Part shown: in pieces, positions 1-64,000 of the stretch
How the letters are laid out: every line of letters starts with the position of its first letter
Position numbering within the stretch: position 1 is the stretch's first letter
DNA from: Methanotrichaceae archaeon
GTDB taxonomy: Archaea; Halobacteriota; Methanosarcinia; Methanotrichales; Methanotrichaceae
Length of the DNA stretch: 64,000 nt
Assembly (NCBI GenBank): GCA_963748825.1
Contig: CAVVKN010000009.1
Location: 160,001-224,000 of the forward strand
Direction of reading: 5' to 3'
Program-made: the position numbers and the translations under genes
The notes under the pieces: model-generated
Told to the model about the DNA's origin: nothing
Databases searched by the model: none
What the model saw: only the letters and a program-made list of their open reading frames with translations

Positions 1-1590
1 GGCCCCTTCGTAGCCCTCAATGCATTTCATCCTCTTCAAATAAGAGACGACTTCTTGGTAGTGTTTCCTTCCCGTATCCTTATCGGCAAAGGGAATAATC
101 AACTCCCGGTAGACGTTGAAGTACTGCTCAGGGTAGCGGAAGGCCAGATCATTTTGATACAGTCTTAAGGTGGAGAGGCTTCTCTTGGCCAGTACCTCTG
201 TCAGCGCCTGATCGTACATCTTCTCTTTAAGATAGATATCAATTAGCTTGCTCCTGCCGGACCAGTCCGTAGATCTTTTCTCTGCAAAGTGTGCCAGTAT
301 CTTGGCCAGCCGCTCTTGCCACTCCTCTGCCTTAGAGGCCTTCTTTAGTGGCCCGTAATACTGCCAATCACCGCTCTGGAGAAATAGTGACTGTAGTGTA
401 TCCCGGTACTTTTTCGGATCAGAATCTTTGTAGATCCCGCTCAGGAAATCTCGTAACTCCTTTGTAAGATGATCTTCAAAGATGGCCACGCCCTCCTCCG
501 CCACCTCCAGAGCCTTCGCTTTCGCCCCATCGGCTAAAAGCTGCCGGGCGTACCTGAGACAAAGAGCATCACTGGTACGGTAATACCTCTCGATGAGCCC
601 ATAAAAATCATCCATCTCCCCGAGCTTGAGATGAAGGTCAAGCTTCATCGTGATCAGCTCTATCGCACCATGATGGTGCCACCAATCCTTATCACTGGGA
701 ACTTCGCCAGGCATATGCGGCTCCAGCAATTCATTCCAGTATCGCCGGTCCGACTCTTCGCGGCAGAGCTTATCTAGAGCTTCGCGGTAGTCGCTCTGGA
801 AATAGTCAGGATCCCCTCGCAGGTACTTGTCGAAGAGATACTTGATGTAAGGCCTCCTGCCATTTGCATCCAGTCCGGCCTTGAATATGCAGTCTGTGAA
901 TGCCTCCAGGCTATCGGTGAACTCTCCTCCATAGTTGCCGTCTGAGTCGTCCACCTCATCCATTTTCTCAGCTATGACCTCGGAAAGGGCCTGGTAGATC
1001 TTGGCCGCCTCCAGGAAATCGCCTTTCTGAATATAAAGCTCAGCCAGATCGCTTAGCGAAGAGAAGTCTATGTCCTCTCCGTAAGGAACATAACCGTGAT
1101 CCTCGACATCATCGTAGAGCGATTCCGCCTCAGCCTTATAATCATTCAGGCTTCTTCCCTCGCCTTTTTTGCCGAAGACGGCTTTAAACCGATTCCTGAG
1201 GTCTGCTCGCTGTTCCATCTCGGAGAGCAAGAAGCTTCGCAAAGCATCCGCATCGGCCCGCTTCAGGAGTTGCTCGGTATCCTCCAATTCACAGCTGCTT
1301 TTATTCATTAGAGGCTCGATCTCCACGTCATCGCGGATGACTGCCAGAAAGGTAGCAACTATGTGCTTGCATAGCCCATCCCAGTCGTAAGGACAGTCGC
1401 ATTCGCCGGAAAACTCCTCATCCAGCTCAATTTCCACCTGATAGTCATTTGTCCCGCTCACAACCGCCTTTACTCTGGTGGTCGTGGCCTCCTTGATGCG
1501 CACTCTTCCCTCCTCGAAATATCGCTCCCCCCGGTCGAAAGAGGACTCGGTGCACATTTGCCTGAGATCATCCTCATCCAAGTCAATCAT
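1..1590 (-). CDS. SWIM zinc-finger domain protein (3' end runs off the window)
   Basis: Absent from the ORF track. Manual translation from the ATG at 1590 gives MIDLDEDDLRQMCTESSFDRGERYFEEGRV...ECDCPYDWDGLCKHIVATFLAV, with the SWIM CxC...CxH motif. The start overlaps the upstream stop (ATGATTGA). Confidence 0.85.
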   Translation of the reverse strand, partial: MIDLDEDDLRQMCTESSFDRGERYFEEGRVRIKEATTTRVKAVVSGTNDYQVEIELDEEFSGECDCPYDWDGLCKHIVATFLAVIRDDVEIEPLMNKSSCELEDTEQLLKRADADALRSFLLSEMEQRADLRNRFKAVFGKKGEGRSLNDYKAEAESLYDDVEDHGYVPYGEDIDFSSLSDLAELYIQKGDFLEAAKIYQALSEVIAEKMDEVDDSDGNYGGEFTDSLEAFTDCIFKAGLDANGRRPYIKYLFDKYLRGDPDYFQSDYREALDKLCREESDRRYWNELLEPHMPGEVPSDKDWWHHHGAIELITMKLDLHLKLGEMDDFYGLIERYYRTSDALCLRYARQLLADGAKAKALEVAEEGVAIFEDHLTKELRDFLSGIYKDSDPKKYRDTLQSLFLQSGDWQYYGPLKKASKAEEWQERLAKILAHFAEKRSTDWSGRSKLIDIYLKEKMYDQALTEVLAKRSLSTLRLYQNDLAFRYPEQYFNVYRELIIPFADKDTGRKHYQEVVSYLKRMKCIEGYEGA

Positions 1591-2318
1591 TAGAGTTCCC
1601 TTCTGATGATGCGCTATTAGTCGTCTTCGTGCACAGATAGAGAGCGAAGAATCCCTGGCTATGCGTCGCTTTTTCTATCTTAAAGCCCGCTCTTTCGATC
1701 ATGCCCCGCATAATCCAATCCATAGTCGAATATTCATTTCGCACGTGCTCACAGATGCTGCGGGCAAACTGTGGGCCTGCTCTCTCTGTTGCCTTCGAGA
1801 TAAATTCATCCAGGAATTTCCCGTGGTTCACAGGATCAAAGGAGTATACCACATCCCGCAGGCAAAGCTTGCCACCCTCGGCCAGCATCTCTGCCATGCG
1901 CAGCAAAGCGATCTGTTTCCAAAAGTCGGGCAGATGGTGCAAGAGCAATCTGGCTGACGATGCCGTCAAATGGCGCACCATTGTGCCGGTAGGTGAGAAA
2001 GCCGCCCGGCAAGAATTCAATGTTGGCAACGCCGCGCGCCTGGGCCTTCTTTTCTGCATAGCGCAGCATGCCTGCCGAGAGGTCCACAGCGTAGACTTTG
2101 CGGCAGCGGCGGGCAGCGGCCAGGGCGAACTCGCCCGTGCCCGTCCCTATCTCCAGGATGCACTGATCGGGACGAAGGACGAGGAAGTCCAGGATCTCAA
2201 TGATTTCGCCGTGGACATCTCGAAACTTTTGCATATTACGATCATAGATCTCGGCCAGGGCGTCGAAGTCGGCGCCTGGGTGGTCGGGCTCGTGGTACTG
2301 CCAGACGGGGGCGGACAT
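1583..2318 (-). CDS. Class I SAM-dependent methyltransferase, frameshifted near 1941
   Basis: ORF 1836..2318 has ILEIGTGTG and VDLS. ORF 1583..2059 continues LHHLPDFWKQIAL...GGKLCLRD. Removing one base (CTTG to CTG) restores SQIALHHLPD. Confidence 0.85.
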
Positions 2319-2477
2319 TTTTCTACATCTCCATTGCCTTTTTTGCCAGGACTTTTGCGGATGGCATCAGGTCAATCAATTCTAGAGTTTCCGCACTCCA
2401 CTAATTTAAATCATATTGGACAATCAGGAATGTTTCAGCTTGTTGCTCATGCCCTTAGATTTAGCTCCTGAGCCAAT

Positions 2478-3047
2478 TCACCCCTCGATCATCGCTCTTA
2501 TCCACTCAACAGTTTCCATCACCCTGGCAAAGCGCATCGCCTGCGTCACCATCACCGCTCGGTGCAGATCCTGGGCCGAGATGGCTCCTGCGCTGTTGTG
2601 CACAGCCAGAGTTCCTATCGCATCGGAGAGAAAGTCCACCTGAAATCCCAAATGAAAAGCCTGGCGCGCCGTCGTGTCGCAGCACATCTGCGCCATGTAG
2701 CCGCAGATGGCAACGCGTCCCACGCCCGCCTCCCTCAGCCACTTCTCCAGCCCGGTTCCCGTGAAGCTGCCGGGCAGGCTCTTTTCTATCAGAATATCGC
2801 GTTTCCTAAGCTCAATTTCCGGGTGCAGTTTCCATTCCTCGCTGCCTTTCCGAAAGGTCGGCGAGTCCTTCGCGGCTGCGCTATGCTGGATGACGGCCAC
2901 TGGCACGCCCGCGCTGGCGGCATAGTCCATCGCCCTCAAAATATTGTTCAGGCTGTCTTCCGGAAAGGTCACGGGCAGACGGCCTGTGAAATATTCGTTC
3001 TGCACATCGATGACCAGCAATGCCGCATCAACCTTAGTCGTTTTCAT
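2478..3047 (-). CDS. Isochorismatase-family cysteine hydrolase
   Basis: [19 protein letters not shown] and [15 protein letters not shown] motifs. Confidence 0.9.
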
Positions 3048-3112
3048 GTCCTCATCCGTCCTTTAAAATGCAATCCAAATAGGAAATTATTTCCGTTATA
3101 AGATTTTAAATT

Positions 3113-3325
3113 ATGCAGATGGACCGGATCAGCGAACTTATGGCTAGGCTCTCTCCAAAACACCAGCAAGAGGTTTTGGATTTCGCTTTGTACCTCGCTG
3201 AAATTGAATGCAGACCTAGGCGAAAAATGCTCAGGCTGGACTGGGCGGGCGGATTGGCCGTGTTCAAAGAAAAATATACATCTGTGCAATTGCAGAAAGA
3301 ATCCCTGAATTGGTGGGGCGATTAA
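3113..3325 (+). CDS. DUF2281-like small protein (putative antitoxin)
   Basis: LSPKHQQEVLDFALYL...LRLDWAGGL...SVQLQKESLNWWGD resembles the DUF2281 pattern as I recall it. Confidence 0.65.
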   Translation: MQMDRISELMARLSPKHQQEVLDFALYLAEIECRPRRKMLRLDWAGGLAVFKEKYTSVQLQKESLNWWGD

Positions 3326-4128
3326 ACTCTTTCCACAATCATCGCCCTCTCCATCTCCCTGGCCACGCTCGCCCTCGCCATCCTGCTCTGCACCGTTGCC
3401 GCCAGCGCGTTGGCCGCCCTTGCTCGGGAGTACTCGTCCACCTGCCAGTCCAGCCCCTCGTAGCCCACATCCATGAGGATCAGCCCATCCGCCGGGGCGG
3501 TTGGCGCTCCGTGGTTCAGCTCCGGGCGCAGCAGATCTGAGAACCAGTCCATGTCCTTCTGACCCGCACCCACCTTCTCCAGAGCGCCCACGATCTTTCG
3601 CACCATATTCCAGAGAAAGCCGTTGGCCCGAATGTCGAAGATGAAAAGGCCGCGCTCCTCAGAGATCTCCAATTTTTGCACCGTCTTCACCGTATCCACC
3701 TTGGCCGAGGAGAAGTTCCGAAAGTCGTGCTCGCCCAAAAGCTGCTCTGCCGCAGCGTGCATCTTTTCCAGATCCAGTCCCGGATGCCAGAGAAGATAGC
3801 GATACTCCCGCCACTGGGCATTCCAGCGGGCGGAAAACCCTATGGGGGCTTTGGCCCAGGCCCAGGTCCAGATATCGCGGGGCAGCCGGCCATTTACACA
3901 CCGCGGACGGGTCAATTTGGCCTTGTCCTCGTCTATCCAAAAGTCGATGACCTGGCCAAGAGCCGAGACGCCCCGATCCGTTCTGCCTGCGTAGCAGAAG
4001 TCGCCGTGAATGACGCCGATTAGTGCCAGAGCTTTGCGAACCTCGGAATCGATTGTGACCAGGTCCGGTTGCTTCTGAAAGCCGTAGTAGTTGTCGCCCA
4101 GGTAGGCGAGCTTGAGTGCAATCTTCAT
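3322..4128 (-). CDS. truA: tRNA pseudouridine(38-40) synthase
   Basis: YLGDNYYGFQKQP, catalytic AGRTDRGVSA, GEHDFRNF and FLWNMVRKIV motifs. Confidence 0.95.
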   Translation of the reverse strand: MKIALKLAYLGDNYYGFQKQPDLVTIDSEVRKALALIGVIHGDFCYAGRTDRGVSALGQVIDFWIDEDKAKLTRPRCVNGRLPRDIWTWAWAKAPIGFSARWNAQWREYRYLLWHPGLDLEKMHAAAEQLLGEHDFRNFSSAKVDTVKTVQKLEISEERGLFIFDIRANGFLWNMVRKIVGALEKVGAGQKDMDWFSDLLRPELNHGAPTAPADGLILMDVGYEGLDWQVDEYSRARAANALAATVQSRMARASVAREMERAMIVERV

Positions 4129-5418
4129 CTAGACTTCTCTGGGGTCAGTGATGTACCCGGTGATGGCGCTCGCTCCCGCGGTTGCGGGCGAGCAGAGGTA
4201 GACAAACGCCTGGGGGCTGCCCTGCCGGCCCACGAAGTTTCGATTGGACGTGGAGAGGCAGCGCTCACCTGCTCCCAGCAGGCCGAAGCTTCCTCCCATG
4301 CACGGCCCGCAGCAGGCCGACTCAAACATGGCCCCCGCCTCCATGAACTTCTCTATGAGGCCAGCATGCAAACATTTCATGTACTCCTCCCGGCTGGCTG
4401 GCACTACGATCATGCGCACGCCCTTAGCAACAGGCTCGCCCTTCATCATCTGCGAGGCAAGCATGAGATCCTCAAATCGGCCGTTGGTGCATGAGCCCAG
4501 AAACACCTGATCGAGCTTCGTCTCCGGTACCTCGCTTATCGGCAAGACATTGTCCACGTTGTGGGGCATCGCAATCTGCGGCTCCAGATCGCTGACATTC
4601 CAGCTCTTCCTGGTGAAGGTCGCGTCCTCGTCTCCCCGCACAATTCCCTCTCTAATAGCTGCCTTGTCCTTCACCCGTCCCTCCAGGTACTTTATGGTGG
4701 TCTCATCCGTCTCGAAGATGCCGGCCTTGGCCCCCATCTCAATGGCCATGTTGGATACCGTCATCCTCTCCGGGATGCTCATTCGGCTTGCGGCCTCGCC
4801 TTTAAACTCGCAGGCCAGATAGTTCGCTCCGTCCGCCCCGATATCGCCAATGATCTTCAGCACTGCGTCCTTGGAGGTGACTCTGGCGGGCAGCCTTCCT
4901 TCGATCATGAGCTGCAAGGTTTTGGGCACCATGAACCAGAGCTTGCCTGTGGCAAAGACTGATGCCATGTCCGTAGACCCGACGCCTGTGGCAAAAGCTC
5001 CGAAGGCACCGTAGGTGCAGGTATGCGAGTCGGTGCCCACTATGATGCTCCCAGGCAGCACATGCCCCTTCTCCGGCATGACTTGATGGCATACGCCGCA
5101 AAATATGTCGTAGTTTAAGATTCCCTGCTCCTGCGCGAATTTGCGCAGCATGATGTGATTCTCCGCCGCCTTCAGGCTGTCCGCGGGAACCTGATGATCA
5201 AAGAGCAGGACGATTCTTGCGGGATCCCAGACCAAGGCATCCCTGCCCGCGATCTCATAAAATCCCTTGACCGCCAGCGGGCCGGTGATGTCGTGGATCA
5301 TGGCGCCATCTATGTCCGCCATGACGAACTCGCCAGCATGTACCTCTTTTTGGGAGGCTTTAGAAAATATCTTTTCAGACAGGGTTTGGCCACTCATGGC
5401 AAGGGCCATCTCATCCAT
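4129..5418 (-). CDS. 3-isopropylmalate dehydratase / homoaconitase large subunit (LeuC/AksD family; start may be 5397)
   Basis: DSHTCT, GSCTNGR, CCGPCMG and [12 protein letters not shown] aconitase-family motifs. The paralog cannot be resolved from motifs alone. Confidence 0.9.
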
Positions 5419-5517
5419 GATAAATAAATCTTAACCTTGGAGACCCTTTCAAAGCCTTTAAATAAATCCGATAATAACAACGATGTACACAAGATTACAT
5501 CGTAGTTTAAAGATGGA

Positions 5518-6879
5518 GTGTCCCAGATGAAGATCAAGTATTTGCTCGACGAGGAAGAGATCCCCAAGAAGTGGTACAACGTAGCTGCCGATATGCCCAC
5601 ACCCCTGGACCCGCCTCTGCATCCCGGGACGCTGAAGCCCCTCTCTGCCTCAGACATGGAGATGATCTTTCCCAAAGCGCTCATCCAACAGGAGATGAGC
5701 ACCGAACGCTGGATAGACATCCCCGAAGAGGTACGCGACATCTACCGGCTCTGGAGGCCTACGCCTCTTTACCGCGCGGCCGCCCTGGAGAAGGCTCTGC
5801 AGACCCCTGCCAAGATCTACTACAAATATGAAGGCGTAAGCCCAGCCGGCAGCCACAAGCCCAATACTGCCGTACCCCAGGCTTACTACAACATGAAAGA
5901 GGGCATTGAAAGACTGGCTACAGAGACTGGCGCCGGACAGTGGGGCTCGGCTCTCTCTTTGGCAACCTGCCTCTTCGGCCTGAAGTGCACCGTTTACATG
6001 GTCCGATCAAGCTTCGATAGCAAGCCCTACCGCAAGAGCGCCATGCGCGTCTGGGGCGCAGATTGCTTTGCCAGCCCGTCCGATAAAACCAATTTTGGCA
6101 GAAAGATCCTGGCCGAGATGCCTGACACGCCAGGCTCTTTGGGCATCGCCATCTCCGAAGCAGTAGAGGACGCGGCCAGCCACAGTGATACCAATTATGC
6201 CCTGGGCTCGGTGCTCAACCACGTCCTGATACATCAGTCCGTGGAGGGCCTGGAGCTGAAAAAGCAGTTCGATCTGGCCGATGACTATCCAAACGTTATG
6301 TTCGGCTGCTGCGGCGGAGGAAGCAACTTCCCGGGCATGATCTTCCCCTTCATTCCCGACAAGATGAAGGACAAGAAGGATCTGCGCATGGTGGCCTGCG
6401 AGCCGACTGCCTGCCCCACACTCACCAAGGGGCTTTTCGCCTACGACTTTGGCGACACAGCTGGCATGGCGCCAGTGATCAAGATGTATACCCTGGGACA
6501 TGACTTCATTCCGCCCGGCATCCATGCCGGTGGCCTGCGTTACCATGGAGATGCCCCACTGCTCTGCAATCTGGTGCATGACGGCCTGATAGAGGCGACA
6601 GCTCTGCAGCAGACCGAAGTCTTCGAAGCAGCCACCCTCTTCGCCCGCAGCGAAGGCATAATTCCGGCGCCGGAAGCGGCTCACGCCATCAAGCCCGCCA
6701 TTGACGAGGCGCGAAGGTGCAAGAAGACGGGCGAGGCCAAGACCATCTTCATCTCTCTGTCCGGTCATGGCCACTTCGATCTGGCGGCCTACGATGCCTA
6801 CAACGACGGCAAGTTGGTGGACTACGAGTATCCGGCAGATCTGGTCAAGCAGTCCCTCGCCAAGTTGCCCAAGGTTTGA
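5518..6879 (+). CDS. trpB2: TrpB-like PLP enzyme (tryptophan synthase beta type 2)
   Basis: [10 protein letters not shown] (PLP lysine), TETGAGQWG and HAGGLRYHG; stand-alone, with no trpA beside it. Confidence 0.93.
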
Positions 6880-8030
6880 TGGCTGAAAGAGTCGGAAAGA
6901 TCGGCTTTCTCATCAACCCCATAGCTGGCATGGGCGGAGCAGTCGGCCTGAAAGGCACGGACGGCCTGGCAGCTGCTGCCCGGGCCAGGGGGGCAAAGCC
7001 TATGGCAGCAACGCGTGCACGAGCCTGCCTGCATTTGCTTTCCCCAGAGACAGAAAACCTCCTCTTTTTTGCTGCCAGCGGCAAGATGGGTGAAGATGAG
7101 CTGAAGGAATGCGGCCTGCAATACACTGTGGTCTATGTAGCTGCTGAAGAGTCCAGCTCCCTGGACACAGGGCTCGCCTGCCAGGCCTTCCTTGAAAACG
7201 GCGTCGATTTGATTCTATTTTGCGGAGGCGACGGAACGGCGCGAGATGTTGCCAGCAGAGCTGGCATGCGCCCCATCCTGGGCATTCCAGCAGGCGTGAA
7301 GATGCATTCCGGCGTCTTTGCCATCAGCCCCCAGACCGCAGCAGAGCTGGCTCTGGGCTTTGTGCGGGGCGAACTTAAGGCCAGAGAGACGGAGATCGTG
7401 GATGTGGACGAGGAGCTCTACCGGGCAGGAGAGCTGCAGACTAGGCTTTATGCTGTGGCCCGCACGCCTTACAAGCCGACTTTGGTGCAGGAGAGAAAGA
7501 GGCTCTACAGCTCCTCAAGCGAGGAAGAGTTCAAGGATCAGATCGCACTCTTTGCCTCCGAATTCATGAGGGACGGCTCGGCCTATATTTTAGGGGCGGG
7601 AACTACCACGGCCAGGATTGCCGAGCTTCTACGAGTGGAAAAGACCCTGCTTGGCGTGGATGTGATCCAAGAAGGAAAGCTACTGCTCAAAGATGCCTCG
7701 GAGAGCGATCTTTTGGCCTTGTTGGATCGGGAAAAGAGCGTCAAAGTCATTGTCAGCCCCATCGGAGCCCAGGGCTTCATACTGGGACGAGGCAGCCAGC
7801 AGATCAGCGCTGCCATCCTGCGGCGAGTGGGAGAGGAGAATTTGATAATAGTATCCACGCCCCATAAGCTGGCGGAGCTGCCGCAACTATTGGTGGACAC
7901 GGGCGACCTGCAGATGGATAGCATCCTGGCAGGGAAGAGAATGGTTGTCACGGGATATCGCGTAGCGCAGAGAAAAGAGACGGTAGCTGCATCAGCGCTA
8001 AATGACATCGATATCCAAATACAATCGTAA
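6879..8030 (+). CDS. ATP-NAD kinase family protein
   Basis: The ATG at 6879 overlaps the trpB2 stop (TGATG). Motifs INPIAGMGGAVGLKGTDG, GGDGTARD, GVKMHSGVF and GRGSQQ. Confidence 0.85.
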   Translation: MAERVGKIGFLINPIAGMGGAVGLKGTDGLAAAARARGAKPMAATRARACLHLLSPETENLLFFAASGKMGEDELKECGLQYTVVYVAAEESSSLDTGLACQAFLENGVDLILFCGGDGTARDVASRAGMRPILGIPAGVKMHSGVFAISPQTAAELALGFVRGELKARETEIVDVDEELYRAGELQTRLYAVARTPYKPTLVQERKRLYSSSSEEEFKDQIALFASEFMRDGSAYILGAGTTTARIAELLRVEKTLLGVDVIQEGKLLLKDASESDLLALLDREKSVKVIVSPIGAQGFILGRGSQQISAAILRRVGEENLIIVSTPHKLAELPQLLVDTGDLQMDSILAGKRMVVTGYRVAQRKETVAASALNDIDIQIQS

Positions 8031-8056
8031 AATCAGCTTAACATATATAGCCCTTC

Positions 8057-9604
8057 ATGCGTTCTTGCCACGCGGTGAGTCAATCATATGCCCGTCCGGA
8101 GTATACAGGAATTGGGAGAAAAGTCCATAGCCAAACCGAGACGGGAAATAAGGGCAAAGAAGATTTGAACACATCAACGGCAGCGTTAGAACCATTCGAT
8201 TCATCTGAATTGCCTGTTGCCGGCAGAAATGTCTTGGCCTTTATCATCCTGCTCGGCATATTCATGTTTGTCATCGACGGCTCAGTGGTCTCCATTGCCC
8301 TCCCCACCATCACCCGCTACTTTCAGGCCGATGTAGCCCAGACTCAGTGGGTGATAACATCCTACCTGGTCACTGTGACCAGCCTGCTCATGATCTTCGG
8401 CAAGATAGCAGAGCGAACCGGAAAGGTCAGGCTCTTTTTGGCAGGATTTGTCATCTTCACCATGGCATCGGTAGCCTGCGGTCTTTCCACTACCCTTAGC
8501 ATGCTCATCTTCTTTCGGGCGGTTCAGGCAGCAGGAGCTGCCATGTCCTTTTCCATCAGCACGGCCATAATCTTTCAGATTTACCATCGCGGGGAACAGG
8601 GCAGAGCCATGGGTTACATCGGCACTACCGTCTCTTTGGCCAGCATTGCCGGACCAATATTGGGTGGTTATTTGGTGGATTACATGGGCTGGAAATACAT
8701 TTTTCTCATCAATTTGCCCATAGGCATTGTGCTCTTGGCTATTGCCGCCAAGTACATGAAAATCGAGGAGATTAGATCGAAAAAACTGGACTTAGACTGG
8801 CGTGGAGCGACTGTGCTTATTATCTTCATAGTATCTCTGATGCTATTTCTTGGCGATCTTTCCAGCAACACAGCTCATTTTAATGCAGAGAACTCCTTCT
8901 TCCTGCTGGCTCTGTTGTCGCTGCCGGCATTTGTCTGGATCGAATCGCATCAAAAGTCCCCTCTTTTGGACCTTTCCATCTTCCGGGTAAAAAAGTTCGT
9001 CCTGCCCATAATCGCCATAATCTTATTCATCATTTCCAGCTTCTCCGTGTTCATCCTGGGTCCTTTTTACTTCCAGGGCGCCATGGGCTACTCGCCCTCT
9101 CAAGTGGGCAGCGTATTTCTCATTGTGCCGGCCATAATGGCCATTGGCTCACCACTGGGCGGCTGGATATATGACAGATATCACTTTCGCTACAATTCCG
9201 CCCTGGGCATGATAATCGTAGCTGCGTCTCTCCTTTTCATGGGAAGCGGAATTGGTAGAGATGATCTTTCCTCAATTTATGTCTCCTTTGTGATCATGGG
9301 GCTGGGAAGCATGCTATTTCAAAGCCCTATCAATACCGAGATCATGAATGCACTGCCAAGAGAGATGCTTGGCACTGCTTCCAGTCTCTCCTCGGCAGTA
9401 AGAAATATGGGCATGTCCCTGGGCGTCTCGATCTCTACCCTTCTCTTATCGCTGCAATTAGACCTTGCCGGCTATCATGGCCCGGTATTAGATGCGAAGC
9501 CGCAGCTTCTCAGTCTCACCATAAGCAATGTTATGATCATTGCGGCGGCATTATGCATACTGGGGGCAGCGGCTGCCTTTCTTCGCAATCGAGATGATAG
9601 TTAG
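8057..9604 (+). CDS. MFS transporter, DHA2 (EmrB/QacA-like)
   Basis: IDGSVVSIALPTI, WVITSY, GPILGG and WKYIFLINLPIG motifs with many hydrophobic segments. The start is uncertain and may lie downstream. Confidence 0.9.
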   Translation: MRSCHAVSQSYARPEYTGIGRKVHSQTETGNKGKEDLNTSTAALEPFDSSELPVAGRNVLAFIILLGIFMFVIDGSVVSIALPTITRYFQADVAQTQWVITSYLVTVTSLLMIFGKIAERTGKVRLFLAGFVIFTMASVACGLSTTLSMLIFFRAVQAAGAAMSFSISTAIIFQIYHRGEQGRAMGYIGTTVSLASIAGPILGGYLVDYMGWKYIFLINLPIGIVLLAIAAKYMKIEEIRSKKLDLDWRGATVLIIFIVSLMLFLGDLSSNTAHFNAENSFFLLALLSLPAFVWIESHQKSPLLDLSIFRVKKFVLPIIAIILFIISSFSVFILGPFYFQGAMGYSPSQVGSVFLIVPAIMAIGSPLGGWIYDRYHFRYNSALGMIIVAASLLFMGSGIGRDDLSSIYVSFVIMGLGSMLFQSPINTEIMNALPREMLGTASSLSSAVRNMGMSLGVSISTLLLSLQLDLAGYHGPVLDAKPQLLSLTISNVMIIAAALCILGAAAAFLRNRDDS

Positions 9605-9651
9605 ACAAAAATCAATACATTTATATTATCAGGATTACTGCATAGCTCTTC

Positions 9652-9996
9652 ATGAATGCGCTTGCCCTAATTCCCGTTATTTTGCTGCTGCAGGCTTCAT
9701 ACTTCGATATGCAGGGCACTATAATGAATGTTATTTCTCCGTCCAGCCTTCTTATCGGAAATAATACCATTAACCTGGCGGATGTAGACGCTTCCGGGCT
9801 CAATCAAAGACAGTATGCTTATCTGATGGATGATCTCAAAAGCAGTCTGCTAGGCAAGGATGTCTTCGTCAAAGGTGGCTATGTTTATTTTGATTTGACA
9901 GGGAGCTACAATTCAGTGAGTATCAATGAGATGACTCAGAAGGAGATATCGGATTTAAAGGAAATGAGTAGATTCTTCTGTGATGAATGTAGATAA
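9652..9996 (+). CDS. Secreted hypothetical protein with a degenerate thermonuclease (SNase)-like pattern
   Basis: Hydrophobic N-terminus, then GTIMNVISPSSLLIGNNTINLADVDAS and LLGKDVFV. Confidence 0.55.
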   Translation: MNALALIPVILLLQASYFDMQGTIMNVISPSSLLIGNNTINLADVDASGLNQRQYAYLMDDLKSSLLGKDVFVKGGYVYFDLTGSYNSVSINEMTQKEISDLKEMSRFFCDECR

Positions 9997-10106
9997 TACT
10001 CATATATTTTAAATTTTGTGCTATTGTGTATAATATTGCCATGCTCGTATAATATATTTCCCATAGAGTATCCAGATGAGCACAAATATTCCAAAAATAA
10101 TGTAGA

Positions 10107-10150
10107 GGTTGGTGATATACACCAACCACTGAAGAAGACGCATCTTCTTC
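10107..10150. terminator. Two adjacent perfect hairpins between convergent genes
   Basis: GGTTGGTG-ATATA-CACCAACC (10107-10127) and GAAGAAGA-CGCA-TCTTCTTC (10131-10150), just past the atpD stop. A terminator role is inferred from position. Confidence 0.5.
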
Positions 10151-10209
10151 TCAGCCGTCCCAACCCAGTCTTCCGCTTTTCGCTCAAACCAGTTGGACAT
10201 CTGTTCCTA

Positions 10210-10905
10210 TTAAGCTGAAGCCTTGGCAGCGGCGGCTTTCTCCGCTTCCTTCTTGGCTTCTTCTGCTGCGGCTTTCCTCTCGGACTTGCCCTTGAGCATC
10301 TTCATCTTGACCAGGTTGTCCCTTTCCATCTCCTCCAAGGCCATGCTGATGAACTTGATGGTGTCCTTGAGATCGGGAACCACCTTGAACTCCAGAGCAT
10401 TGACACGCCTCTTGGTGCTGTCGATATCCTCGACAAGCCTTATCATGGCGGTCTCTACCTCTGCAGCTAAGATGATCTTATCCAGCAAGCCCTCATAGGC
10501 ATCAGCGGCCTCATCAATGGCGGCCCCAGTCCCAATGATGCCGTAGCCTCGCTCGAACATCTTCTTATGCACGGCCTCTGCCGCGATCTTGGGAACTACT
10601 ACGCCCATGATATTTCTGGACTCAAGCTGGATAACCGGCTCTTTTTGGAGGGAATAGGCCACGCTTCCGATGGCAACTGTCCCCTCGATGGCCATAGCCA
10701 TTTGAAGCCTCTGCTCGGCTACGATCAGAGCTTCAACCAGCTCTTTCCTGACCGTCTTGGCCTTGCTTAGCACCTCGAAGAACTCAATCATGAGGCCGTC
10801 ACGCTTCATTTTGAGGAGTGAGTGACCTGTTTTTGCGATCTTCATCCTTTTCTTGAGAGCGATCAGCACTGCCCTTGTCGGTTTTGTTCCTCGAATTACG
10901 GGCAT
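10210..10905 (-). CDS. atpD: A-type ATP synthase subunit D
   Basis: Likely start MPVIRGTKPTR at 10905; GHSLLKMKRDGL and TKRRVNALE motifs. Confidence 0.95.
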   Translation of the reverse strand: MPVIRGTKPTRAVLIALKKRMKIAKTGHSLLKMKRDGLMIEFFEVLSKAKTVRKELVEALIVAEQRLQMAMAIEGTVAIGSVAYSLQKEPVIQLESRNIMGVVVPKIAAEAVHKKMFERGYGIIGTGAAIDEAADAYEGLLDKIILAAEVETAMIRLVEDIDSTKRRVNALEFKVVPDLKDTIKFISMALEEMERDNLVKMKMLKGKSERKAAAEEAKKEAEKAAAAKASA

Positions 10906-10909
10906 GATC

Positions 10910-12290
10910 TCACTTCTTCGCTGCGTACTTGGGGTGGTATAGCTTGATGTATTTGTCATCAATCCTGGTGAGCATTGCTTCCGGCAGGTCTGCCAGGAGA
11001 TCCCATCCGATCTGGAGGGTGTCAAAGATAGACCTATCCTCATCTCTGCCCTGATTGACGAATCTCTTCTCGAACTTATCTGCGAACTCCAGCACCAATT
11101 TATCGCGCTCTGAGAGAGCCTCCTTGCCGACGATGGCCGCGAGACCGCGCAGATCATTGCCCTCTGCATAGTAAGCATAGAGCTGATCCGATACTGCCCT
11201 GTGATCCTCGCGAGTGTGGCCCTTGCCGATTCCAGAGTTCATGAGGCGGGACAGCGAGGGGCGGATGTCGACGGGCGGATAGATGCCCTTTCTGTGCAGC
11301 TCTCGGGAAATCGAGGATCTGGCCCTCGGTGATGTACCCGGACAGATCCGGGATGGGGTGAGTGATGTCGTCGCCGGGCATGGTCAGGATGGGGAACTGG
11401 GTGATGGAACCCTTTCTGCCCTTGATGATTCCGGCCCTCTCGTACTGGATGGCCAGGTCTGTATACATGTATCCTGGATAGCCGCGTCGTCCGGGCACCT
11501 CTTCACGAGCAGCGCCCATCTGTCTGAGCGACTCGCAGTAGTTGGTCATGTCCGTGTAGATGATGAGCACGTGCATGTCCAGATCGAAGGCAAGATACTC
11601 AGCGGTGGTCAAGCCCAGCCTGGGTGTCAGAATCCTCTCTACGGCCGGGTCGTCGGCCAGGTTGAGGAACACCACTGCCCTCTCCAGAGCACCTGTTCTC
11701 TCGAAGTCAGCCAGGAAGTGCTGAGCCTCCTCGTTGGTGATGCCCATGGCGCAGAAGATAACTGCGAACGACTCGGCTTCGCCCAAGGCCTTGGCTTGCC
11801 TGGCAATCTGCAGAGCAAGGTCGTTGTGAGGCAGACCTGCACCGGAGAAGATAGGCAGCTTCTGGCCGCGCACCAGTGTGTTGGTGCCGTCGATGGTGGA
11901 GATGCCGGTCTGGATAAAAGCGCGCGGCTTCTCACGGGAAGCTGGATTGATGGCAGCTCCTGCAATATCTCTCAATACCTCTGGAACAATTTCCGGCCCG
12001 CCGTCTCTAGGCTTTCCGGATCCGGATAGAACGCGTCCCACAATGGCGGGAGACAGAGGCATCTTGATGACGTCTCCGGTGAAACTGACGGCAGAATCCT
12101 TGGACAGACCGCCGGTTCCCTCGAATACCTGGATAACCACGATCTCATCGGAGGAATCCAGCACCTGCCCTCTCTTCAGCTCTCCGCCCGTTCTGATCTC
12201 GACGAGCTCCATGTAGCCCACAGGCTCAGTCTTCTCTACGAAGAGGAGTGGTCCGGAGATCTCAGTAATAGTCTTGTATTCCTTTGTCAT
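10910..12290 (-). CDS. atpB: A-type ATP synthase subunit B, frameshifted near 11312
   Basis: [23 protein letters not shown] and ITEGQI motifs. Removing one base restores [27 protein letters not shown], joining ORF 10910..11242. Confidence 0.95.
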
Positions 12291-12302
12291 TTTGAACCCA
12301 CC

Positions 12303-14033
12303 TCACTTCAGCGCCTTGAACTCGGCGTCCATCTGAGCCAAAACCTTTGCAAGGATGGGCTCATACTCGGCTTCCAGCCTCACCTTGGCCAGAGCATCCT
12401 TGGATGGAACAGATGTAATCTGCGACACAGGTATGCCCTTCTGGACTGCATCGAAGGCATAGTCTCTGTACTTCAGGATTGCATCCAATAGATCGTACTG
12501 CTTCTTGTAGGGACAGAATGTGTCTACGGGGTGGAATGCGCTCTGTGCCAGCCAGAAGTTGATGATCATCCTGGCAACTTCCAGTGTGACCTGCTGATCC
12601 TCAGGAAGGGCATCGGAACCCACGAGCATCACGATCTCTTCCAGCTCGGCATTCTCTTGCAGTATGGCCATGGCCCGTCTCTTGTTCTTGTTCCAGTTCG
12701 GGCTTACATTCTCCACGAACCAAGGCTCGAGGATCTGGTCGTATAGAGAATAGGAATCCAGCCAGTTGATAGACGGGAAGTGACGCCGCTGAGTTAGCTT
12801 AGAGTCCAGTGCCCAGAATACCTTGACCATTCTCAGTGTGTTCTGAGTGACGGGCTCGGTGAAGTCTCCGCCGGCAGGGGAAACAGCACCTACAATGCTG
12901 ACAGAACCCTGGCCGCCGTTCAAAACCTCGGCACGTCCGGCACGCTCGTAGAAGTCGGCGAGTCTGGCACCCAGGTAAGCGGGATAGCCTTCTTCACCAG
13001 GCATCTCTTCTAGACGCGAGCCCATCTCTCTCATGGCCTCTGCCCACCTGGAAGTGGAGTCAGCGGTCATCAGGACGTCGTAGCCCATATCTCTGTAGTA
13101 CTCTGACGTGGTCATTCCGGTGTAAACGGAAGCCTCACGAGCAGCCACAGGCATGTTGGAGGTATTGGCGTAAACGATGGACCTCTCCATGAGGGGTCTG
13201 CCGGTCCTGGGATCCTGCAGCTCGGGGAACTCATGCAGAAGATCGGCCATCTCATTGCCGCGCTCGCCGCATCCCACATAAACCACAATATCAACATCTG
13301 CCCACTTGGACAGGGTCTGCTGCATAACCGTCTTTCCGGTACCAAATCCGCCTGGAATGGCTGCAGTTCCGCCCTTGGCCAGGGAGAAGAATCCGTCCAC
13401 TACCCTCTGTCCTGTTCTCAGGGGAATGGTGGGTGCCAGCTTTGCGGTAACAGGCCGAGCCTGTCTTACCGGCCACTTGTGCATCATGGTGAGCTTTGTC
13501 CCGTCCTCAAAGACGAGAACTGTCTCATCGACGTTGAAGTTTCCAGAGTAGATCTCCTTGACAGTTCCGCCCTTATTCTTGGGTGGGACCATGATCTTAT
13601 GCTTGATGAGCAGCTGCTCCTGAACCTCACCAAAGCATTGCCCAGGCTTTAGGACATCTCCCTTCTTAACTATGGGCTTGAACTCCCACTTTTTCTTATG
13701 ATCAATGCCGTCAACGAATAGGCCTCGGCTGATGAAGTCTCCCGACATCTCTGCCAGCTTGGGCAGTGGCCTTTGAATACCGTCGTAAATCTGGGTCAGA
13801 ATGCCTGGACCCAGTTGTGCTACGAGCGGAGCTCCTGTCTCCTTGACGGGCTCGCCGGGCCGCACGCCGCCCGTATCCTCGTATACCTGAATGATATGTT
13901 TATTGCCGGAAATGCCGATGACTTCGCTCATCAGGCCTTCCTCGCCGACCAGGACCAGGTCGTACATGGAAGCCTTCAGGCCCGTTGCCTGAACTAGTGG
14001 TCCGGCGACTCGCTTTATTTTACCTACTTCCAT
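12303..14033 (-). CDS. atpA: A-type ATP synthase subunit A
   Basis: Walker [18 protein letters not shown] and [10 protein letters not shown]; 576 aa, so no intein. Confidence 0.98.
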
Positions 14034-14323
14034 AAATCAACACCTATTGCCCTCTTAATCTTCTCTCTCATCTCTGTGCTCTGCTCGGTTCCGATAGAAA
14101 TTATGGTAGGCTTGATCGACTCGGAGAGCTGCTCTTGAAGCCTCTTGGGCAGCTTATTGTAATCCGATTGCTTCAAGACCAGAATTCCCACATTGGAATC
14201 AGCCATGACTGCGCCAATCTTTGAGACCATCTCCTCTTCGGTGTTGGCCTCATAAGATTTCTTTATTCCTGCCAGATTGAACCCGAGGACGCTATCGCTG
14301 CCTCCCACAAAAGCAATCTCCAT
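14024..14323 (-). CDS. atpF: A-type ATP synthase subunit F
   Basis: GFNLAGI and [10 protein letters not shown] motifs; operon position. Confidence 0.95.
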   Translation of the reverse strand: MEIAFVGGSDSVLGFNLAGIKKSYEANTEEEMVSKIGAVMADSNVGILVLKQSDYNKLPKRLQEQLSESIKPTIISIGTEQSTEMREKIKRAIGVDLWK

Positions 14324-14325
14324 TT

Positions 14326-15384
14326 TTACGCCACCACCACTTGCTCCTCGATGAGTTCGGCAGGAAGTCCAGCTTCCTTTCCTCTCACAATCTTCCTGAT
14401 GTTGGAAACCTCAGTCTCTTTGCTCACCATATAGCCGAGCACCGGCAAGATAGATAACGGATGATAGTTGGAAAGAGCCCACGCATACCGGATGAGATAC
14501 GCCCTTAGCCTGGCCTCAATTCTGCTGACCGCATCCAGATCTACAGATGCGATGTCCGAAATGGAGGACCAGAAGGGATATCCTTCAAGCCCGCGCAGGA
14601 ACTCGCCGAAAGGCTGACCGGCCATCCGGCTCAGCTCTCCATGCAGCTTGCCTCCGGGGATGAGATTCTCTTGTATCACGGCTGCATCGATGCCTGCCTT
14701 GTTCATCCTGAAGAGAGTGATCAAATTTCTTATATCGACCTCTCTTCGGACGTACTTGAGCAGCAGGCCTCCGCCCACAGATAGAGTTCCGCCCACGGCC
14801 AGCTCCATTCTGAAGTAATAGAGCTTGTCGAGAGCATTCTCCAACGATGCCAAATTCTTGCCGTCGTATTGCGCCAGTGCGCTGGAATAGTCTGTTCCAT
14901 CAAAGGCCGATATGATGTCGGTTATGGACTCCTTCTTGGCCAGCTCCTCGAGGCGCTCTGCGGATAACTCACCAGCCGGCACGAGATGTTTCACTATCTC
15001 AGTGTCGGTGGCCCCGTAGAACTTGCCGCGTAGGAGCGTCTTGATGTTCCACACATCCCAGCGCCGGAGGTACTCCAGAATCAGGAATGAGGGCTCATCT
15101 ATTGAGACCTCCTCGAGCCTCCTGAAGGTCTTTGCCATATTGGCAAAGGTGGCGTGTTCGATGAGATCCACACCGGAGTAGTCCTTGGATAACGCGTCGA
15201 TCTCATCCTTATACTGGGTCTCTTCCAGGTAGCGGGCGATCTCAGACATATCCATATTCATCATCCTGGCATACATCTCCGCCGGGACGAGCTTTGTCTT
15301 CATCGCCCTGACTCTGCCCGTGATGTAAGCGTACTTCACCGGTGAACCGAACTTCGGCAAACGTAGTACTGGCATCGTCCTCAC
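14326..15384 (-). CDS. atpC: A-type ATP synthase subunit C
   Basis: [20 protein letters not shown] and [12 protein letters not shown] motifs. Confidence 0.95.
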
Positions 15385-15929
15385 CCGAATAAGATCCTGG
15401 AAACCTCTTTCATGCGGTTATTAAAGACCTCACGCGCAAGAGTTTCGTAGGTTAAATCGTAACGCAGAGCTCCATCACTGCTCTCAACCACAGCGCCGCC
15501 TATGATGTCCAGGTTCCCGCCATAATTTGAGGCGAGAGAGGTTATGAAGGCCTCATCTCTCTTGTTGGAGAAGACCTTCATTTCCTTGAGATCGTGAGGC
15601 TCGAGCAGCTTTTTGAGCATGGCTTCGTTATCCTTCTTCGGAAGATTCTGCAGCTTCTGAAGCAGCTTCGTCCTAGCCTGCTCAAGGAGATCCTTGTGAA
15701 CATTCAACTCCGCTCTCTTGACCTCGAGATTGGCGCTGGAGATCTCCCTGCGCTCTATAGCCTCAATCGTGTGTCCAACCTCTGCTTCCTTTCTGGACTT
15801 TATCTCAGCGGCACGTTCCCTAGCTTCGTTGAGTGCCCTTGCAACCTCTTGGTCGGCTTCACTGGTTATCTGAGCGACCTTTTCCTTGCTTGTTGCCAGG
15901 ACTGACTCAACCACTGCATCTAGTGCCAT
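15381..15929 (-). CDS. atpE: A-type ATP synthase subunit E
   Basis: Coiled-coil N-terminus, [12 protein letters not shown]...DLTYE, C-terminal ILFG; operon position. Confidence 0.93.
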
Positions 15930-15959
15930 TGCCTCTTACACTCCTTGTAATTGGCTAGC

Positions 15960-16226
15960 TTAGGGTGTCACGATGCCAGAGAAGGGTGTCCAGGCGAACA
16001 TCAGAATCAGCGATACTGCGAGACCGAAGATGATCAGTGTCTCGGGCAGAAGCATGAGGAACAGACCCTTGCCCAGAAATCCGGGCTCCTCAGCCACAAC
16101 GCCAACCACAGCAGCGCCGATACCCTGTTCACCCATACCAGCACCAATGCCTGCTAATCCGGTAGCCAAGCCTGCGCCGACAGCCAACAATCCATACAAT
16201 ATTCCTGCATCTGCTACAACTGCCAT
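15960..16226 (-). CDS. atpK: A-type ATP synthase proteolipid subunit K (c), single hairpin
   Basis: Gly-rich helix GLAGIGAGMGE and LPETLIIFG with the ion-binding Glu; GGAGG upstream of the ATG at 16226. Confidence 0.95.
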   Translation of the reverse strand: MAVVADAGILYGLLAVGAGLATGLAGIGAGMGEQGIGAAVVGVVAEEPGFLGKGLFLMLLPETLIIFGLAVSLILMFAWTPFSGIVTP

Positions 16227-16293
16227 TTTCCTCAATCCTCCTTTATATGAATATTACAATTTGCATTCGATCTTTCAATTCGTTCTATCGAAT

Positions 16294-18336
16294 TCATGCT
16301 TTCAGGAACCTCCGGACATGTCCGAAGGGACTGTACTCCACTCCACCGCCATGTGCGCTGTAGAACTTCGTGAACATCTCCACATAATGCAACCTGAGAG
16401 GATGCATGAAGGGAGAGAGAATTCCCAGCAGGAAGTTGATGAAGTGCACTACGACCAGTATCATGACACCAACGATGATGGCAGGTATCGTGAACTCAGC
16501 GCTGTTGGTCGCTCCGCCGCTCAGCATGGGCATTATGACGTAGAAGGCCAGCTGGTTAGCAGCATACGCCAGACCCACCGAAGCAAGGCCGATGGCTAAT
16601 AACCTAAGATAGGATATTAGGTTGCTCACATAGAATGGCATGTGGGCAATGCTCATAGGCCCTTCCGGTCCCATTATCAGCATCACTATGGCGACTAAAA
16701 TTACGACAGCACTTGCAATTACCAACATCATCTGACCTATGACAAGTCCAAGCACAAGCAATCCAAAGAATATTTGGACGAGCATCACAGGAAATCTCTC
16801 GAAATAGGCATGCTTCTTCTCGCCGTAGGCCAGCTCCGTCTTGATGCCCAAGATAGAACCAACGCTGCAGTGAATAATGCCTATGATGACACTAGTACCG
16901 ATCAATAACAAAACCGCGTTACTTGCCAGCCGGTCCAGGGGGAAAATATCAATTCCCGGCCAAAATCCGATTCTTCCCAGCGAGCCAAAAACACCTTCAC
17001 CGAAATAGAGACCAGCCTGTTGTGCCATCTCCATCTCATGCTCGGATATGTGTCCCATGATCCTGCCCCATAGACCTAAGGGGCCAAAGATCTCGCCGAA
17101 GAATATGCCGAATATGATAGCCCACACGCTGGAAATCAAAACGACGTTGATCAACTGCTGCCAGCCAGGTGTTTTGAACTTCCTCTTCAGAAGCACCATA
17201 GTCAGAAACGCCATGACGCCATAGCCGATATCACCCAGAATCATGCCGAACATGATTGGGAAGAATACGAATATCAGCAATGACGGATCGAACTCCTTAT
17301 ACTCGGGAATGGCGAACATCCTTGTTACCAGTTCGTAAGGCTTGACCAGGCTGGGATTATCCATCTGGGTCGGTATGTCTTCGCCCTTCTCGACAAGTTC
17401 GTCTGTCTCTTTATCTGCGATCAACGAAACTTCAAGCTTGCCGCCAGCTGCGCTCTCCAGCTCGCTCTTGAGCCTGCTGAATTGATCTGCTGGAACATAC
17501 CCATCTATAACGAAGGCGTTGGCCGTCTCAGCAAACCTGAGTGGTACCTCTGTCTTCTGGGTCTGCATGGACAGAAACTCGTCCGTTGCCAGCATCAGAT
17601 CTTCATACTGCTTCTTCATGTCGGCAAGCTTCTTTTGGAGCGGCACTTTTTCGCCTTCCAAGGATTTGATGCTGCCTTCAAGAGTAGCAATCGCCGAATC
17701 TACATTGCCTTCCAGCCTGGGTACGGATGTCTCAGAAAACCCATGTTCGGAAAGGACTGAAGATACTTCGCCGGCCTTTTCCGCAGGCACAAATATTGCT
17801 ACAAAAGTTGCATTCTTGGCGCTTCCGGAATATACCTCATTTACAGGAGATACCCTCGCTACATCGGCATCAACTGGTGTTGTTGCTGTGCCGACAAAGG
17901 TCGCCAGAGAATCATAACCATAGTAAGCTTCTAAAGGCAGCGGCAAGACAGCCAAAGGAGTCAGAGACTTGATCTGATCCTGTTTGGACTTTACTTCTGC
18001 GTCGATGGCAACGATGCGCTCGTATGTAGTAGTAACATCCGCGCCGACGTTATTGAGAAGATTATCCAGCTCCGATAGAACCTGGCTCTCGGGATATGCC
18101 TTATCAGGAAACTTCTTATTTAGTGCAAGGTACCTGGTGACAGATCTGAGCTTAATAAGATCCTCGGAGTATTCTTTGGCTTTGCCAATGGGCTTGCCCA
18201 TCTCAAACTGAGGTTGGCTGCCATTATAGTTAACAATGTGGAGCAAGCGCAACTCATGCAGCTTTTCTACAACTGGAGATATTACGTTCTTTGACCCGGC
18301 GACGACTACACGACTCATCTTTACGGGTCTAAGCAT
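16294..18336 (-). CDS. atpI: A-type ATP synthase subunit I (a)
   Basis: MLRPVKMS, GDIGYG, SYLRLLAIGLA and HPLRLHYVEMFTKFY motifs. Confidence 0.97.
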   Translation of the reverse strand: MLRPVKMSRVVVAGSKNVISPVVEKLHELRLLHIVNYNGSQPQFEMGKPIGKAKEYSEDLIKLRSVTRYLALNKKFPDKAYPESQVLSELDNLLNNVGADVTTTYERIVAIDAEVKSKQDQIKSLTPLAVLPLPLEAYYGYDSLATFVGTATTPVDADVARVSPVNEVYSGSAKNATFVAIFVPAEKAGEVSSVLSEHGFSETSVPRLEGNVDSAIATLEGSIKSLEGEKVPLQKKLADMKKQYEDLMLATDEFLSMQTQKTEVPLRFAETANAFVIDGYVPADQFSRLKSELESAAGGKLEVSLIADKETDELVEKGEDIPTQMDNPSLVKPYELVTRMFAIPEYKEFDPSLLIFVFFPIMFGMILGDIGYGVMAFLTMVLLKRKFKTPGWQQLINVVLISSVWAIIFGIFFGEIFGPLGLWGRIMGHISEHEMEMAQQAGLYFGEGVFGSLGRIGFWPGIDIFPLDRLASNAVLLLIGTSVIIGIIHCSVGSILGIKTELAYGEKKHAYFERFPVMLVQIFFGLLVLGLVIGQMMLVIASAVVILVAIVMLIMGPEGPMSIAHMPFYVSNLISYLRLLAIGLASVGLAYAANQLAFYVIMPMLSGGATNSAEFTIPAIIVGVMILVVVHFINFLLGILSPFMHPLRLHYVEMFTKFYSAHGGGVEYSPFGHVRRFLKA

Positions 18337-18655
18337 GCAACAACCCCATGAACTCCTTTATCAAATATTCAACCGCTTTGTCCAGCTTTGCGCTGGCGCT
18401 GCCGCTCATTGAACTTACGTTCTTCTCACCGCTGTTAACGATCGATGCTTTCTTGGATTTCACATCGCTATCAGCTTTGGCAACGCTCTTGTCATAGTAG
18501 TCCTGTGCATCCGACTCGGCGGATTTGACAAGGTTTGCAGCTTCAGTAGTGGCAGCGGCTATCTTTTTTTCCTTCTCATCCAAGGCCCGCTGGACTGCTG
18601 CCTTGGCTTCAGCCTCTGCCGATTTAATTTTCGATAAGATATCGTCTCTAGCCAT
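18329..18655 (-). CDS. atpH: A-type ATP synthase subunit H
   Basis: 108-aa Ala/Lys/Glu-rich coiled coil; first gene of the operon. Confidence 0.85.
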   Translation of the reverse strand: MARDDILSKIKSAEAEAKAAVQRALDEKEKKIAAATTEAANLVKSAESDAQDYYDKSVAKADSDVKSKKASIVNSGEKNVSSMSGSASAKLDKAVEYLIKEFMGLLHA

Positions 18656-18757
18656 CTGATCCCTCTACTTCTTCCCTCACTACACCTCTTGCGTTTTTCA
18701 AACAGCGCTACATCACTTTAGGCTCGTGATAAACGTTCAGATCCATCCTCATCTACC

Positions 18758-18773
18758 AATATAAACTCTTCGG
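18758..18773 (-). promoter_or_regulatory. Archaeal BRE-TATA promoter of the atp operon
   Basis: The minus strand reads CCGAAGAG-TTTATATT about 100 nt upstream of atpH. Confidence 0.55.
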
Positions 18774-18810
18774 TTTTGATTTGAGGAGAGGCTAAGTATT
18801 ATCTTTCCTC

Positions 18811-19974
18811 TTAGGAACCCCAAAATCTCAAGGCTGTTTCCAGCTCTTTGTGGTCTTTTGCGTATTCTTTTAGGGGAATATGCTTCATCCAGGCATCCGT
18901 CGCCTGCACCATAGCCCTTGCACCGGCAGTAGTCCCATCGGGATGGCCGTGCACCCCTCCGCCTGCCTGGATGATGCAATCAATGCCATAGCCGTCCAAA
19001 TTTCCATGAACTTTGGCCGGATAGACCCCGCCCGAGGCCACCGGGAAGACTCTCTTGTAGCCGTGCCAATCTCCTCGCAGAGCATCACGGGAGAGGTCGT
19101 TTTCCTGGGTTTCGCGCGCCATCTTGCCCATGTAGCTTCCCGTATGCAAGTTGGTGCCCCCCGTCATGCGCACCAGCTTGGATATCACCAACATGGCAAT
19201 TCCGTGCCCTTTGTCTCTGGTAAAGGCACCGTGCATGGTTCTGTGAACATGTATGGGGACACTCATGTTCTTTGATAGAACCTCCAGTGCAGAAAAGCCG
19301 CTCGTCAGGACATCGATCATAACCATGTTGGCGCCATGATCTACGGCCTGCTCTGCGCGCTCCAGGATCTTATCGCAGTCGGCAGTGACATTCACCGCAT
19401 AGAATGCCTTCTTGCCCGTCTCCGTCTCCACTTTGTCCAAGGCGCTCATGACCGCCTCCAGCCTCGGGATGAGCGGGCAGAAGCTCTGATCGGTCAGTGT
19501 CTCGTCGTCTTTGACCAGGTCCAGTCCGCCGCGAACAGCCGCTGCTGCTACAGCCGCGGTGCCAGCCGGGTCCAAACCCACCTTGGGCTTGACGATGGTG
19601 CCAACCAATGGACGGCCATAAACTCCTAAGATTTTTCTTGCGTCTTCAATGCCGAAGCGAGGGCCTTTATGCGCAGCAAGCAGACTCTCCGGGAAGATGA
19701 CATCCTGCAGCCGTACCTTTTTCAGATCGCCCAGGCCGAATAGATTTCCCGCCACCACAGAGAGGTACTGAGGGATGTTTCCCGGCTCGAAAAGCTCCTC
19801 GGGAAAGCCGATCTCGACATTGCTGCCCTCTGCCAGGATCACCCTCGCCGCGAGGGGGTTGTCCTGGCCCCGCACCGCGGTCCAGGTGCCCGTGGACTGC
19901 TCTGCAGCTATAGCCTCCGCCGCTTTCTGAATGGGAAGGTCTGTTTCTACATGATATTTTGCAATCAGTTCCAT
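18811..19974 (-). CDS. rbcL: RuBisCO large subunit, form III
   Basis: AAEQSTGTW, GNLFG, KPKVG, GGLDLVKDDE, HVHRTMHG, LHTG..GKM, VASGG and QAGGG: the catalytic residues are retained, so this is not a RuBisCO-like protein. The likely start is the ATG at 19974. Confidence 0.92.
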   Translation of the reverse strand: MELIAKYHVETDLPIQKAAEAIAAEQSTGTWTAVRGQDNPLAARVILAEGSNVEIGFPEELFEPGNIPQYLSVVAGNLFGLGDLKKVRLQDVIFPESLLAAHKGPRFGIEDARKILGVYGRPLVGTIVKPKVGLDPAGTAAVAAAAVRGGLDLVKDDETLTDQSFCPLIPRLEAVMSALDKVETETGKKAFYAVNVTADCDKILERAEQAVDHGANMVMIDVLTSGFSALEVLSKNMSVPIHVHRTMHGAFTRDKGHGIAMLVISKLVRMTGGTNLHTGSYMGKMARETQENDLSRDALRGDWHGYKRVFPVASGGVYPAKVHGNLDGYGIDCIIQAGGGVHGHPDGTTAGARAMVQATDAWMKHIPLKEYAKDHKELETALRFWGS

Positions 19975-20188
19975 ACTACTGCTCCTGATGTCTATTCTCA
20001 GCCAGCTGGACCCTTCCGCCATCTGGATAATTCCTTCTCAAAATGACATCGAGTCTTCATTGGCCAATTCAGAGCATAGATGAGTCTCTGGCAGATATAA
20101 GAACTCCTGCCGGAGAGACTTAAGATTGTGTAGTCCCGAAACTATTGAGATAATATATCCATCACTGTGCATGGGAAAGAAGAATAAA

Positions 20189-20280
20189 ACCGGAACAACC
20201 GAGATTCAGCGGCCTCCGGTTTCCAGAACATGATCTATGACAGAAGAGGTTTCACTGCTGAGCTGCGGCAAAAATTATGG
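20189..20280 (+). repeat. Degenerate intergenic copy of part of the downstream aldolase gene
   Basis: CCGGTTTCCAGAACATGATCTATGACAG (28 nt) is identical at 20216-20243 and 22412-22439, with gapped similarity on both flanks. Confidence 0.85.
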
Positions 20281-20380
20281 AAAATTCTGGCAAACAGCAA
20301 TTAGAGGATGAAGCAGATTTTTTTCGGTACGGGGGGCAACATATTTATTATTAGAGAAAAACCTACAGACTGCCAAAAAA

Positions 20381-21334
20381 ATGTCAGGAGAATCTATGGG
20401 TGAAGGCATAAATGATCACACTCGATGCATCGTTGATCTGAGGCGCCACATGTGGATGGATGGCATCGAGGAGGAATTGCGGCGGCTAATCTGGCAGATT
20501 GCCGTGGTCGGCAAATATATTTCTGCAAAAATCCACGAATCCAACCGCAAGCTGGCCGGCTTCAAGAATGTTTACGGCGAGGATCAGTTGGCGCTGGACC
20601 GCATTTCCGACGACATATTGAAAAATATGCTACGGAACTCCGGATTTGTTCGCGAGTATGCCTCCGAGGAGCTCGAAGATATCGTCACCATCGGTCACGG
20701 GGAGGAAAAATATATTGTTACCGCCGATCCGGTGGACGGTTCTTCACTGGTAGATACTAATCTGGCCATCGGAACGATCATCGGCATCCACAAAAATTCA
20801 CTATTTGACACCGGCCGGAATTCAATGGTCGCCGCTCTTTATATTACTTACGGCCCGCTCATCACTATGATTTATTCGGCCGGAAAGGGGGTACATGAGT
20901 TTGTATTGGACCGCGAAGGAGAGTATGTCCTGTCCGAGGAAAATATCCGGCTCAAGGAGAAGGGGTCGATCTTTTCACCTGGCGGTCTGCGCAAGGACTG
21001 GACGGACAACCATCTGAAGTATATCGATAAGCTGGAGGCAGACGGCTACAAGCTGCGCTACAGCGGTGGGTTTGTTCCCGACATCAACCAGCTGATCATC
21101 AAGAGGGGGGGCATATTCACGTATCCTGCACTGAGGAAATCGCCCCAGGGGAAGCTGCGGTTGCTGTTTGAACTTCAGCCTATGGCCTTCATCGTGGAGC
21201 AGGCCGGCGGCAGGGCTACGGACGGGAAAGATGATATTCTTTCCCTCAAAGTGACGTCTGTTAATCAACGGTCACCCATCTACATCGGATCGTCTGCGGA
21301 AGTGGCAATGGCGGGGCAATTCCTCTCGCAATAA
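20381..21334 (+). CDS. fbp: Fructose-1,6-bisphosphatase class I
   Basis: ASEE, DPVDGSS, LRYSGGFVPD and GKLRLLFELQPMAF motifs. Confidence 0.93.
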   Translation: MSGESMGEGINDHTRCIVDLRRHMWMDGIEEELRRLIWQIAVVGKYISAKIHESNRKLAGFKNVYGEDQLALDRISDDILKNMLRNSGFVREYASEELEDIVTIGHGEEKYIVTADPVDGSSLVDTNLAIGTIIGIHKNSLFDTGRNSMVAALYITYGPLITMIYSAGKGVHEFVLDREGEYVLSEENIRLKEKGSIFSPGGLRKDWTDNHLKYIDKLEADGYKLRYSGGFVPDINQLIIKRGGIFTYPALRKSPQGKLRLLFELQPMAFIVEQAGGRATDGKDDILSLKVTSVNQRSPIYIGSSAEVAMAGQFLSQ

Positions 21335-21354
21335 ATACATTCAGAGGAGCAGCA

Positions 21355-22749
21355 ATGATTTACGAGAATAAGGATCAGCTAAAGAAAGGATGCAAATCCA
21401 TACTCGCCTATGACGGCAGTGATGTCCGTGTCTTGAATGAATCCAGGTTTCAGGAAAAGTTGATAGATGATTTAATCTATACGGTCGTTTTCAGTCCAGA
21501 CCCCGCAACTTCGCAGGCCGCAGGGTTTCTGATACGCCGGGGAGCAGCTTCGCTAGGAATCATGCAGGCGTCGATCCAATCCCTTTACGAAGCCATGGGC
21601 CGTAAGGAACTCGGCGGATTTACCGTTCCGGCAATCAATATCCGCGGCATTACCTACGATGTGGCGCAGGCAGTATTTCGCGGCGCGATCAAAGGGAATG
21701 TAGGGCCTGTTCTTTTTGAAATCGCCCGTTCGGAAATAGGCTATACAGAGCAAAGGCCGCTGGAATACACCTGTGCCGTGTTGGCGGCTGCTGTTAAATC
21801 CGGCTGGCGCGGCCCGGTATTTTTACAGGGCGATCATTTTCAGATAAACGCCAAAAAGTTCGCAGCGGACGCGGAAAAGGAAACTCAGACGGTTAAGGAT
21901 TTAATCAGGGAAGCGATTGTTGCCGGTTTTTACAATATCGACATCGATACATCTACACTGGTTGATCTGTCGCAGCCCACCGTCAAAGATCAGCAGAGAA
22001 CAAACTTTACGCTTGCTGCGGAGTTAACCACCATGATTCGCGATCAAGAGCCGGAAGGCATCACTGTGTCTGTGGGCGGCGAAATCGGCGAGGTTGGCGG
22101 CAAGAACAGCACTGTCGATGAATTGCAGGTTTTCATGAACGGTTATCTGGAAGAGCTTAAAAAGCGGGGCGAGGCGTTCAAGGGAATCAGCAAGATCAGC
22201 GTGCAGACCGGGACGACGCATGGCGGTGTGCCGCTGGCCGACGGTACGGTTGCGAAAGTCAAAATTGATTTTGACGTGCTGGCGAAACTGTCGGAAACCT
22301 CCCGTGCGCAATACGGTTTGTCCGGCGCCGTTCAGCACGGCGCTTCAACGCTGCCCGATGAGGCATTTGACCGCTTTCCCGCCACCGGAACGGCCGAGAT
22401 TCATCTGGCTACCGGTTTCCAGAACATGATCTATGACAGCAAAGCTTTCCCGGCGCAGCTGCGGGCAAAGATCTATGATCATCTGAAAGCCGACATGTTA
22501 GACGAATGGAAAGAGAAGGACACGGAAGAGCAGTTCATTTACAAAACCCGCAAGAAAGGCTTTGGACCGTTCAAACTGGAGCTGTGGCACCTGCCGACTG
22601 ATGTCCGCGATAAGATCTGCGCCGAGCTGGAGAGGCAATTCGCCTTTTTATTTGATAAGCTCAAAGTCAACGGCACCCGACCTATCCTGGATCAATTCAT
22701 CAAGCCGGTTGATGTGCCGCTGAAAATGCCCACGGCGCTGAAAGACTGA
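21355..22749 (+). CDS. Class II (metal-dependent) fructose-bisphosphate aldolase family protein, long form
   Basis: VPAINIR, LQGDH, GGEIGEVGG, QTGTTHGG and VQHGAS motifs. Confidence 0.85.
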   Translation: MIYENKDQLKKGCKSILAYDGSDVRVLNESRFQEKLIDDLIYTVVFSPDPATSQAAGFLIRRGAASLGIMQASIQSLYEAMGRKELGGFTVPAINIRGITYDVAQAVFRGAIKGNVGPVLFEIARSEIGYTEQRPLEYTCAVLAAAVKSGWRGPVFLQGDHFQINAKKFAADAEKETQTVKDLIREAIVAGFYNIDIDTSTLVDLSQPTVKDQQRTNFTLAAELTTMIRDQEPEGITVSVGGEIGEVGGKNSTVDELQVFMNGYLEELKKRGEAFKGISKISVQTGTTHGGVPLADGTVAKVKIDFDVLAKLSETSRAQYGLSGAVQHGASTLPDEAFDRFPATGTAEIHLATGFQNMIYDSKAFPAQLRAKIYDHLKADMLDEWKEKDTEEQFIYKTRKKGFGPFKLELWHLPTDVRDKICAELERQFAFLFDKLKVNGTRPILDQFIKPVDVPLKMPTALKD

Positions 22750-22772
22750 AGCAATCGCAGAGTGACGCCATT

Positions 22773-22836
22773 AAGAAAGCGGCTATATTGGAGAAAAGTA
22801 CTGATGTTCCGGAAAATTCTCGGCCGCTTTCTTTTA
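22773..22836 (+). terminator. Inverted repeat followed by a T-tract after the aldolase gene
   Basis: AAGAAAGCGGC (22773-22783) pairs with GCCGCTTTCTT (22823-22833), followed by TTA. Confidence 0.45.
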
Positions 22837-23134
22837 TGAAAATCCACGGCCCTGTCCCAGGTGATAGTCAGATTTAATTTTCGTGTTTCCGTCTATCTGA
22901 AGCTGAATTGGATGCGGGACTCAAAGAACTCCTCGCTATATTCGATAAAGCTGGAAGCTACCCAAAGGGCAGAGGAGCAGATCAAGATCAAATCCCTGGA
23001 TGTATCGAAAAGGAGTATATAAAGTCCAAACACTCAGGACTGCACACGATTAGGCTTAAGACTCAAAAGCCATAATATAACACTTAATAAAGACAATCTG
23101 CGATATTCGCCAAAGGGCATCAGATGGGATTGAG

Positions 23135-24250
23135 ATGACAAAGATAACAATCAGCCTTATAAAGGCCGATGTGGGCGGCTATCCCGGCCACTCCTCGGTC
23201 CATCCCGCATTGATCGAGACTGCGGAGTCGAAACTCGAACAGGCCAAGAAGTCCGGCGCACTGATAGACTTTAGAGTGCTTGCCTGCGGCGATGACCTGG
23301 AGCTTCTCATGAGCCACAAGAAGGGCTGCGACAACGGCGAGGTGCATGCTCTGGCCTGGGAGACCTTCGAAGAGGCCACTGAGGTTGCCAAGAAGCTAAA
23401 GCTCTACGGTGCCGGGCAGGACCTTTTGGCGGACGCCTTTTCCGGCAACATTCGCGGTATGGGACCGGGCGTGGCGGAGATGGAGATCAATGAGCGCACC
23501 AGCGAACCGGTGGTCGCTTTCATGATGGACAAGACCGAGCCAGGGGCCTTCAATCTGCCCATCTTCAAGATGTTCGCCGACCCCTTCAACACCGCCGGCC
23601 TGGTGATAGATCCCGCCTGCCACCACGGCTTCACCTTTGAGGTCTGGGATATTCAGGAGCACAAGAAGGTCTTCATAGACTGTCCTGGAGAGATGTACGA
23701 CCTGCTGGCTCTCATTGGCGCGAAGAGCCGCTATGTGATCAAGAGGATCTTTTGCAAGCCGAACAGCAAGATCTCCGAGCAGGAAGCTGTGGCCGTAGTG
23801 AGCACGGAGAAGCTGTACCAGACAGCGGGAACATACGTTGGCAAAGATGATCCCGTGGCTCTGGTGCGCTGCCAGTCTGGCCTGCCTGCCTTGGGAGAGG
23901 TGCTGGAGCCCTTCGCGCTGGGGCACCTGGTAAGCGGATGGATGCGCGGCAGCCACAACGGCCCCCTCATGCCCTGCTCTTTTGAGACAGCTCATCCCAC
24001 CCGGTTTGACGGCCCGCCCAGAGTTATTGCCGCCGGCTTCCAGATGGCATACGGAAACTTCGTGGGTCCCGTCGATCTCTTCAAAGATGTGGCCTTCGAC
24101 CTGACAAGGCAGAGGTGTCTGGAAATCACTGATTACATGAGGGCGCACGGCCCCTTCGAACCGGCGCGTCTTCCCATGGAGGATATGGAGTACACCACGC
24201 TCCCCCATGTCATGAAAGTCCTGGCGAAAAGGTTTGTGAATGTGGAATAA
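23135..24250 (+). CDS. Bifunctional fructose-1,6-bisphosphate aldolase/phosphatase (class V FBPase)
   Basis: IKADVGG, CGDD, YGAGQDLL, DKTEPGAFN, YVGKDDP, GWMRGSH and MEYTT motifs. Confidence 0.96.
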   Translation: MTKITISLIKADVGGYPGHSSVHPALIETAESKLEQAKKSGALIDFRVLACGDDLELLMSHKKGCDNGEVHALAWETFEEATEVAKKLKLYGAGQDLLADAFSGNIRGMGPGVAEMEINERTSEPVVAFMMDKTEPGAFNLPIFKMFADPFNTAGLVIDPACHHGFTFEVWDIQEHKKVFIDCPGEMYDLLALIGAKSRYVIKRIFCKPNSKISEQEAVAVVSTEKLYQTAGTYVGKDDPVALVRCQSGLPALGEVLEPFALGHLVSGWMRGSHNGPLMPCSFETAHPTRFDGPPRVIAAGFQMAYGNFVGPVDLFKDVAFDLTRQRCLEITDYMRAHGPFEPARLPMEDMEYTTLPHVMKVLAKRFVNVE

Positions 24251-24351
24251 CTGCTTCGCGAACATTATTTTATTTTCATCTAAGAAATTTATTATAATTT
24301 TTGCCAAAGCCAATACAGATCGCAATGATAGGCATGCAACGGGTGAACGTG

Positions 24352-25236
24352 ATGAACCTCCCTGAAAGTGATGTTAGGCTTTTTTTCCGTCTGTATCATT
24401 CATTATTACTTTATGTGAATAACAGATATAAAATTCTGGAAGGCCTGCATCGCCCGATAGATCTTCATAAATTGGATCTCGATGATCTGCAAAAGTTGAA
24501 GGATAGATTGTATGGCTCTCCTGACCTGATCGACTCTTTTGTCAAGGATAATCCGGAGAATCTCGCATCCGGGGAGCTAGAAATTGTATTAACCTGGAAG
24601 AATTTTGTCAGGGGCAGGTTCTATATCGTTCGCCATCTGAAGAATTTCACAGTATTCCTAGATTCTAGCCGTCCACCCAGGGCATATGGGGTACTGGGTA
24701 TTATCTCTTCTCTTGAGGAGATGATGGGTCCAAGTCTGCCGAAAATAGTTACTGCTACTCTCCTTCCGCTTAAAAACCAGATCATATATGACGGAACACT
24801 GTCGTCTTTCAATATCATATTTGGTAGTGGCATACGCAGGAACATCGACGACTCTTATCGCCAGGCTAAAAGCATGGGAATAATTACGACTCTGCCCGTA
24901 TCTTCGGAAGATTTCAAATCGGACGATTCCGAGATACTGAGAGGACATCTAAAAACCGAATATAGCAGGGACGTGCATCATGAGGAAATACGGGAACTAA
25001 TCGGCAAAAATCCCGACCTCATAGTCGTATATTGTGAAGAGATGGGCAAGGTTCATGCGAGAGCTTATAGAAAAAGTTTGAAAGCTGCGGGCATAGTTGA
25101 GGGCTGGTTTGCCCTGATTGATGGGATGATAATTGCCGGTGGAAAAACGCAGGAAGAGGTTGAAAGAATTTTGAAGTCTTTGCTGCCCCCTGAGAAGATA
25201 AAGCTTGTTTACATTTTCCATCTAAACGCGAAATGA
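24352..25236 (+). CDS. Hypothetical protein
   Basis: Long open frame of about 295 aa, AT-richer than its neighbours; no confident motif. Confidence 0.75.
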   Translation: MNLPESDVRLFFRLYHSLLLYVNNRYKILEGLHRPIDLHKLDLDDLQKLKDRLYGSPDLIDSFVKDNPENLASGELEIVLTWKNFVRGRFYIVRHLKNFTVFLDSSRPPRAYGVLGIISSLEEMMGPSLPKIVTATLLPLKNQIIYDGTLSSFNIIFGSGIRRNIDDSYRQAKSMGIITTLPVSSEDFKSDDSEILRGHLKTEYSRDVHHEEIRELIGKNPDLIVVYCEEMGKVHARAYRKSLKAAGIVEGWFALIDGMIIAGGKTQEEVERILKSLLPPEKIKLVYIFHLNAK

Positions 25237-25403
25237 TCCGCCACTTAGCGCGTCTGTCAAGCACAAGCGAAGCACAGAGATAACGACCGTCCAAATTCCT
25301 GATATCTTCCCGCATCAATATCCCAGACCACCAAGCCTGCGGCTTTTATAGTTTGGCTACTAATAGATAAGAAAAGTTATTCTTGCCGGGAGTGGATCAT
25401 GAG

Positions 25404-25919
25404 ATGATAGAGAGCCAGGCTGCAGAAGAGATAGAAGAAGCAGAGGTCAGGCCAGCCCTTGAGCCAGTCGAGAAAGATGCGGCCACGCCAGCGAAGCCCA
25501 GGAAGCTCCGCCGCCTCAAGGTAGCCCATCCCGAGCGCTGCATCGGCTGCCTGGGCTGCATGTTCGCTTGCAGCCGGATTCGTACTGGAACGGTCTCCCT
25601 GCAGAACAGCGCCATCAAGGTGCAGACGCAGGGCGGAATTGAAGGCGACTTTCGCGTGGTGGTCTGCCGCGGATGCAGCGACCCCCCCTGTGCCCGGGCT
25701 TGCCCCACGGGTGCCATGGAGAAGAGGCCGGACGGCAGGGTGGTCTTCCACAAAGAGCTATGCACCGGCTGCGGCAACTGCGAAAAGGCCTGCCTGATAG
25801 GTGCGATCTCTCTTGGCAAGGAGAAAATGCCCATCAAATGCATACACTGCGGTGCCTGCGTGGACTTCTGCCCGCATGGCGTGCTCGAGCTTGAGGAGGT
25901 TCCCGTTTCGGGAGGATGA
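25404..25919 (+). CDS. Polyferredoxin (four [4Fe-4S]) partner subunit of an AOR-family enzyme
   Basis: CIGCLGCMFAC, CRGCSDPPCARACP, CTGCGNCEKAC and CIHCGACVDFCP; the stop overlaps the next gene (ATGA). Confidence 0.9.
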   Translation: MIESQAAEEIEEAEVRPALEPVEKDAATPAKPRKLRRLKVAHPERCIGCLGCMFACSRIRTGTVSLQNSAIKVQTQGGIEGDFRVVVCRGCSDPPCARACPTGAMEKRPDGRVVFHKELCTGCGNCEKACLIGAISLGKEKMPIKCIHCGACVDFCPHGVLELEEVPVSGG

Positions 25920-27658
25920 AAATGCTGCGAAAGGTTTTGTACATCGATCTGTCCAGAGGAGAGTCCTGGGCGGAGGAGAAGCAGGAGCTCTTCGAGAACT
26001 GGATGGGTGGAACGGGCGTGGGAATAAAGCTCCTCCAGGAGGAGTGCCCCGCTGGCACCGACCCGCTCTCGCCCCAGGCGCCCATAATCCTGTCCATCGG
26101 CCCATTGAACGGCATCTTTCCCGTAGCCACCAAGACTGTGGCCACCTTTAAATCGCCCCTTACTGGTGAATTTGGCGAATCCTATGCAGGAGGCAGGCTC
26201 TCTTTAGCCTTGAGGTTTGCCGGGCACGAAGCAGTGGTCATCCGCGGCCAGGCAGAGCAGCCTTCTTACATCTCCATTAACGATTCAGATGTAAAGATCA
26301 AGGATGCCACATCGATCTGGGGCATCGATGCTCAGACGACAGGCGTGATCCTGCGCGATCGCGAGAGCGGCGTAGGTCGCAGGTCTATCATTCGCATCGG
26401 CCCGGCTGGAGAGGCCGGGGTAAGATACGCGGGAGTGGTGGTGGACACCTACCGTCACTTCGGGCGACTGGGCCTTGGCGCGATCTTCGGCTCCAAGAAA
26501 CTCAAAGCCATGGTGATCTCGGGAACGGAGACGATCGATGTTCCGGATATCAAGCGTTACAAAGAGATCTACAATCGGCTCTACAAGACCACGGTGCAGA
26601 CGGATGTCATGGAGAAGTACCATGATCTCGGAACTTCGGTGAACATCAACGTCCTCAACTGGCTCAAGGGACTGCCTACCAAAAACTTCGTTCTATCCAG
26701 CTTTCCGGAAGGCGAAAAGATCAGTGGGGAGATGTTCGCGGAGAACCAGCTCTTCCGCAGGCTCTCATGCGCCGGATGCCCCATCGGTTGTGTGCATATC
26801 GCCTCTCTGAAGACGGCCTTTTCCAAGCATCACGAATTCGAGGTAAGAAAGGTCTCCTACGATTACGAGCCCATCTATTCCCTGGGATCTAACCTTGGTG
26901 TCGGCTCAGCTGACGGAGTCTTGCAGCTGATCGATGTCTGCGAGAGGTTGGGCCTGGATGTCATGTCGGCGGGAGTGGTCCTCTCCTGGGCCACCGAGGC
27001 TCTGGAAAAGGGGCTCATCACCAGCAAAGATACAATGGAGGTGCCGCTGCAGTGGAACGGCGTGGAAGGCTACACAAGAGCATTGGAGAACATAGCCAGG
27101 GCCCCCAATGAGTTCTACGCCGCTCTTGCCCGGGGCGTAGACTATGCCGCGAAAAAGTACGGCGGCGTGGAGTATGCCATGGCGTTAGGAGGTAACGAGG
27201 TCTCCGGTTACCATACCGGTCCTGCCTCCATCGTGGGCCAGTTGGTGGGCGTGCGCCACTCTCATCTGGACAACGGAGGATATGCTATCGACCAGAAGGC
27301 AGTCAAAAAGCCCATGGACGCAGAGACGATGGTCGATGAGATCATCAAAGAGGACAATTCCCGCGGCGTCTTCAACTCCCTGGTGGGCTGTTTGTTCGCC
27401 CGCGGAGTTTACACCGAGGAGAACATCATCGACTCTTTGGGAGCGGTGGGCATCTGGAAGACAAAGGAAGATCTTCAGGAGCTGGGCAAAAGAATCTTCG
27501 AAGAGAAATATAAATTCAAGGTCCAGGAGGGTTTCGACCTCTCCCGCGCCCGCATTCCCAAGAGGTTCTATGAGACAGTCTCTTCCGCGGGATTGGTAAC
27601 GCCTGAAACGGTAGAGGAGATGCTCAGGCTTTACCGGAAGAAGAGAGGCTGGAGCTAG
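25916..27658 (+). CDS. W/Mo aldehyde:ferredoxin oxidoreductase family large subunit (GOR/XOR-like)
   Basis: KSPLTGEFGESYAGG, IGPAGE, RHFGRLGLGAIFGSKKLKA, SCAGCPIGC, DYEPIYSLG, GLDVMSAG and CLF motifs. Family assignment is firm; the subgroup is from recall. Confidence 0.9.
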   Translation: MKMLRKVLYIDLSRGESWAEEKQELFENWMGGTGVGIKLLQEECPAGTDPLSPQAPIILSIGPLNGIFPVATKTVATFKSPLTGEFGESYAGGRLSLALRFAGHEAVVIRGQAEQPSYISINDSDVKIKDATSIWGIDAQTTGVILRDRESGVGRRSIIRIGPAGEAGVRYAGVVVDTYRHFGRLGLGAIFGSKKLKAMVISGTETIDVPDIKRYKEIYNRLYKTTVQTDVMEKYHDLGTSVNINVLNWLKGLPTKNFVLSSFPEGEKISGEMFAENQLFRRLSCAGCPIGCVHIASLKTAFSKHHEFEVRKVSYDYEPIYSLGSNLGVGSADGVLQLIDVCERLGLDVMSAGVVLSWATEALEKGLITSKDTMEVPLQWNGVEGYTRALENIARAPNEFYAALARGVDYAAKKYGGVEYAMALGGNEVSGYHTGPASIVGQLVGVRHSHLDNGGYAIDQKAVKKPMDAETMVDEIIKEDNSRGVFNSLVGCLFARGVYTEENIIDSLGAVGIWKTKEDLQELGKRIFEEKYKFKVQEGFDLSRARIPKRFYETVSSAGLVTPETVEEMLRLYRKKRGWS

Positions 27659-28396
27659 CTACTCTGCGCCGCCTTCCTCGGGCATGGGCATCGCCCTGTC
27701 CTTCTTTTTTGAGGCCTTCGCGGATTTCTTTGCTCCTGTCGCGGCCCTCTTGGGCTCTATTTTCATTTCTTCAGGGGCATTTTCCGGCAGCTCCTTTCTG
27801 CGATCCCTGATCATGCCCTTCCTCTCCATCCTCTCCTTGATCATTCTCTTCACCTCGCCCTCTCCCACTGAGAAGACCTCGCTGATCAGCTCCATGGCCA
27901 CCTCCAGCTCCCGGCCCACCAGCGGATCGCTGGAAGCACACCGGCCTGCCAGATCGCATAGATGATCAAGGGGCTTTTCTACCAGCTCCGATGAGTATTT
28001 GTCCGGCACCTCCCGGTAGATTTTGAGCATTCCAAAGATGTAAGGATAGAGGGGTGTTGCCGGACTTATCCGGTAGAAGGTGTTGGTCTTTTTTTTAGCC
28101 TCATCGCGGGGCGAGGGAAGTATTCGGCGCTCCATGGTGACGATCTCCAGGCGCTCTAGCTTGTCCAGCTTGTTGATGAGAGTGGTCTGGTTCCAGAAGG
28201 GGCCGCCTCCGGTGGGTCCATTCTCCCGCCAGATCTGATTTAGCTGTACGTACCCTCCCTTTCGCTTCAGGTAGATCAAAAGAATGGCCAAAGGAGCTTG
28301 ATCGCGCTGAAGGGCACAATAACGGATGAACTCATCCAACATGCACGTACCTGTTATGTGCAACTCTAAAGCATTTTCGCTTTCTTTACAAAGCAT
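27659..28396 (-). CDS. Hypothetical protein, possible winged-HTH with a basic tail
   Basis: TTLINKLDKLERLEIV...TFYRIS pattern and a Lys/Ala-rich C-terminus. The start is uncertain. Confidence 0.6.
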   Translation of the reverse strand: MLCKESENALELHITGTCMLDEFIRYCALQRDQAPLAILLIYLKRKGGYVQLNQIWRENGPTGGGPFWNQTTLINKLDKLERLEIVTMERRILPSPRDEAKKKTNTFYRISPATPLYPYIFGMLKIYREVPDKYSSELVEKPLDHLCDLAGRCASSDPLVGRELEVAMELISEVFSVGEGEVKRMIKERMERKGMIRDRRKELPENAPEEMKIEPKRAATGAKKSAKASKKKDRAMPMPEEGGAE

Positions 28397-28434
28397 TTTT
28401 ATGCCTTTGTCTCCCTCCGCTCAAGGGAGTCACA

Positions 28435-29640
28435 ATGCAAGCCATAGTCCTAGCCGCAGGCGAGGGAAGCCGCATGCGCCCCTTGACCACGAAGATGCCC
28501 AAGGTGATGCTGCCCGTAGCCGGCAAGCCTCTGTTAGAGCATATAATCCTGCGCACTCATGCCGCAGGCGCGGACCGTTTCGTGCTGGTGGTAGGATACG
28601 GGGCCGAAAGTGTGCGCTCGTACTTCGGAGACGGCAGCCTTCTGGGCTTAAATATAAACTACGTGGTCCAGGATAAGCAACTAGGCACCGGCCACGCCCT
28701 GATGACTGCCGAGAGCCTGGCAGAGGATCGCTTCCTGGTTTTAAACGGTGATGTGCTGCCTGATGTGCAGTCGCTGCTGGAGATGGCCCGCGGAGACGCG
28801 GCCGTCTCTGCCATCAAGGTCGACGATCCAAAAAGATATGGAGTTTTCACAGAGGAGAACGGTTACTTCAAATCCGTGGTCGAGAAGAGTGCCAATCCCC
28901 CCTCCAACCTGGCCAATGCCGGCATCTACCTTTTAGAGAGAAGCATCTTCGATATCCTGCGAGCAGTACCTCTGTCCGAGCGAGGCGAGTATGAGCTGAC
29001 CGATGGGCTCAACCTGCTCGCCGCCAGAGAAAAGATCAGGATAGTGGAAAATAAAAGCTGGCTGGAGATCGGCAGGCCCTGGGATATTCTGGCCGCCAAC
29101 GAAATCATGCTCCCGGATATCGAGCCCTGCATCTTAGGCGAGGTTGAGCCTGGCGCGAATTTGTTGGGCAACGTATCCTTGGGCCGGGGCAGCATCGTGC
29201 GCTCCGGAGCCTACATCGTGGGCCCGGTTTTGATCGGAGAGGACTGCGACATCGGACCCAACTGCTACATCCGGCCCGCTACCTGCCTGGGGGACAACGT
29301 ACGGGTGGGAAACGCAGTGGAGGTCAAAAACAGCGCCATCATGAGCGGTAGCAAGATAGGGCACCTCTCCTACGTGGGAGACAGCGTTATCGGAGAGAGG
29401 TGCAACTTCGGAGCAGGAACCGTATGCTCCAATTTGCGCCATGACAAAGGCAACATAAAATCGTTCGTCAAAGGCGAACGAATGGATAGCGGCAGGCGCA
29501 AATTGGGCGTGATCATGGGAGACAATGTCATGACCGGGATCAATACCTCGATCTACCCCGGCACAGTCATCGAATCGGGGTTCCGGGGACTGCCGGCTGC
29601 TATTCACAAGGACCTGGTCTTTTTTAAAAGAGAAGGCTGA
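28435..29640 (+). CDS. glmU: Archaeal GlmU-like sugar-1-phosphate nucleotidyltransferase/acetyltransferase
   Basis: LAAGEGSRMRPLT, LGTGHA, RGEYELTD, hexapeptide repeats and HLSYVGDS. Confidence 0.9.
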   Translation: MQAIVLAAGEGSRMRPLTTKMPKVMLPVAGKPLLEHIILRTHAAGADRFVLVVGYGAESVRSYFGDGSLLGLNINYVVQDKQLGTGHALMTAESLAEDRFLVLNGDVLPDVQSLLEMARGDAAVSAIKVDDPKRYGVFTEENGYFKSVVEKSANPPSNLANAGIYLLERSIFDILRAVPLSERGEYELTDGLNLLAAREKIRIVENKSWLEIGRPWDILAANEIMLPDIEPCILGEVEPGANLLGNVSLGRGSIVRSGAYIVGPVLIGEDCDIGPNCYIRPATCLGDNVRVGNAVEVKNSAIMSGSKIGHLSYVGDSVIGERCNFGAGTVCSNLRHDKGNIKSFVKGERMDSGRRKLGVIMGDNVMTGINTSIYPGTVIESGFRGLPAAIHKDLVFFKREG

Positions 29641-29717
29641 TTACAACAAACCTTTTCAAGGCAAAGGATGAGCATAGAAATGGTAATGATGAAGATCACA
29701 GCTTTGAGGAGAACTTG

Positions 29718-30818
29718 ATGAGAGATTTTATTCCCATAGCCAAGCCAATCATAGGCGATGAAGAGATAAAAGCTGTAGGAGATGTGCTGAAAAGCGGCAT
29801 GCTCGCCCAGGGCGAGAGCGTCAAGCGCTTTGAAGATGAATTCTCTAGCTACCTGGGCGTGGAAAATGCCATAGCCGTAAACAACGGCACCGTCGCCCTG
29901 AATCTAGCCATCAAAGCCCTGGGGTTGAAGCCAGGAGACGAGGTCATAACGCCCGCCTTCACCTTCATTGCTACTGCAAACTGCGCCCTCTATGAAGGCC
30001 TGCGCCCTGTCTTCGCAGATGTGGACCCGAGGACTTTCAATATCGATCCCGATGATCTGCAAAAGAGAATAACACCCCGCACCAGGGCCGTGATCGGCGT
30101 TCACCTTTACGGCCAGCCTTTCGACCTGTCCGCGGTACAGGAGATCTGCCAGGATGGGGCAATTGCTCTGATAGAGGACTGCGCTCAGGCCCATGGAGCG
30201 GAATTTCAGGGCAAGAAGGTGGGCTCATTTGGTACCGGCTGCTTCTCCTTCTACCCCACCAAGAACATGACCACAGGCGAAGGGGGCATGATCACCACCA
30301 ATGATGATGCTCTGGCAGCACGTCTGCGTCTGCTGAGAAGCCACGGAGACACAGGAAAGTACAACCACGCCACATTAGGCTACAATTACAGGATGATGAA
30401 TCTGCAAGGGGCCCTTGGCCTGGTGCAGCTACGGCGACTGGAGGAGTTCACGGCCAAGAGGATCAGCAATGCTGCGTTTCTAAACGATAATATCAAGATC
30501 AAGGGCATCAGCACCCCTTACCAGGCGAATAACGTCCGGCACGTCTATCATCAGTATGTGGTGCGGGTGGAGGACAGTTTTGCCTCTTCCCGGGAGAAGC
30601 TGATGGAGTATCTTCAGGCCAAAGGGATCGGAAGCGCCGTTCACTATCCCAAGGCGGTTTATGAGCAGCCCCTCTACCGGGAGCTGGGCTATACGAATGA
30701 AAGTTGTCCCGTATCCGAAGACGTCTCCCGCAAGGTGTTGAGCCTACCTGTGCATCCCTCTCTCACCGAGGAGGACTTGGCATACATCGCCAAGACCATT
30801 AATTCCTTCGAGGCCTGA
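29718..30818 (+). CDS. DegT/DnrJ/EryC1/StrS aminotransferase (WbpE-like)
   Basis: EDCAQAHGA and SFYPTKNMTTGEGG motifs. Confidence 0.92.
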   Translation: MRDFIPIAKPIIGDEEIKAVGDVLKSGMLAQGESVKRFEDEFSSYLGVENAIAVNNGTVALNLAIKALGLKPGDEVITPAFTFIATANCALYEGLRPVFADVDPRTFNIDPDDLQKRITPRTRAVIGVHLYGQPFDLSAVQEICQDGAIALIEDCAQAHGAEFQGKKVGSFGTGCFSFYPTKNMTTGEGGMITTNDDALAARLRLLRSHGDTGKYNHATLGYNYRMMNLQGALGLVQLRRLEEFTAKRISNAAFLNDNIKIKGISTPYQANNVRHVYHQYVVRVEDSFASSREKLMEYLQAKGIGSAVHYPKAVYEQPLYRELGYTNESCPVSEDVSRKVLSLPVHPSLTEEDLAYIAKTINSFEA

Positions 30819-30820
30819 GC

Positions 30821-31744
30821 ATGGATGTTGGAGTAATCGGCGTCGGGGCCATGGGCAGAAACCATGTGCGCGTCTACTCGGAATTGAAAGGAGTAGGCAC
30901 CGTTTATGTCTATGATCCAGTCACAGAAAATGCAGAGCGTTCCAGGGAGTTTGCTACAATCTGCAAATCATTGCCGGAGCTACTTGACAAAGTGGATGCG
31001 GTCAGCATATGCGTGCCGACCAGGTACCACTTCGATACTGCCAAAAAAGTCATCGATGCCGGCGTAAACTGCCTTATCGAAAAGCCCATCACTTTGACTG
31101 TCGAGGAAGGACTGCAGCTCCTAAGAATCATCGAGGGCAAAGAGCTGGTCGTAGGAGTGGGCCACATTGAGAGGTTCAACCCAATCGTTGCGGAGATGAC
31201 AAAGATCGCACAGCGGCCCGATTATGTAGCCATCAAGAGACATAATCCCACTTCAAGCCGCATCACCGATGCCTCCGTGGTAGAGGACCTCATGATCCAC
31301 GACATCGATATAGCCTTCAATGTGCTTTTCAAGGGCGAATGCGACTACAAGATTTTCAGTGCCGGGAGCGGGAACGTCTGCGAGGCGATGGCCGCCTTCC
31401 CGGGCTGTGTGGTCTCCATCTCCGCCAGCCGCCTATCCTCCAAGAAGTTTCGCACATTTTATGTCGAGTCCGAGGACTTTACGGCAGAGGGCGACTTCAT
31501 GACCCAGGAGGTTTACATATACCGAAAACCTGGAAAGTACAAGGTGGAAAATGAGCGGTATATGCAGGAGAACATCATCGAAAAGGTCCTGGTAAACAAG
31601 GTCGAGCCCTTAAAGGTAGAGCTGAAGACATTCTTGGACTGTGTCAAGACCAAGAAGAGCTTCCCCGTCACGCCCCAAGAGGCCCTGAAGAACCTGCAAA
31701 TCTGCGAGCAGATCAAGCAGGGATTAGAAATCAAGAAGCCTTAG
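30821..31744 (+). CDS. Gfo/Idh/MocA oxidoreductase (WbpB-like)
   Basis: GVGAMG, EKP, GHIERFNP and DLMIHDID motifs. Confidence 0.9.
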   Translation: MDVGVIGVGAMGRNHVRVYSELKGVGTVYVYDPVTENAERSREFATICKSLPELLDKVDAVSICVPTRYHFDTAKKVIDAGVNCLIEKPITLTVEEGLQLLRIIEGKELVVGVGHIERFNPIVAEMTKIAQRPDYVAIKRHNPTSSRITDASVVEDLMIHDIDIAFNVLFKGECDYKIFSAGSGNVCEAMAAFPGCVVSISASRLSSKKFRTFYVESEDFTAEGDFMTQEVYIYRKPGKYKVENERYMQENIIEKVLVNKVEPLKVELKTFLDCVKTKKSFPVTPQEALKNLQICEQIKQGLEIKKP

Positions 31745-31755
31745 GATGATGGAAA

Positions 31756-32331
31756 ATGACGGAAAGCAATAGCTACTATGTCCATCCCACGGCCATAGTC
31801 GAGAGCGAGATAATAGGTGAGGGCACAAAGATCTGGCACTTTGCTCACGTACGCAAAGGCTCGAAGATCGGCGAGAACTGCAACATAGGAAAAAGCGTTT
31901 ACATCGACATTGACGCCGAGATCGGCAACAATGTGAAGATCCAGAACTTCGTCTCCATTTATAAGGGCGTGATCATCGAAGACGATGTCTTCGTAGGCCC
32001 TTCTGCGACCTTCACCAATGATCTGTATCCGCGTGCGTTTATCTGGGATGAAAGCCACGTTTCTGCCACGCGCATCTGCCGGGGCGCTAGCATCGGGGCC
32101 AATGCCACACTTGTCTGCGGAATAACCGTAGGTGAGTATGCCATGATCGGCGCGGGAAGCGTAGTGGCGAAGGACGTGCCGCCTTTTGCTCTCGTGCTAG
32201 GCAATCCCGGCCGGCAAAAGGGGTGGGTCTGCTATTGCGGCCATAGGCTGAAGGGAGATGCCATACAAAGCAGCAATAAGTCGATTTATGAATGCCAGGC
32301 CTGTGGAAAGAGTGTAGGGATCACGAAATAG
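31756..32331 (+). CDS. Hexapeptide N-acetyltransferase (WbpD-like)
   Basis: IWHFAHV, KIQNFVS, FTNDLYPR, GNP and C-terminal CxC/CxxC. Confidence 0.9.
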   Translation: MTESNSYYVHPTAIVESEIIGEGTKIWHFAHVRKGSKIGENCNIGKSVYIDIDAEIGNNVKIQNFVSIYKGVIIEDDVFVGPSATFTNDLYPRAFIWDESHVSATRICRGASIGANATLVCGITVGEYAMIGAGSVVAKDVPPFALVLGNPGRQKGWVCYCGHRLKGDAIQSSNKSIYECQACGKSVGITK

Positions 32332-32370
32332 AAGACCAATTAAGGGCGTGGATGAGGAAGGATAATAGAG

Positions 32371-33561
32371 ATGTCTGAAGAATGTGCAACGATCGCGATT
32401 ATCGGCCTAGGCAATGCCGGGCTGCCGTTAGCTGCAGTTGTGGCAGACAGCGGTATTAAGGTCATGGGCGTGGACATTAATGAAGAGCGCTGCCGGCTGA
32501 TTAACAGTGGGGAAAATCCCATTCCCGAGGAAGCGGGCTTAGAAGAGCTTATCAAACTGCACGGTGGCAAGCAGCTCGTGGCAACTCCCCGATTCGAGGA
32601 TGCGAGAAGCTGCCAAACCTTCATAGTGATTGTGCCTGTCTTTGTGGACGGCGGCAATAATCCCGACTTCTCAATTATGCAGAAAGCACTCCATTCTCTG
32701 GGCAGGATCCTGAAAAAGGGAGATCTGGTGGTTTTGGAGACGACTTTTCCGCCGGGAACTACAGAGGGCATGGCGGCAAGCCTGCTATGTGAGTCGAGCG
32801 GCCTTTCTGAGAGCGACTTTTTCCTGGCCTATTCACCAGAGAGAATAATGACCGGCTATAGTCTCTCGCGACTCCGGGAATTTCCCAAAGTGATCGGCGG
32901 CAGGGACGAAGAGAGCGGGATAGTTGCCTATCAGGTCTATAAAAAATTCATCTGCAACCTTCATCTGGTCTCCTCGGCCAAAGTGGCGGAGATGATCAAG
33001 GTCATGGAGGGCTGCTATCGCGATGTAAATATCGCTTTGGCCAATGAACTCTTCAAAATTTGCCGGGATCTTGGGATCGACTTTTTCGAGGCAAGAGAGA
33101 AGGCCAACCACCAGTTCTGCCACATTCACCTGCCCTCCACCGGCGTAGGCGGCCACTGCATTCCTGTATACCCCTGGTTTCTCATAAAAGAGATGGAAAA
33201 GAGAGAGCACTTCAGCAATTGCCGCTTGCTCTGTGTCTCGCGAGAGGTCAACGACGAGATGATCCGCTACTGGGCGGAAAGAATATTGCTGGAGTGCATG
33301 AAAATCAACAAGCCGCTTCTAAGCATTAAGATCTGCATCAAGGGCATAACTTTCCGGGCGGGTGTCAAAGAGTTCTATCATAGCCGCAACCTGGGCCTGG
33401 TGAGATTGCTGGCCGACAAAGGGCTGGATGTCTATGTCGCCGATCCTCTTCTCACCCGGGATGAAGTGATAGGAAAAGGCCTTCGATATATCAAACCTGA
33501 AGAGTCTGATTTGATCTTCGACCCCTTTGAACTGAAATTTGATATGTCAGGAATAAATTGA
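32371..33561 (+). CDS. Nucleotide-sugar 6-dehydrogenase (WbpA/WecC-like)
   Basis: GLGNAGLP, YSPER, YRDVNIALANE and GVGGHCIP motifs. Confidence 0.92.
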   Translation: MSEECATIAIIGLGNAGLPLAAVVADSGIKVMGVDINEERCRLINSGENPIPEEAGLEELIKLHGGKQLVATPRFEDARSCQTFIVIVPVFVDGGNNPDFSIMQKALHSLGRILKKGDLVVLETTFPPGTTEGMAASLLCESSGLSESDFFLAYSPERIMTGYSLSRLREFPKVIGGRDEESGIVAYQVYKKFICNLHLVSSAKVAEMIKVMEGCYRDVNIALANELFKICRDLGIDFFEAREKANHQFCHIHLPSTGVGGHCIPVYPWFLIKEMEKREHFSNCRLLCVSREVNDEMIRYWAERILLECMKINKPLLSIKICIKGITFRAGVKEFYHSRNLGLVRLLADKGLDVYVADPLLTRDEVIGKGLRYIKPEESDLIFDPFELKFDMSGIN

Positions 33562-33572
33562 GGAGAAGTTCA

Positions 33573-34658
33573 ATGAAGATAGCATCGATAGTTGGCGCCA
33601 GGCCGAACTTCATCAAATTGGCACCATTATCCAGGGAGCTGAGAAGACGGGGACTTGATGAAGTAATAATTCACACCGGTCAGCATTATAACTATGAGAT
33701 GGACAAGATATTCTTCGATGACATGGGCATACCGGCCCCTGATTACCACATGGGAATAGGCTCGGGCAGTCATGGCTTTCAGACGGGAGAGATGCTGAGG
33801 AAGGTGGAGGAGGCTCTCGTGGCTGAGAAGCCGGATGCGGTTATAGTCTTCGGCGACACCAACTCCACCCTGGCAGGAAGCCTGGCGGCTGCAAAGCTGC
33901 ATATCAAGAGCGCTCATGTCGAGGCAGGTCTCAGATCCTTTGACAAGCGCATGCCCGAGGAGATCAACCGAGTGCTTGTGGACCATTGCTCCGATTTGCT
34001 GCTCTGTCCGACCAAGACTGCCGTGGACAACTTAAGAAGAGAGGGCATAACAAAGAATGTTTATCTGACAGGAGATGTGATGGTGGATGCGCAAAAGGAT
34101 TGCGAACGGATTGCCGAGAATAAATCACATATCCTGGAAGACCTGGAACTTTCGCCCAACGATTACTACTTGGCCACTGTGCACAGGGCATCGAACACTG
34201 ATGACCCGGACAAACTCAGAGCGATCACAGAGGCGCTCAAAGATCTGGAAAATGTGGTCTTTCCCTGCCATCCCAGAGCCGAGAAATATCTGAGAGAATT
34301 TGGCCTGTGGGACGATCTGATCAGGAAGATCGAGGTGATCAAGCCGGTGGGGTATCTGGACATGCTCCTCCTGGAGAAGAACGCCAAAAAGATAATCACC
34401 GACTCGGGCGGCGTGCAGAAGGAAGCCTATCTGCTGGGTATTGCCTGCATAACTCTGAGAGACGAAACTGAATGGGTGGAAACAGTAGAGGATGGGTGGA
34501 ATGTTCTTGTTGGCCCGAACCGGGAGAAGATCATTTCATTAGCCAGATGCTTTGAGCCCAGCCATGAGCGTCAGGATGTATTCGGAAAGGGCGATGCAAG
34601 CATCAAGATCGTGGATTTGGTGGAAAACATTTTGCATGAAAAAACAGGTGGATCTTGA
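33573..34658 (+). CDS. wecB: Non-hydrolysing UDP-N-acetylhexosamine 2-epimerase (WecB/WbpI-like)
   Basis: GARPNFIK, HTGQHY, GDTNS, HVEAGLRS, PEEINR and TDSGGVQKEA motifs. Confidence 0.93.
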   Translation: MKIASIVGARPNFIKLAPLSRELRRRGLDEVIIHTGQHYNYEMDKIFFDDMGIPAPDYHMGIGSGSHGFQTGEMLRKVEEALVAEKPDAVIVFGDTNSTLAGSLAAAKLHIKSAHVEAGLRSFDKRMPEEINRVLVDHCSDLLLCPTKTAVDNLRREGITKNVYLTGDVMVDAQKDCERIAENKSHILEDLELSPNDYYLATVHRASNTDDPDKLRAITEALKDLENVVFPCHPRAEKYLREFGLWDDLIRKIEVIKPVGYLDMLLLEKNAKKIITDSGGVQKEAYLLGIACITLRDETEWVETVEDGWNVLVGPNREKIISLARCFEPSHERQDVFGKGDASIKIVDLVENILHEKTGGS

Positions 34659-35650
34659 AAGTACTTCTTTTAGCCAATCAGCCGGAGAGGACCACGCGGC
34701 TGAATATGTTCGCGGGCACTCTCAAATCCCAGGGACATGAGGTGATCATTCCCAGTTTCGGCACAAAAAATTGGATCAGAATTGCCGGATTGGCGAAGAA
34801 GATCGCAAAAGAGAGGAAACCTGATGTGGTCCATATCTTTAACGTTCCCGATGTGATTTATCACAACTTTGCGAAGCTGCGGGGCCAAGGCTTCCGAAAG
34901 CTAATCTACGACTACAGGTCTCCCTGGGGCATTGAGCTTGCTCAGACCTTCGGCGCGCCTGGTAGGATACTTGCCGAGCACTTTGAAAGAGAACTGGCAA
35001 ATTCTGCAGATGTCATCACTACAGTCAACGAGCCTCTCGGAAGAAAAGTGCAGGGTTATGCCCCCGATAAGAAAGTTCAGGTGATTCCCAACTATCCTCA
35101 TCGTTCTTTCTGCACAAAAGGGGCAAAGATCGATAGCCAGGAATTTGCGATCGAGCCGGGAAGAGAGCCCATTGTATTCATAGGACGCATCTGCACCCAG
35201 GAGGGGATTGGAAAGCTTCTGGAGGTTGCCCGGGCAATACCCGAACGGGAGTTTTGGATTGTGGGCAGTGGGCCTTTTGCCGATTGGTATCTCTGGAGAA
35301 AGCCCGGTAATGTTAAGAACCTGGGCTGGCAGCCACATGAGAAAGTTGCAGCCCTAATTAACAATGCCAGGCTCTGCCTGATTCCACGTGAGGAGGACGC
35401 GCTCACCCCCTATTCCACGGACAAGAGCGTCTGGAAGCTCAATGAGTACCTGGCCATGGGGAAGGTGGTAGTGGCATCCGGCGTGACCATGGTGGAAAAG
35501 AGAAAGAACCTGGTGATTGTGAAGGCAGAAAAGCTGGAGGAGGCGGTACGGGAGAATCTCATGCGAGAGCCTGAGAGGCTCTTGGCAGAGGATTACAGGT
35601 TCTGGGATGGGAACGACCAGATTATCAGAGAGGTTTACGAGAGCCTTTAG
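34655..35650 (+). CDS. Glycosyltransferase (GT-B, GT4-like)
   Basis: FIGRI, WIVGSG and KLNEYLAMGKVVVAS motifs. Confidence 0.8.
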   Translation: MKVLLLANQPERTTRLNMFAGTLKSQGHEVIIPSFGTKNWIRIAGLAKKIAKERKPDVVHIFNVPDVIYHNFAKLRGQGFRKLIYDYRSPWGIELAQTFGAPGRILAEHFERELANSADVITTVNEPLGRKVQGYAPDKKVQVIPNYPHRSFCTKGAKIDSQEFAIEPGREPIVFIGRICTQEGIGKLLEVARAIPEREFWIVGSGPFADWYLWRKPGNVKNLGWQPHEKVAALINNARLCLIPREEDALTPYSTDKSVWKLNEYLAMGKVVVASGVTMVEKRKNLVIVKAEKLEEAVRENLMREPERLLAEDYRFWDGNDQIIREVYESL

Positions 35651-36169
35651 AACGATAAGTTCAAGGATAACGTTTTGCATCTTTCCAAGATCGGAGATCT
35701 AAAGGTTTGGTTGCATAGGAAAGTTGAAGGAACCATTAAGAGGCTGACCATAAGAAGATCAGCTACCAAAAAATGGTATGTCTCATTCTTGGTAGAAGAT
35801 GCACCCAAAGATGCCGTACCAGATTCCGAGAAAGCAGTAGGCATTGACGTGGGGATATCCAATTTTGTCGTTCTGTCAGATGGTACTTTTGTAGCAAACC
35901 AAAGATATCTAGCAGCTTGTGAAGAGAAACTTTCCACGGAACAAAGCAAGAAAGATAAACTCCCCCATAGATCACCAGAACGCAAGAAAGCTGCCAAGAA
36001 AGTCAGTCATATCTATGAACGACTTGGTAATCTCAGAGATAACTTTGCTCACCAACTCAGCCATCAGATAGTGAACGATTATGACATAATCTGCCTGGAA
36101 GATATAGATATCAAGAATCTTATCGAAAAGAAACCTTACATGACCAAGAGCGTGCTGGATGCAAGCTGG
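35651..36169 (+). mobile_element. tnpB: IS200/IS605 TnpB remnant, truncated at both ends
   Basis: LSKIG, KWYVSF, RuvC-I AVGIDVG, FAHQLS and RuvC-II ICLEDIDIKNL, ending at VLDASW. The N-terminal HTH, zinc finger and RuvC-III are absent. Confidence 0.88.
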
Positions 36170-36222
36170 AAGAAAAAAAAATGGCCTGCTAATTTTGAGC
36201 GGCTCAGCAAAAAAAGGAGACC

Positions 36223-38028
36223 TTACTCCACCGTCACGCACTTGGCAAGGTTACGAGGCTTATCAATGGGCAGGCCGAGCTTGTTTGCCGTATAATAGGA
36301 GAGAAGCTGCACGGCCACAGTGCACAGCACTGCAGAGTAGATGGGCTCTGTCTCCGGCAGCTCAATCACACGACTTGCCACCTTGGCGATATCCGGGTCT
36401 CCTTCTGTGGCCAGGGCAATTACATCTGCGCCACGTGCTCTGACCTCTTTGATATTGGACTGAATCTTCTTGCCACAGGTGGCCAGCGCCACTACCGGCG
36501 TCTTTTCCGTAATCAATGCCAGAGGCCCGTGCTTGAGCTCGCCTCCTGCGTAGCCCTCCGATGGGATGTAGGCGATCTCCTTCATCTTCAGCGCGCCTTC
36601 CAGAGAGATCGGATAGAGATAGTCCCTGCCGATGAAGAAATAGCAGCTTGCGCCCGCATAAAGCTCAGCGATCTCTTTGATCTCCCCCCTCTTCTCTAAA
36701 ACCCTCTGCACCAGGCCAGGGAGTTTGGTCAGCTCAATAAGCATCTTTCTCGCCTGATCGGGCGTCAGATGGCCACGAGCCCGGCCCAGACGTACAGCCA
36801 GCAGGATGATGGCCACGAGCTGAGCGGTGAAGGTCTTGGTAGCAGCCACGCCGATCTCCGGGCCGCAGCGAGTGTAAATCGTGCCGTCCACCAGCTCGGT
36901 CACAGTTGAGCCCACCACATTGGTTATGGCCAGGCTTCGTCCGCCGCAGGTCTTGGCCTTCTTCAGCGCCATAAGTGTATCTGCTGTCTCTCCGGACTGA
37001 GTGATGCCCAAAAGGAGAGTTCTGGGCCGCACCTGAAGGTTCAAAAACTCGGATGCTACCTCTACATCAACAGGCAGGCCGGCCACGCGAGCAAACAGGT
37101 TCTTGGCCAGCATGCCGGCATGATAGGATGTGCCGCAGGCGATGACGGTCAGCCTTTCCAGGCCTTTTATCTCCTCGTCGTCCATGCCCAATTTGAGTCG
37201 TACATCCCCATCGATCTCCGAAATGCGTCCGGCGATGGTCTCGCGAATTCCCCGCGGCTGCTCATGGATCTCTTTGAGCATGAAATGAGGATAGCCGCCC
37301 TTTTCTGCGGCGTTGGCATCCCAGGTGACACGCTCGATCTCAACCTGGCGGGGCTGGCCTTCTCGATCCATCATCTCAACCCGATCCGCATAGATGCGGG
37401 CGACCTCGCCGTCCTTCATGCGGATGATGTCTTTGGTATAAGGAAGAAGCGCAGGAACATCGGATGCTACGTAGACTGCGCTCTCGCCCTTGCCCAGCAC
37501 CAGAGGGCTGTCCTTTCTGGCGCAGACGAGGTACGGCGAGCTGGCTGCCAGCACGGCCACGGCATAAGAGCCTTCCACATGCTCCAAAGCCTTGCAAACG
37601 GCTGCGTAAAGATCGCCCTTATAATAAAAGTGAATAAGATGCGCCAGGGCCTCGCTGTCCGTCTCGGAAGAAAACACATAGCCCATCTCCGTCAAAAGCT
37701 CTCTTAGATCCAGATAGTTCTCAATTATGCCGTTATGCACTATGGCGATCTCTCCGGAGGTATGAGGATGCGCATTTTGATCGCTCGGCCGCCCGTGCGT
37801 TGCCCAGCGGGTATGGCCGATGCCCATTCTCTCTCCCGGACTGCCCAGACTCTCGTAGACCTTTTCCAGATCTGCTATTCGCCCGGCAGACTTCAGGACC
37901 TCAATCTCCCCATCAGACTTTATCGCCACTCCCGCCGAATCATAACCTCTATACTCCAGCCTTTTCAGCGTATCAAAGAGAATTGGTCCTGCCAACTGGT
38001 CACCGATATAAGCCACAATTCCGCACAT
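36223..38028 (-). CDS. glmS: Glutamine-fructose-6-phosphate transaminase
   Basis: MCGIV, GHTRWATHG, QSGETADT, ELKHGP and PRNLAKCVTVE motifs. Confidence 0.97.
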   Translation of the reverse strand: MCGIVAYIGDQLAGPILFDTLKRLEYRGYDSAGVAIKSDGEIEVLKSAGRIADLEKVYESLGSPGERMGIGHTRWATHGRPSDQNAHPHTSGEIAIVHNGIIENYLDLRELLTEMGYVFSSETDSEALAHLIHFYYKGDLYAAVCKALEHVEGSYAVAVLAASSPYLVCARKDSPLVLGKGESAVYVASDVPALLPYTKDIIRMKDGEVARIYADRVEMMDREGQPRQVEIERVTWDANAAEKGGYPHFMLKEIHEQPRGIRETIAGRISEIDGDVRLKLGMDDEEIKGLERLTVIACGTSYHAGMLAKNLFARVAGLPVDVEVASEFLNLQVRPRTLLLGITQSGETADTLMALKKAKTCGGRSLAITNVVGSTVTELVDGTIYTRCGPEIGVAATKTFTAQLVAIILLAVRLGRARGHLTPDQARKMLIELTKLPGLVQRVLEKRGEIKEIAELYAGASCYFFIGRDYLYPISLEGALKMKEIAYIPSEGYAGGELKHGPLALITEKTPVVALATCGKKIQSNIKEVRARGADVIALATEGDPDIAKVASRVIELPETEPIYSAVLCTVAVQLLSYYTANKLGLPIDKPRNLAKCVTVE

Positions 38029-39227
38029 CAGCTTATCACCCTGCTCTCCCTCTCAATCCAGCCGCGAATAGACGAGCCCGAGCCTATACGCGCACCCGTG
38101 CCCACAACCGTTCCCGGGCTGACCAGAACTCTGCTTCCTGCAGTCACATCATCGGCAAATATAGCCCCGAACTCAGCCCTTTGAAAAGCTTCCTCCACCT
38201 CTACCACACAGGGCCCCGTCTCGATGGCCAGTTGGTCTCCTAAAGTGCAGCTTGCTCCTATAATCGAGTCGGAAATAATAGACCCGGAGCCGATCCTGGC
38301 ATCATTCATGATTATGCTGTTTCTTACCTCAGAATGTGAACCGATCCTGGCCGAGTCACCTACGGAAGTAGACGGCAGGATGATGGCACCGGGACCTATA
38401 TCGCAGTCCTCGCCGATACAGACCGGGCCCACCAGATAAGATCCGGAGCGGATAATGCTGCCCTCGCCCACCTCCACCGGGCCTTTGATCCTGACGCCCT
38501 CTTCCACCTCCCCAGCGATCTTTGTATCCTGCATGCCCAAAGCCAGGTTGTTGGCATTGAGAAGATCCCAGGCAAATATGGCATCTGCCCATATGCCTTT
38601 GCTGATCTGGGGTACGATCTCTTTTCCATCCGCGATCATCTGAGATATGGTCTCGGTCAGCTCGTAAGATCCTCGCTCCGATATGGGAGTATGGCGAAGA
38701 TCTTCAAAGATGGCAGGACTGAATTTGTAGGCTCCCGTATTGAGAATTCCGGAACATGGCCTTCCCGGCTTCTCGATTATTGCCTTTACTCTCTCCTGTT
38801 CGATCATTAAGACCCCGTAGTCGCCGGAATGCCGGCGAAGAGCAGCCAATATCACGTTATCTCCCTTGGCCGAGATCAGCTCCTTGACCGCCCTTGCATC
38901 TATGAGATTGTCTCCGTTGACCACGAGAAATTCCTCATTCACATAGCTTTCAGCTTTGCGCAGGGCATGAGCCGTCCCCAAAAGCTCATTTTGTTCGAGG
39001 TAAGTGATCTTTACGCCAAAATCAAGACCATCCTCGAAATAGTCCATGACCCTTTCTTTCTGATAGCCCACTACAATGTAGAGATCTCGAATGCCGTTTG
39101 CAGCCAGAGCCGAAATGACGTGCTCCATGAAAGGACGGTTTCCCACAGGAAGCATGACCTTGGATCTGGTCTGGGTAAGTGGCCTGCATCTGCGGCCTTC
39201 TCCAGCCGCCAATATGACACCCTTCAA
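38028..39227 (-). CDS. Second GlmU-like sugar-phosphate nucleotidyltransferase
   Basis: LAAGEGRRCRPLT, LGTAHA, RGSYELTE and hexapeptide repeats. The likely start is the TTG near 39227. Confidence 0.88.
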   Translation of the reverse strand: MKGVILAAGEGRRCRPLTQTRSKVMLPVGNRPFMEHVISALAANGIRDLYIVVGYQKERVMDYFEDGLDFGVKITYLEQNELLGTAHALRKAESYVNEEFLVVNGDNLIDARAVKELISAKGDNVILAALRRHSGDYGVLMIEQERVKAIIEKPGRPCSGILNTGAYKFSPAIFEDLRHTPISERGSYELTETISQMIADGKEIVPQISKGIWADAIFAWDLLNANNLALGMQDTKIAGEVEEGVRIKGPVEVGEGSIIRSGSYLVGPVCIGEDCDIGPGAIILPSTSVGDSARIGSHSEVRNSIIMNDARIGSGSIISDSIIGASCTLGDQLAIETGPCVVEVEEAFQRAEFGAIFADDVTAGSRVLVSPGTVVGTGARIGSGSSIRGWIERESRVIS

Positions 39228-39382
39228 ATCTATCACAGCCTGGATATCTAGAACTGATACATCAAGCACGGCTTGCTTTAGATCTTTTCGGTCAATAATT
39301 CTCAAAAAATATGAATAGAGATGAACAGGCCCAGGCTTTTATAGGAGCAGCTAATAAAACAGCAGGCGAGACGAAAGATAAG

Positions 39383-40504
39383 ATGAAGATACTGGTAATA
39401 CCCACGACAGACTGGATCAGGCATCCAGTTCCCAATCGGCTCAATTTCATCTTCGATTCTCTGGCCGAGGAGCACGATGTGTATGTGCTGCATTTCGGCC
39501 TGAAGAGGTTTTCGAATCTTGAGGCAAGGGAAACGAAATGCAGGCTGGTGGAAGCGAGCTGGATTAAGGTCGATGACCCTTCTCTCTATTACCTATTGAA
39601 CTTCCCATATCACTTATGGAAAATCAGAAGCATTGTGAAGAAGCTGGACATAGACGTTATCCTCTCCACCAATATTTTGCCATCCTTTGCCGCAAACTTC
39701 GCGCACTCGCCAGTCGTATTCGACTATCTGGATCATCTGGAGGAATCGGCATCGATTTACTATCCCGGATCGGCCCTGGGTGAGATCGTCAAGCAGGTGG
39801 TAAGCCTCATCACCAAATACAATCTCCGCCATGCCCACTCCGTCATTACAATTACCCGTGAGCTTTCGGAATTTCTGCGGGACCTGGGTGTAAAAGACAT
39901 AGCTGTGATCCCCAATGGCGTGGATACAAAGCTTCTCAAGCCACTTTCCATGCAGGAAGCCAAGAAATCCCTGGGCCTGACGGGTGTGGTCCTGGGCTAC
40001 GTGGGCTCGCTCGAGCACTGGGTGGATCTGGAGACCGTTGTGTCGGCTCTGCCGCACATCGATGCAACTTTGCTCGTTGTAGGGCCGGGGCTTTTTACCG
40101 ATTATGGGGACCGAATAAAGAAGATGGCAGAAGATCTGGGTGTTAAGGACAGGATAGTCTTCACGGGCGCGGTGAAGTATGCCGAGCTGTCTCGCTATAT
40201 TTCTGCTATGGATATAGGTCTCAATCCCCTGAAGATGATGAAGAAGAACGAGTACGCCGCGGGGGGCAAGGTCTTCAATTATCTGGCCTGCGGCAGGCCG
40301 GTGCTCTCCAGCCGCATGATCTCTCTGGAAAAGCTGCTGGGAGATGAGATATACTACTACGATGATGTGAAGAGCTTCACATTGCAGGTAAAGAACGTCT
40401 TGGCTGCAGGAATCGATGAGAAGAGATACAGGTCCCTGGCCGAGAAGTACGACTGGAGAGAGATTGCCAGCAGTTATGAAGATGTCCTGAGGAAGGCGGC
40501 ATGA
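39383..40504 (+). CDS. Glycosyltransferase family 4
   Basis: IPNGVD, GYVGSL and KVFNYLACGRPV motifs. Confidence 0.88.
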   Translation: MKILVIPTTDWIRHPVPNRLNFIFDSLAEEHDVYVLHFGLKRFSNLEARETKCRLVEASWIKVDDPSLYYLLNFPYHLWKIRSIVKKLDIDVILSTNILPSFAANFAHSPVVFDYLDHLEESASIYYPGSALGEIVKQVVSLITKYNLRHAHSVITITRELSEFLRDLGVKDIAVIPNGVDTKLLKPLSMQEAKKSLGLTGVVLGYVGSLEHWVDLETVVSALPHIDATLLVVGPGLFTDYGDRIKKMAEDLGVKDRIVFTGAVKYAELSRYISAMDIGLNPLKMMKKNEYAAGGKVFNYLACGRPVLSSRMISLEKLLGDEIYYYDDVKSFTLQVKNVLAAGIDEKRYRSLAEKYDWREIASSYEDVLRKAA

Positions 40505-40556
40505 ATTCTCTTGGCCAGGAATTGGAGGCGGAAAGCCTCTGTGAGTGGCAATTTTG

Positions 40557-42435
40557 ATGTGCGGCATTAACGGATTTACCTGGAAGGATGCGGATCTGAT
40601 AGAGAAGATGAACTTGGTCCTACAGCACCGCGGGCCAGATGATCAGAGCACCTATATCGACGATAAGGTATCTCTGGGCCACTGCAGGCTCGCGATCATT
40701 GACCTCTCCCCTGCCGGAAGGCAGCCCAAGTGCAATGAGGATGAAAGCATCTGGATTGTATTCAATGGCGAGATTTATAACTTCCAGGAGATCAGGCCCC
40801 TCTTGGAGAAGGCAGGCCACCGCTTCTCATCCAATTCCGACACAGAGGTCATAATTCATGCCTATGAGGAGTGGGGAACTGGCTGCGTGGAGAGGTTCAA
40901 CGGCATGTGGGCCTTTGCCATTTACGATAAGAATATGGGAACAATCTTCTTCTCTCGTGATCGGTTCGGTGTAAAACCGTTCTATTTCTGCCAAGATGAA
41001 AAAGGCCTGATCTTCTCCTCAGAGATCAAGGGCATCTTGCAGCACTCCATAAGTAGAATTCCCAATGATAAAGTAGTATACGATTTCCTGATATTAGGCT
41101 TTGTGGACCATTCGCCAGAGACGTTCTTTCAGGGCATTAACAGGCTTATGCCAGGTGAGAGCATGATATATGACCTCTCCGAAGGCACGACGAAGAAATT
41201 TAGGTGGTATGATCTGGACGGGAGGCTGTCGGCGACCCAGAGGATTTCGGAAGAAGATGCGGCAAAGAGGATACATGAGCTGTTTGAGGATAGTGTGCGC
41301 TATCGTCTTATCTCCGATGTGCCTGTGGGCTCCTGCTTGAGCGGTGGCATCGACTCTTCTTCCATTGTCCACGCCATGAGAAAAAACAGCGAGAAGAGTG
41401 AGATAAAGACCTTCTCTATGGTCTTTCCCGGCAAAAAGCAGGATGAATCCTCGTTTATAAATGAGGTGGTGGCAGCCGCAAAAGTCGAGGCGCACAAGGT
41501 AAGCCCGACCTCAGATGATCTCTTGAAGGATCTGAATGATTTGATCTGGACGCAAGAGGAACCATTCGGATCCTTGAGCATCTACGGGCAGTATAAAGTG
41601 ATGCAGCTGGCCAATAGAAGCGGCATGAAGGTGCTGCTGGACGGCCAGGGTAGCGATGAGATTTTTGCTGGATATTTTATATATTATAAGTACTACCTTT
41701 TTGAGTCTCTGCTCCATCTCCGAATGGGGGAAGCTATAGAGACGGCAAAGAGGATGAAAAGCAAGCTCCAGGACATGGTGCTTTTTCCGGCCATGACATT
41801 GCTCAGCAATCTGGGGCTTTCACAGGGAATACTTCAGAACCTGTGGCTTTCTCGATTGAAGTACCTGAAAGGGTTTGATAAAGTTGTGCTGGCCAATCCG
41901 CTGACAGAGAGGGGCTTTGATTTGAACCGGGCACTACATAGCGATCTGACCCGTTACAGCATTCCACAACTGCTCAGGTACGAGGACAAGAACTCCATGC
42001 GCTGGTCCATAGAGTCTCGTGTGCCGTTTCTCGATTACCGGCTGGTGGAACTGGCCATGTCACTTCCCTCCGGCTACAAGATTAAAAAGGGAACGACCAA
42101 ATACATCCTGAGAAAAGCGATGAAAGGACTGGTATCGGAAAGGATACTGGGGAGGAAGGACAAGATAGGCTTTGCCACACCTGACGAATCCTGGATGAGG
42201 TCTTCAGATTTTGCTTTGCTTATGGAAAAGCTGATCAATTCAGAGGAGTTCAAGGTCAGGAAGTACTGGAAAGCAGAATTAGTAATGGGTGGTTCTGCGT
42301 ACTGGAGCCAGGAAGAAGTTGCTTGCGGAACACACGAGCGGCAAGAAAAATCACGAGGAAACGCTGTGGAGAATAGTGAGCATTGAGATGTGGCTTAGAA
42401 TATTCATAGATTCGCCAAAGCACAGGGTGATGTAA
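40557..42435 (+). CDS. asnB: AsnB-family glutamine-dependent amidotransferase; C-terminus shifted by an apparent 28-nt insertion
   Basis: MCGI, HRGPD, RDRFGVKP, LSGGIDSS, DGQGSDE, ESRVPFLD and KIGF motifs. The normal-looking tail KKLLAEH...LWRIVSIEMWLRIF is in another frame ending at 42435. Confidence 0.9.
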
Positions 42436-42466
42436 CACGAAAGAGCTTAGAGACTGCAACCTTCTG

Positions 42467-43651
42467 GTGCTATCCGACAGATACCCGCATGCCAAAGATC
42501 CGATAAGCTCATCTTTCGTAAAAAACCAGATAGAATGCCTGAAAGATTACGTAAAAAAAGTATACGTCATATCTCTTGCGCCTTTTGTGCCAAAGTTTCT
42601 CTCCCACTTTGACTTTATGGATAGCAAAGGACGGTGGGATGGCTATGCAGAGGACTACAAATATGATAATGTAGAAGTATATTTTGCCAGGCCTTGGGCG
42701 CTGCCTCTTGAATTTTCCCGGAAGCGAAGAGGGGATGACGGACTGAGAAGCGCAAAACGAGTGATAGAAAAAAATGAATTAGATTTCGATCTGATTCATG
42801 CCCATTTCACCTTCCCATCAGGATATGTCGGTGCAAAAATCAAGGAGTCTTATGGCAAGAGCCTAGTCTTGACCGTTCACGAAGACAGAAACTGGTTTCT
42901 CGGAGAGATCGCATCATGCGAAGAAAGGTTCCTTTATGCCTGGCGAAATGCTGATCGGATAATCAGAGTCAACAGCGCAGATCTCTTAGAGCTTGAGAAG
43001 ATAAATATAGACAAATCAAAGCTGGTCAATATTCCCAATGGCTTTTCTGCAAAGCAGTTCAAACCAATGGATAAGAGAACAGCCAGGGAGCAGTTGGACT
43101 TGCCTCAAGATAAGAAGATACTATTAAATCTTGCGGCACTTGAGATATATAAAGGCCAAGAATATTTAATCCATGCCATGAAAACCGTCGCTGCATCCAA
43201 GAAAGATGTAGCTCTTTACATTATTGGAAAAGGATCTCTCCAAAATTTCCTTCAATTGTTAATAGATCAAAATGGTTTACAGGATAACGTTATTTTAGTG
43301 GGCGGCAACAAATCCGTTGAAGAAATAGTCCTTTGGATGAATTGCTGTGACATCTTTGTATTGCCTAGCTTAAGCGAAAGCTTCGGAATAGTTCAGATCG
43401 AGGCTATGGCTTGCGGAAAACCTGTAGTTGCAACTTGCAACGGTGGCAGTGAGGAGATTATTGTTGATAAGAAATTAGGCATTCTTGTAGAAGCGGGGGA
43501 TGTGAACGGATTGGCAAAGGCTATGCTCAAAGCTCTTGATCGCGATTGGAATGCCGGATATATTTTGAATTATGCGGATCAGTTTAAGTGGAATAATGTT
43601 GCGGAAAGGATTGCAATTTTGTATAAGGATGTATTAGCGGAGCATGGATAA
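42467..43651 (+). CDS. Glycosyltransferase family 4
   Basis: IHAHF, IPNG and PSLSESFGIVQIEAMACGKPVV motifs. Confidence 0.9.
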   Translation: MLSDRYPHAKDPISSSFVKNQIECLKDYVKKVYVISLAPFVPKFLSHFDFMDSKGRWDGYAEDYKYDNVEVYFARPWALPLEFSRKRRGDDGLRSAKRVIEKNELDFDLIHAHFTFPSGYVGAKIKESYGKSLVLTVHEDRNWFLGEIASCEERFLYAWRNADRIIRVNSADLLELEKINIDKSKLVNIPNGFSAKQFKPMDKRTAREQLDLPQDKKILLNLAALEIYKGQEYLIHAMKTVAASKKDVALYIIGKGSLQNFLQLLIDQNGLQDNVILVGGNKSVEEIVLWMNCCDIFVLPSLSESFGIVQIEAMACGKPVVATCNGGSEEIIVDKKLGILVEAGDVNGLAKAMLKALDRDWNAGYILNYADQFKWNNVAERIAILYKDVLAEHG

Positions 43652-43654
43652 ATA

Positions 43655-45166
43655 ATGCCGAAAGACATAATTGACTCCAAATCCCTCTTTGAAAGCAATT
43701 ACACTACAGAGCTAAGGATAGCTTTGCAGGACCGCGGTTTTCAAGAAGTGCTCCAAGGAGAGGTAGGCGTCTTTTCAATCAGGTACTTGTTTATAAATGA
43801 ATATATTAACTACATAACTTTGCTAAAATCAAATCCAAAGTACAAGCCTGTTATTGAACCTTCCAAGAGTTCAAATCTCAGTAAAATACTCACCCTGATA
43901 AAAAGGATCGCAGAAAAAAAAAAGAGAGATCAGGTTGACTTTCTATTCATATCTAGAAACCGGCAGGTGAAAGCAAAGGTAAAGTCAGGCTACTTGAAAG
44001 GAGATTACATTTTTTACAGTGTAATGGATGAGTTAATGAAAAGTCATCCTGAATGTAGACTCCAGATGTATATCATCGATGATAGCTACGATAAATATTA
44101 TTTTGCAGCTTTGCCGGACATCACACGGTCGATGCATATCACCATCAAGAGTTCCCTAAAATGGATTCTTTTTAAGAGGAACATTTTGAAAAGACTTGAG
44201 GCTATAAACTGCAACCATGTGGCATCGACTGCATCCTATTTTTTCCACCCAAGAATTTTCCTGCGAATCGCGTTAATGGGATACAGCATGGCAAATATGC
44301 TTTCTATGATGAGGCCCAAGGTGATAGCATCAAATGATGATTGCATGTATACCAGGCCTCTGAATAACGACGCTAAAATAGTTATACTTCAATCTGCGAG
44401 GATGGCAGATTATTTAGAAGAGTGCAAGGAATTCATCTTTCAAGAACAACGCATCATACCGGATTTCTTTTTATCCTCGGGCCGAGTCTTCGCAAAACTG
44501 AAAGAAAGATACAATGAAGCAGAAAATGTATTGATTACGGGCCTTCCTAGATACGATGTTCTAGGCTATGCCTCTGAGATATATTCAAAAACGGAATTTT
44601 TGAAAATGCATAAAATAGATCCCGATAGCAAAATAGTCCTTTGGACCACTCAGTGCCATGCATTAAGTGAGGAAGAGAATACCGCAAACTATCAGGCGGT
44701 ATTCGGCGTCATGAAGGATCTTCGGGGCATCACCATGATCATAAAGCAGCATCCGGCCGAGGGAGAAAGGTACACAGAGATAATTAGACGTTACATTGAA
44801 GATTGCCAAATAAATTGCTTTATTGCTCCCAGGAATTCGGACACCTATGAACAGCTTTTCATCTGCGACCTGGTTATTGCCAAAGCTTCTACTACAGTTA
44901 TGGAAGCAGTGGCCCTGAATAAGCCGGTAATAATTTTAAATCTCAGCGGGGAATCAGATCCTGTGGAGTATGTTCAAGAAGGCGTGGCCTTAGGCATATA
45001 TACCAAAGATGATCTGAAAGACGGCATTTTGAAGCTGCTGGCTGATGATTCAGAACTTGCTTTGAATCGGTCCAGGTATGTGGAAGACTATCTTTGCAAA
45101 GTAGATGGATTGGCAACAGACAGGGTTGTAAGCCTTCTGATTAAATTAGCAGATATGAGATCATAA
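43655..45166 (+). CDS. GT-B-like surface polysaccharide protein (CDP-glycerol glycerophosphotransferase/sialyltransferase-like C-terminus)
   Basis: TGLPRYD, IKQHPAE, STTVMEAVALNKPVI and DGLATDRV motifs. Confidence 0.65.
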   Translation: MPKDIIDSKSLFESNYTTELRIALQDRGFQEVLQGEVGVFSIRYLFINEYINYITLLKSNPKYKPVIEPSKSSNLSKILTLIKRIAEKKKRDQVDFLFISRNRQVKAKVKSGYLKGDYIFYSVMDELMKSHPECRLQMYIIDDSYDKYYFAALPDITRSMHITIKSSLKWILFKRNILKRLEAINCNHVASTASYFFHPRIFLRIALMGYSMANMLSMMRPKVIASNDDCMYTRPLNNDAKIVILQSARMADYLEECKEFIFQEQRIIPDFFLSSGRVFAKLKERYNEAENVLITGLPRYDVLGYASEIYSKTEFLKMHKIDPDSKIVLWTTQCHALSEEENTANYQAVFGVMKDLRGITMIIKQHPAEGERYTEIIRRYIEDCQINCFIAPRNSDTYEQLFICDLVIAKASTTVMEAVALNKPVIILNLSGESDPVEYVQEGVALGIYTKDDLKDGILKLLADDSELALNRSRYVEDYLCKVDGLATDRVVSLLIKLADMRS

Positions 45167-45224
45167 AATAAGGAGTAAATAAATCCAAGGATAAAGAATG
45201 GATTTCAATGCAGGGTGTCATATT

Positions 45225-46298
45225 CTATCGCCAGCTCAGCATATCCAAAGTCAGAGGTGTACCCTTAGCCAAGTCATGGGCAACGCGCCTGCCAAGCACG
45301 TCCTTCAAATGCCTTGGGTGAAGGCCGTAGCCGGGACGTACTGACCGGACATTTTCGGATGTTAAAATCTCTCCCTCTTTAACATCCTTTGCAATAAAGA
45401 GAGATTTTCGGAAGACTCTGCACTCGCCCTCCCGCGCGCTGACGCCGTAGTGCACTTTCCCTAAGGCCTTCTCAGCTACACGTATGGCTTTGACCATGCC
45501 GGCAAACTCCTGCGGCTCAAGGGAAAAAGCATTGTCCGGACCGGGCTTGGACCTGGAAAGGGTAAAATGCTTTTCGATTATGCATGCACCCATACAGACC
45601 GCGGCCACGGGCACCTCTATGCCCAGTGTGTGGTCCGAGAGGCCCACCGGCAAGCTGAATGCCTCCGCGAGGTGGGGAATGGTGCGCAGGTTCATCTCCT
45701 CTACAGGGGCAGGATAGGCGCTGGTGCATTTGAGTAGGGCAATCTCTTTTGCTCCGGCCCCGCGCGCCGCTTGCACCGCCTCTTCTATTTCTCCCAAGGT
45801 GGCCATGCCTGTGGAAATAATCAAGGGCTTGCCGGTGGCCGCCATCTTCTCGATGAGAGGGATATCTACGATTTCAAAGGAGGCAATCTTGTGCACGGGA
45901 GCAGACAGCTCTTCCAGGAAATCTACGGCCGATGGATCAAAGGCCGTGGAGAATATATCCATTTCCTGCGCTCTCGCCTCTTCAAACAATCTTGCATGCC
46001 ATTCCCATGGGGTATAAGCCTCGCCGTAGAGATCGTAAAGGAACTTGCCCCCCCAAAGGCTCCCCTTGCCAATGCGGAAAAGCTCACTGTGGCAGTCTAT
46101 TGTTATGGTGTCGGGGGTATAGGTCTGCAGCTTGACGGCATCCGCACCGGCTTGCTTTGCCGCACGAATTAGTTTTACCGCCTCATCGTAGCTCTGGTTA
46201 TGGTTGGCCGATATCTCGGCAATAATGTAAACCCGCTGCCCTACGCCAATAATTCTGCCTGCTATGTTCACGAAAGACATTTTCATCGCCTGCTGCAT
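45225..46298 (-). CDS. pseI: Pseudaminic acid synthase (NeuB family)
   Basis: IIAEISANHN, KLQTYTPDT, KIASFE, GLSDHT, IEKHF and a C-terminal SAF/AFP-like domain (RPGYGLHP). Confidence 0.92.
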   Translation of the reverse strand: MQQAMKMSFVNIAGRIIGVGQRVYIIAEISANHNQSYDEAVKLIRAAKQAGADAVKLQTYTPDTITIDCHSELFRIGKGSLWGGKFLYDLYGEAYTPWEWHARLFEEARAQEMDIFSTAFDPSAVDFLEELSAPVHKIASFEIVDIPLIEKMAATGKPLIISTGMATLGEIEEAVQAARGAGAKEIALLKCTSAYPAPVEEMNLRTIPHLAEAFSLPVGLSDHTLGIEVPVAAVCMGACIIEKHFTLSRSKPGPDNAFSLEPQEFAGMVKAIRVAEKALGKVHYGVSAREGECRVFRKSLFIAKDVKEGEILTSENVRSVRPGYGLHPRHLKDVLGRRVAHDLAKGTPLTLDMLSWR

Positions 46299-46327
46299 AT
46301 TTGGAAGGTGATTAGCTAATCAGATCC

Positions 46328-47828
46328 TCATTGTCTATCTATCATATAGTGCCGGGCTCTAATTCCGTTGATGGTAGTTGGGCCTATTTCGGAAAAGCCC
46401 GCTCTTTCGAATACTTTCGCTGATCGATGGTTTTGCGGCTTTATAAATGCGCTCACTTTGAAAATGCTGCATCTCTTAAGCATCTCATCTATAGCCCTGA
46501 TAATAATAAAACCTGCCAGCCCTTGTCCTCTCATATTTGGATCAAGGTTTATGCTTATTATTGCTTCATCTCCGTCAAGATCAAAGCGAACCATACCCAG
46601 AGATTTTCCCTTGTCATCGCTGCAAAAAAGCAATAGGCAATTGGAGTCCTGAAGTCGCTGCGAGAACCAATTGCGATGCGTATCCCATTCGATGGGACCA
46701 GAATTGAATGAGGCAGCTCGCGTATCTTCATCATTGGCCCATTTATATATCTGCTCGCAGTCGCTTTCAACTGCTTTCCGGACCTTGATGACTTTCCTCA
46801 AAATAGCCTCGATAACCCTAGTAGTTCCCCGCCCGTCCACAAGTTGCCTGCCGATACGAGACATTGAATCTCTAGCCGTGAAATTGACCCGCAAGTCCTC
46901 AACCTTTTTTTGAATACACGCACGACTCAAGTCATGATGCCAACCAAGGTTTGTTGCCGCGTGGATCTCTGCAAACTTTTCTGCAACCTGAACTTGATTT
47001 GCCGCGATTATTACAATCAGGCTAGGTAAACCCATGAACGCCGTCTCATAAGATGTGGTGCCCCCTGATATTATGGCCATATCCGCCCATGACATGAGTT
47101 CCGGCATATTCGAGGCATTCCTAACATGGCGGACAGGGACTTGTGACAGTTTTGCTGCCGCCTGCAATGCGGTATTGTGATTATTGCCTACTCCTACCAC
47201 TACTACCACTTCTATTCCATTAGCAGTTAGGCTTCGCAGTGAGCTTAAAATCTTTAAAGTTACATTGTCGGGATCGCTGCCACCCAAAGTGACCAGTATC
47301 TTGCAGGCTTTGTCTGGATTCTTCCTTATCCGATTGCGCCAGGACAAAAATTCCCTGCGCAGAAGAACAAAGGACGATCCAAGCAGAAGCTTAGTTTTAA
47401 AATCTCGATCTTTATAAAGCTCTTCTTGGGCATAGATATTTTGGTTCAAAACCAAATCAGCCGAGTAGAATTCGGCATGTCCATAATCATCGATGAAGAG
47501 TGAATGCAGTCTTGCCTTCTTTAGACTCATTTGATATTCTGAACAGAATTGATAGCCGTCCACCACCACGAAGCAGGCATTTTGCGAAATTGCCAGATCG
47601 ACGGTTAGAGCTGCGTCTTTTTCACTGCCAGGTTCAGCAATGATATGATGAACTGCTAAAACCGTCTCCCATCAAACGACGCTCAATTTCCGGCATTTCT
47701 CCAGCCATGGCAAAAATCGCACTTCCTCCGGCATCCTTCCATGCCAGGGCTAGGGCCAGGCAGCGCATGACGTGGCCGGTTCCCATCTCCTGGCTGGCAT
47801 CTGCCCGAATTAGCAGTGTTGGGACCAT
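46328..47828 (-). CDS. pseG: PseG-type UDP-sugar hydrolase fused to a C-terminal GNAT (PseH-like) domain; frameshift near 47657
   Basis: N-terminal RADAS..GTGHVMRCLALA (ORF 47634..47837), then VVDGY, GGSDP, NMPELM, GGTTSYE and DGRG, then GNAT motifs RGQGLA and NHRSAKVFERAGF. Confidence 0.85.
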
Positions 47829-47830
47829 TC

Positions 47831-48563
47831 TCAGCACTCCTCCAGAGACTTCTGACGTATGTGACGGTTTACTTCAGCCAAATTTGGCTCTCTCTTGAAG
47901 AGTTCCAGCACATCTCTCCACGAGAAAAGGTCGTCTCGGTCGATCTTCGCGTAGACGGCTCGAATAAGGGCCAGATCCTCACTGGTGTCAACTGTCCATC
48001 GGTAATGACTCCAGTTCTTATCCCCGCTTACCGAGATGTATTCTGAACTGATCTGGATGCAGATAGATGTAAGGCGTTACGTGCACGTGCTGGAAATCCA
48101 TGGAGGCTTCACACCATGCTTTTTTTAGGGCGTCAAAGGCGAAGACCTCCACATCCAGGCCGCGAGGATATGTACTCTCAATGGTATTGCTGGCATAGTC
48201 CGGGCAGTTATCTAAAAAGGCCTGCACGACACGATCGATAATTTCCGGATCGATGAGCGGGCAGTCCGAAGTTATACGCACTATGAGGTCTGCGGAAAAA
48301 GCCCTGGCTGCCTGATAGTATCGATCAAGAACGTCATCTTCCGAGCCCCGGAAGCAAGAGATGCCCAACGAATCGCACTCAGAGACTATGACATCATCGG
48401 CTTTTTTCTCGGTGGTTGCCACAACCAACTTGTCAATTAAGGCAGAGCGCAACGCCCGCCGGACTACTCTGGCCAGCATGGTCCTGCCATGAAGGTCCTT
48501 TAGAGCTTTGCCCGGCAGGCGAGTACTCCCCATGCGGGCCTGGACTATGGCTACGATTTTCAT
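47831..48563 (-). CDS. SpsF/PseF-type cytidylyltransferase; frameshift near 48040
   Basis: QARMGSTRLPGK, RGSEDDVLDRY, RITSDCP, PRGLDVE and HVTPY. A shifted frame continues YRWTVDTSEDL to a stop at 47831. Confidence 0.85.
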
Positions 48564-48564
48564 A

Positions 48565-49208
48565 TCAGTAATTCTTTTTCAAGAGAAACATGGCATCTAT
48601 ATTTTCATTTCCTAGATATTTGATGCGCTCTTCTTTTACAAGAGTCAGATCATTAAACAGATCTACGTACTTTTTCGCAAAATCTGCCTTCCAAAGAAGA
48701 TTGCTTTTACCTCGATAAGGGATATCTTTGGTCTCGTCCGAATAGTACTCAAAGCCAAAGATGTATTTCTTTGTGCACCTATGAATCTCCCTTAGGACAC
48801 ATGGCAAATTATTTGGATCTATGTGGATGAGGACGCCGGAAGTGAAGACCATATCAAAATAGCCATCCTTGAAGGGTATATCGGATGCATCCCCCTGAAT
48901 GATGTTGATATTCTTGCTTTTCGATTTAGAGATCTCGACGGCATAGCTTTGCAGTTCAATGCCGTAAAGGGCCCCAAAGCCCATCCTTTGCAGACTGAGG
49001 AGCTGATTGCCGACATTTGATCCTACCTCCAAAATCCTCATTGAGCGATCCAGATTATCCAGAAATCTCCGATTCAGCTCCGTCCTGGTTAATCCATAAT
49101 TCCTGGTGTAAAGCTCCTCCATCTCCTCGATGGATTGGGGATTTCGTTCGGTGTACTCACGACCAAAGGCTCCACTCCACTCCGAAGCCTGATCTGTTTT
49201 TTTATCAT
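48565..49208 (-). CDS. Pseudaminic-acid-biosynthesis-associated methyltransferase; frameshift in an A7 run near 49200
   Basis: EWSGAFGREYTERN lies in frame upstream of ORF 48565..49122; ILEVGSNVG, FTSGVLIH and LWKADF motifs. Confidence 0.82.
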
Positions 49209-49247
49209 TTCGTTTACCTGCCTCTGAACCGGAGTTTATTTAACAAC

Positions 49248-50457
49248 TCAAATCGCATAATGCCCAAACACCTTCTCTATCGCATCGATTACGTTTTCTG
49301 CATCCTGATCAGTCATGCCATGGAACATGGGCAAGGATATAAGTGTCTCATAAGCTGCCTCTGCAACAGGATACTCGCCGCCATGATAGCCAAAGCGTTG
49401 ACGGTAAAAGGGATGAGTATGAACTGGGATATAGTGGACGTTTACGCCTATGTTCTCAGCCCGCAGAGCAGCAAAGATCTCTGCCCGTCCGGCACGAAAA
49501 GATGATTGATCAAACCGGATCGGATACAGATGCCAGGCAGGAAGACACATCTTTTCTTACCGTCGGCAATATGATCCCAGGAATGTCTTTTAATGCTGCA
49601 TTATAGCACGCGGCTATCTCTCGCCTGCGAGAGAGGTTCTGATCCAGCTTCTTTAGCTGCGACAGACCCAGAGCACAACCGATATCTGTGAGACGATAAT
49701 TGTAGCCCAGATCCACCATCTCATAATACCACTGCCCTTTTGCCTGGCGCTGCCGGGCATCGCCCTCTATCCCATGATTGCGAAAACGCCGCAGCCTTGC
49801 TGCCATCTCATCATCATCGGTGGTAACCATGCCGCCTTCTCCTGTGGTGATGTGCTTGACAGGATGAAAGCTGAAGACGGTCATATCACAAATCCCGCCC
49901 ACCGGTCTTCCTTTATGTTCTGCACCAAGGGCGTGGCAGGCATCCTCGATTACTATGAGGTCCTTCTCCTCCGCCAGCTCCCGAATAGGATCGAGATCAG
50001 CCGGATGGCCGGCATAATCCACCGGTATGATGGCCTTCGTTTTTTCCGTTATGCGGCTTGCCACGTCTTCCGGATTAATGTTTAAAGTATCGGCAGTAAC
50101 ATCGGCAAATACAGGTGTTGCTCCCTGGTAGAGAATGCAATTAGCAGTAGCGCAGAAGGTCATGGGCGTGGTGATGGCCTCGTCGCCCGGCTGCAGGCCG
50201 GCGGCATAGGCCGCACCGTGCAGGGCGGCAGTGCCGGAGCTGAAGGCAACCGCGTGCTTTGCGCCTACGCGACCAGCAAAGGCTTCCTCAAATTCGATGA
50301 CCTTGGGGCCAGTAGTGATCCAGTCGGATTGAAGGACTCGAACTACTGCTTGAATGTCCTCTTCATCGATGCTCTGATGTCCATAGGGCAGAAAAGTCTG
50401 GCGCACCGGCCTTCCGCCCTCTATCGCCAGCTTTTCTTCACTCTTCGCCCTCGCCAA
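49248..50457 (-). CDS. pseC: UDP-4-amino-4,6-dideoxy-N-acetyl-L-altrosamine transaminase; frameshift near 49545
   Basis: LPYGHQSI, EDACHALG, SFHPVKHITTGEGG and GYNYRLTD; continues AWHLY..VHYIPVH..ISLP in ORF 49248..49550. Confidence 0.88.
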
Positions 50458-51418
50458 GCCGTCTCAACTCCTCCACGGATAACCACTCTTCGTTGGTGTC
50501 ACTGGAATAGCTTGAGCCTTCTTCCATCCTCTTGGAGCCCGCCCAGTTCTCCACCTTCCACCAGGGATGAGTAGGCATGATCACGTACTTATCATCCAGC
50601 ACAACGGCATGGCGAGCCTCATCTTCAGAGACAAGAACCTCATGCAGCTTCTCTCCGCCCCTAATGCCGATGTAGTTTACGGCACATCCGGGTGCCATCG
50701 CTTCCGTCAGATCCATGATCTTGGAGCTGGGAATCTTGGGCACGAATATCTCGCCGCCGTGCATATCTTCTGTGCATCGCATCACAAACCTAACGCCTCG
50801 ATTGAGGGTGATCCAAAACCTGGTCATGCGAGGATCTGTGACCGTGACTGTTCCACACTCGCGTTGTTTCTTGAAGAGGGGCATGACGCTGCCACGACTG
50901 CCAACAACATTTCCATAGCGGCATACAGAAAACTTGGTGCCTCCAACGCCAGAATAGGCATTGGCCTGGACGAACATCTTCTCGGCGCATAGCTTGGTCG
51001 CACCATAAAGATTGATGGGATTGACGGCTTTATCCGTGCTAATGGCCATGACCTTTTTTACACCGCGATCAATGGCCGCATCTATCACATTCTTGGCACC
51101 TATGATATTGGTCTGAACTGCTTCGAAGGGATTATATTCGCAAGCAGGTACCTGCTTTAGAGCTGCGGCATGTATCACCACATCAACTTTATTGAACGCT
51201 CTGTAAAGGCGCTCTTTGTCTCTTACATCGCCAATGAAGTAACGCACCGGAGAGTCTCCCGTGTCGGGAAATATCTGGCGCATCTCATGCTGTTTGAGCT
51301 CGCCTCTGCTGAAGATTACCAGCCTCCTGGGGCTGTATTCGCGAAGCATTATCTCAGTGAACTTCCTGCCGAAAGAGCCTGTTCCGCCCGTGACCAGGAT
51401 ATTAAGATCGTCGAACAT
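50438..51418 (-). CDS. pseB: UDP-N-acetylglucosamine 4,6-dehydratase (inverting)
   Basis: TGGTGSFG, HAAALKQVP, STDKA, YGATK, RYGNVVGSRGSV and MTRFWI motifs. Confidence 0.93.
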   Translation of the reverse strand: MFDDLNILVTGGTGSFGRKFTEIMLREYSPRRLVIFSRGELKQHEMRQIFPDTGDSPVRYFIGDVRDKERLYRAFNKVDVVIHAAALKQVPACEYNPFEAVQTNIIGAKNVIDAAIDRGVKKVMAISTDKAVNPINLYGATKLCAEKMFVQANAYSGVGGTKFSVCRYGNVVGSRGSVMPLFKKQRECGTVTVTDPRMTRFWITLNRGVRFVMRCTEDMHGGEIFVPKIPSSKIMDLTEAMAPGCAVNYIGIRGGEKLHEVLVSEDEARHAVVLDDKYVIMPTHPWWKVENWAGSKRMEEGSSYSSDTNEEWLSVEELRRLGEGEE

Positions 51419-51529
51419 TGTATTCCCTTTGGATTATTGCAGCACCAGATGTACTAGAAAGTTCTATACGCGACCAGGATTTAAAGTCTTCTTGGTCGTT
51501 GGTTTAATATGGATATATCACGCGCCATT

Positions 51530-52982
51530 TCACTTATTAAATAGCAGCTTTCTGACAAACCCGATCTCCTCAATTGTAAATCCTTTTAATACCAATAAAA
51601 CGATAAAGTAGATCAGAGCACCGATCGCTACGGACAGAGCTAATCCTGCGACACCTTCCGGCCTTAGTATGAGTAGTAGAAAAGACATGACCATCGAAGC
51701 TACTAAGCTTTTAGCAACAAAATTCAAGCGGAAAGAGATTTTTATTGATTTTTTGGCATAATAACTTGTAATAATAAACACAAAGGCGAATGATATCAAT
51801 GTAGCAATAGCGCCACCGATTATTCCCATATAGGGTATTAATAGAAAGCTTAAGACCAAGATTCAGAATAGCGGCGATAATCCAGATTTTACCGGTGAGT
51901 GCAGTATTTTTTTCCAGGACCAATATCTGCGCAACTATGGCATAAGCTCCCAGAAACAGAGCACCTAATGCCATAAATGGCGTTACTATATAACCCTGAG
52001 CCGCGATCTCCGGTGTGGACAAGCACATTCAATATGGGCCGGGATAAGAGAGATAGTCCGAAGGCAGCAGGAATGCCCAGGGCCAGGAAAAATTTCAGTG
52101 AGAATCCTAAGATAGCTCTCACCTCTTCCGTCTCATTCTCATCATAGTGCTTGGAAAGCGCGGCAGGCAATATGAATGATAGTGGAGCTATAAACAAGTT
52201 GATCATATTGCCCAATGTATATCCCGGAGAAAAATAACCCACGAAGGTTGTCCCCATCAATAGCCCAATTACATAGCGATTGCTCGAGTTTACAATCCAG
52301 CTTGATAGATTGCCAGGGATGGTGGGCATGCCGAAGGCCAGGTACTCTCTGATGTTCTTGAATTTAGGAAATGATGCTCCCACATCCGAGACTACAAACG
52401 AAACCATCGCCACGAATATCAGAATATCTGCGAATATCAGCCCGATCACGGCTCCTAAAATTCCCTTTCCGGAGAGCACGAAGTAAATTACCAGGAGCAG
52501 GCTGAAGAAATGCCTTCCCAAAAATAAATGCTGAGTATTTTTTAATCTGCTGAACGCTCCGGAAATAAGCAAACGGAATGCTGATCAAGCACTCTATAAA
52601 GACCAATAGCGAAAGAGCTTGGACAATATTCTGGCGGCCATCAAAAAGAGCTGATGCAATCGGCTCTGACAGAAGATAAATACCGGTTGCTGCCGCCAGT
52701 CCGACAAGAGCGATTATCGCATGCCATCGAATAAAATATTTCCTGAATATTTTCTCTCCCTTTCGCAGAGGGCAGAAACCTCACCATGGAGTAAGGTAGT
52801 CCAAGAAGGGCCACAGCGGGAACAAGGCCGATTGTCACTGAGATCTGAACCCATACGCCATACTCGGATATTGGCAGGTTCTTGGTGAGAAGGGGGAGCA
52901 TAATGAGTGAGTTGAGCTCCACGAGCAGGTTGGTTAAGGCCACCAGACCAATTCGTTTCGCCAGAAGCTGCCGCTGGCTCAT
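51530..52982 (-). CDS. Wzx/MOP-family oligosaccharide flippase, broken by four frameshifts
   Basis: LPLLTKNL..EYG, RYVIG..VGYFS and LIPYMGIIGGAIATL motifs. Single extra bases near 52722, 52509, 52021 and 51851 explain the fragments. Confidence 0.82.
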
Positions 52983-53104
52983 AATATCACCATTATTGGT
53001 AAAGCCGGCTTGCTCAGGAAAGGCCTAGTTGCCATTGCTTCAAGTAAAAAGAGACTCCTGCATAAATCCTTTGGCAATAAAATAGATCGTGCCCCTCAAA
53101 TCAA

Positions 53105-54289
53105 TTACGGCCCCGGATAAATAACCTCGATATTCTCCATGTTCAATATCAACTTGCGCAGCTCCTCGCAGTTTATGGGATGCTTGAACTCGCTGCACAT
53201 CTTCACCCGTTCCGAGAGGTCCCCAAGCTCCTTGTCTTTTAAGTAGTAGCCCATTCTCTGGGTGATGTATTTGAGCGCCTTGGCTCCGGTGTGCTTGCCG
53301 ATGATGATGTGCCGGGCTGCGCCCACCATTTCCGGAGAGTAGAGCTCATAGGTTCTGGGCTCTTCCAGCACGGCCGCCACATGAATTCCCGACTCATGGG
53401 CAAAGGCATTCGTGCCCACTACGGCCTTATTCCTGGCCACGGGAACTCCCGAGTAGGTCTCTACCAGCTTGGAGAGGTCCTTTATTTTGGTGAGATCGTA
53501 ACTCCCCAGGTCGTAATGCAGCCGCAGAGTTACCAGCAGCTCTTCTAAAGACGTGTTGCCGCTCCTCTCACCAATGCCGTTTACCGTAGTGTGCAACTGC
53601 TTTGCCCCAGCTTCCGCTCCGGCCAGAGTATTGGCCAGGGCCATTCCCAGATCGTCGTGGCAGTGCATGCAGATAGGGATCTTGACAACCTTTTTCAGCT
53701 CGCTTATCATGTAATACGTCGTGCGCGGATTCATGATCCCCACTGTATCGGCAACGCTGATGTAGTCGGCATGGTACTCCTCTGCCTTCTTGTACAGCTT
53801 CTTTAAAATCTCAAAATCGGTGCGCGTGGCATCCTCCGCAGAGAAGCGTACAATCAGGCCATGATCCTTGGCGTACTCCACTGTCTGCAGTGCGCATGAA
53901 ATCGCTTCGGGACAGCTCATGTGCAGTTTGTACTTGAGATGAAGATCAGAGGTAGCGATGAAGACGCTGACCATGTCGGCGCCGCATTCAATGGCCGCGT
54001 CGACATCTTTTTTGACGGACCGGCAGAGTGCTGAGATCTTGGCATCAAGTCCCAGGTTGCAGACCTCTTTTACGGCATTCATCTCTGCCGCGGATACGAC
54101 GGGAAAACCAGCTTCTATAACCTCGACGCCGATCTCATCCAGCCGCAGAGCGATATCAAGTTTTTCATCGGCGCGAAAGACGACTCCCGGCATCTGCTCA
54201 CCATCGCGAAGGGTTACATCGCAGATCTCGATGTCCAGGGGTGGTGTCTTGGCCAGGGCCAAGAACTGATTGAGGGAGTAGTCTTGCAT
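53105..54289 (-). CDS. aksA: Homocitrate synthase family protein (AksA-like, no regulatory domain)
   Basis: DVTLRDGEQ, HCHDDLGMA, GIGERSGN and AHESGIH; 394 aa. Specificity within the family is inferred from length. Confidence 0.8.
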   Translation of the reverse strand: MQDYSLNQFLALAKTPPLDIEICDVTLRDGEQMPGVVFRADEKLDIALRLDEIGVEVIEAGFPVVSAAEMNAVKEVCNLGLDAKISALCRSVKKDVDAAIECGADMVSVFIATSDLHLKYKLHMSCPEAISCALQTVEYAKDHGLIVRFSAEDATRTDFEILKKLYKKAEEYHADYISVADTVGIMNPRTTYYMISELKKVVKIPICMHCHDDLGMALANTLAGAEAGAKQLHTTVNGIGERSGNTSLEELLVTLRLHYDLGSYDLTKIKDLSKLVETYSGVPVARNKAVVGTNAFAHESGIHVAAVLEEPRTYELYSPEMVGAARHIIIGKHTGAKALKYITQRMGYYLKDKELGDLSERVKMCSEFKHPINCEELRKLILNMENIEVIYPGP

Positions 54290-54353
54290 AGCGTGCTAAT
54301 AGTGATGATTCATTACATAAATCGGTTTCGAAGGAAAGGGGTTTCCGGCAATT

Positions 54354-55670
54354 CTAAAGATTGGCAAAACGCTCCAATATCCATTGGTTTCGCACTTCAG
54401 GATGGAATATAATGCCGTAGGTGGGGTGGGAGTGGTGCTGGAAAGCCTCGAAGGCATCCGTTTTTCCCGCGAGGAGCATGAATCCCTTCGGCAATGTCAC
54501 TGCATAGTTATGAAGGTGATAGCCTTCTATCTGCCGCGGCTCGCCCAGCAGCGGTGACGCCCGGACGATCTCTATCTCTTCCAGGCCTATAGCCTGATGA
54601 GGTACTATCGATCCTCCATAGACGGCACCAATAATCTGCATGCCGGCGCAGATGCCCAAAATGGGCTTTTTCAAATCCTTTATCCAGGAGAAGAGCTGCA
54701 AATGATCGGCATAAACATTGTCCTCCAGGGCTGTTCCGCAGAGGATGATTTTATCATGGTCGGCAAGAGCCTGCGACTTGACCTCGGTATAATGCAAAAT
54801 GTTGCAGAGAAAGTCCGCTTTTTGCAGCGTATCTCTAATGGGATGGACAAATTCATACTGGGATAAGGAATCTTTTTCGAAGCACAGGTCAACCAGGAGG
54901 ATGCGGCCTTTCCTCTGCATCATTTCCTTGGAAATTTGTCCTTCGTTATCCGGAATTTTCGCTTCCATTTCCGGACTCATTCCCTTCACAGGTTTTTCCA
55001 TCAGTTGCATATCTTCTATGACAAACTGCCCCCGATAGTTGGCATAGCTCTGGGATGCCTTCATGATCTCGATTCTCTTCTGGAAGAATGGGCCATCCAG
55101 GACGAAGGTCTCCAGCTCCCCGCCTTCGCCGGAGGGATTTATCTTGTATTTTTTCTGGAGCCGCTCCAGCATTTGGATGCGCTCCTCCGTCAATCGCGCG
55201 CCCAGCCAGGAAGCATCGAAGGGATAAGCATAGACCCCGGATATGATGATCGAAAAGTCTTCCTTTAAAAGCCTCCGGAGGTAATCAATCTGATTTGTCT
55301 GCCAGAGGGGATTAAAGCACCAGAGATCCTGGTCGCGGCAGATCCTCTGTACTCGCGCCGCCTGGTAGATGGACTCGATGGCTCCGGTGACTATTCCCTG
55401 GACGGCGTATCTCTCCCGGGCGGCGGCTACTGCAGCCGACAGATCCTCCAGCTCCCCCTCTTTGACGCCCTCTGTGGGCCAGGTGAGCAAGGGAATGTCA
55501 AGCGCCTTGGCCTGCAAGCCTGTGCGGCGAATGTTGGGCGTGTGGAACATGTAGCTGTCAGGGTTCTCCGAGACCAGAGTTATCAAGCAGGCTACCTGGT
55601 TCTTTTCCATAGCCCGGCGGCAAGCAAAGACAGAGTCCTTGCCCCCGGAGAAGAGCACGCCCAGTTTCAT
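54354..55670 (-). CDS. dph6: Diphthine-ammonia ligase (Dph6) fused to a class I glutamine amidotransferase domain
   Basis: N-terminal SGGKDS, SYMFH and GEGGELET; C-terminal GICAGMQ and FHPE. Confidence 0.85.
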   Translation of the reverse strand: MKLGVLFSGGKDSVFACRRAMEKNQVACLITLVSENPDSYMFHTPNIRRTGLQAKALDIPLLTWPTEGVKEGELEDLSAAVAAARERYAVQGIVTGAIESIYQAARVQRICRDQDLWCFNPLWQTNQIDYLRRLLKEDFSIIISGVYAYPFDASWLGARLTEERIQMLERLQKKYKINPSGEGGELETFVLDGPFFQKRIEIMKASQSYANYRGQFVIEDMQLMEKPVKGMSPEMEAKIPDNEGQISKEMMQRKGRILLVDLCFEKDSLSQYEFVHPIRDTLQKADFLCNILHYTEVKSQALADHDKIILCGTALEDNVYADHLQLFSWIKDLKKPILGICAGMQIIGAVYGGSIVPHQAIGLEEIEIVRASPLLGEPRQIEGYHLHNYAVTLPKGFMLLAGKTDAFEAFQHHSHPTYGIIFHPEVRNQWILERFANL

Positions 55671-55743
55671 CTGGCTTAGGAAGAATACCGCAAGCTAATA
55701 AAAGATATTGGCGAGCGGAGGGAAAGATGAAAGAGAAGATCTC

Positions 55744-57228
55744 TTACGGCTTAGAGGGCAGATCCAGGTCAATCATCCGCCAGATCTTCTCCATATCTAA
55801 GTTTGACTCTACAGCCGCGGCCAGCTCAGCAAAGCCCTCTCCCTTAGCTGCCTTAGAGGGAACGCAGCTTAGCTCTATCGCGGGATTTTTGCGGCGGCGG
55901 AGGAAATCGAGAAAAGCATTGCAAAAGTTCTCATTCTCGAAGATGCCATGCAGGTAGGTGCCGATCACAATTCCGCTTTCGGATACCGCGCCGTCGTCTC
56001 CGAAGGCTGCCTGGCCGTTGGAGCTGGTCACACCCATGTGAATCTCGTAGCCTGTGACAATTTGGCCGCGGATCGGCTCCAGGATAGGCCCACCGCCCGT
56101 GACCTGCTTCTTCACCTGCATCGTCCTCTTCTCATAAAGGTCAAAGCGGGTTACAGTATCCAGCAGGCCCAGGCAGGGAACAGTTCCCACGGTGTCCTCA
56201 ACGCCGCAGTCGATGATCTCGCGTCCAAGCATCTGGTAGCCTCCGCAGATGCCCAGTACCGGAGTATCCGGCAGGGATTTTATCTGATCAGCCATGCCCT
56301 TTTCCTGCATCTCCCGCAGGTCGGAGACGGTGTTCTTGGTTCCGGGAATGATCACCGCATCCGGGCGGCCCAGATCATCCGAGAGGTTCACATACCTGAC
56401 ATGCGCCTGCCGCTCCAAGGGCTCGAAGTCGGTGAAGTTGCTGATGCGTGGCAGCCTTATCACCGCGATATCGACCTGCTCGCCCGCCGCCCGCCCGGCC
56501 TTCTTGTCTCCCAATGAGACGGAGTCCTCGGAGGGTATGTCCAGATCCAGATAGGGCATGACGCCCAAGATGGGCACGCCGGTGAGTTCTTCCAGCATCT
56601 TCAGGCCAGAGCCCAAAATGGCAGGATCGCCCCGGAATTTGTTGATCACCAGGCCCTTAACCAGTGGCCTGATGTCCTCGGGCAAAAGCTGCACCGTGCC
56701 GAAAAGGCTGGCGAAGACACCCCCTCTCTCGATATCCCCGACCAGGATTATGGGGGCATGCAGGTAGCGGGCCACGTAGATATTGGCGATATCCCTATCG
56801 AAGAGGTTGATCTCTGCCGCTCCGCCCGCGCCTTCTACTACGATGTAGTCGTAGTCCTTCTCCAGCTCTTGGATCGATCGGTCCACCACTTCCTTGAGCC
56901 CTTCGATCTCCCGGTAGTATTCCTCTGCCGATTTATCGGCCACGGGCCTGCCCAGGACGATGACCTGAGAGGTGCGGTCACCCTTGGGCTTGAGGAGGAT
57001 GGGATTCATGAACTCTGTCGGCTCCACACGGGCTGCCCAGGCCTGCACCGCCTGGGCTATGCCGATCTCCGAGCCGTTCTGGGTGACCCAGGAGTTGAGG
57101 CTCATGTTCTGAGACTTGAAGGGCGCGACCTTAAAGCCGCGATCGGAGAGGAGGCGGCAGAGGGCGGCGACAAGAGTGCTCTTGCCGGAATGGGAGGTGG
57201 TGCCGAGGACAACGAGAAAGCGGGACAT
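55744..57228 (-). CDS. cobQ: Cobyric acid synthase
   Basis: GTTSHSGKS, PFKSQNMSLNS, EGAG, ISNFTDF, GICGGYQMLG, GYEIH and GTYLHG motifs. Confidence 0.96.
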   Translation of the reverse strand: MSRFLVVLGTTSHSGKSTLVAALCRLLSDRGFKVAPFKSQNMSLNSWVTQNGSEIGIAQAVQAWAARVEPTEFMNPILLKPKGDRTSQVIVLGRPVADKSAEEYYREIEGLKEVVDRSIQELEKDYDYIVVEGAGGAAEINLFDRDIANIYVARYLHAPIILVGDIERGGVFASLFGTVQLLPEDIRPLVKGLVINKFRGDPAILGSGLKMLEELTGVPILGVMPYLDLDIPSEDSVSLGDKKAGRAAGEQVDIAVIRLPRISNFTDFEPLERQAHVRYVNLSDDLGRPDAVIIPGTKNTVSDLREMQEKGMADQIKSLPDTPVLGICGGYQMLGREIIDCGVEDTVGTVPCLGLLDTVTRFDLYEKRTMQVKKQVTGGGPILEPIRGQIVTGYEIHMGVTSSNGQAAFGDDGAVSESGIVIGTYLHGIFENENFCNAFLDFLRRRKNPAIELSCVPSKAAKGEGFAELAAAVESNLDMEKIWRMIDLDLPSKP

Positions 57229-57270
57229 GGGGAGGGCGAGGGCGTGCAAGTTTATTTGCCTTTTGGAAGG

Positions 57271-57471
57271 TTAAGTTTTGCATCCTGTGGTAGGGTATCG
57301 GGCACCAGGTGGTCTTCGGACCGTTTCTTCGTTTGGAAAAACTGCCTGGCAAACGCACTTGCCGCAGCAGCATATCCTTCCATTGGAGCATCCGCTACAG
57401 GAATCGGTCAGATCAGGGCACGCAGATCTTACATTATTTTTATATTCAGATATATCTTGCGCCGCAATCAA
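57271..57471 (-). CDS. Putative small Cys-rich protein
   Basis: 66-codon ORF with 9 Cys (CPx5CxxCx5CCCxxCxC...C), TTG start, co-oriented just upstream of cobQ. Coding status is unproven. Confidence 0.35.
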   Translation of the reverse strand: MIAAQDISEYKNNVRSACPDLTDSCSGCSNGRICCCGKCVCQAVFPNEETVRRPPGARYPTTGCKT

Positions 57472-57599
57472 TCCCTAATCTCGAATCGAATTCCAAAGGA
57501 TTAGATTCATATGGTCGCGGCAAGATTTATATGCGTATAGTATTTGATTAACGATTGTGATAAGTGCAAAATGATCGCAGATTTGAGGGTTTAATGCAA

Positions 57600-57932
57600 A
57601 TGAAGTCGCCATGTGAACAGATCGTATGGGATGTCCTTCCCAGCATCAGGGCGGCCATCGCCGAAGAGCTGATCAAGAGAGGAATATCCCAAAAAGAAGT
57701 CTCTAAGATGCTAGGCATCACGCCGCCGGCAGTGTCCCAGTACGTATCCAAGAAGAGAGGCTACAACATCGAGTTTCGGGAGGACATCCGGCAGGCCATA
57801 GGAATGCTTGCCGACGACCTGATCGCGGAGAGAGTAAAAGGCAGCGAACTCGTTAAGAGGATCTGCGGGATCTGCCGCATGCTACAGGACGATGAGACTG
57901 CTTGCATTTCCACCAAATGCAAGGGACTCTGA
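57600..57932 (+). CDS. Archaeal XRE-like HTH transcriptional regulator
   Basis: PCE..VWDVLPSIRA, HTH ISQKEVSKMLGITPPAVSQYVSKKRG and C-terminal CxxC. Confidence 0.85.
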   Translation: MKSPCEQIVWDVLPSIRAAIAEELIKRGISQKEVSKMLGITPPAVSQYVSKKRGYNIEFREDIRQAIGMLADDLIAERVKGSELVKRICGICRMLQDDETACISTKCKGL

Positions 57933-58760
57933 ATGAATCTGGCAGATAAGCTGAAAGACCTCAAAAAGAGGATTGCGGAGAAGGGAAAGCTTCTCGTGGC
58001 CTACTCAGGAGGCGTGGACAGCAGCCTTCTGGCAAGGTTGGCGCATGATGTTCTGGGCGACGAGGCCCTGGCCGTCATATTGGACAGCGAAACCATGCCA
58101 AGAAGCGAGCTATTGCAGGCTATTGCTCTCGCAAAATCTCTGGGGCTGAATTATCAGGTAGCAGAATTCTCCATCCTGATGGAAGAGCAGTTTATGCAAA
58201 ATCCAGTCACACGCTGCTACATCTGCAAGAAAAAGTCCGCGGCTGTTTTAAAAAGCATCGCGGAGAAGGAAGGCATAAGCTGTATCGCCGATGGGGTTAA
58301 CCTCTCTGATTACGGAGACTATCGGCCAGGAATTGCCGCTTGCGATGAAGAAGGAATCTGGCATCCTTTTGTCGAGGCACGCATAACTAAAGAGGATATT
58401 CGCGTCCTGGCAAAAAGTCTGGACCTGTCCGTCTGGAACAAGCCTTCCTCGGCCTGCCTGGCCACTCGAATTGCCTATGGTGAGCCGATCAAACAGGAGA
58501 CCCTTGCAATGGTGGAAGAGGCGGAGGAATACCTGAAAAGCCTGGGCTTTTTGCAGCTTCGGGTGCGGGTCCATGGCCGCATGGCCCGAATTGAGCTTTT
58601 AAAGCAGGATATGGCAAAGGCGACTGATGGCAGCGATGAGATAGCCAAGATGCTCAAAGCAATCGGATTTGACTATGTCGCTCTGGATCTGCAGGGCTTT
58701 CGCAGCGGAAGCATGAACGAGGGTTCCTTGAAAGAGGTCTTATGGACGTCCAGGAAATAA
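57933..58760 (+). CDS. larE: LarE-family ATP-dependent sulfur transferase
   Basis: PP-loop AYSGGVDS, RCYICK, DYRPG, KPSSACLATRI, LRVRVH and GFRSGSMN motifs. Confidence 0.92.
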   Translation: MNLADKLKDLKKRIAEKGKLLVAYSGGVDSSLLARLAHDVLGDEALAVILDSETMPRSELLQAIALAKSLGLNYQVAEFSILMEEQFMQNPVTRCYICKKKSAAVLKSIAEKEGISCIADGVNLSDYGDYRPGIAACDEEGIWHPFVEARITKEDIRVLAKSLDLSVWNKPSSACLATRIAYGEPIKQETLAMVEEAEEYLKSLGFLQLRVRVHGRMARIELLKQDMAKATDGSDEIAKMLKAIGFDYVALDLQGFRSGSMNEGSLKEVLWTSRK

Positions 58761-59941
58761 GAAAGGATTTTCCCATCCTGAAGGATGTAATCTACCTGGA
58801 CAGTGCCTCCACCAGCCTGACTCCGGAGCCTGTTTTGGGGGCTGTCCTGGATTACTACCATAGCTACAAGGCCAATGTGGGCCGCGGCGTTTACCGGATG
58901 GCGCAGCTTGCCGATCAGCGCTACCGGGACGCCCACCGCAAGGCCGCCGACTTCATAGGCGGGGCCGGACAAGAAGGCATGACCGTCTTCACCAGGAATA
59001 CCACTGAGTCCATCAACATTGTCGCTCGCGGCATGTTGTGGAAGAAGGGGGAACGCATCGTCACCACCCTTCTGGAGCACCACTCCAATCTTTTGCCCTG
59101 GATGAGGCTAAAAGAGAAAGGCGTAGAGCTACAGGTCATAAAGCCGGACAAAACGGGAATTATTGATCTGGCAGACTATGAAAAGGCGATAGCCAAAGGC
59201 ACCCGGCTGGTGGCAGTAAGCCAGCTCTCCAACGCTTTAGGTACGGTCCTTCCCATAAAAGAGATCAGCAAAATCTGCAGGGAACGGGGCTCTGCCCTGC
59301 TGGTGGACGCTGCCCAGTCCGTGCCCCACATGCCCGTAGACGTGATGGATATCGATTGTGATTTTCTCTGCTTTTCCGGGCACAAGATGCTTGCACCCAT
59401 GGGGACAGGCGTCCTCTGGATCAAGACGGAAGGGGAGGTCGAGCCGCTCATGGTTGGTGGGGGCATGGTGCAGGATGTCGGCGATAACTGGTATGAGATC
59501 AAGAAGGGCTATGAAGGCTTCGAAGCAGGCACGCCCGACATCTCGGCCGGCATTGGACTAGGTGCTGCGGTTGATTATCTCACTCGCGTGGGTGTCGAGG
59601 CGATCCACCATCACGAGCAAAGGCTTACGGCAAAGCTGCTGGAAGGCATGCAAGAGATAGACGGCGTAGTGATCTATGGCTTGAGCCCCGGCTCAAGCAG
59701 GCGGGCGCGAGGCGGCGTTGTCTCCTTTGCTGTAGAGGGCCTGCTGCCTCATGAGGTGGCTCTCATGCTCGACCAGGCATCGAGCATCTCGGTTCGCTCC
59801 GGCCATCACTGCTGCATTCCCTTAATGAAGCATCTTGGGCTTAAATACGGCACTGTGCGCGCCTCGCTTTATCTTTATAACACTGAGGATGAGATTGAAA
59901 AGCTCCTGGCGACGCTGGAGCAGATTGCCAGGATGGCCTAG
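58742..59941 (+). CDS. Cysteine desulfurase, SufS/CsdA group II
   Basis: YLDSAST, EHHSN, DAAQS, FSGHKM, FEAGTP and VRSGHHC motifs. Confidence 0.93.
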   Translation: MDVQEIRKDFPILKDVIYLDSASTSLTPEPVLGAVLDYYHSYKANVGRGVYRMAQLADQRYRDAHRKAADFIGGAGQEGMTVFTRNTTESINIVARGMLWKKGERIVTTLLEHHSNLLPWMRLKEKGVELQVIKPDKTGIIDLADYEKAIAKGTRLVAVSQLSNALGTVLPIKEISKICRERGSALLVDAAQSVPHMPVDVMDIDCDFLCFSGHKMLAPMGTGVLWIKTEGEVEPLMVGGGMVQDVGDNWYEIKKGYEGFEAGTPDISAGIGLGAAVDYLTRVGVEAIHHHEQRLTAKLLEGMQEIDGVVIYGLSPGSSRRARGGVVSFAVEGLLPHEVALMLDQASSISVRSGHHCCIPLMKHLGLKYGTVRASLYLYNTEDEIEKLLATLEQIARMA

Positions 59942-59965
59942 CCAGATGGAGCCAGATGGGGCTGC

Positions 59966-60739
59966 ATGGGAGTCAAAGGAATGATCAAGGAGTGCAAATG
60001 TCTGAGGCTGGACGGTGCCAGTGCAGAGGAAGCGATCTGCCAGGTGGTCGAAGAGGTGCCCCTCTCCATCTTCATCAACGGCCGGCATTTCGTAACCGCT
60101 ATGACCAGCCCCCAGATGAGAAAAGAGTTTGTCACAGGCCACCTTTTTTCCGAGAGGATTATTTGCGGACCGTTGGAGATCGAGTCTCTGGAGATCGAGG
60201 GCAACGTGGCTCGCGTTATAGTCGAGCATCCCATGCGGGCCATCATCCCCAGGCGGCCGATTGTGAGCGGCTGCGGCGGAATTGCTTCTTTTCTCGATGA
60301 GTCCAAGCTTCCCGAAATAAAATCGGATCTGAGAATCGGAAAACAGCAGGCTCAGGATGCCATGGAGTCCATCTCCCAGTCGGAGATACACATAGCTACG
60401 GGTGGAGTGCATTCCGTGGGCCTCTTCGGCGAAAAGGAACCGATCTGCATCATCGAGGACATCGGTCGGCACAATGCCCTGGATAAGGCCATCGGCTATG
60501 CGCTTATCCAGAAGCAGGATTTCGACTTTTGCCGAACCTTTGTGGCCTGCACGGGCCGGGTATCCTCGGACATGGCCTTGAAGTGCTCTGTGGCCGGCAT
60601 TCCCATCATCGTCTCGCGCGGGGCCACCACCAGCCTGGCCGTCTCCATTGCCGAGAGAACTGGCCTGTGCATAGTCGGTTTTCTGCGAGGAAAGAGGCTT
60701 TCCGTTTACACCTGCCCGGAGAGATTTGCGATTGACTGA
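59966..60739 (+). CDS. fdhD: Formate dehydrogenase accessory sulfurtransferase
   Basis: SGCGG, TGGVH, EDIGRHNALDKAIG, TGRVS and GFLRG motifs. Confidence 0.93.
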   Translation: MGVKGMIKECKCLRLDGASAEEAICQVVEEVPLSIFINGRHFVTAMTSPQMRKEFVTGHLFSERIICGPLEIESLEIEGNVARVIVEHPMRAIIPRRPIVSGCGGIASFLDESKLPEIKSDLRIGKQQAQDAMESISQSEIHIATGGVHSVGLFGEKEPICIIEDIGRHNALDKAIGYALIQKQDFDFCRTFVACTGRVSSDMALKCSVAGIPIIVSRGATTSLAVSIAERTGLCIVGFLRGKRLSVYTCPERFAID

Positions 60740-60773
60740 AGGCGGCCTTCGTAGTGATCGATATGCAGTGGCT

Positions 60774-60927
60774 CACCACAAAGGCACAAAGGCACAAAGA
60801 AGCGTTCTCTGTGCGTTCTCTGTGAACTCTGTGTCTCTGTGGTGGAATAGTCGTCAGCTACTGGTTATAACCAAATGGTTACGGACTGCCACCACAGAGA
60901 CACAGAGCGCACGGAGGACTCACAGAG
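60774..60927. repeat. Long imperfect inverted repeat built from CACAGAG/CACAAAG heptamers
   Basis: 39-nt arms at 60807-60845 and 60889-60927 (34/39 complementary, inner 19 perfect) around a 43-nt spacer. A third related block CACCACAAAGGCACAAAGGCACAAAG lies at 60774-60799. Confidence 0.85.
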
Positions 60928-60985
60928 GGCTAGATTATTCCATTGCCCAATCAAAACGGTTTTTCTTACTGATGCGGGTGCGGGC

Positions 60986-61891
60986 ATGATTTGCTCCAAA
61001 TGCAATGAGAGGGCTATTATCTCCCAGCGCTACTCCGGGCAGCACCTCTGCCAGGACCACTTCATCCAGGATTTTGAGAGACGAGTGGCAGAGACTGTGC
61101 ATAAAAACAACATGGTCAAGGACGGCGAGCGCATTGCTGTGGCCGTGAGCGGGGGCAAGGACAGCACCGCTCTGCTCTTTTGCCTGTGCAAGATCCTGGC
61201 GAAAAGGGATGTAGAGCTTGTGGCTGTCACCGTGGACGAGGGCATTGCCGGTTACAGGGATGACACCATAAAAGCGGCGAGAGCCATTGCCAAGAAGCTC
61301 GCAGTCGAGCAGCATATCGTCTCCTTCCGGGAGGAGTACGGCTACGACCTGGACGAAATGGTGCAGGGAAAAAAGGTCGCGCCCTGCACCTATTGCGGTG
61401 TCTTTCGCAAGAACGCTCTCAACAAAGCTGCAAAACGCATGGGGGCAGATAAAGTCGCCACCGGCCACAATCTGGACGATGAGGCGCAGACCATTATGAT
61501 GAACTATCTGAAGGGTGATTTCGAGAGGCTGATGCGCTTTAGGCCTTGGCATGCTCAAAGTGGCTTGGTGCCCCGCATCAAGCCTCTTCGAGAGATGCCT
61601 GAAAAGGAGATCGCCCTCTATTGCATGGTAAATGAAGTCTTCTCGGAATCCCGGGAGTGCCCCTATGCCAATCTCTCCCTGCGGGCGGATGTGAGGGATA
61701 TGATGAATTGCCTGGAGAGCCAGTTTCCCGGCACGAAGCATTCCACAGTGCAGGGATTTGAGAAGATCGCGGCGAAGGCGCAGGGCAGCTATGCACAGAT
61801 GGATCTTGCCGCCTGCCGAGAGTGCGGCGAGCCCTGCGTCAAGGAGCTATGCAAAGCCTGCGAGCTATTGGGGCTATTAAGATCGGGATAA
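60986..61891 (+). CDS. tRNA 2-thiolation protein, TtuA/NcsA (Ctu1) family
   Basis: N-terminal CxxC..C..H, SGGKDS, PCTYCG, TGHNLDD, RIKPL, ECPY and C-terminal CxxC/CxxC. Confidence 0.9.
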   Translation: MICSKCNERAIISQRYSGQHLCQDHFIQDFERRVAETVHKNNMVKDGERIAVAVSGGKDSTALLFCLCKILAKRDVELVAVTVDEGIAGYRDDTIKAARAIAKKLAVEQHIVSFREEYGYDLDEMVQGKKVAPCTYCGVFRKNALNKAAKRMGADKVATGHNLDDEAQTIMMNYLKGDFERLMRFRPWHAQSGLVPRIKPLREMPEKEIALYCMVNEVFSESRECPYANLSLRADVRDMMNCLESQFPGTKHSTVQGFEKIAAKAQGSYAQMDLAACRECGEPCVKELCKACELLGLLRSG

Positions 61892-61983
61892 AGCGATTCA
61901 AATAACTCTCATTGATTTATCGAGCAGAATCGGCTATCGGCTTGAATCGGGCAGGATTTGCCTGTACCTGCTCCCTGGGCCCG

Positions 61984-62487
61984 CTAATATACCGTTACCC
62001 TCTTTACGCCCTCAATATCCATGAGCAGGCGCACCAGGTCTCCCGGGATTTTGCCTTCCGTGATGAGGGTGAGCTTGGGGCTCTCCACAAAATATGGGTC
62101 GTCGGATACGGCCTGGCGGATGGAAAGGCCGTTTTTGGCCACAGCACTGGCCACATCTCCCAGAAGGCCGGTCTTGGCAGCATCGACCGGCGTAATTTCT
62201 ATCACACCCAAGCCCAAAATAGGCGCCACATCTCCTAAGAATGTCATGGAGCGCACATTCTTGAAGATCTTCCATAAATCCTCATCCTCGCGAATGGCCT
62301 GGGCGGTGGTGTCCACCACCCGGCGGTCCACGTTCAACTCCTTGGCGATCTGGGCATGAGGAATCTCTATATGGCCCGATACAACGCGAGAGGCATCGTT
62401 GATCTGAAAGCCCCTTTGCAGGATGAGACGGATGACCTTCTCCTGAGCCGGGAACCTTTTAAACTTGTTTAAAATCTCCTGCCACAT
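61984..62487 (-). CDS. ACT-domain regulator of amino acid metabolism
   Basis: IPHAQIAKELNVDRRVV, APILGLGVIEI and ISIRQAVSDDP-like (LSIRQAVSDDP) motifs; likely start MWQEIL at 62487. Confidence 0.85.
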   Translation of the reverse strand: MWQEILNKFKRFPAQEKVIRLILQRGFQINDASRVVSGHIEIPHAQIAKELNVDRRVVDTTAQAIREDEDLWKIFKNVRSMTFLGDVAPILGLGVIEITPVDAAKTGLLGDVASAVAKNGLSIRQAVSDDPYFVESPKLTLITEGKIPGDLVRLLMDIEGVKRVTVY

Positions 62488-62562
62488 GATGGGTCCTTTT
62501 AGTAATTCCCTTAAAGGGTACAAAAGGGCTTCCTTTGAGACACAATAGCCCTTTTCCTGTCT

Positions 62563-63663
62563 CTAAGAGAACATCTCTCTGGGAGGCTGGCGGTACTCCT
62601 TTCTGGCCTTGGGAATGGTCTCTTCCAGATGCCTTTGTGTGACGTTGCACTCCTCCATGATAGCATGGTGAAGCGCTGCCTTGAGCACCTTCTCTACCAG
62701 ATCCCGTCCTGAAAAGCCCTCGGTTTGGCGGGCAATCTCGCTCAGATTCACGTTCTCCATCGCGAGAGGTAAGGTGGCGGCATTCTTCTCCAATAGGCGC
62801 AAGCGCTCCTCAAGGCTTGGCAGTTTGAACTCGATCTCCTCCTCGAAACGGGACCGCACCGATGCATCCAGAACCTCTATCTGGTTGGTGGCCGCGATAG
62901 TGCAAACCCCAGTTCGATTGGAGATTCCATCCATCTCTGTTAGGAGAGAGTTCACGATCTCCGATACATCGCCTCTTAGATCCTGATACCTTCGGTCGAG
63001 TGCAATGGCATCCAGCTCATCGATGAATATGATGCAGGGTGCATTCTCCGCGGCTTTTTCATAAAGGCTGTGAATCTGCCGGGCCCCCTCGCCCACGAAC
63101 TCTCCGATCAGGCTGGTGGACTTTACTGCCAGCATAGGCACCCCAGTCTTGGCCGAGAGCGCTTTAGCGATCATGGTCTTTCCAGTCCCCGATACACCGT
63201 AAAATAGAATGTTGCGCGGAGCCCACCGCCCAAATTTCTCCGGATCAGCTAGGAATTTTTCTACTATCTTGACCTTGCGCTTAGCCGTCTCCTGGCCGAT
63301 GACATCATCAAAGCAGACATCGTACACTACCTTATTCTTGGGTTCAGCCTTTTGCTCTACCTTGATGGTGGTCTGTGAGCCCATCACCGAATATCTGGGG
63401 TAGACTTTGACCACCTGGAAGGCAAAGTCCGGATAAAGCCTGCTATCAAATAGGTAGCTACCAGGGAGCAGTTTCTCTCCGTACCACTGTTCTTGGGCAT
63501 AAAGCTCGAATAGCTTGGGGTCAGAGACGACAGGATGCTCCTGAAATATGCTCTTCAGGGGGTAGCCCGCCGGCCGCAAGAGCACAAATCTTGCACCGAT
63601 TGCCTTTCGCTTCTCCAGCTTCGCCCCTTGTGCCTTGCTTTGGCTCTTTTGGATAGATCGCAC
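62563..63663 (-). CDS. Archaeal AAA+ ATPase
   Basis: DDVIGQE, Walker A GVSGTGKT, Walker B FIDELDA, ATN, RSRFEEE and GFSGRD; likely GTG start at 63663. Confidence 0.92.
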   Translation of the reverse strand: MRSIQKSQSKAQGAKLEKRKAIGARFVLLRPAGYPLKSIFQEHPVVSDPKLFELYAQEQWYGEKLLPGSYLFDSRLYPDFAFQVVKVYPRYSVMGSQTTIKVEQKAEPKNKVVYDVCFDDVIGQETAKRKVKIVEKFLADPEKFGRWAPRNILFYGVSGTGKTMIAKALSAKTGVPMLAVKSTSLIGEFVGEGARQIHSLYEKAAENAPCIIFIDELDAIALDRRYQDLRGDVSEIVNSLLTEMDGISNRTGVCTIAATNQIEVLDASVRSRFEEEIEFKLPSLEERLRLLEKNAATLPLAMENVNLSEIARQTEGFSGRDLVEKVLKAALHHAIMEECNVTQRHLEETIPKARKEYRQPPREMFS

Positions 63664-63781
63664 GGTATAAATCTTGCCGGTATTGATAGTTAAATGTATT
63701 GGCCTTTGCCCAGGGTTCCGACAGTAATTAATATTACCTCTTCCAAGCAGTAGCCAAAGAATATGCAGTAGGAGGATCTTC

Positions 63782-63877
63782 ATGGCAGGTGGAAATGGGC
63801 TGGCAATCGGTTTGATGGTTATTGGATTCGTAATACTATTCTTAGTGCCTCTCGCCTTCTTGACTAGCTTGTTCTAG
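63782..63877 (+). CDS. 31-aa single-transmembrane small protein
   Basis: AGGAGG 6 nt before the ATG; MAGGNGLAIGLMVIGFVILFLVPLAFLTSLF*; followed by GCCG-AA-CGGC and a T-tract. Confidence 0.65.
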   Translation: MAGGNGLAIGLMVIGFVILFLVPLAFLTSLF

Positions 63878-64000
63878 TCTAAAGGAGCCGAACGGCAAGT
63901 TTTTTATTTTTCATTTGCCATTATAGCTTTGTCTACCAGTTTGCAGTGGTCCGGCAGCTGATTTGCGACCGCGTTTCTTTGCTTAAATAAATAGCTAAAT

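Follow-up and report, generated by a model that had tools for sequence, protein, structure and literature searches.

Gene order within Methanotrichaceae and in further lineages of the phylum supports a functional tie between a two-subunit AOR-family enzyme, WorS-WorL (WorSL), and the RuBisCO / triose-phosphate / FBP segment of metabolism. The pair is encoded in the window, by which we mean the whole analysed stretch of 64,000 nucleotides from a Methanothrix genome. We infer its substrate, direction and physiological role from genomic context: with a probability slightly short of even, WorSL works at the 3-PGA/GAP step with ferredoxin, most likely reductively, and feeds the bifunctional FBP aldolase/phosphatase (FBPA/P) encoded upstream. 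From the interpretation given in an earlier note on this DNA, the synteny and the tie to this metabolic segment are retained, whereas membership of the enzyme in the archaeal GAPOR clade and a forced independence from PGK are not.

Domain and profile searches of the window located all seven genes of the previously described cluster within 18811..27658, every one of them in place (Table 1). The locus is composed of four layers: a conserved core, RuBisCO, a bacterial-type cassette and a strain-specific orphan insert. The core has the order FBPA/P, polyferredoxin (WorS), AOR-family subunit (WorL). The start of worL overlaps the stop of worS by 4 nt, and the true start of WorS may alternatively be the ATG at 25401. 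RNA-library contigs (4 runs from 4 studies) of strains with 90-99% similarity span rbcL, the cassette, FBPA/P, worS and worL, and one of them bridges the worS/worL junction. Neither the strand nor a common transcript can be read from such contigs, and they are a weak indication that the locus is expressed.

Table 1. Features of the locus, positions counted from the first nucleotide of the window.
Feature	Position	Strand	Basis
Form III-type RuBisCO large subunit, 403 aa	18811..20022	-	Domains and catalytic motifs
Spacer of 358 bp separating rbcL from the divergent + strand genes	20023..20380	.	Coordinates
Class I fructose-1,6-bisphosphatase (FBPase), cassette gene 1	20381..21334	+	Domain match and identity to Syntrophales-labelled proteins
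Class II (metal-type) ketose-bisphosphate aldolase family protein, 464 aa, cassette gene 2	21355..22749	+	Weak Pfam match and name given by sources
Bifunctional FBP aldolase/phosphatase, first gene of the core	23135..24250	+	NF041126 above cut-off
Orphan ORF, 311 aa, outside the conserved unit	24301..25236	+	No family match
WorS, polyferredoxin small subunit with four [4Fe-4S]-type Cys motifs	25383..25919	+	Motifs and matches to solved complexes
WorL, predicted tungstopterin-type AOR-family catalytic subunit of a distinct clade	25916..27658	+	AFOR_N and AFOR_C

The RuBisCO protein scores 264.9 bits with RuBisCO_large and 74.5 bits with RuBisCO_large_N of Pfam. Relative to the solved archaeal enzymes it is shorter by ~25-40 residues, and the motifs EQSTGTWT, GNLFG, KPKVG, KDDE, HVHRTMH, HTGS..GKM, ASGG and GGGVHGHP all align to solved archaeal RuBisCO. 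As judged from the alignment, both large-subunit domains and all catalytic and activation residues are kept, including the carbamylated-Lys position in KDDE. The description as a catalytically intact form III enzyme is thereby borne out, with the reservation that the NCBIfam type III model TIGR03326 yields 397.1 bits and its curated cut-off of 497.45 is not reached. The gene is located directly upstream of ahaH/ahaI (A-type ATP synthase) and divergent from the sugar genes, and RbcL adjoins AtpH-AtpI in every relative's locus showing both flanks. The tightest partner of RuBisCO is the ATP-synthase operon and not FBPA/P.

The class I FBPase is 83-93% identical to proteins carrying the label Syntrophales, Syntrophaceae or Smithellaceae, and the class II aldolase is 87-90% identical to proteins labelled Smithellaceae. 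The latter matches Pfam F_bP_aldolase weakly (61.5 bits vs a cut-off of 25.5), all NCBIfam equivalogs remain far under their cut-offs, and sources call it class II FBP aldolase; by eye, the metal-site motifs DH, THG and HG are present, corresponding to Asp-His and two further His. Both genes are cluster members here, as proposed before, but they form a laterally shared bacterial-type cassette that is found in only 6 of 33 relatives examined. In cassette-free relatives the spacer between rbcL and FBPA/P amounts to ~160-440 bp. The hypothetical gene between FBPA/P and worS is likewise present but does not belong to the conserved unit. This low-GC ORF has no family match in Pfam, NCBIfam, PADLOC or PHROGs, homologues occur only in G033 and G001 (2/33 relatives, 57-58% identity), and no RNA-library contig covers 24419-25020 inside it. 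It is a strain-level insert.

FBPA/P itself reaches 574.1 bits with NF041126, above the cut-off of 520. WorL, the only AOR-family gene in this genome, matches AFOR_N (223.0 bits) and AFOR_C (223.4 bits) far over the cut-offs. Its best solved match is P. furiosus AOR (1aor, 268 bits), others being 9mqx, 9g7j and 8c0z. In the full-length alignment to 1aor_A the cluster ligands C285, C288, C292 and C492 are kept, and the second-shell residues T240, E318, Y432 and H450 correspond to Thr, Glu313, Tyr427 and His448 of PfAOR (for the second-shell criterion see PMC12096430 and PMC13328260). Across the clade alignment these positions vary little or not at all. WorS has four Cys motifs and matches the Fe-S subunits of the solved AOR/WOR complexes 9mqx_E, 8c0z_C and 6x6u_B. 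Inspected by eye, its N-terminus is acidic and of low complexity, with an RR pair that has no hydrophobic stretch behind it. No flavoprotein gene adjoins WorS-WorL at the locus. On the basis of these sequence features WorSL is a two-subunit Class II WOR, probably cytoplasmic and predicted to be of the tungsten type.

Seventeen 50%-identity representatives of the WorL clade score 376-699 bits, the next sequences ≤334 bits at ~33% identity, and the clade obtains an SH-aLRT support of 100 in a quick tree of 63 rows. Its active-site surroundings are clade-specific: a generic Arg is replaced by Gly435 and a generic Gly by His448, and WorL carries the clade's own basic residues R94, R156, R160, K234, H236 and R483. 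Hence WorL is assigned to a distinct, uncharacterised Class II WOR clade, set beside the bacterial GOR by description only. Members of this clade are found in 139 of the 401 genomes sampled from the phylum. The earlier note had considered a GAP:ferredoxin oxidoreductase. An archaeal GAPOR was rejected on two criteria from the literature (PMC12096430), as WorL has a WorS partner and keeps the Tyr/His second-shell region; there was no GAPOR among the nine solved AOR-family sequences matched.

The core order was followed across the family and the phylum. FBPA/P, WorS and WorL are contiguous and in the same orientation in 26 of 40 family relatives, so the synteny expected across Methanotrichaceae holds, and elsewhere in the phylum the order recurs at two or more places that are phylogenetically separate. 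Taken together this argues against coincidental clustering, which had been conceded as a possibility. In family f7 the pair lies behind FBPA/P and triose-phosphate isomerase (TIM), e.g. as FBPA/P-TIM-WorS-WorL with gaps of 0-5 nt in G055 and with the same set in G077 and G066. FBPA/P without TIM precedes WorS-WorL in f16 and in one f6 genome, G099 shows FBPA/P-WorS-WorL, and in G375 a second FBPA/P copy is placed in front of WorSL. When FBPA/P linkage is mapped on the WorL tree the label changes 5 times, and at least 3 of the changes are forced by well-supported branches. Moreover, of the 30 loci for phosphoribulokinase (PRK; NF005655, 290-301 bits vs a cut-off of 236) in family f6, 12 have the PRK gene directly upstream of WorS-WorL, a linkage spanning three genera (3/3, 2/2 and 7/7).

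Within the family, conserved order has to be read with care. The family-conserved block also holds the ATP synthase operon, a 245-aa orphan, GlmU and sugar-nucleotide genes, and since synteny reaches such unrelated genes, simple vertical inheritance accounts for part of it. The three parts are separated in genus g6, where no gene has been lost. Both observations would fit a neighbourhood without functional meaning, consisting of inherited Methanotrichaceae gene order and a few chance juxtapositions elsewhere. We regard this as very unlikely, given the independent linkages in f7 (with TIM), f16, G375 and three f6 genera (with PRK), which have tight or overlapping gaps, fall on different branches of the WorL tree and involve partners that all come from one short metabolic stretch.

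Across 80 clade loci from many phyla WorS is the only conserved neighbour of WorL, being positioned directly upstream (-1) in 55 of them, and most clade members of f6, f2, f4 and f13 have unrelated neighbours. A WorL orthologue was not found in G001, G014 and G028, and in G010 and G023 a decayed worL is still in place. WorL is dispensable in some Methanothrix. These features weigh against the 3-PGA/GAP assignment and would suit a broad-range aldehyde:ferredoxin oxidoreductase that clears reactive aldehydes, e.g. methylglyoxal or other triose-phosphate by-products, and whose position next to triose-phosphate enzymes either reflects this role or has no reason. The clade is common among fermenting Bacillota and others without a conserved metabolic neighbour, the best solved match is the broad-range enzyme of P. 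furiosus, and PMC13328260 attributes aldehyde detoxification to most characterised WORs. However, WorL is only ~33% identical to generic AORs and has residues of its own around the second shell, and recruitment three or more times specifically beside FBPA/P, TIM and PRK is not expected for a detoxifier. We thus consider this explanation unlikely.

The preferred reading is a reductive WorSL. The conversion between 3-PGA and GAP is proposed because it is the only step among RuBisCO, PRK, TIM and FBPA/P that is open to an aldehyde:ferredoxin enzyme, and as WorSL stands beside sugar-building and RuBisCO-pathway genes in several separate archaeal lineages, it may convert 3-PGA to GAP. WorSL would reduce 3-PGA with 2 reduced ferredoxin in an ATP-free manner, and FBPA/P, together with TIM where present, would pull the resulting GAP irreversibly into fructose-6-phosphate. 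In Methanothrix the 3-PGA would be supplied by RuBisCO or by acetate-derived gluconeogenesis. This route would run parallel to PGK and a GAPDH-type enzyme. FBPA/P and PRK are described as one-way anabolic enzymes (PMC12525153, PMC5241800). GAP oxidation with ferredoxin is estimated at ~-26 kJ/mol in PMC12525153, and the reverse reaction therefore demands very reduced ferredoxin and a strong pull.

A rival reading is a GOR-like, oxidative WorSL forming 3-PGA and reduced ferredoxin from GAP, either in glycogen breakdown or in a "GAPOR cycle" that, with PGK and GAPDH, spends ATP and NAD(P)H to obtain low-potential ferredoxin, e.g. for CO2 reduction. The characterised GAP:ferredoxin enzymes GAPOR and GOR are described as oxidative only (PMC12525153, PMC13328260), and the GOR of Caldicellulosiruptor bescii (CbGOR) is also a heterodimer of WorL and WorS (PMC13328260). 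A GAPOR cycle is reported as demonstrated in Methanococcus maripaludis (PMC3585446) and Methanothrix is described to store glycogen (PMC12525153). In addition, WorSL occurs alongside PGK and a GAPDH-type gene, and some strains carry the reversible class II aldolase of the cassette at the same locus. Nevertheless, a GAP oxidiser co-expressed with the one-way anabolic partners FBPA/P and PRK would presumably drain their substrate, and no glycolytic kinase or PGK/GAPDH gene is found beside WorSL in the loci examined. The oxidative direction hence seems rather improbable.

The remaining pathway genes were searched in the whole genome (94.9% complete). It encodes PRK (296 bits), PGK, RuBisCO and FBPA/P, and HPS is detected with 216 bits (cut-off 200). 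Thus prk, pgk and hps are accounted for, whereas gap and phi are represented by candidates below cut-off: the profile search yields no canonical GAPDH over cut-off, only a divergent GAPDH-like gene with 86.8 bits (cut-off 185), and the PHI candidate scores 59.9 bits (cut-off 160). The Methanotrichaceae GAPDH-like gene carries an SCNTT motif. PGK is kept in 395 of 401 phylum genomes, including 12/12 in f1, 4/4 in f7 and 54/54 in f13, and type-I GAPDH is present in f7 and f13. Since PGK and GAPDH-type genes persist, no genome requires a ferredoxin bypass, and the PGK-independent redox step put forward in the earlier note is not forced.

Extended to the clade, it is possible, albeit doubtful, that this large uncharacterised WorSL group represents a ferredoxin-dependent 3-phosphoglycerate reductase of anaerobic archaea, serving gluconeogenesis and the RuBisCO/PRK (RHP) pathway. 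If so, the carriers would be Methanothrix, two further families and three genera of the PRK-bearing family, where the units fbp-(tpiA)-worSL and prk-worSL would provide an ATP-free reduction step. In that case ferredoxin would take the place of ATP plus NAD(P)H in the reduction phase of a RuBisCO pathway.

Among known systems, CbGOR (Class II WOR, clade 20) resembles WorSL in its subunit composition and its ferredoxin carrier (PMC13328260), and all four second-shell residues are kept in both (PMC12096430). As the heterodimer and these residues are common to many Class II clades, they are not diagnostic of GOR, and there is no Caldicellulosiruptor record among the best 80 of 568 WorL relatives. 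The GAP/3-PGA couple of CbGOR is the one proposed for WorSL; however, CbGOR is bacterial, glycolytic and oxidative, whereas the partners of WorSL (FBPA/P, TIM, PRK, RuBisCO) are anabolic. Archaeal GAPOR (P. furiosus, M. maripaludis; Class I WOR, clade 23) is likewise an AOR-family, ferredoxin-linked enzyme and acts on the same couple without 1,3-bisphosphoglycerate, as WorSL is proposed to do. In contrast to WorSL, it is described as monomeric, without WorS, ~20% identical to AORs and lacking the conserved Tyr/His region (PMC12096430, PMC6365974), and its homologues are reported almost only from Thermoprotei, Thermococci and Methanococci (PMC12525153). AOR sensu stricto and the acid-reducing AORs (P. 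furiosus AOR, A. aromaticum AorABC, clostridial AOR) probably have fold and cofactor set in common with WorL, but are ~33% identical, fall into a separate clade, differ in the active-site neighbourhood and take unphosphorylated aliphatic or aromatic substrates. Reduction of unactivated carboxylic acids by low-potential donors is documented for AOR-type enzymes, the class known to carry it out (PMC9295118, PMC6365974, PMC12727526). Finally, RuBisCO, PRK, PGK, FBPA/P and HPS of the RHP route (reductive hexulose-phosphate pathway) described by Kono et al. 2017 (PMC5241800) are also encoded here, and Methanosaeta PRKs are reported there as active. The published pathway uses PGK and GAPDH for the conversion of 3-PGA to GAP (PMC5241800), whereas a parallel ferredoxin enzyme is proposed here.

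All seven genes that an earlier note had listed from rbcL to the AOR-family gene proved to be real, as judged from open reading frames and Pfam/NCBIfam domains, and lie at the coordinates collected in the table below. The RuBisCO had been taken for a catalytically intact form III enzyme. Intactness is borne out by each catalytic motif, which aligns to a solved archaeal enzyme, whereas the NCBI type III equivalog reaches only 397 bits against a cut-off of 497. The orphan ORF between fbp and worS matched no family in four libraries, PADLOC and PHROGs among them. Proteins near-identical to those encoded here carry Methanothrix as their source name.

Features of the locus and of the genomes compared; positions refer to the window unless a genome (G), contig (C) or locus (L) is named
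Feature	Position	Strand	Description
rbcL	18811-20022	-	RuBisCO large subunit of 403 aa; matches the two Pfam domains
Class I FBPase	within 20381-22749	+	First cassette gene; divergent from rbcL
Class II aldolase-family protein	within 20381-22749	+	Second cassette gene; 464 aa
FBPA/P (FBP aldolase/phosphatase)	23135-24250	+	574 bits vs 520 cut-off
Orphan ORF	24301-25236	+	311 aa; between fbp and worS
WorS, polyferredoxin	25383-25919	+	Four cluster motifs
WorL, AOR-family protein	25916-27658	+	580 aa; start overlaps polyferredoxin stop by 4 nt
rbcL and ahaH-ahaI	18329-20022; relatives' loci L010-L049		
ATP synthase B subunit ORF	10210-12290		Model match covers positions 1-325 of 458 only
TnpB-type fragment	35675-36295		206 aa; IS200/IS605 TnpB RNA-guided endonuclease model (360 positions) matched over 126-289
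Sugar-nucleotide and pseudaminic-acid biosynthesis region	32371-51418		
Triose-phosphate isomerase (TIM)			Present in genome
AMP phosphorylase			742 bits in genome
Divergent GAPDH relative	G000:C19:8971-9594; L005:1072-2226		384 aa
Decayed wor copies, genus g10	G010:C19:14267-16049; G023:C24 and C6		
Different RuBisCO, G016	G016:C26:81800-83062 (L042)		
GpsA-type glycerol-3-phosphate dehydrogenase	L144:1951-3036; L145:4738-5751		
glpX FBPase, Caloramator australicus	L109:11801-12757		
prk-worSL loci (side observation)	L147, L153, L176, L177, L179-L183, L187, L189, L194, L196-L198, L207		

WorL is encoded by the sole AOR-family gene of this genome. Its best solved match is the P. furiosus AOR (full-length alignment, 268 bits), and the alignment places all four cluster cysteines and four second-shell residues in WorL. 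WorS matches Fe-S subunits of solved WOR/AOR complexes. Putumbaka et al. (2026) assign a WorL to Class II of the WORs when a 4x[4Fe-4S] WorS lies beside it (PMC13328260), as is the case here. Archaeal GAPORs are described as a monomeric clade without the Tyr/His region (PMC12096430); this identity was rejected for WorL on account of its WorS partner and its retained Tyr/His region. An exhaustive HMMER search delimits a discrete WorL clade of 17 representatives (35-54% identity, 376-699 bits), after which generic AORs follow at ~33%. An ESM Atlas search returned generic AOR clusters only. Comparison of 73 clade sequences with 103 generic AORs revealed a signature around the active site, namely SYDYE, YHTG replacing Y-D-P-R and RHSH replacing G-G-x-H, together with several clade-specific basic residues. 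This signature suggests that the clade has a distinct substrate.

Conservation of the locus was evaluated in 40 relatives of the same family (16 genera), 33 of which contributed 40 stretches; the relatives counted are not independent of one another. The conserved block reads AtpI <- AtpH <- RbcL / FBPA/P -> polyFd -> AOR / <- 245-aa orphan / GlmU -> aminotransferase -> oxidoreductase, the 245-aa orphan being without match in PADLOC and PHROGs searches. The gene order is indeed kept across Methanotrichaceae: 26 of 40 relatives have FBPA/P and the AOR gene co-oriented on a single contig, ≤3 kb apart, and RbcL adjoins FBPA/P in 25 of 33. The two genomes sampled from genus g10 (G010, G023) retain worL and worS at the original site only as pseudogenes with several stops and frame breaks, and in G001, G014 and G028 the search of the 40 relatives revealed no WorL orthologue. 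Hence the enzyme is dispensable for some Methanotrichaceae. The remaining relatives lacking the linkage are rearranged (genus g6, G039) or interrupted by contig ends.

The nine-kb cluster is layered. FBPA/P-polyFd-AOR is kept, whereas the FBPase-aldolase cassette occurs in 6 of 33 relatives only (split by frame breaks in G018) and the 311-aa ORF in 2 of 33, at 57-58% identity. The latter lies in a GC trough (0.45 vs about 0.54) and is a fast-evolving insert separating fbp from worS in this strain. The cassette proteins are 83-93% identical to ones labelled Syntrophales, Syntrophaceae or Smithellaceae, groups which are syntrophic partners of Methanothrix, and some of the Syntrophales-type matches lie on 54-167 kb contigs or bacterial-size chromosomes. 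This points to a bacterial-type cassette common to both domains rather than to an old part of the locus. Moreover, within the family the cassette is 90-93% conserved between genera that share only ~80% identity in the flanking genes. This suggests that the cassette moved between domains recently, entering the rbcL-fbp spacer; mis-binning of short contigs is a less likely explanation, some of the contigs being 54-167 kb long.

RbcL adjoins ahaH/ahaI in every relative with both flanks visible, rbcL being co-oriented and ~155 nt upstream. Where the block is broken (genera g6, g13), RbcL remains by the ATP synthase and polyFd-AOR by GlmU. Co-transcription of the RuBisCO and A-type ATP synthase genes is possible. 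In G016 (genus g16) rbcL is gone from the conserved site, and a different RuBisCO, 41-44% identical, is found elsewhere without an adjoining ATP synthase. In the window, atpB may contain a frame break or an assembly error, and the subunit D ORF that follows the B subunit ORF has ~95 additional N-terminal residues. A TnpB-type fragment sits within the sugar-nucleotide and pseudaminic-acid biosynthesis region.

Four RNA libraries (four studies, strains of 90-99% similarity) yielded contigs over rbcL, the cassette, FBPA/P, worS and worL. The worS/worL junction is spanned by one of them and aldolase-FBPA/P by another; such contigs reveal neither strand nor single transcript and may include DNA carry-over. 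In the same libraries no contig covers 24419-25020, inside the 311-aa ORF, which is not evidence of absence.

Outside the family the WorL clade is common. Of 401 genomes from the window's archaeal phylum, 139 carry it, and so do many anaerobic bacteria; in family f2 it is present in 16 of 52 genomes. The best 80 of 568 relatives include Bacillota, Chloroflexota, Thermodesulfobacteriota, Methanosarcinaceae, Methanocellales and others. The only neighbour conserved over 80 clade loci is WorS (position -1 in 55), and many neighbourhoods are unrelated in content. In several lineages the pair lies beside members of a limited set of partners. In G055 (family f7), FBPA/P, TIM (303 bits vs 132 cut-off), WorS and WorL follow one another in this order at gaps of 0-5 nt; in G077 (f7) an ArsA gene is inserted among these four, and G066 matches G077 in spacing. 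The order in G099 (f16) is S10 -> FBPA/P -> WorS -> WorL. A Methanocellales MAG locus (L095) with this arrangement possibly stems from the same genome, and the two were counted once. The f6 genome G375 has two FBPA/P copies that share 72% identity, the second of them placed 84 nt upstream of WorS. Transfer of an fbp-worSL cassette into G375 finds no support: identity of the linked FBPA/P to the f1/f7/f16 copies is 58-73%, and the WorL of G375 nests among unlinked f6 rows of the tree.

The f6 family shows a second kind of linkage. In 12 of the 30 best PRK loci, the gene for phosphoribulokinase (PRK, 290-301 bits vs 236 cut-off) immediately precedes worS-worL, with gaps of 11-210 nt along prk -> worS -> worL. 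Three genera show the linkage in every member sampled (g71 3/3, g105 2/2, g70 7/7), and the remaining 18 loci, spread over six genera, lack it. G150 and G142, whose loci were checked for further genes, have no RuBisCO or FBPA/P ≤10 kb from prk-worSL. A GpsA-type glycerol-3-phosphate dehydrogenase gene is convergent to worL in two further f6 genomes, as is a glpX FBPase gene in Caloramator australicus.

A quick IQ-TREE was built from 63 rows, 58 chosen from the clade (most linked lineages and unlinked ones) and 5 intended as outgroup, of which P0145 was placed inside the WorL clade, giving 59 clade rows. On this tree f7 stands apart. The FBPA/P-linked label changes 5 times, and at least 3 changes are forced by well-supported branches. 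That the gene neighbourhood has arisen by chance seems very improbable to us.

The function proposed for WorSL is based on genomic context. RuBisCO, PRK, TIM and FBPA/P would bracket a single redox step, 3-phosphoglycerate (3-PGA) <-> glyceraldehyde-3-phosphate (GAP), and among these partners this would be the only step open to an aldehyde:ferredoxin oxidoreductase. Catalysis of the GAP/3-PGA step is described for GAPOR and GOR (PMC12525153, PMC13328260). FBPA/P and PRK are described as one-way, towards sugar phosphate and RuBP (PMC12525153, PMC5241800). The tight units with these one-way enzymes argue for a reductive direction of WorSL, from 3-PGA to GAP. In Methanothrix, acetate cleavage supplies highly reduced ferredoxin. 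Together with the pull of TIM and FBPA/P, this could render 3-PGA reduction feasible. GAP oxidation with ferredoxin is estimated at about -26 kJ/mol and FBP hydrolysis at -14 to -30 kJ/mol (PMC12525153), and acid reduction by AOR-type enzymes is documented (PMC6365974, PMC9295118, PMC12727526). WorSL might instead work oxidatively, as a GOR for glycogen use or in a GAPOR cycle producing reduced ferredoxin, for which there is a precedent (PMC3585446); next to the one-way partners we hold this to be rather improbable. Aldehyde detoxification by WorSL is unlikely in our estimate. A route via non-phosphorylated glyceraldehyde is unlikely, glycerate kinase not being reported for M. thermophila (PMC2063504).

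A search of the genome for the remaining pathway genes found PRK (296 bits) elsewhere and also PGK. HPS passes its cut-off (216 vs 200 bits), whereas PHI does not (59.9 vs 160). With both PRK and AMP phosphorylase encoded, RuBisCO could serve either the PRK or the AMP route. A canonical GAPDH was not found in the genome, Gp_dh_C being unmatched. Its sole GAPDH relative keeps the SCNTT active-site motif and scores 86.8 bits against a cut-off of 185. Such a divergent, type-II-like protein (384-394 aa, SCNTT kept, 87-108 bits vs 185) is found family-wide, in some genomes in 2-3 copies, and may be the working GAPDH; no curated GAPDH cut-off, that of the archaeal equivalog included, is exceeded in any Methanotrichaceae genome (0 of 41), and PGK is normal there. 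In the phylum sample, archaeal type-II GAPDH over cut-off is likewise absent from f1 (0/12), f7 (0/4), f13 (0/54) and f20, f28 and f30 (0/3 each), and the WorL clade is near-universal in three of these families (f1 10/12, f7 4/4, f13 50/54). As a general argument, the conclusion that WorSL must replace a missing GAPDH is countered by the type-I (Gp_dh_C) GAPDH of f7 and f13 and by PGK in 395 of 401 phylum genomes. The conventional route is thus probably available everywhere and WorSL at most parallel to it, and nothing compels the PGK-independent redox step of the earlier note. In f7, where RuBisCO is present in 4/4 genomes and PRK in 0/4, the link of WorSL is to gluconeogenesis and not to a PRK cycle.

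PRKs of two Methanosaeta species are active, and a reductive hexulose-phosphate (RHP) pathway with PGK and GAPDH was proposed (Kono et al. 2017, PMC5241800); RHP transcripts were described in M. concilii (Yang et al. 2019). Searches pairing Methanothrix/Methanosaeta with AOR or GAPOR, and FBPA/P with AOR, in literature that covers few subscription journals, turned up no paper that proposes the link made here. A defined physiological role is given for just five of 92 WOR clades (PMC13328260). If WorSL reduces 3-PGA, it would rank as the first GAP/3-PGA:ferredoxin enzyme with an anabolic role. One ATP would then be saved per triose in organisms whose energy yield is close to the thermodynamic limit, among them the acetate-splitting Methanothrix, and the energy balance of archaeal RuBisCO pathways would be altered. 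No Caldicellulosiruptor record is among the best 80 of 568 WorL relatives, and two supplementary tables of PMC13328260 hold no entries for Methanothrix, Methanosaeta or C. bescii. The known system to which WorSL is likened, by description and not by sequence, is the GOR of Caldicellulosiruptor bescii, the only Class II enzyme characterised as a GAP oxidiser.

Follow-up and report, generated by a model that had tools for sequence, protein, structure and literature searches.

A single gene on the reverse strand of the DNA analysed here (the window, 64,000 nucleotides of a Methanotrichaceae archaeon; gene at 54354..55670) encodes a 438-residue protein, in which a Dph6 domain is joined through a linker to a class I glutamine amidotransferase (GATase) domain. 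On the basis of sequence, structural modelling and analogy with other amidotransferases, the gene product is probably a single-chain, glutamine-hydrolysing diphthine amidotransferase, i.e., a putative diphthamide synthetase. A sequence-only reading of the window had proposed that such an enzyme would take its ammonia from glutamine, and this proposal is supported by the comparisons and models reported below. Fusion is the less common state of a widespread module of two genes, in which the GATase gene lies directly downstream of dph6, and which is spread among the Methanotrichaceae, the Methanomicrobiales and some DPANN archaea.

Reading frame and reality of the fusion

The gene occupies one open reading frame of the window (54354..55670, reverse strand), a single stop-free frame with zero internal stops that ends in a stop codon at 54354-54356. 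The 438-residue frame described from the sequence alone was thereby borne out, as were the positions given for its motifs (SGGKDS, SYMFH, GEGGE, GICAG and FHPE), which were checked codon by codon, and the length of the linker, estimated earlier at about 30 residues and found to be 29 (residues 227-255). An AlphaFold2 model of the whole 438-residue protein had a pLDDT of 90.8 and a pTM of 0.88.

A single frame of this kind could in principle be an artefact of assembly or indel errors joining two separate genes. Other genes of the assembly do look frameshifted, including a DUF71-B12 copy at another locus (L002) and flippase-like fragments at 51711-52982, and two genes are present in most relatives. 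Against this, the linker is crossed without gaps by independent Logan contigs from three different studies, which cover 54646-55065 with 0 differences (X1, record 5), 54307-55103 (X2, record 9) and 54505-55130 (X3, record 19); the interval 54900-55020, singled out earlier for verification, is thus bridged in each case. Insertions or deletions at the fusion gene were listed in none of the four contig runs compared. Among the contigs listed, none alone spans the whole 1421-base stretch compared, and in run X5 two contigs abut within the linker, at 54977/54984. Residues 1-437/438 lie in one stop-free frame in 17 of the 151 genomes of the class, the window's own included; the same fused frame is present in 16 other genomes of the genus, and it also appears in 15 named records. 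In the tree, the 17 rows with fused forms of the window's kind fall together in a single clade, and both domains are carried on one protein in 95 of 120 cases among the database matches listed. An assembly artefact was rejected on the strength of the independent contigs, the other genomes and the named fused records, and we regard its probability as negligible.

The Dph6 domain

Residues 1-226 (54993..55670, reverse strand) constitute an N-type ATP pyrophosphatase of the diphthine-ammonia ligase (Dph6) family, as identified with PF01902, TIGR03679 and Foldseek. The Pfam profile PF01902 (Diphthami_syn_2) matched residues 1-221 (E 6.3e-62), and the NCBIfam equivalog TIGR03679 (Dph6_archaeal) gave 271.2 bits, above its cut-off of 197.3. 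The ATP-binding PP-loop motif SGGKDS (residues 8-13) is encoded at 55632..55649 on the reverse strand, SYMFH occupies residues 39-43, and EGGELE (residues 182-187; 55110..55127, reverse strand), read within GEGGELE at residues 181-187, is the signature that distinguishes Dph6 from DUF71-B12. According to section 13 of PMC3541065, EGGE/DxE denotes Dph6 and ENGEF/YH the DUF71-B12 subgroup; the fusion protein carries both SGGKDS and the EGGE/DxE pattern of the Dph6 subgroup. S8, K11 and D12 are conserved in all 142 distinct relatives with a residue at the position, and E182, E185 and E187 in 144 of 144.

In fold and in catalytic motifs the domain matches the stand-alone archaeal Dph6 proteins PH1257 (2d13) and PF0828 (3rk1), with Foldseek TMt values of 0.94-0.95 and an rmsd of 1.3 over 226-229 columns, together with a sequence match at E 6e-50; unlike the fusion protein, these enzymes have no glutaminase partner. 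The genome contains two PF01902 matches, and the fusion gene is its only gene of the Dph6 type, the other match (L002) being of the ENGEFH type and split across two frames. Profile searches also detected Dph2 (289.5 bits) and Dph5 (312.2 bits) in the genome.

The linker and the amidotransferase domain

The linker (54906..54992, reverse strand) is predicted to be disordered, with AlphaFold2 pLDDT below 50 over residues 230-252, and both its length and its composition are highly variable among the fused relatives (alignments A1 and A2). It is followed by the class I GATase domain, residues 256-438 (54357..54905, reverse strand), which was matched by PF00117 over residues 274-427 (E 7e-20; 71.9 bits versus a cut-off of 22.8) and by Foldseek. 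The nearest kin of this domain, in both sequence and fold, is GMP synthase subunit A (GuaAA), with 1wl8 matching at E 1.4e-12 and GuaAA structures giving TMt values of 0.75-0.80. The Cys-His-Glu triad that had been claimed for the domain is intact: the nucleophile elbow GICAG (residues 339-343; 54642..54656, reverse strand) contains the catalytic Cys341 and is followed by Met344-Gln345, and FHPE (residues 422-425; 54396..54407, reverse strand) contributes His423 and Glu425. These motifs align with those of 1wl8.

In contrast to GuaAA, the GATase of the fusion bears a signature of its own, DSLSxYEFVxPI ... FHPEVRNxW, the second element of which encompasses the FHPE motif. This signature characterizes a Dph6-associated GATase family, to which the protein belongs by the signature itself and by the fusion of its GATase to a dph6 of the EGGExE type. 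A family-specific segment, D267-E273 (DSLSQYE; 54852..54872, reverse strand), is distinguished by its conservation and by a predicted contact with Dph6 loop 118-124. All 144 relatives have both E273 and D317, and 143 of the 144 have P277, the codon of which falls just outside that segment. In a species-representative genome collection the pattern F[HN]PEVRN[ERQ]W was detected in 165 stretches, of which 163 encode relatives. PF28410 is annotated on every database protein listed as a match.

Gene pairs and recurrent fusion

The sequence-only reading had suggested a search of other archaea for the same domain architecture or for adjacent gene pairs; both were found, the pairs far more often. A strong Dph6 match was obtained in 67 Methanotrichaceae genomes, of which 17 carry the fusion and 47 have the GATase gene directly behind dph6 on the same strand. 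Where the two genes are split, the regions matched in them are separated by -13 to +62 nt in 47 of 50 cases. At the level of the phylum sample, dph6 is directly upstream of the GATase gene or fused to it in 61 of 62 loci, the lone exception (L059) being a locus where insertion of an IS605 TnpB gene has separated the pair. The 80 named loci comprise 15 that are fused, 62 that are split on the same strand and three that lack Dph6 in the locus, two of which are cut by contig ends. A similar picture was obtained for the phylum of an Aenigmatarchaeota record (L144), where dph6 and the GATase gene are adjacent or fused in 11 of 12 loci. A GATase partner was found in none of the 52 Methanosarcinaceae genomes sampled.

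On the tree, seven changes between the fused and the split state are needed, at least five of which are forced by well-supported branches; the GATase family has been fused to dph6 at least five times. Distant fused proteins (P0072-P0117) include P0081 from Aenigmarchaeota and P0085 from Micrarchaeota. Open frames of 446-482 residues at GATase matches in other families were rejected as fusions, being stop-to-stop frames that overlap a separate dph6.

Predicted interface between the two domains

A structure model had been recommended as a further check, and a docking model with controls places the catalytic face of the glutaminase on the Dph6 domain. The GATase and Dph6 domains docked with an ipSAE (the model's own confidence, obtained with an input alignment made by the analyst) of 0.92 in each of three runs, versus 0.00 for the best of three controls; of 157 solved complexes 116 reach the docking mark, as do 2 of 215 mismatched pairs. 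The runs agreed in at least 96% of contacts, and the partners had a pLDDT of at least 93. Foldseek detected no solved chain covering both the Dph6 and the GATase domains, so the docking is not the recall of a known complex. The predicted interface includes residues 314-317, beside the oxyanion Gly312, and residues 425-427, which contain the triad Glu, and in the model the catalytic face of the GATase would consequently point at Dph6. The lowest-error contacts are those of Dph6 residues 119-123 with GATase residues 272-273, and both E273 and D317 are in predicted contact with Dph6 loop 118-124.

Conserved positions that differ in 20 Methanosarcinaceae Dph6 proteins account for 8 of 15 at the interface versus 15 of 82 elsewhere (Fisher p 0.007), in a test that drew on related genomes, the sampling of which is not independent. 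The same interface positions also differ in five Methanotrichaceae genomes without the GATase. The predicted interface is enriched for residues specific to the GATase-associated Dph6, namely A20, Q108, W117, C118 and N120, which are replaced in the non-associated Dph6 proteins of the Methanosarcinaceae and of two Methanotrichaceae genera.

Proposed function and alternative readings

The intact motifs, the family membership of both domains and the docking model are consistent with the following scheme. The PP-loop of the Dph6 domain would bind ATP and adenylate the diphthine carboxylate on elongation factor 2 (EF-2), as expected for a member of its family, and the C-terminal class I GATase, judging from its intact motifs, would hydrolyse glutamine by means of Cys341, His423 and Glu425. 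By analogy with GMP synthase, and in keeping with the docking model, the released ammonia would then travel across the interface between the domains and, in the active site of Dph6, attack diphthine-AMP to yield diphthamide. In one lineage, the fusion would thus have joined covalently the two subunits of an enzyme composed of Dph6 and a dedicated GATase encoded directly downstream. The gene linkage suggests that archaea possessing it take the final nitrogen of diphthamide from glutamine, rather than from free ammonia. Many archaea have a Dph6 without such a partner and yeast Dph6 is described in PMC3585130 as ammonia-using, so that the reaction as such does not need a glutaminase.

Two other functions were weighed for the GATase or for the gene as a whole. 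The association with dph6 might reflect chance or co-regulation, the GATase serving another amidotransferase, such as the ATP-pyrophosphatase subunit of GMP synthase, or acting as a gamma-glutamyl hydrolase. Such a role would suit the best named matches of the domain, which come from GMP synthase subunit A among models and structures alike, as well as its weak Peptidase_C26 match (E 3e-6) and the labels of some databases, in which relatives are called GMP synthase or members of the gamma-glutamyl-GABA hydrolase family. The domain, however, scored far below the cut-offs of the GuaAA equivalogs (68.6 bits versus 198 for NF001975; 67.8 versus 172.15 for TIGR00888), and a genuine guaAA is located elsewhere in the genome (G000:C12:88763-89305), with 255.2 bits versus a cut-off of 198 in a search where the fusion GATase reached 70.8. 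Identity with GMP synthase subunit A was rejected on these two grounds. Moreover, the GATase family occurs almost exclusively beside dph6 or fused to it in every lineage sampled, with repeated fusion, and its modelled docking to Dph6 is specific relative to the controls, which together render a role apart from Dph6 very unlikely. A role in cobamide (B12) metabolism, of the kind associated with DUF71-B12, is still more improbable. The gene is directly downstream of a cobyric acid synthase gene on the same strand (CbiP/CobQ, 55744-57249; 600.9 bits versus a cut-off of 273), and PMC3541065 connects B12 salvage with some members of the DUF71 family; but the protein contains EGGELE and not ENGEF/YH, it passes the Dph6 equivalog cut-off, and the B12-type copy of this genome is the separate locus L002. 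In addition, cbiP is a neighbour in only 28 of 142 loci, all of them of the Methanotrichaceae type, whereas the link to the GATase holds across orders. The B12-salvage role was thus rejected by motif, equivalog score and narrow cbiP synteny.

Loss of the triad and a possible second role

Of 144 distinct relatives, 121 have the catalytic Cys and 117 the full triad; these 117, among them the protein studied here and every one of the 17 rows of its fused clade, also keep Gln345. In 27 of the 144 the canonical triad has been lost (15 Ser-His-Glu, four Gly-His-Glu and eight others), and these variants are also without Gln345. The triad losers are Methanoculleus-type records, which have Ser in place of Cys, some Methanotrichaceae and a fused clade (P0099, P0104, P0106 and P0109) that derives from the protein collection only. 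The partner is still kept in these 27 relatives despite the loss of Cys or His, which indicates that glutamine hydrolysis is not its sole selected role; the partner probably has a non-catalytic role as well.

These observations bear on a further alternative, according to which the GATase-like domain serves Dph6 chiefly as a subunit for structure, regulation or substrate recognition, one that might complete the active site or help to dock EF-2, with free ammonia still being used and any glutaminase activity dispensable. Its appeal lies in the 27 degenerate relatives, the genes of which still adjoin dph6 or are fused to it, and in the interface residues E273, D317 and P277, which exceed the catalytic Cys341 in conservation and of which the acidic pair falls in the predicted contact with Dph6 loop 118-124. 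We nevertheless consider it unlikely, in view of the 117 relatives with the complete set of catalytic residues: conservation of the triad spans the Methanotrichaceae, the Methanomicrobiales and DPANN archaea, and its persistence across such distant lineages argues for selection for catalysis, without which it would not be expected to endure.

Glutamine hydrolysis and a structural contribution are not mutually exclusive. We suggest tentatively, and with somewhat less than even confidence, that archaeal diphthamide synthetase may depend on the GATase as an obligate second subunit, to which two roles would fall, i.e., amidation from glutamine in most lineages, the present one among them, and a role involving E273 and D317, which would help to build the Dph6 active site or to recognize EF-2 and its diphthine. 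Such a second role would explain why relatives that have lost Cys or His still retain the subunit as a pseudo-glutaminase. If this two-role reading is true, the protein would be, to our knowledge, the first class I glutamine amidotransferase to amidate a carboxylate of a folded protein (EF-2).

Relation to known systems

The putative glutamine-dependent diphthamide synthetase shares its general scheme with GMP synthase, the pyrophosphatase of which adenylates the substrate before the attack of ammonia. The archaeal two-subunit enzyme (GuaAA plus GuaAB) and the fused bacterial GuaA likewise combine a class I GATase with an N-type PP-loop ATP pyrophosphatase. In the present case, the synthase partner is Dph6, and the substrate would be a modified histidine on EF-2, not a nucleotide. 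Compared with bacterial GuaA, the order of the domains is reversed, the GATase being C-terminal.

The idea of a glutaminase that supplies Dph6 was already published in 2012 for another type of fusion. AsnB-DUF71/Dph6 fusions, in which AsnB comprises GAT-II and Asn_synthase, were reported from Methanohalophilus, Methanosalsum and 'Ca. Nanosalinarum' (de Crecy-Lagard et al. 2012, PMC3541065), and section 11 of that paper proposes the glutaminase module, by virtue of its fusion to Dph6, as a possible source of the NH3. An Asn_synthase plus Dph6 fusion of 710 residues was confirmed here in a Methanosarcinaceae genome (L174). The AsnB-DUF71 fusions contain an N-terminal class II (Ntn) glutaminase and a second PP-loop domain, whereas the protein described here begins with Dph6 at residue 1, ends in a class I triad GATase and gave no match to PF00733 (Asn_synthase). 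Neither 'GATase' nor 'Methanosaeta' occurs in the main text of PMC3541065. The class I partner was not found in the main texts of the literature searched, and this agrees with the statement of the sequence-only reading that it knew of no characterised example. The same literature yielded no description of an assay of an archaeal Dph6.

Yeast Dph6 (YLR143W) possesses two C-terminal YjgF/RidA-like domains, which were proposed to generate ammonia (PMC3541065, section 11; PMC3585130); PMC3585130 describes these domains as essential in yeast and their role as not known. The eukaryotic enzyme thus resembles the archaeal fusion in having a C-terminal extension on a Dph6 core that is proposed to make ammonia, but the extension has the fold and chemistry of an imine/enamine deaminase-like protein and not those of a glutamine amidotransferase.

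Implications

EF-2 carries diphthamide throughout the archaea and the eukaryotes, and the final step of this modification is performed by Dph6. The retention of a glutaminase beside dph6 across methanogen orders and DPANN archaea, with repeated fusion of the two, turns the use of glutamine into a testable claim, and natural active and degenerate versions of the GATase partner are available for comparison. The finding also touches on annotation, since relatives are named inconsistently across sources. The names encountered include 'diphthine--ammonia ligase', 'GMP synthase (glutamine-hydrolysing)', 'gamma-glutamyl-gamma-aminobutyrate hydrolase family' and 'ABC transporter with metal-binding/Fe-S-binding domain'. 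If glutamine is indeed the donor, the enzyme would extend the PP-loop/GATase amidotransferases by a member that modifies a protein.

The fused gene and its reading frame

The gene at window positions 54354-55670 (minus strand) constitutes one frame of 438 aa with start MKLGVLFSGGKDS and no internal stops. Its N-terminal part matches the Pfam family Diphthami_syn_2 (PF01902; residues 1-221, E 6.3e-62), and the protein passes the NCBIfam archaeal Dph6 equivalog TIGR03679 (271.2 bits; cut-off 197.3). Following a linker at residues 227-255, a class I glutamine amidotransferase (GATase) module was detected at residues 274-427 (PF00117; E 7e-20, 71.9 bits versus a gathering score of 22.8). The five motifs named in the sequence-only reading are all present in the protein: SGGKDS (residues 8-13), SYMFH (39-43), GEGGE (within GEGGELE, 181-187), GICAG (339-343) and FHPE (422-425), the last two checked per codon against the sequence.

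The fusion, for which that reading sought confirmation, is genuine. In assembled Logan contigs (as distinct from raw reads), the linker region at 54900-55020 is bridged gap-free in three separate studies, by record 5 of run X1 (54646-55065, 0 differences), record 9 of X2 (54307-55103) and record 19 of X3 (54505-55130). In a fourth run, X5, two contigs meet at 54977/54984, within the linker, and no inserted or deleted letters occur over the fusion in any of the four runs. Residues 1 to 437 or 438 lie in a single stop-free frame in 17 of 151 genomes of the class, the window's own among them and each of the 17 a member of its genus, and such a frame is found in 15 of 80 named records, all of the Methanothrix/Methanotrichaceae type. 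Both domains are located on 95 of the best 120 database proteins.

The fusion lies between genes for a cobyric acid synthase (CbiP/CobQ; 55744-57249, minus strand, 600.9 bits), directly upstream, and a LeuA/AksA-family synthase (53105-54289, minus strand), slightly under its subfamily cut-offs; a LarE-type PP-loop sulfur transferase is encoded at 57933-58760 (plus strand, 319.4 bits). None of these neighbours has an apparent functional link to the fusion. Of 142 loci inspected, just 28 have the cobyric acid synthase neighbour, every one of them Methanotrichaceae-type, and it was set aside as local synteny. Nearby, three successive ORF fragments at 51711-52982 (minus strand) seemingly derive from a single membrane protein and suggest a further broken gene or indel error; the central one (51889-52572) shows weak matches to HfsF/MurJ-type polysaccharide flippases.

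Identity of the two halves

GMP synthase subunit A proteins are the closest named relatives of the GATase domain. Identity with them was ruled out: the domain reaches 68.6 bits where the subunit A model demands 198, and the window's genome has a genuine guaAA at another location (255.2 bits). Judged by sequence, these two observations make the domain a family distinct from GMP synthase subunit A. Its signature, FHPEVRNxW, is highly specific; in the species-representative genome collection, 163 of the 165 stretches matched by F[HN]PEVRN[ERQ]W encode relatives. A precomputed PF28410 assignment appears on all 120 best database hits, including Dph6-only and GATase-containing fragments.

In its description of subgroups, the 2012 study of the DUF71 family (de Crecy-Lagard et al., PMC3541065) assigns the motif EGGE/DxE to true Dph6 and ENGEF/YH to a B12-linked subgroup. 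The fusion protein carries EGGELE, the only other PF01902 match in the window's genome has ENGEFH and is divided between two frames, and both Dph2 and Dph5 were found; the fused gene is thus the candidate for the organism's diphthamide synthetase. In the second, B12-type copy (locus L002, G000:C21:91529-95011; ORFs 1874-2158 and 1480-1833, both minus strand), a frame change parts an N-terminal PP-loop piece (VVSWTGGKDG) from the C-terminal piece, which would mean a pseudogene or else an indel in the assembly.

Distribution and repeated fusion of the gene pair

The sequence-only reading had proposed looking for the same architecture, or adjacent gene pairs, in other archaea, and both occur, adjacent pairs being much the commoner form. 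Among Methanotrichaceae, the GATase occurs in 71 of 81 genomes (70 at E <= 1.1e-45, the other with a copy truncated where its contig ends). A strong Dph6 match occurs in 67 genomes: in 17 the two are fused, and in 47 the GATase match follows that of Dph6 on the same strand at a spacing of -13 to +62 nt; the rest comprise one with a 203-nt spacing, one lacking a GATase match and one with only a partial copy elsewhere. In the phylum sample, the family was detected in 68 of 401 genomes at E <= 1e-22, with counts per family of 14/14, 15/28, 7/7, 3/6, 2/3 and 13/64, and in none of 52 Methanosarcinaceae genomes at that threshold. At 61 of the 62 loci examined in this sample, the GATase gene is either fused to an EGGExE-type dph6 or immediately preceded by one on the same strand. 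In the lone exception (L176, G168:C46:1-3400), an IS605-family TnpB/OrfB gene (1666-2826, minus strand; Cas12f1-like TNB domain, OrfB_IS605) is inserted exactly between dph6 and the GATase gene. Named records with the pair include Methanothrix, Methanocrinis, Methanoregulaceae, Methanolinea, Methanofollis, Methanoculleus, Methanomicrobiaceae, Undinarchaeales and Aenigmatarchaeota. The phylum to which the last of these records belongs has the family in 14 of 151 genomes at E <= 1e-30; among the 12 loci retrieved, one is fused, ten are split on the same strand and one shows no Dph6.

In a FastTree analysis of 152 concatenated Dph6 and GATase rows (a quick method, unrooted, with long branches flagged), split forms surround a single clade (support 90) made up of 17 fused rows, to which the window's fused form belongs; the full catalytic set is kept by the window's protein and by every row of this clade. 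The tree requires seven changes between fused and split states, at least five of them forced by well-supported branches; one of the seven falls between rows that are almost the same and may stem from differing assemblies. That these two genes have fused repeatedly strongly indicates that their products work together.

A fused protein of 461 aa from the protein collection (P0073) is nearly identical to the pair in two genome records (L015/L121), which reads as two overlapping frames with 203 nt between the matched stretches; whether the linker of this lineage is fused or frameshifted may depend on the assembly.

Predicted contact between the domains

The AlphaFold2 model (76-row alignment) has a mean pLDDT of 90.8 and a pTM of 0.88, with values below 50 only at residues 230-252. 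Docking of residues 1-228 against 252-438 scored 0.92 in three runs, versus 0.00 for the best of three controls; the runs share at least 96% of contacts, with a partner pLDDT of at least 93. This mark is attained by 116 of 157 solved complexes versus 2 of 215 mismatched pairs, counts that hold only roughly here, since an author-built alignment was used. No solved chain spanning both domains was found (TMq at most 0.49), so the model cannot simply have reproduced a known complex. The docking supports, short of proof, binding of Dph6 to the GATase domain.

The predicted interface comprises residues 1, 19-24, 94, 101-112 and 115-126 of Dph6, and 267-280, 314-317, 359-363, 384-388 and 425-427 of the GATase domain. 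The conserved Gly312 precedes 314-317, and the triad Glu is within 425-427; the catalytic face of the glutaminase is thereby predicted to be directed at the helix bearing Y102 and Q103. In the model described in PMC3541065, the corresponding Y103/Q104 are at the EF-2 interface of Dph6, next to the predicted diphthine site. Ammonia could pass between the two sites.

Across 144 distinct pairs, the Dph6 residues at the predicted interface A20 (99%), Q108 (100%), W117 (90%), C118 (95%) and N120 (99%) are near-fixed. The consensus of 20 partner-less Methanosarcinaceae Dph6 proteins differs at 8 of 15 conserved interface positions, compared with 15 of 82 outside the interface (Fisher p 0.007), a hint rather than a test because the genomes are related. 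The GATase is also missing from two genera within the window's family, represented by five genomes (G054, G066, G094, G022 and G012; loci L177-L181); each has Dph2 and a stand-alone Dph6 over the equivalog cut-off, in which the same interface positions are replaced. These Dph6 proteins are far more divergent (about 1e-31 to the window's protein), possibly reflecting gene replacement.

Loss of the catalytic triad

The Cys-His-Glu triad is present in 117 of the 144 distinct pairs. Ser-His-Glu replaces it in 15, mostly rows clustering with the named Methanoculleus record, and Gly-His-Glu in four, a fused clade including P0104, P0106 and P0109; Cys or His is lost otherwise in eight. The Cys-less variants also lack Gln345 of GICAGMQ. 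E273, D317 and G312 are invariant (144/144) and P277 nearly so (143/144), E273, P277 and D317 all lying within the predicted interface. The partner is therefore retained even where glutamine hydrolysis looks lost, which points to a second, non-catalytic role. Some hydrolytic activity might persist in the Ser forms, since Ser-His-Glu is also the triad of aspartyl dipeptidase PepE, which has a related fold.

In the Methanoculleus-clustering lineage, GISSGM(R/L) replaces GICAGMQ, with Cys changed to Ser, the next Gln lost and His-Pro-Glu mostly retained (L022, L024, L025, L027, L032, L033, L035, L036, L039, L041-L043, L052, L146, L148 and L150); such partners would be either degenerate glutaminases or ones with altered chemistry. 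Three Methanotrichaceae-type partners (L019/L136 and L153) have lost Cys as well as His, reading GISTG or GIATG together with FNPE, and are still encoded directly after dph6.

Proposed mechanism and relation to known systems

For a protein with these domain identities, intact motifs, genomic linkage, recurrent fusion and specific predicted interface, we infer glutaminase activity, ammonia channelling and cellular use of glutamine. Dph6 would adenylate the diphthine carboxylate on EF-2, the GATase domain would hydrolyse glutamine via a Cys341 thioester, and the ammonia would traverse the interface and attack diphthine-AMP. The fusion would represent a variant on the same plan as known PP-loop synthetases with a glutaminase, and as known Dph6 proteins with a fused ammonia-supplying module.

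In its discussion of Dph6, PMC3541065 proposes that the NH3 source varies, the candidates being RidA-like domains in eukaryotes and, for a small number of archaea, an N-terminal AsnB (GAT-II + Asn_synthase) fusion. The module described here is, in contrast to that AsnB fusion, a class I GATase; the words "GATase" and "Methanosaeta" are absent from the text of that study. Consistent with the sequence-only reading, which knew of no characterised example, a search of the main texts of openly available papers turned up no description of Dph6 with a class I GATase as its partner.

Biochemistry aside, the fusion is, on sequence evidence, a well-supported, real variant, and the Dph6-class I GATase arrangement is widespread and apparently undescribed in print. 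One fusion of Asn_synthase and Dph6 (710 aa) was confirmed in Methanosarcinaceae; a single class has therefore recruited glutaminase-type modules of two different kinds.
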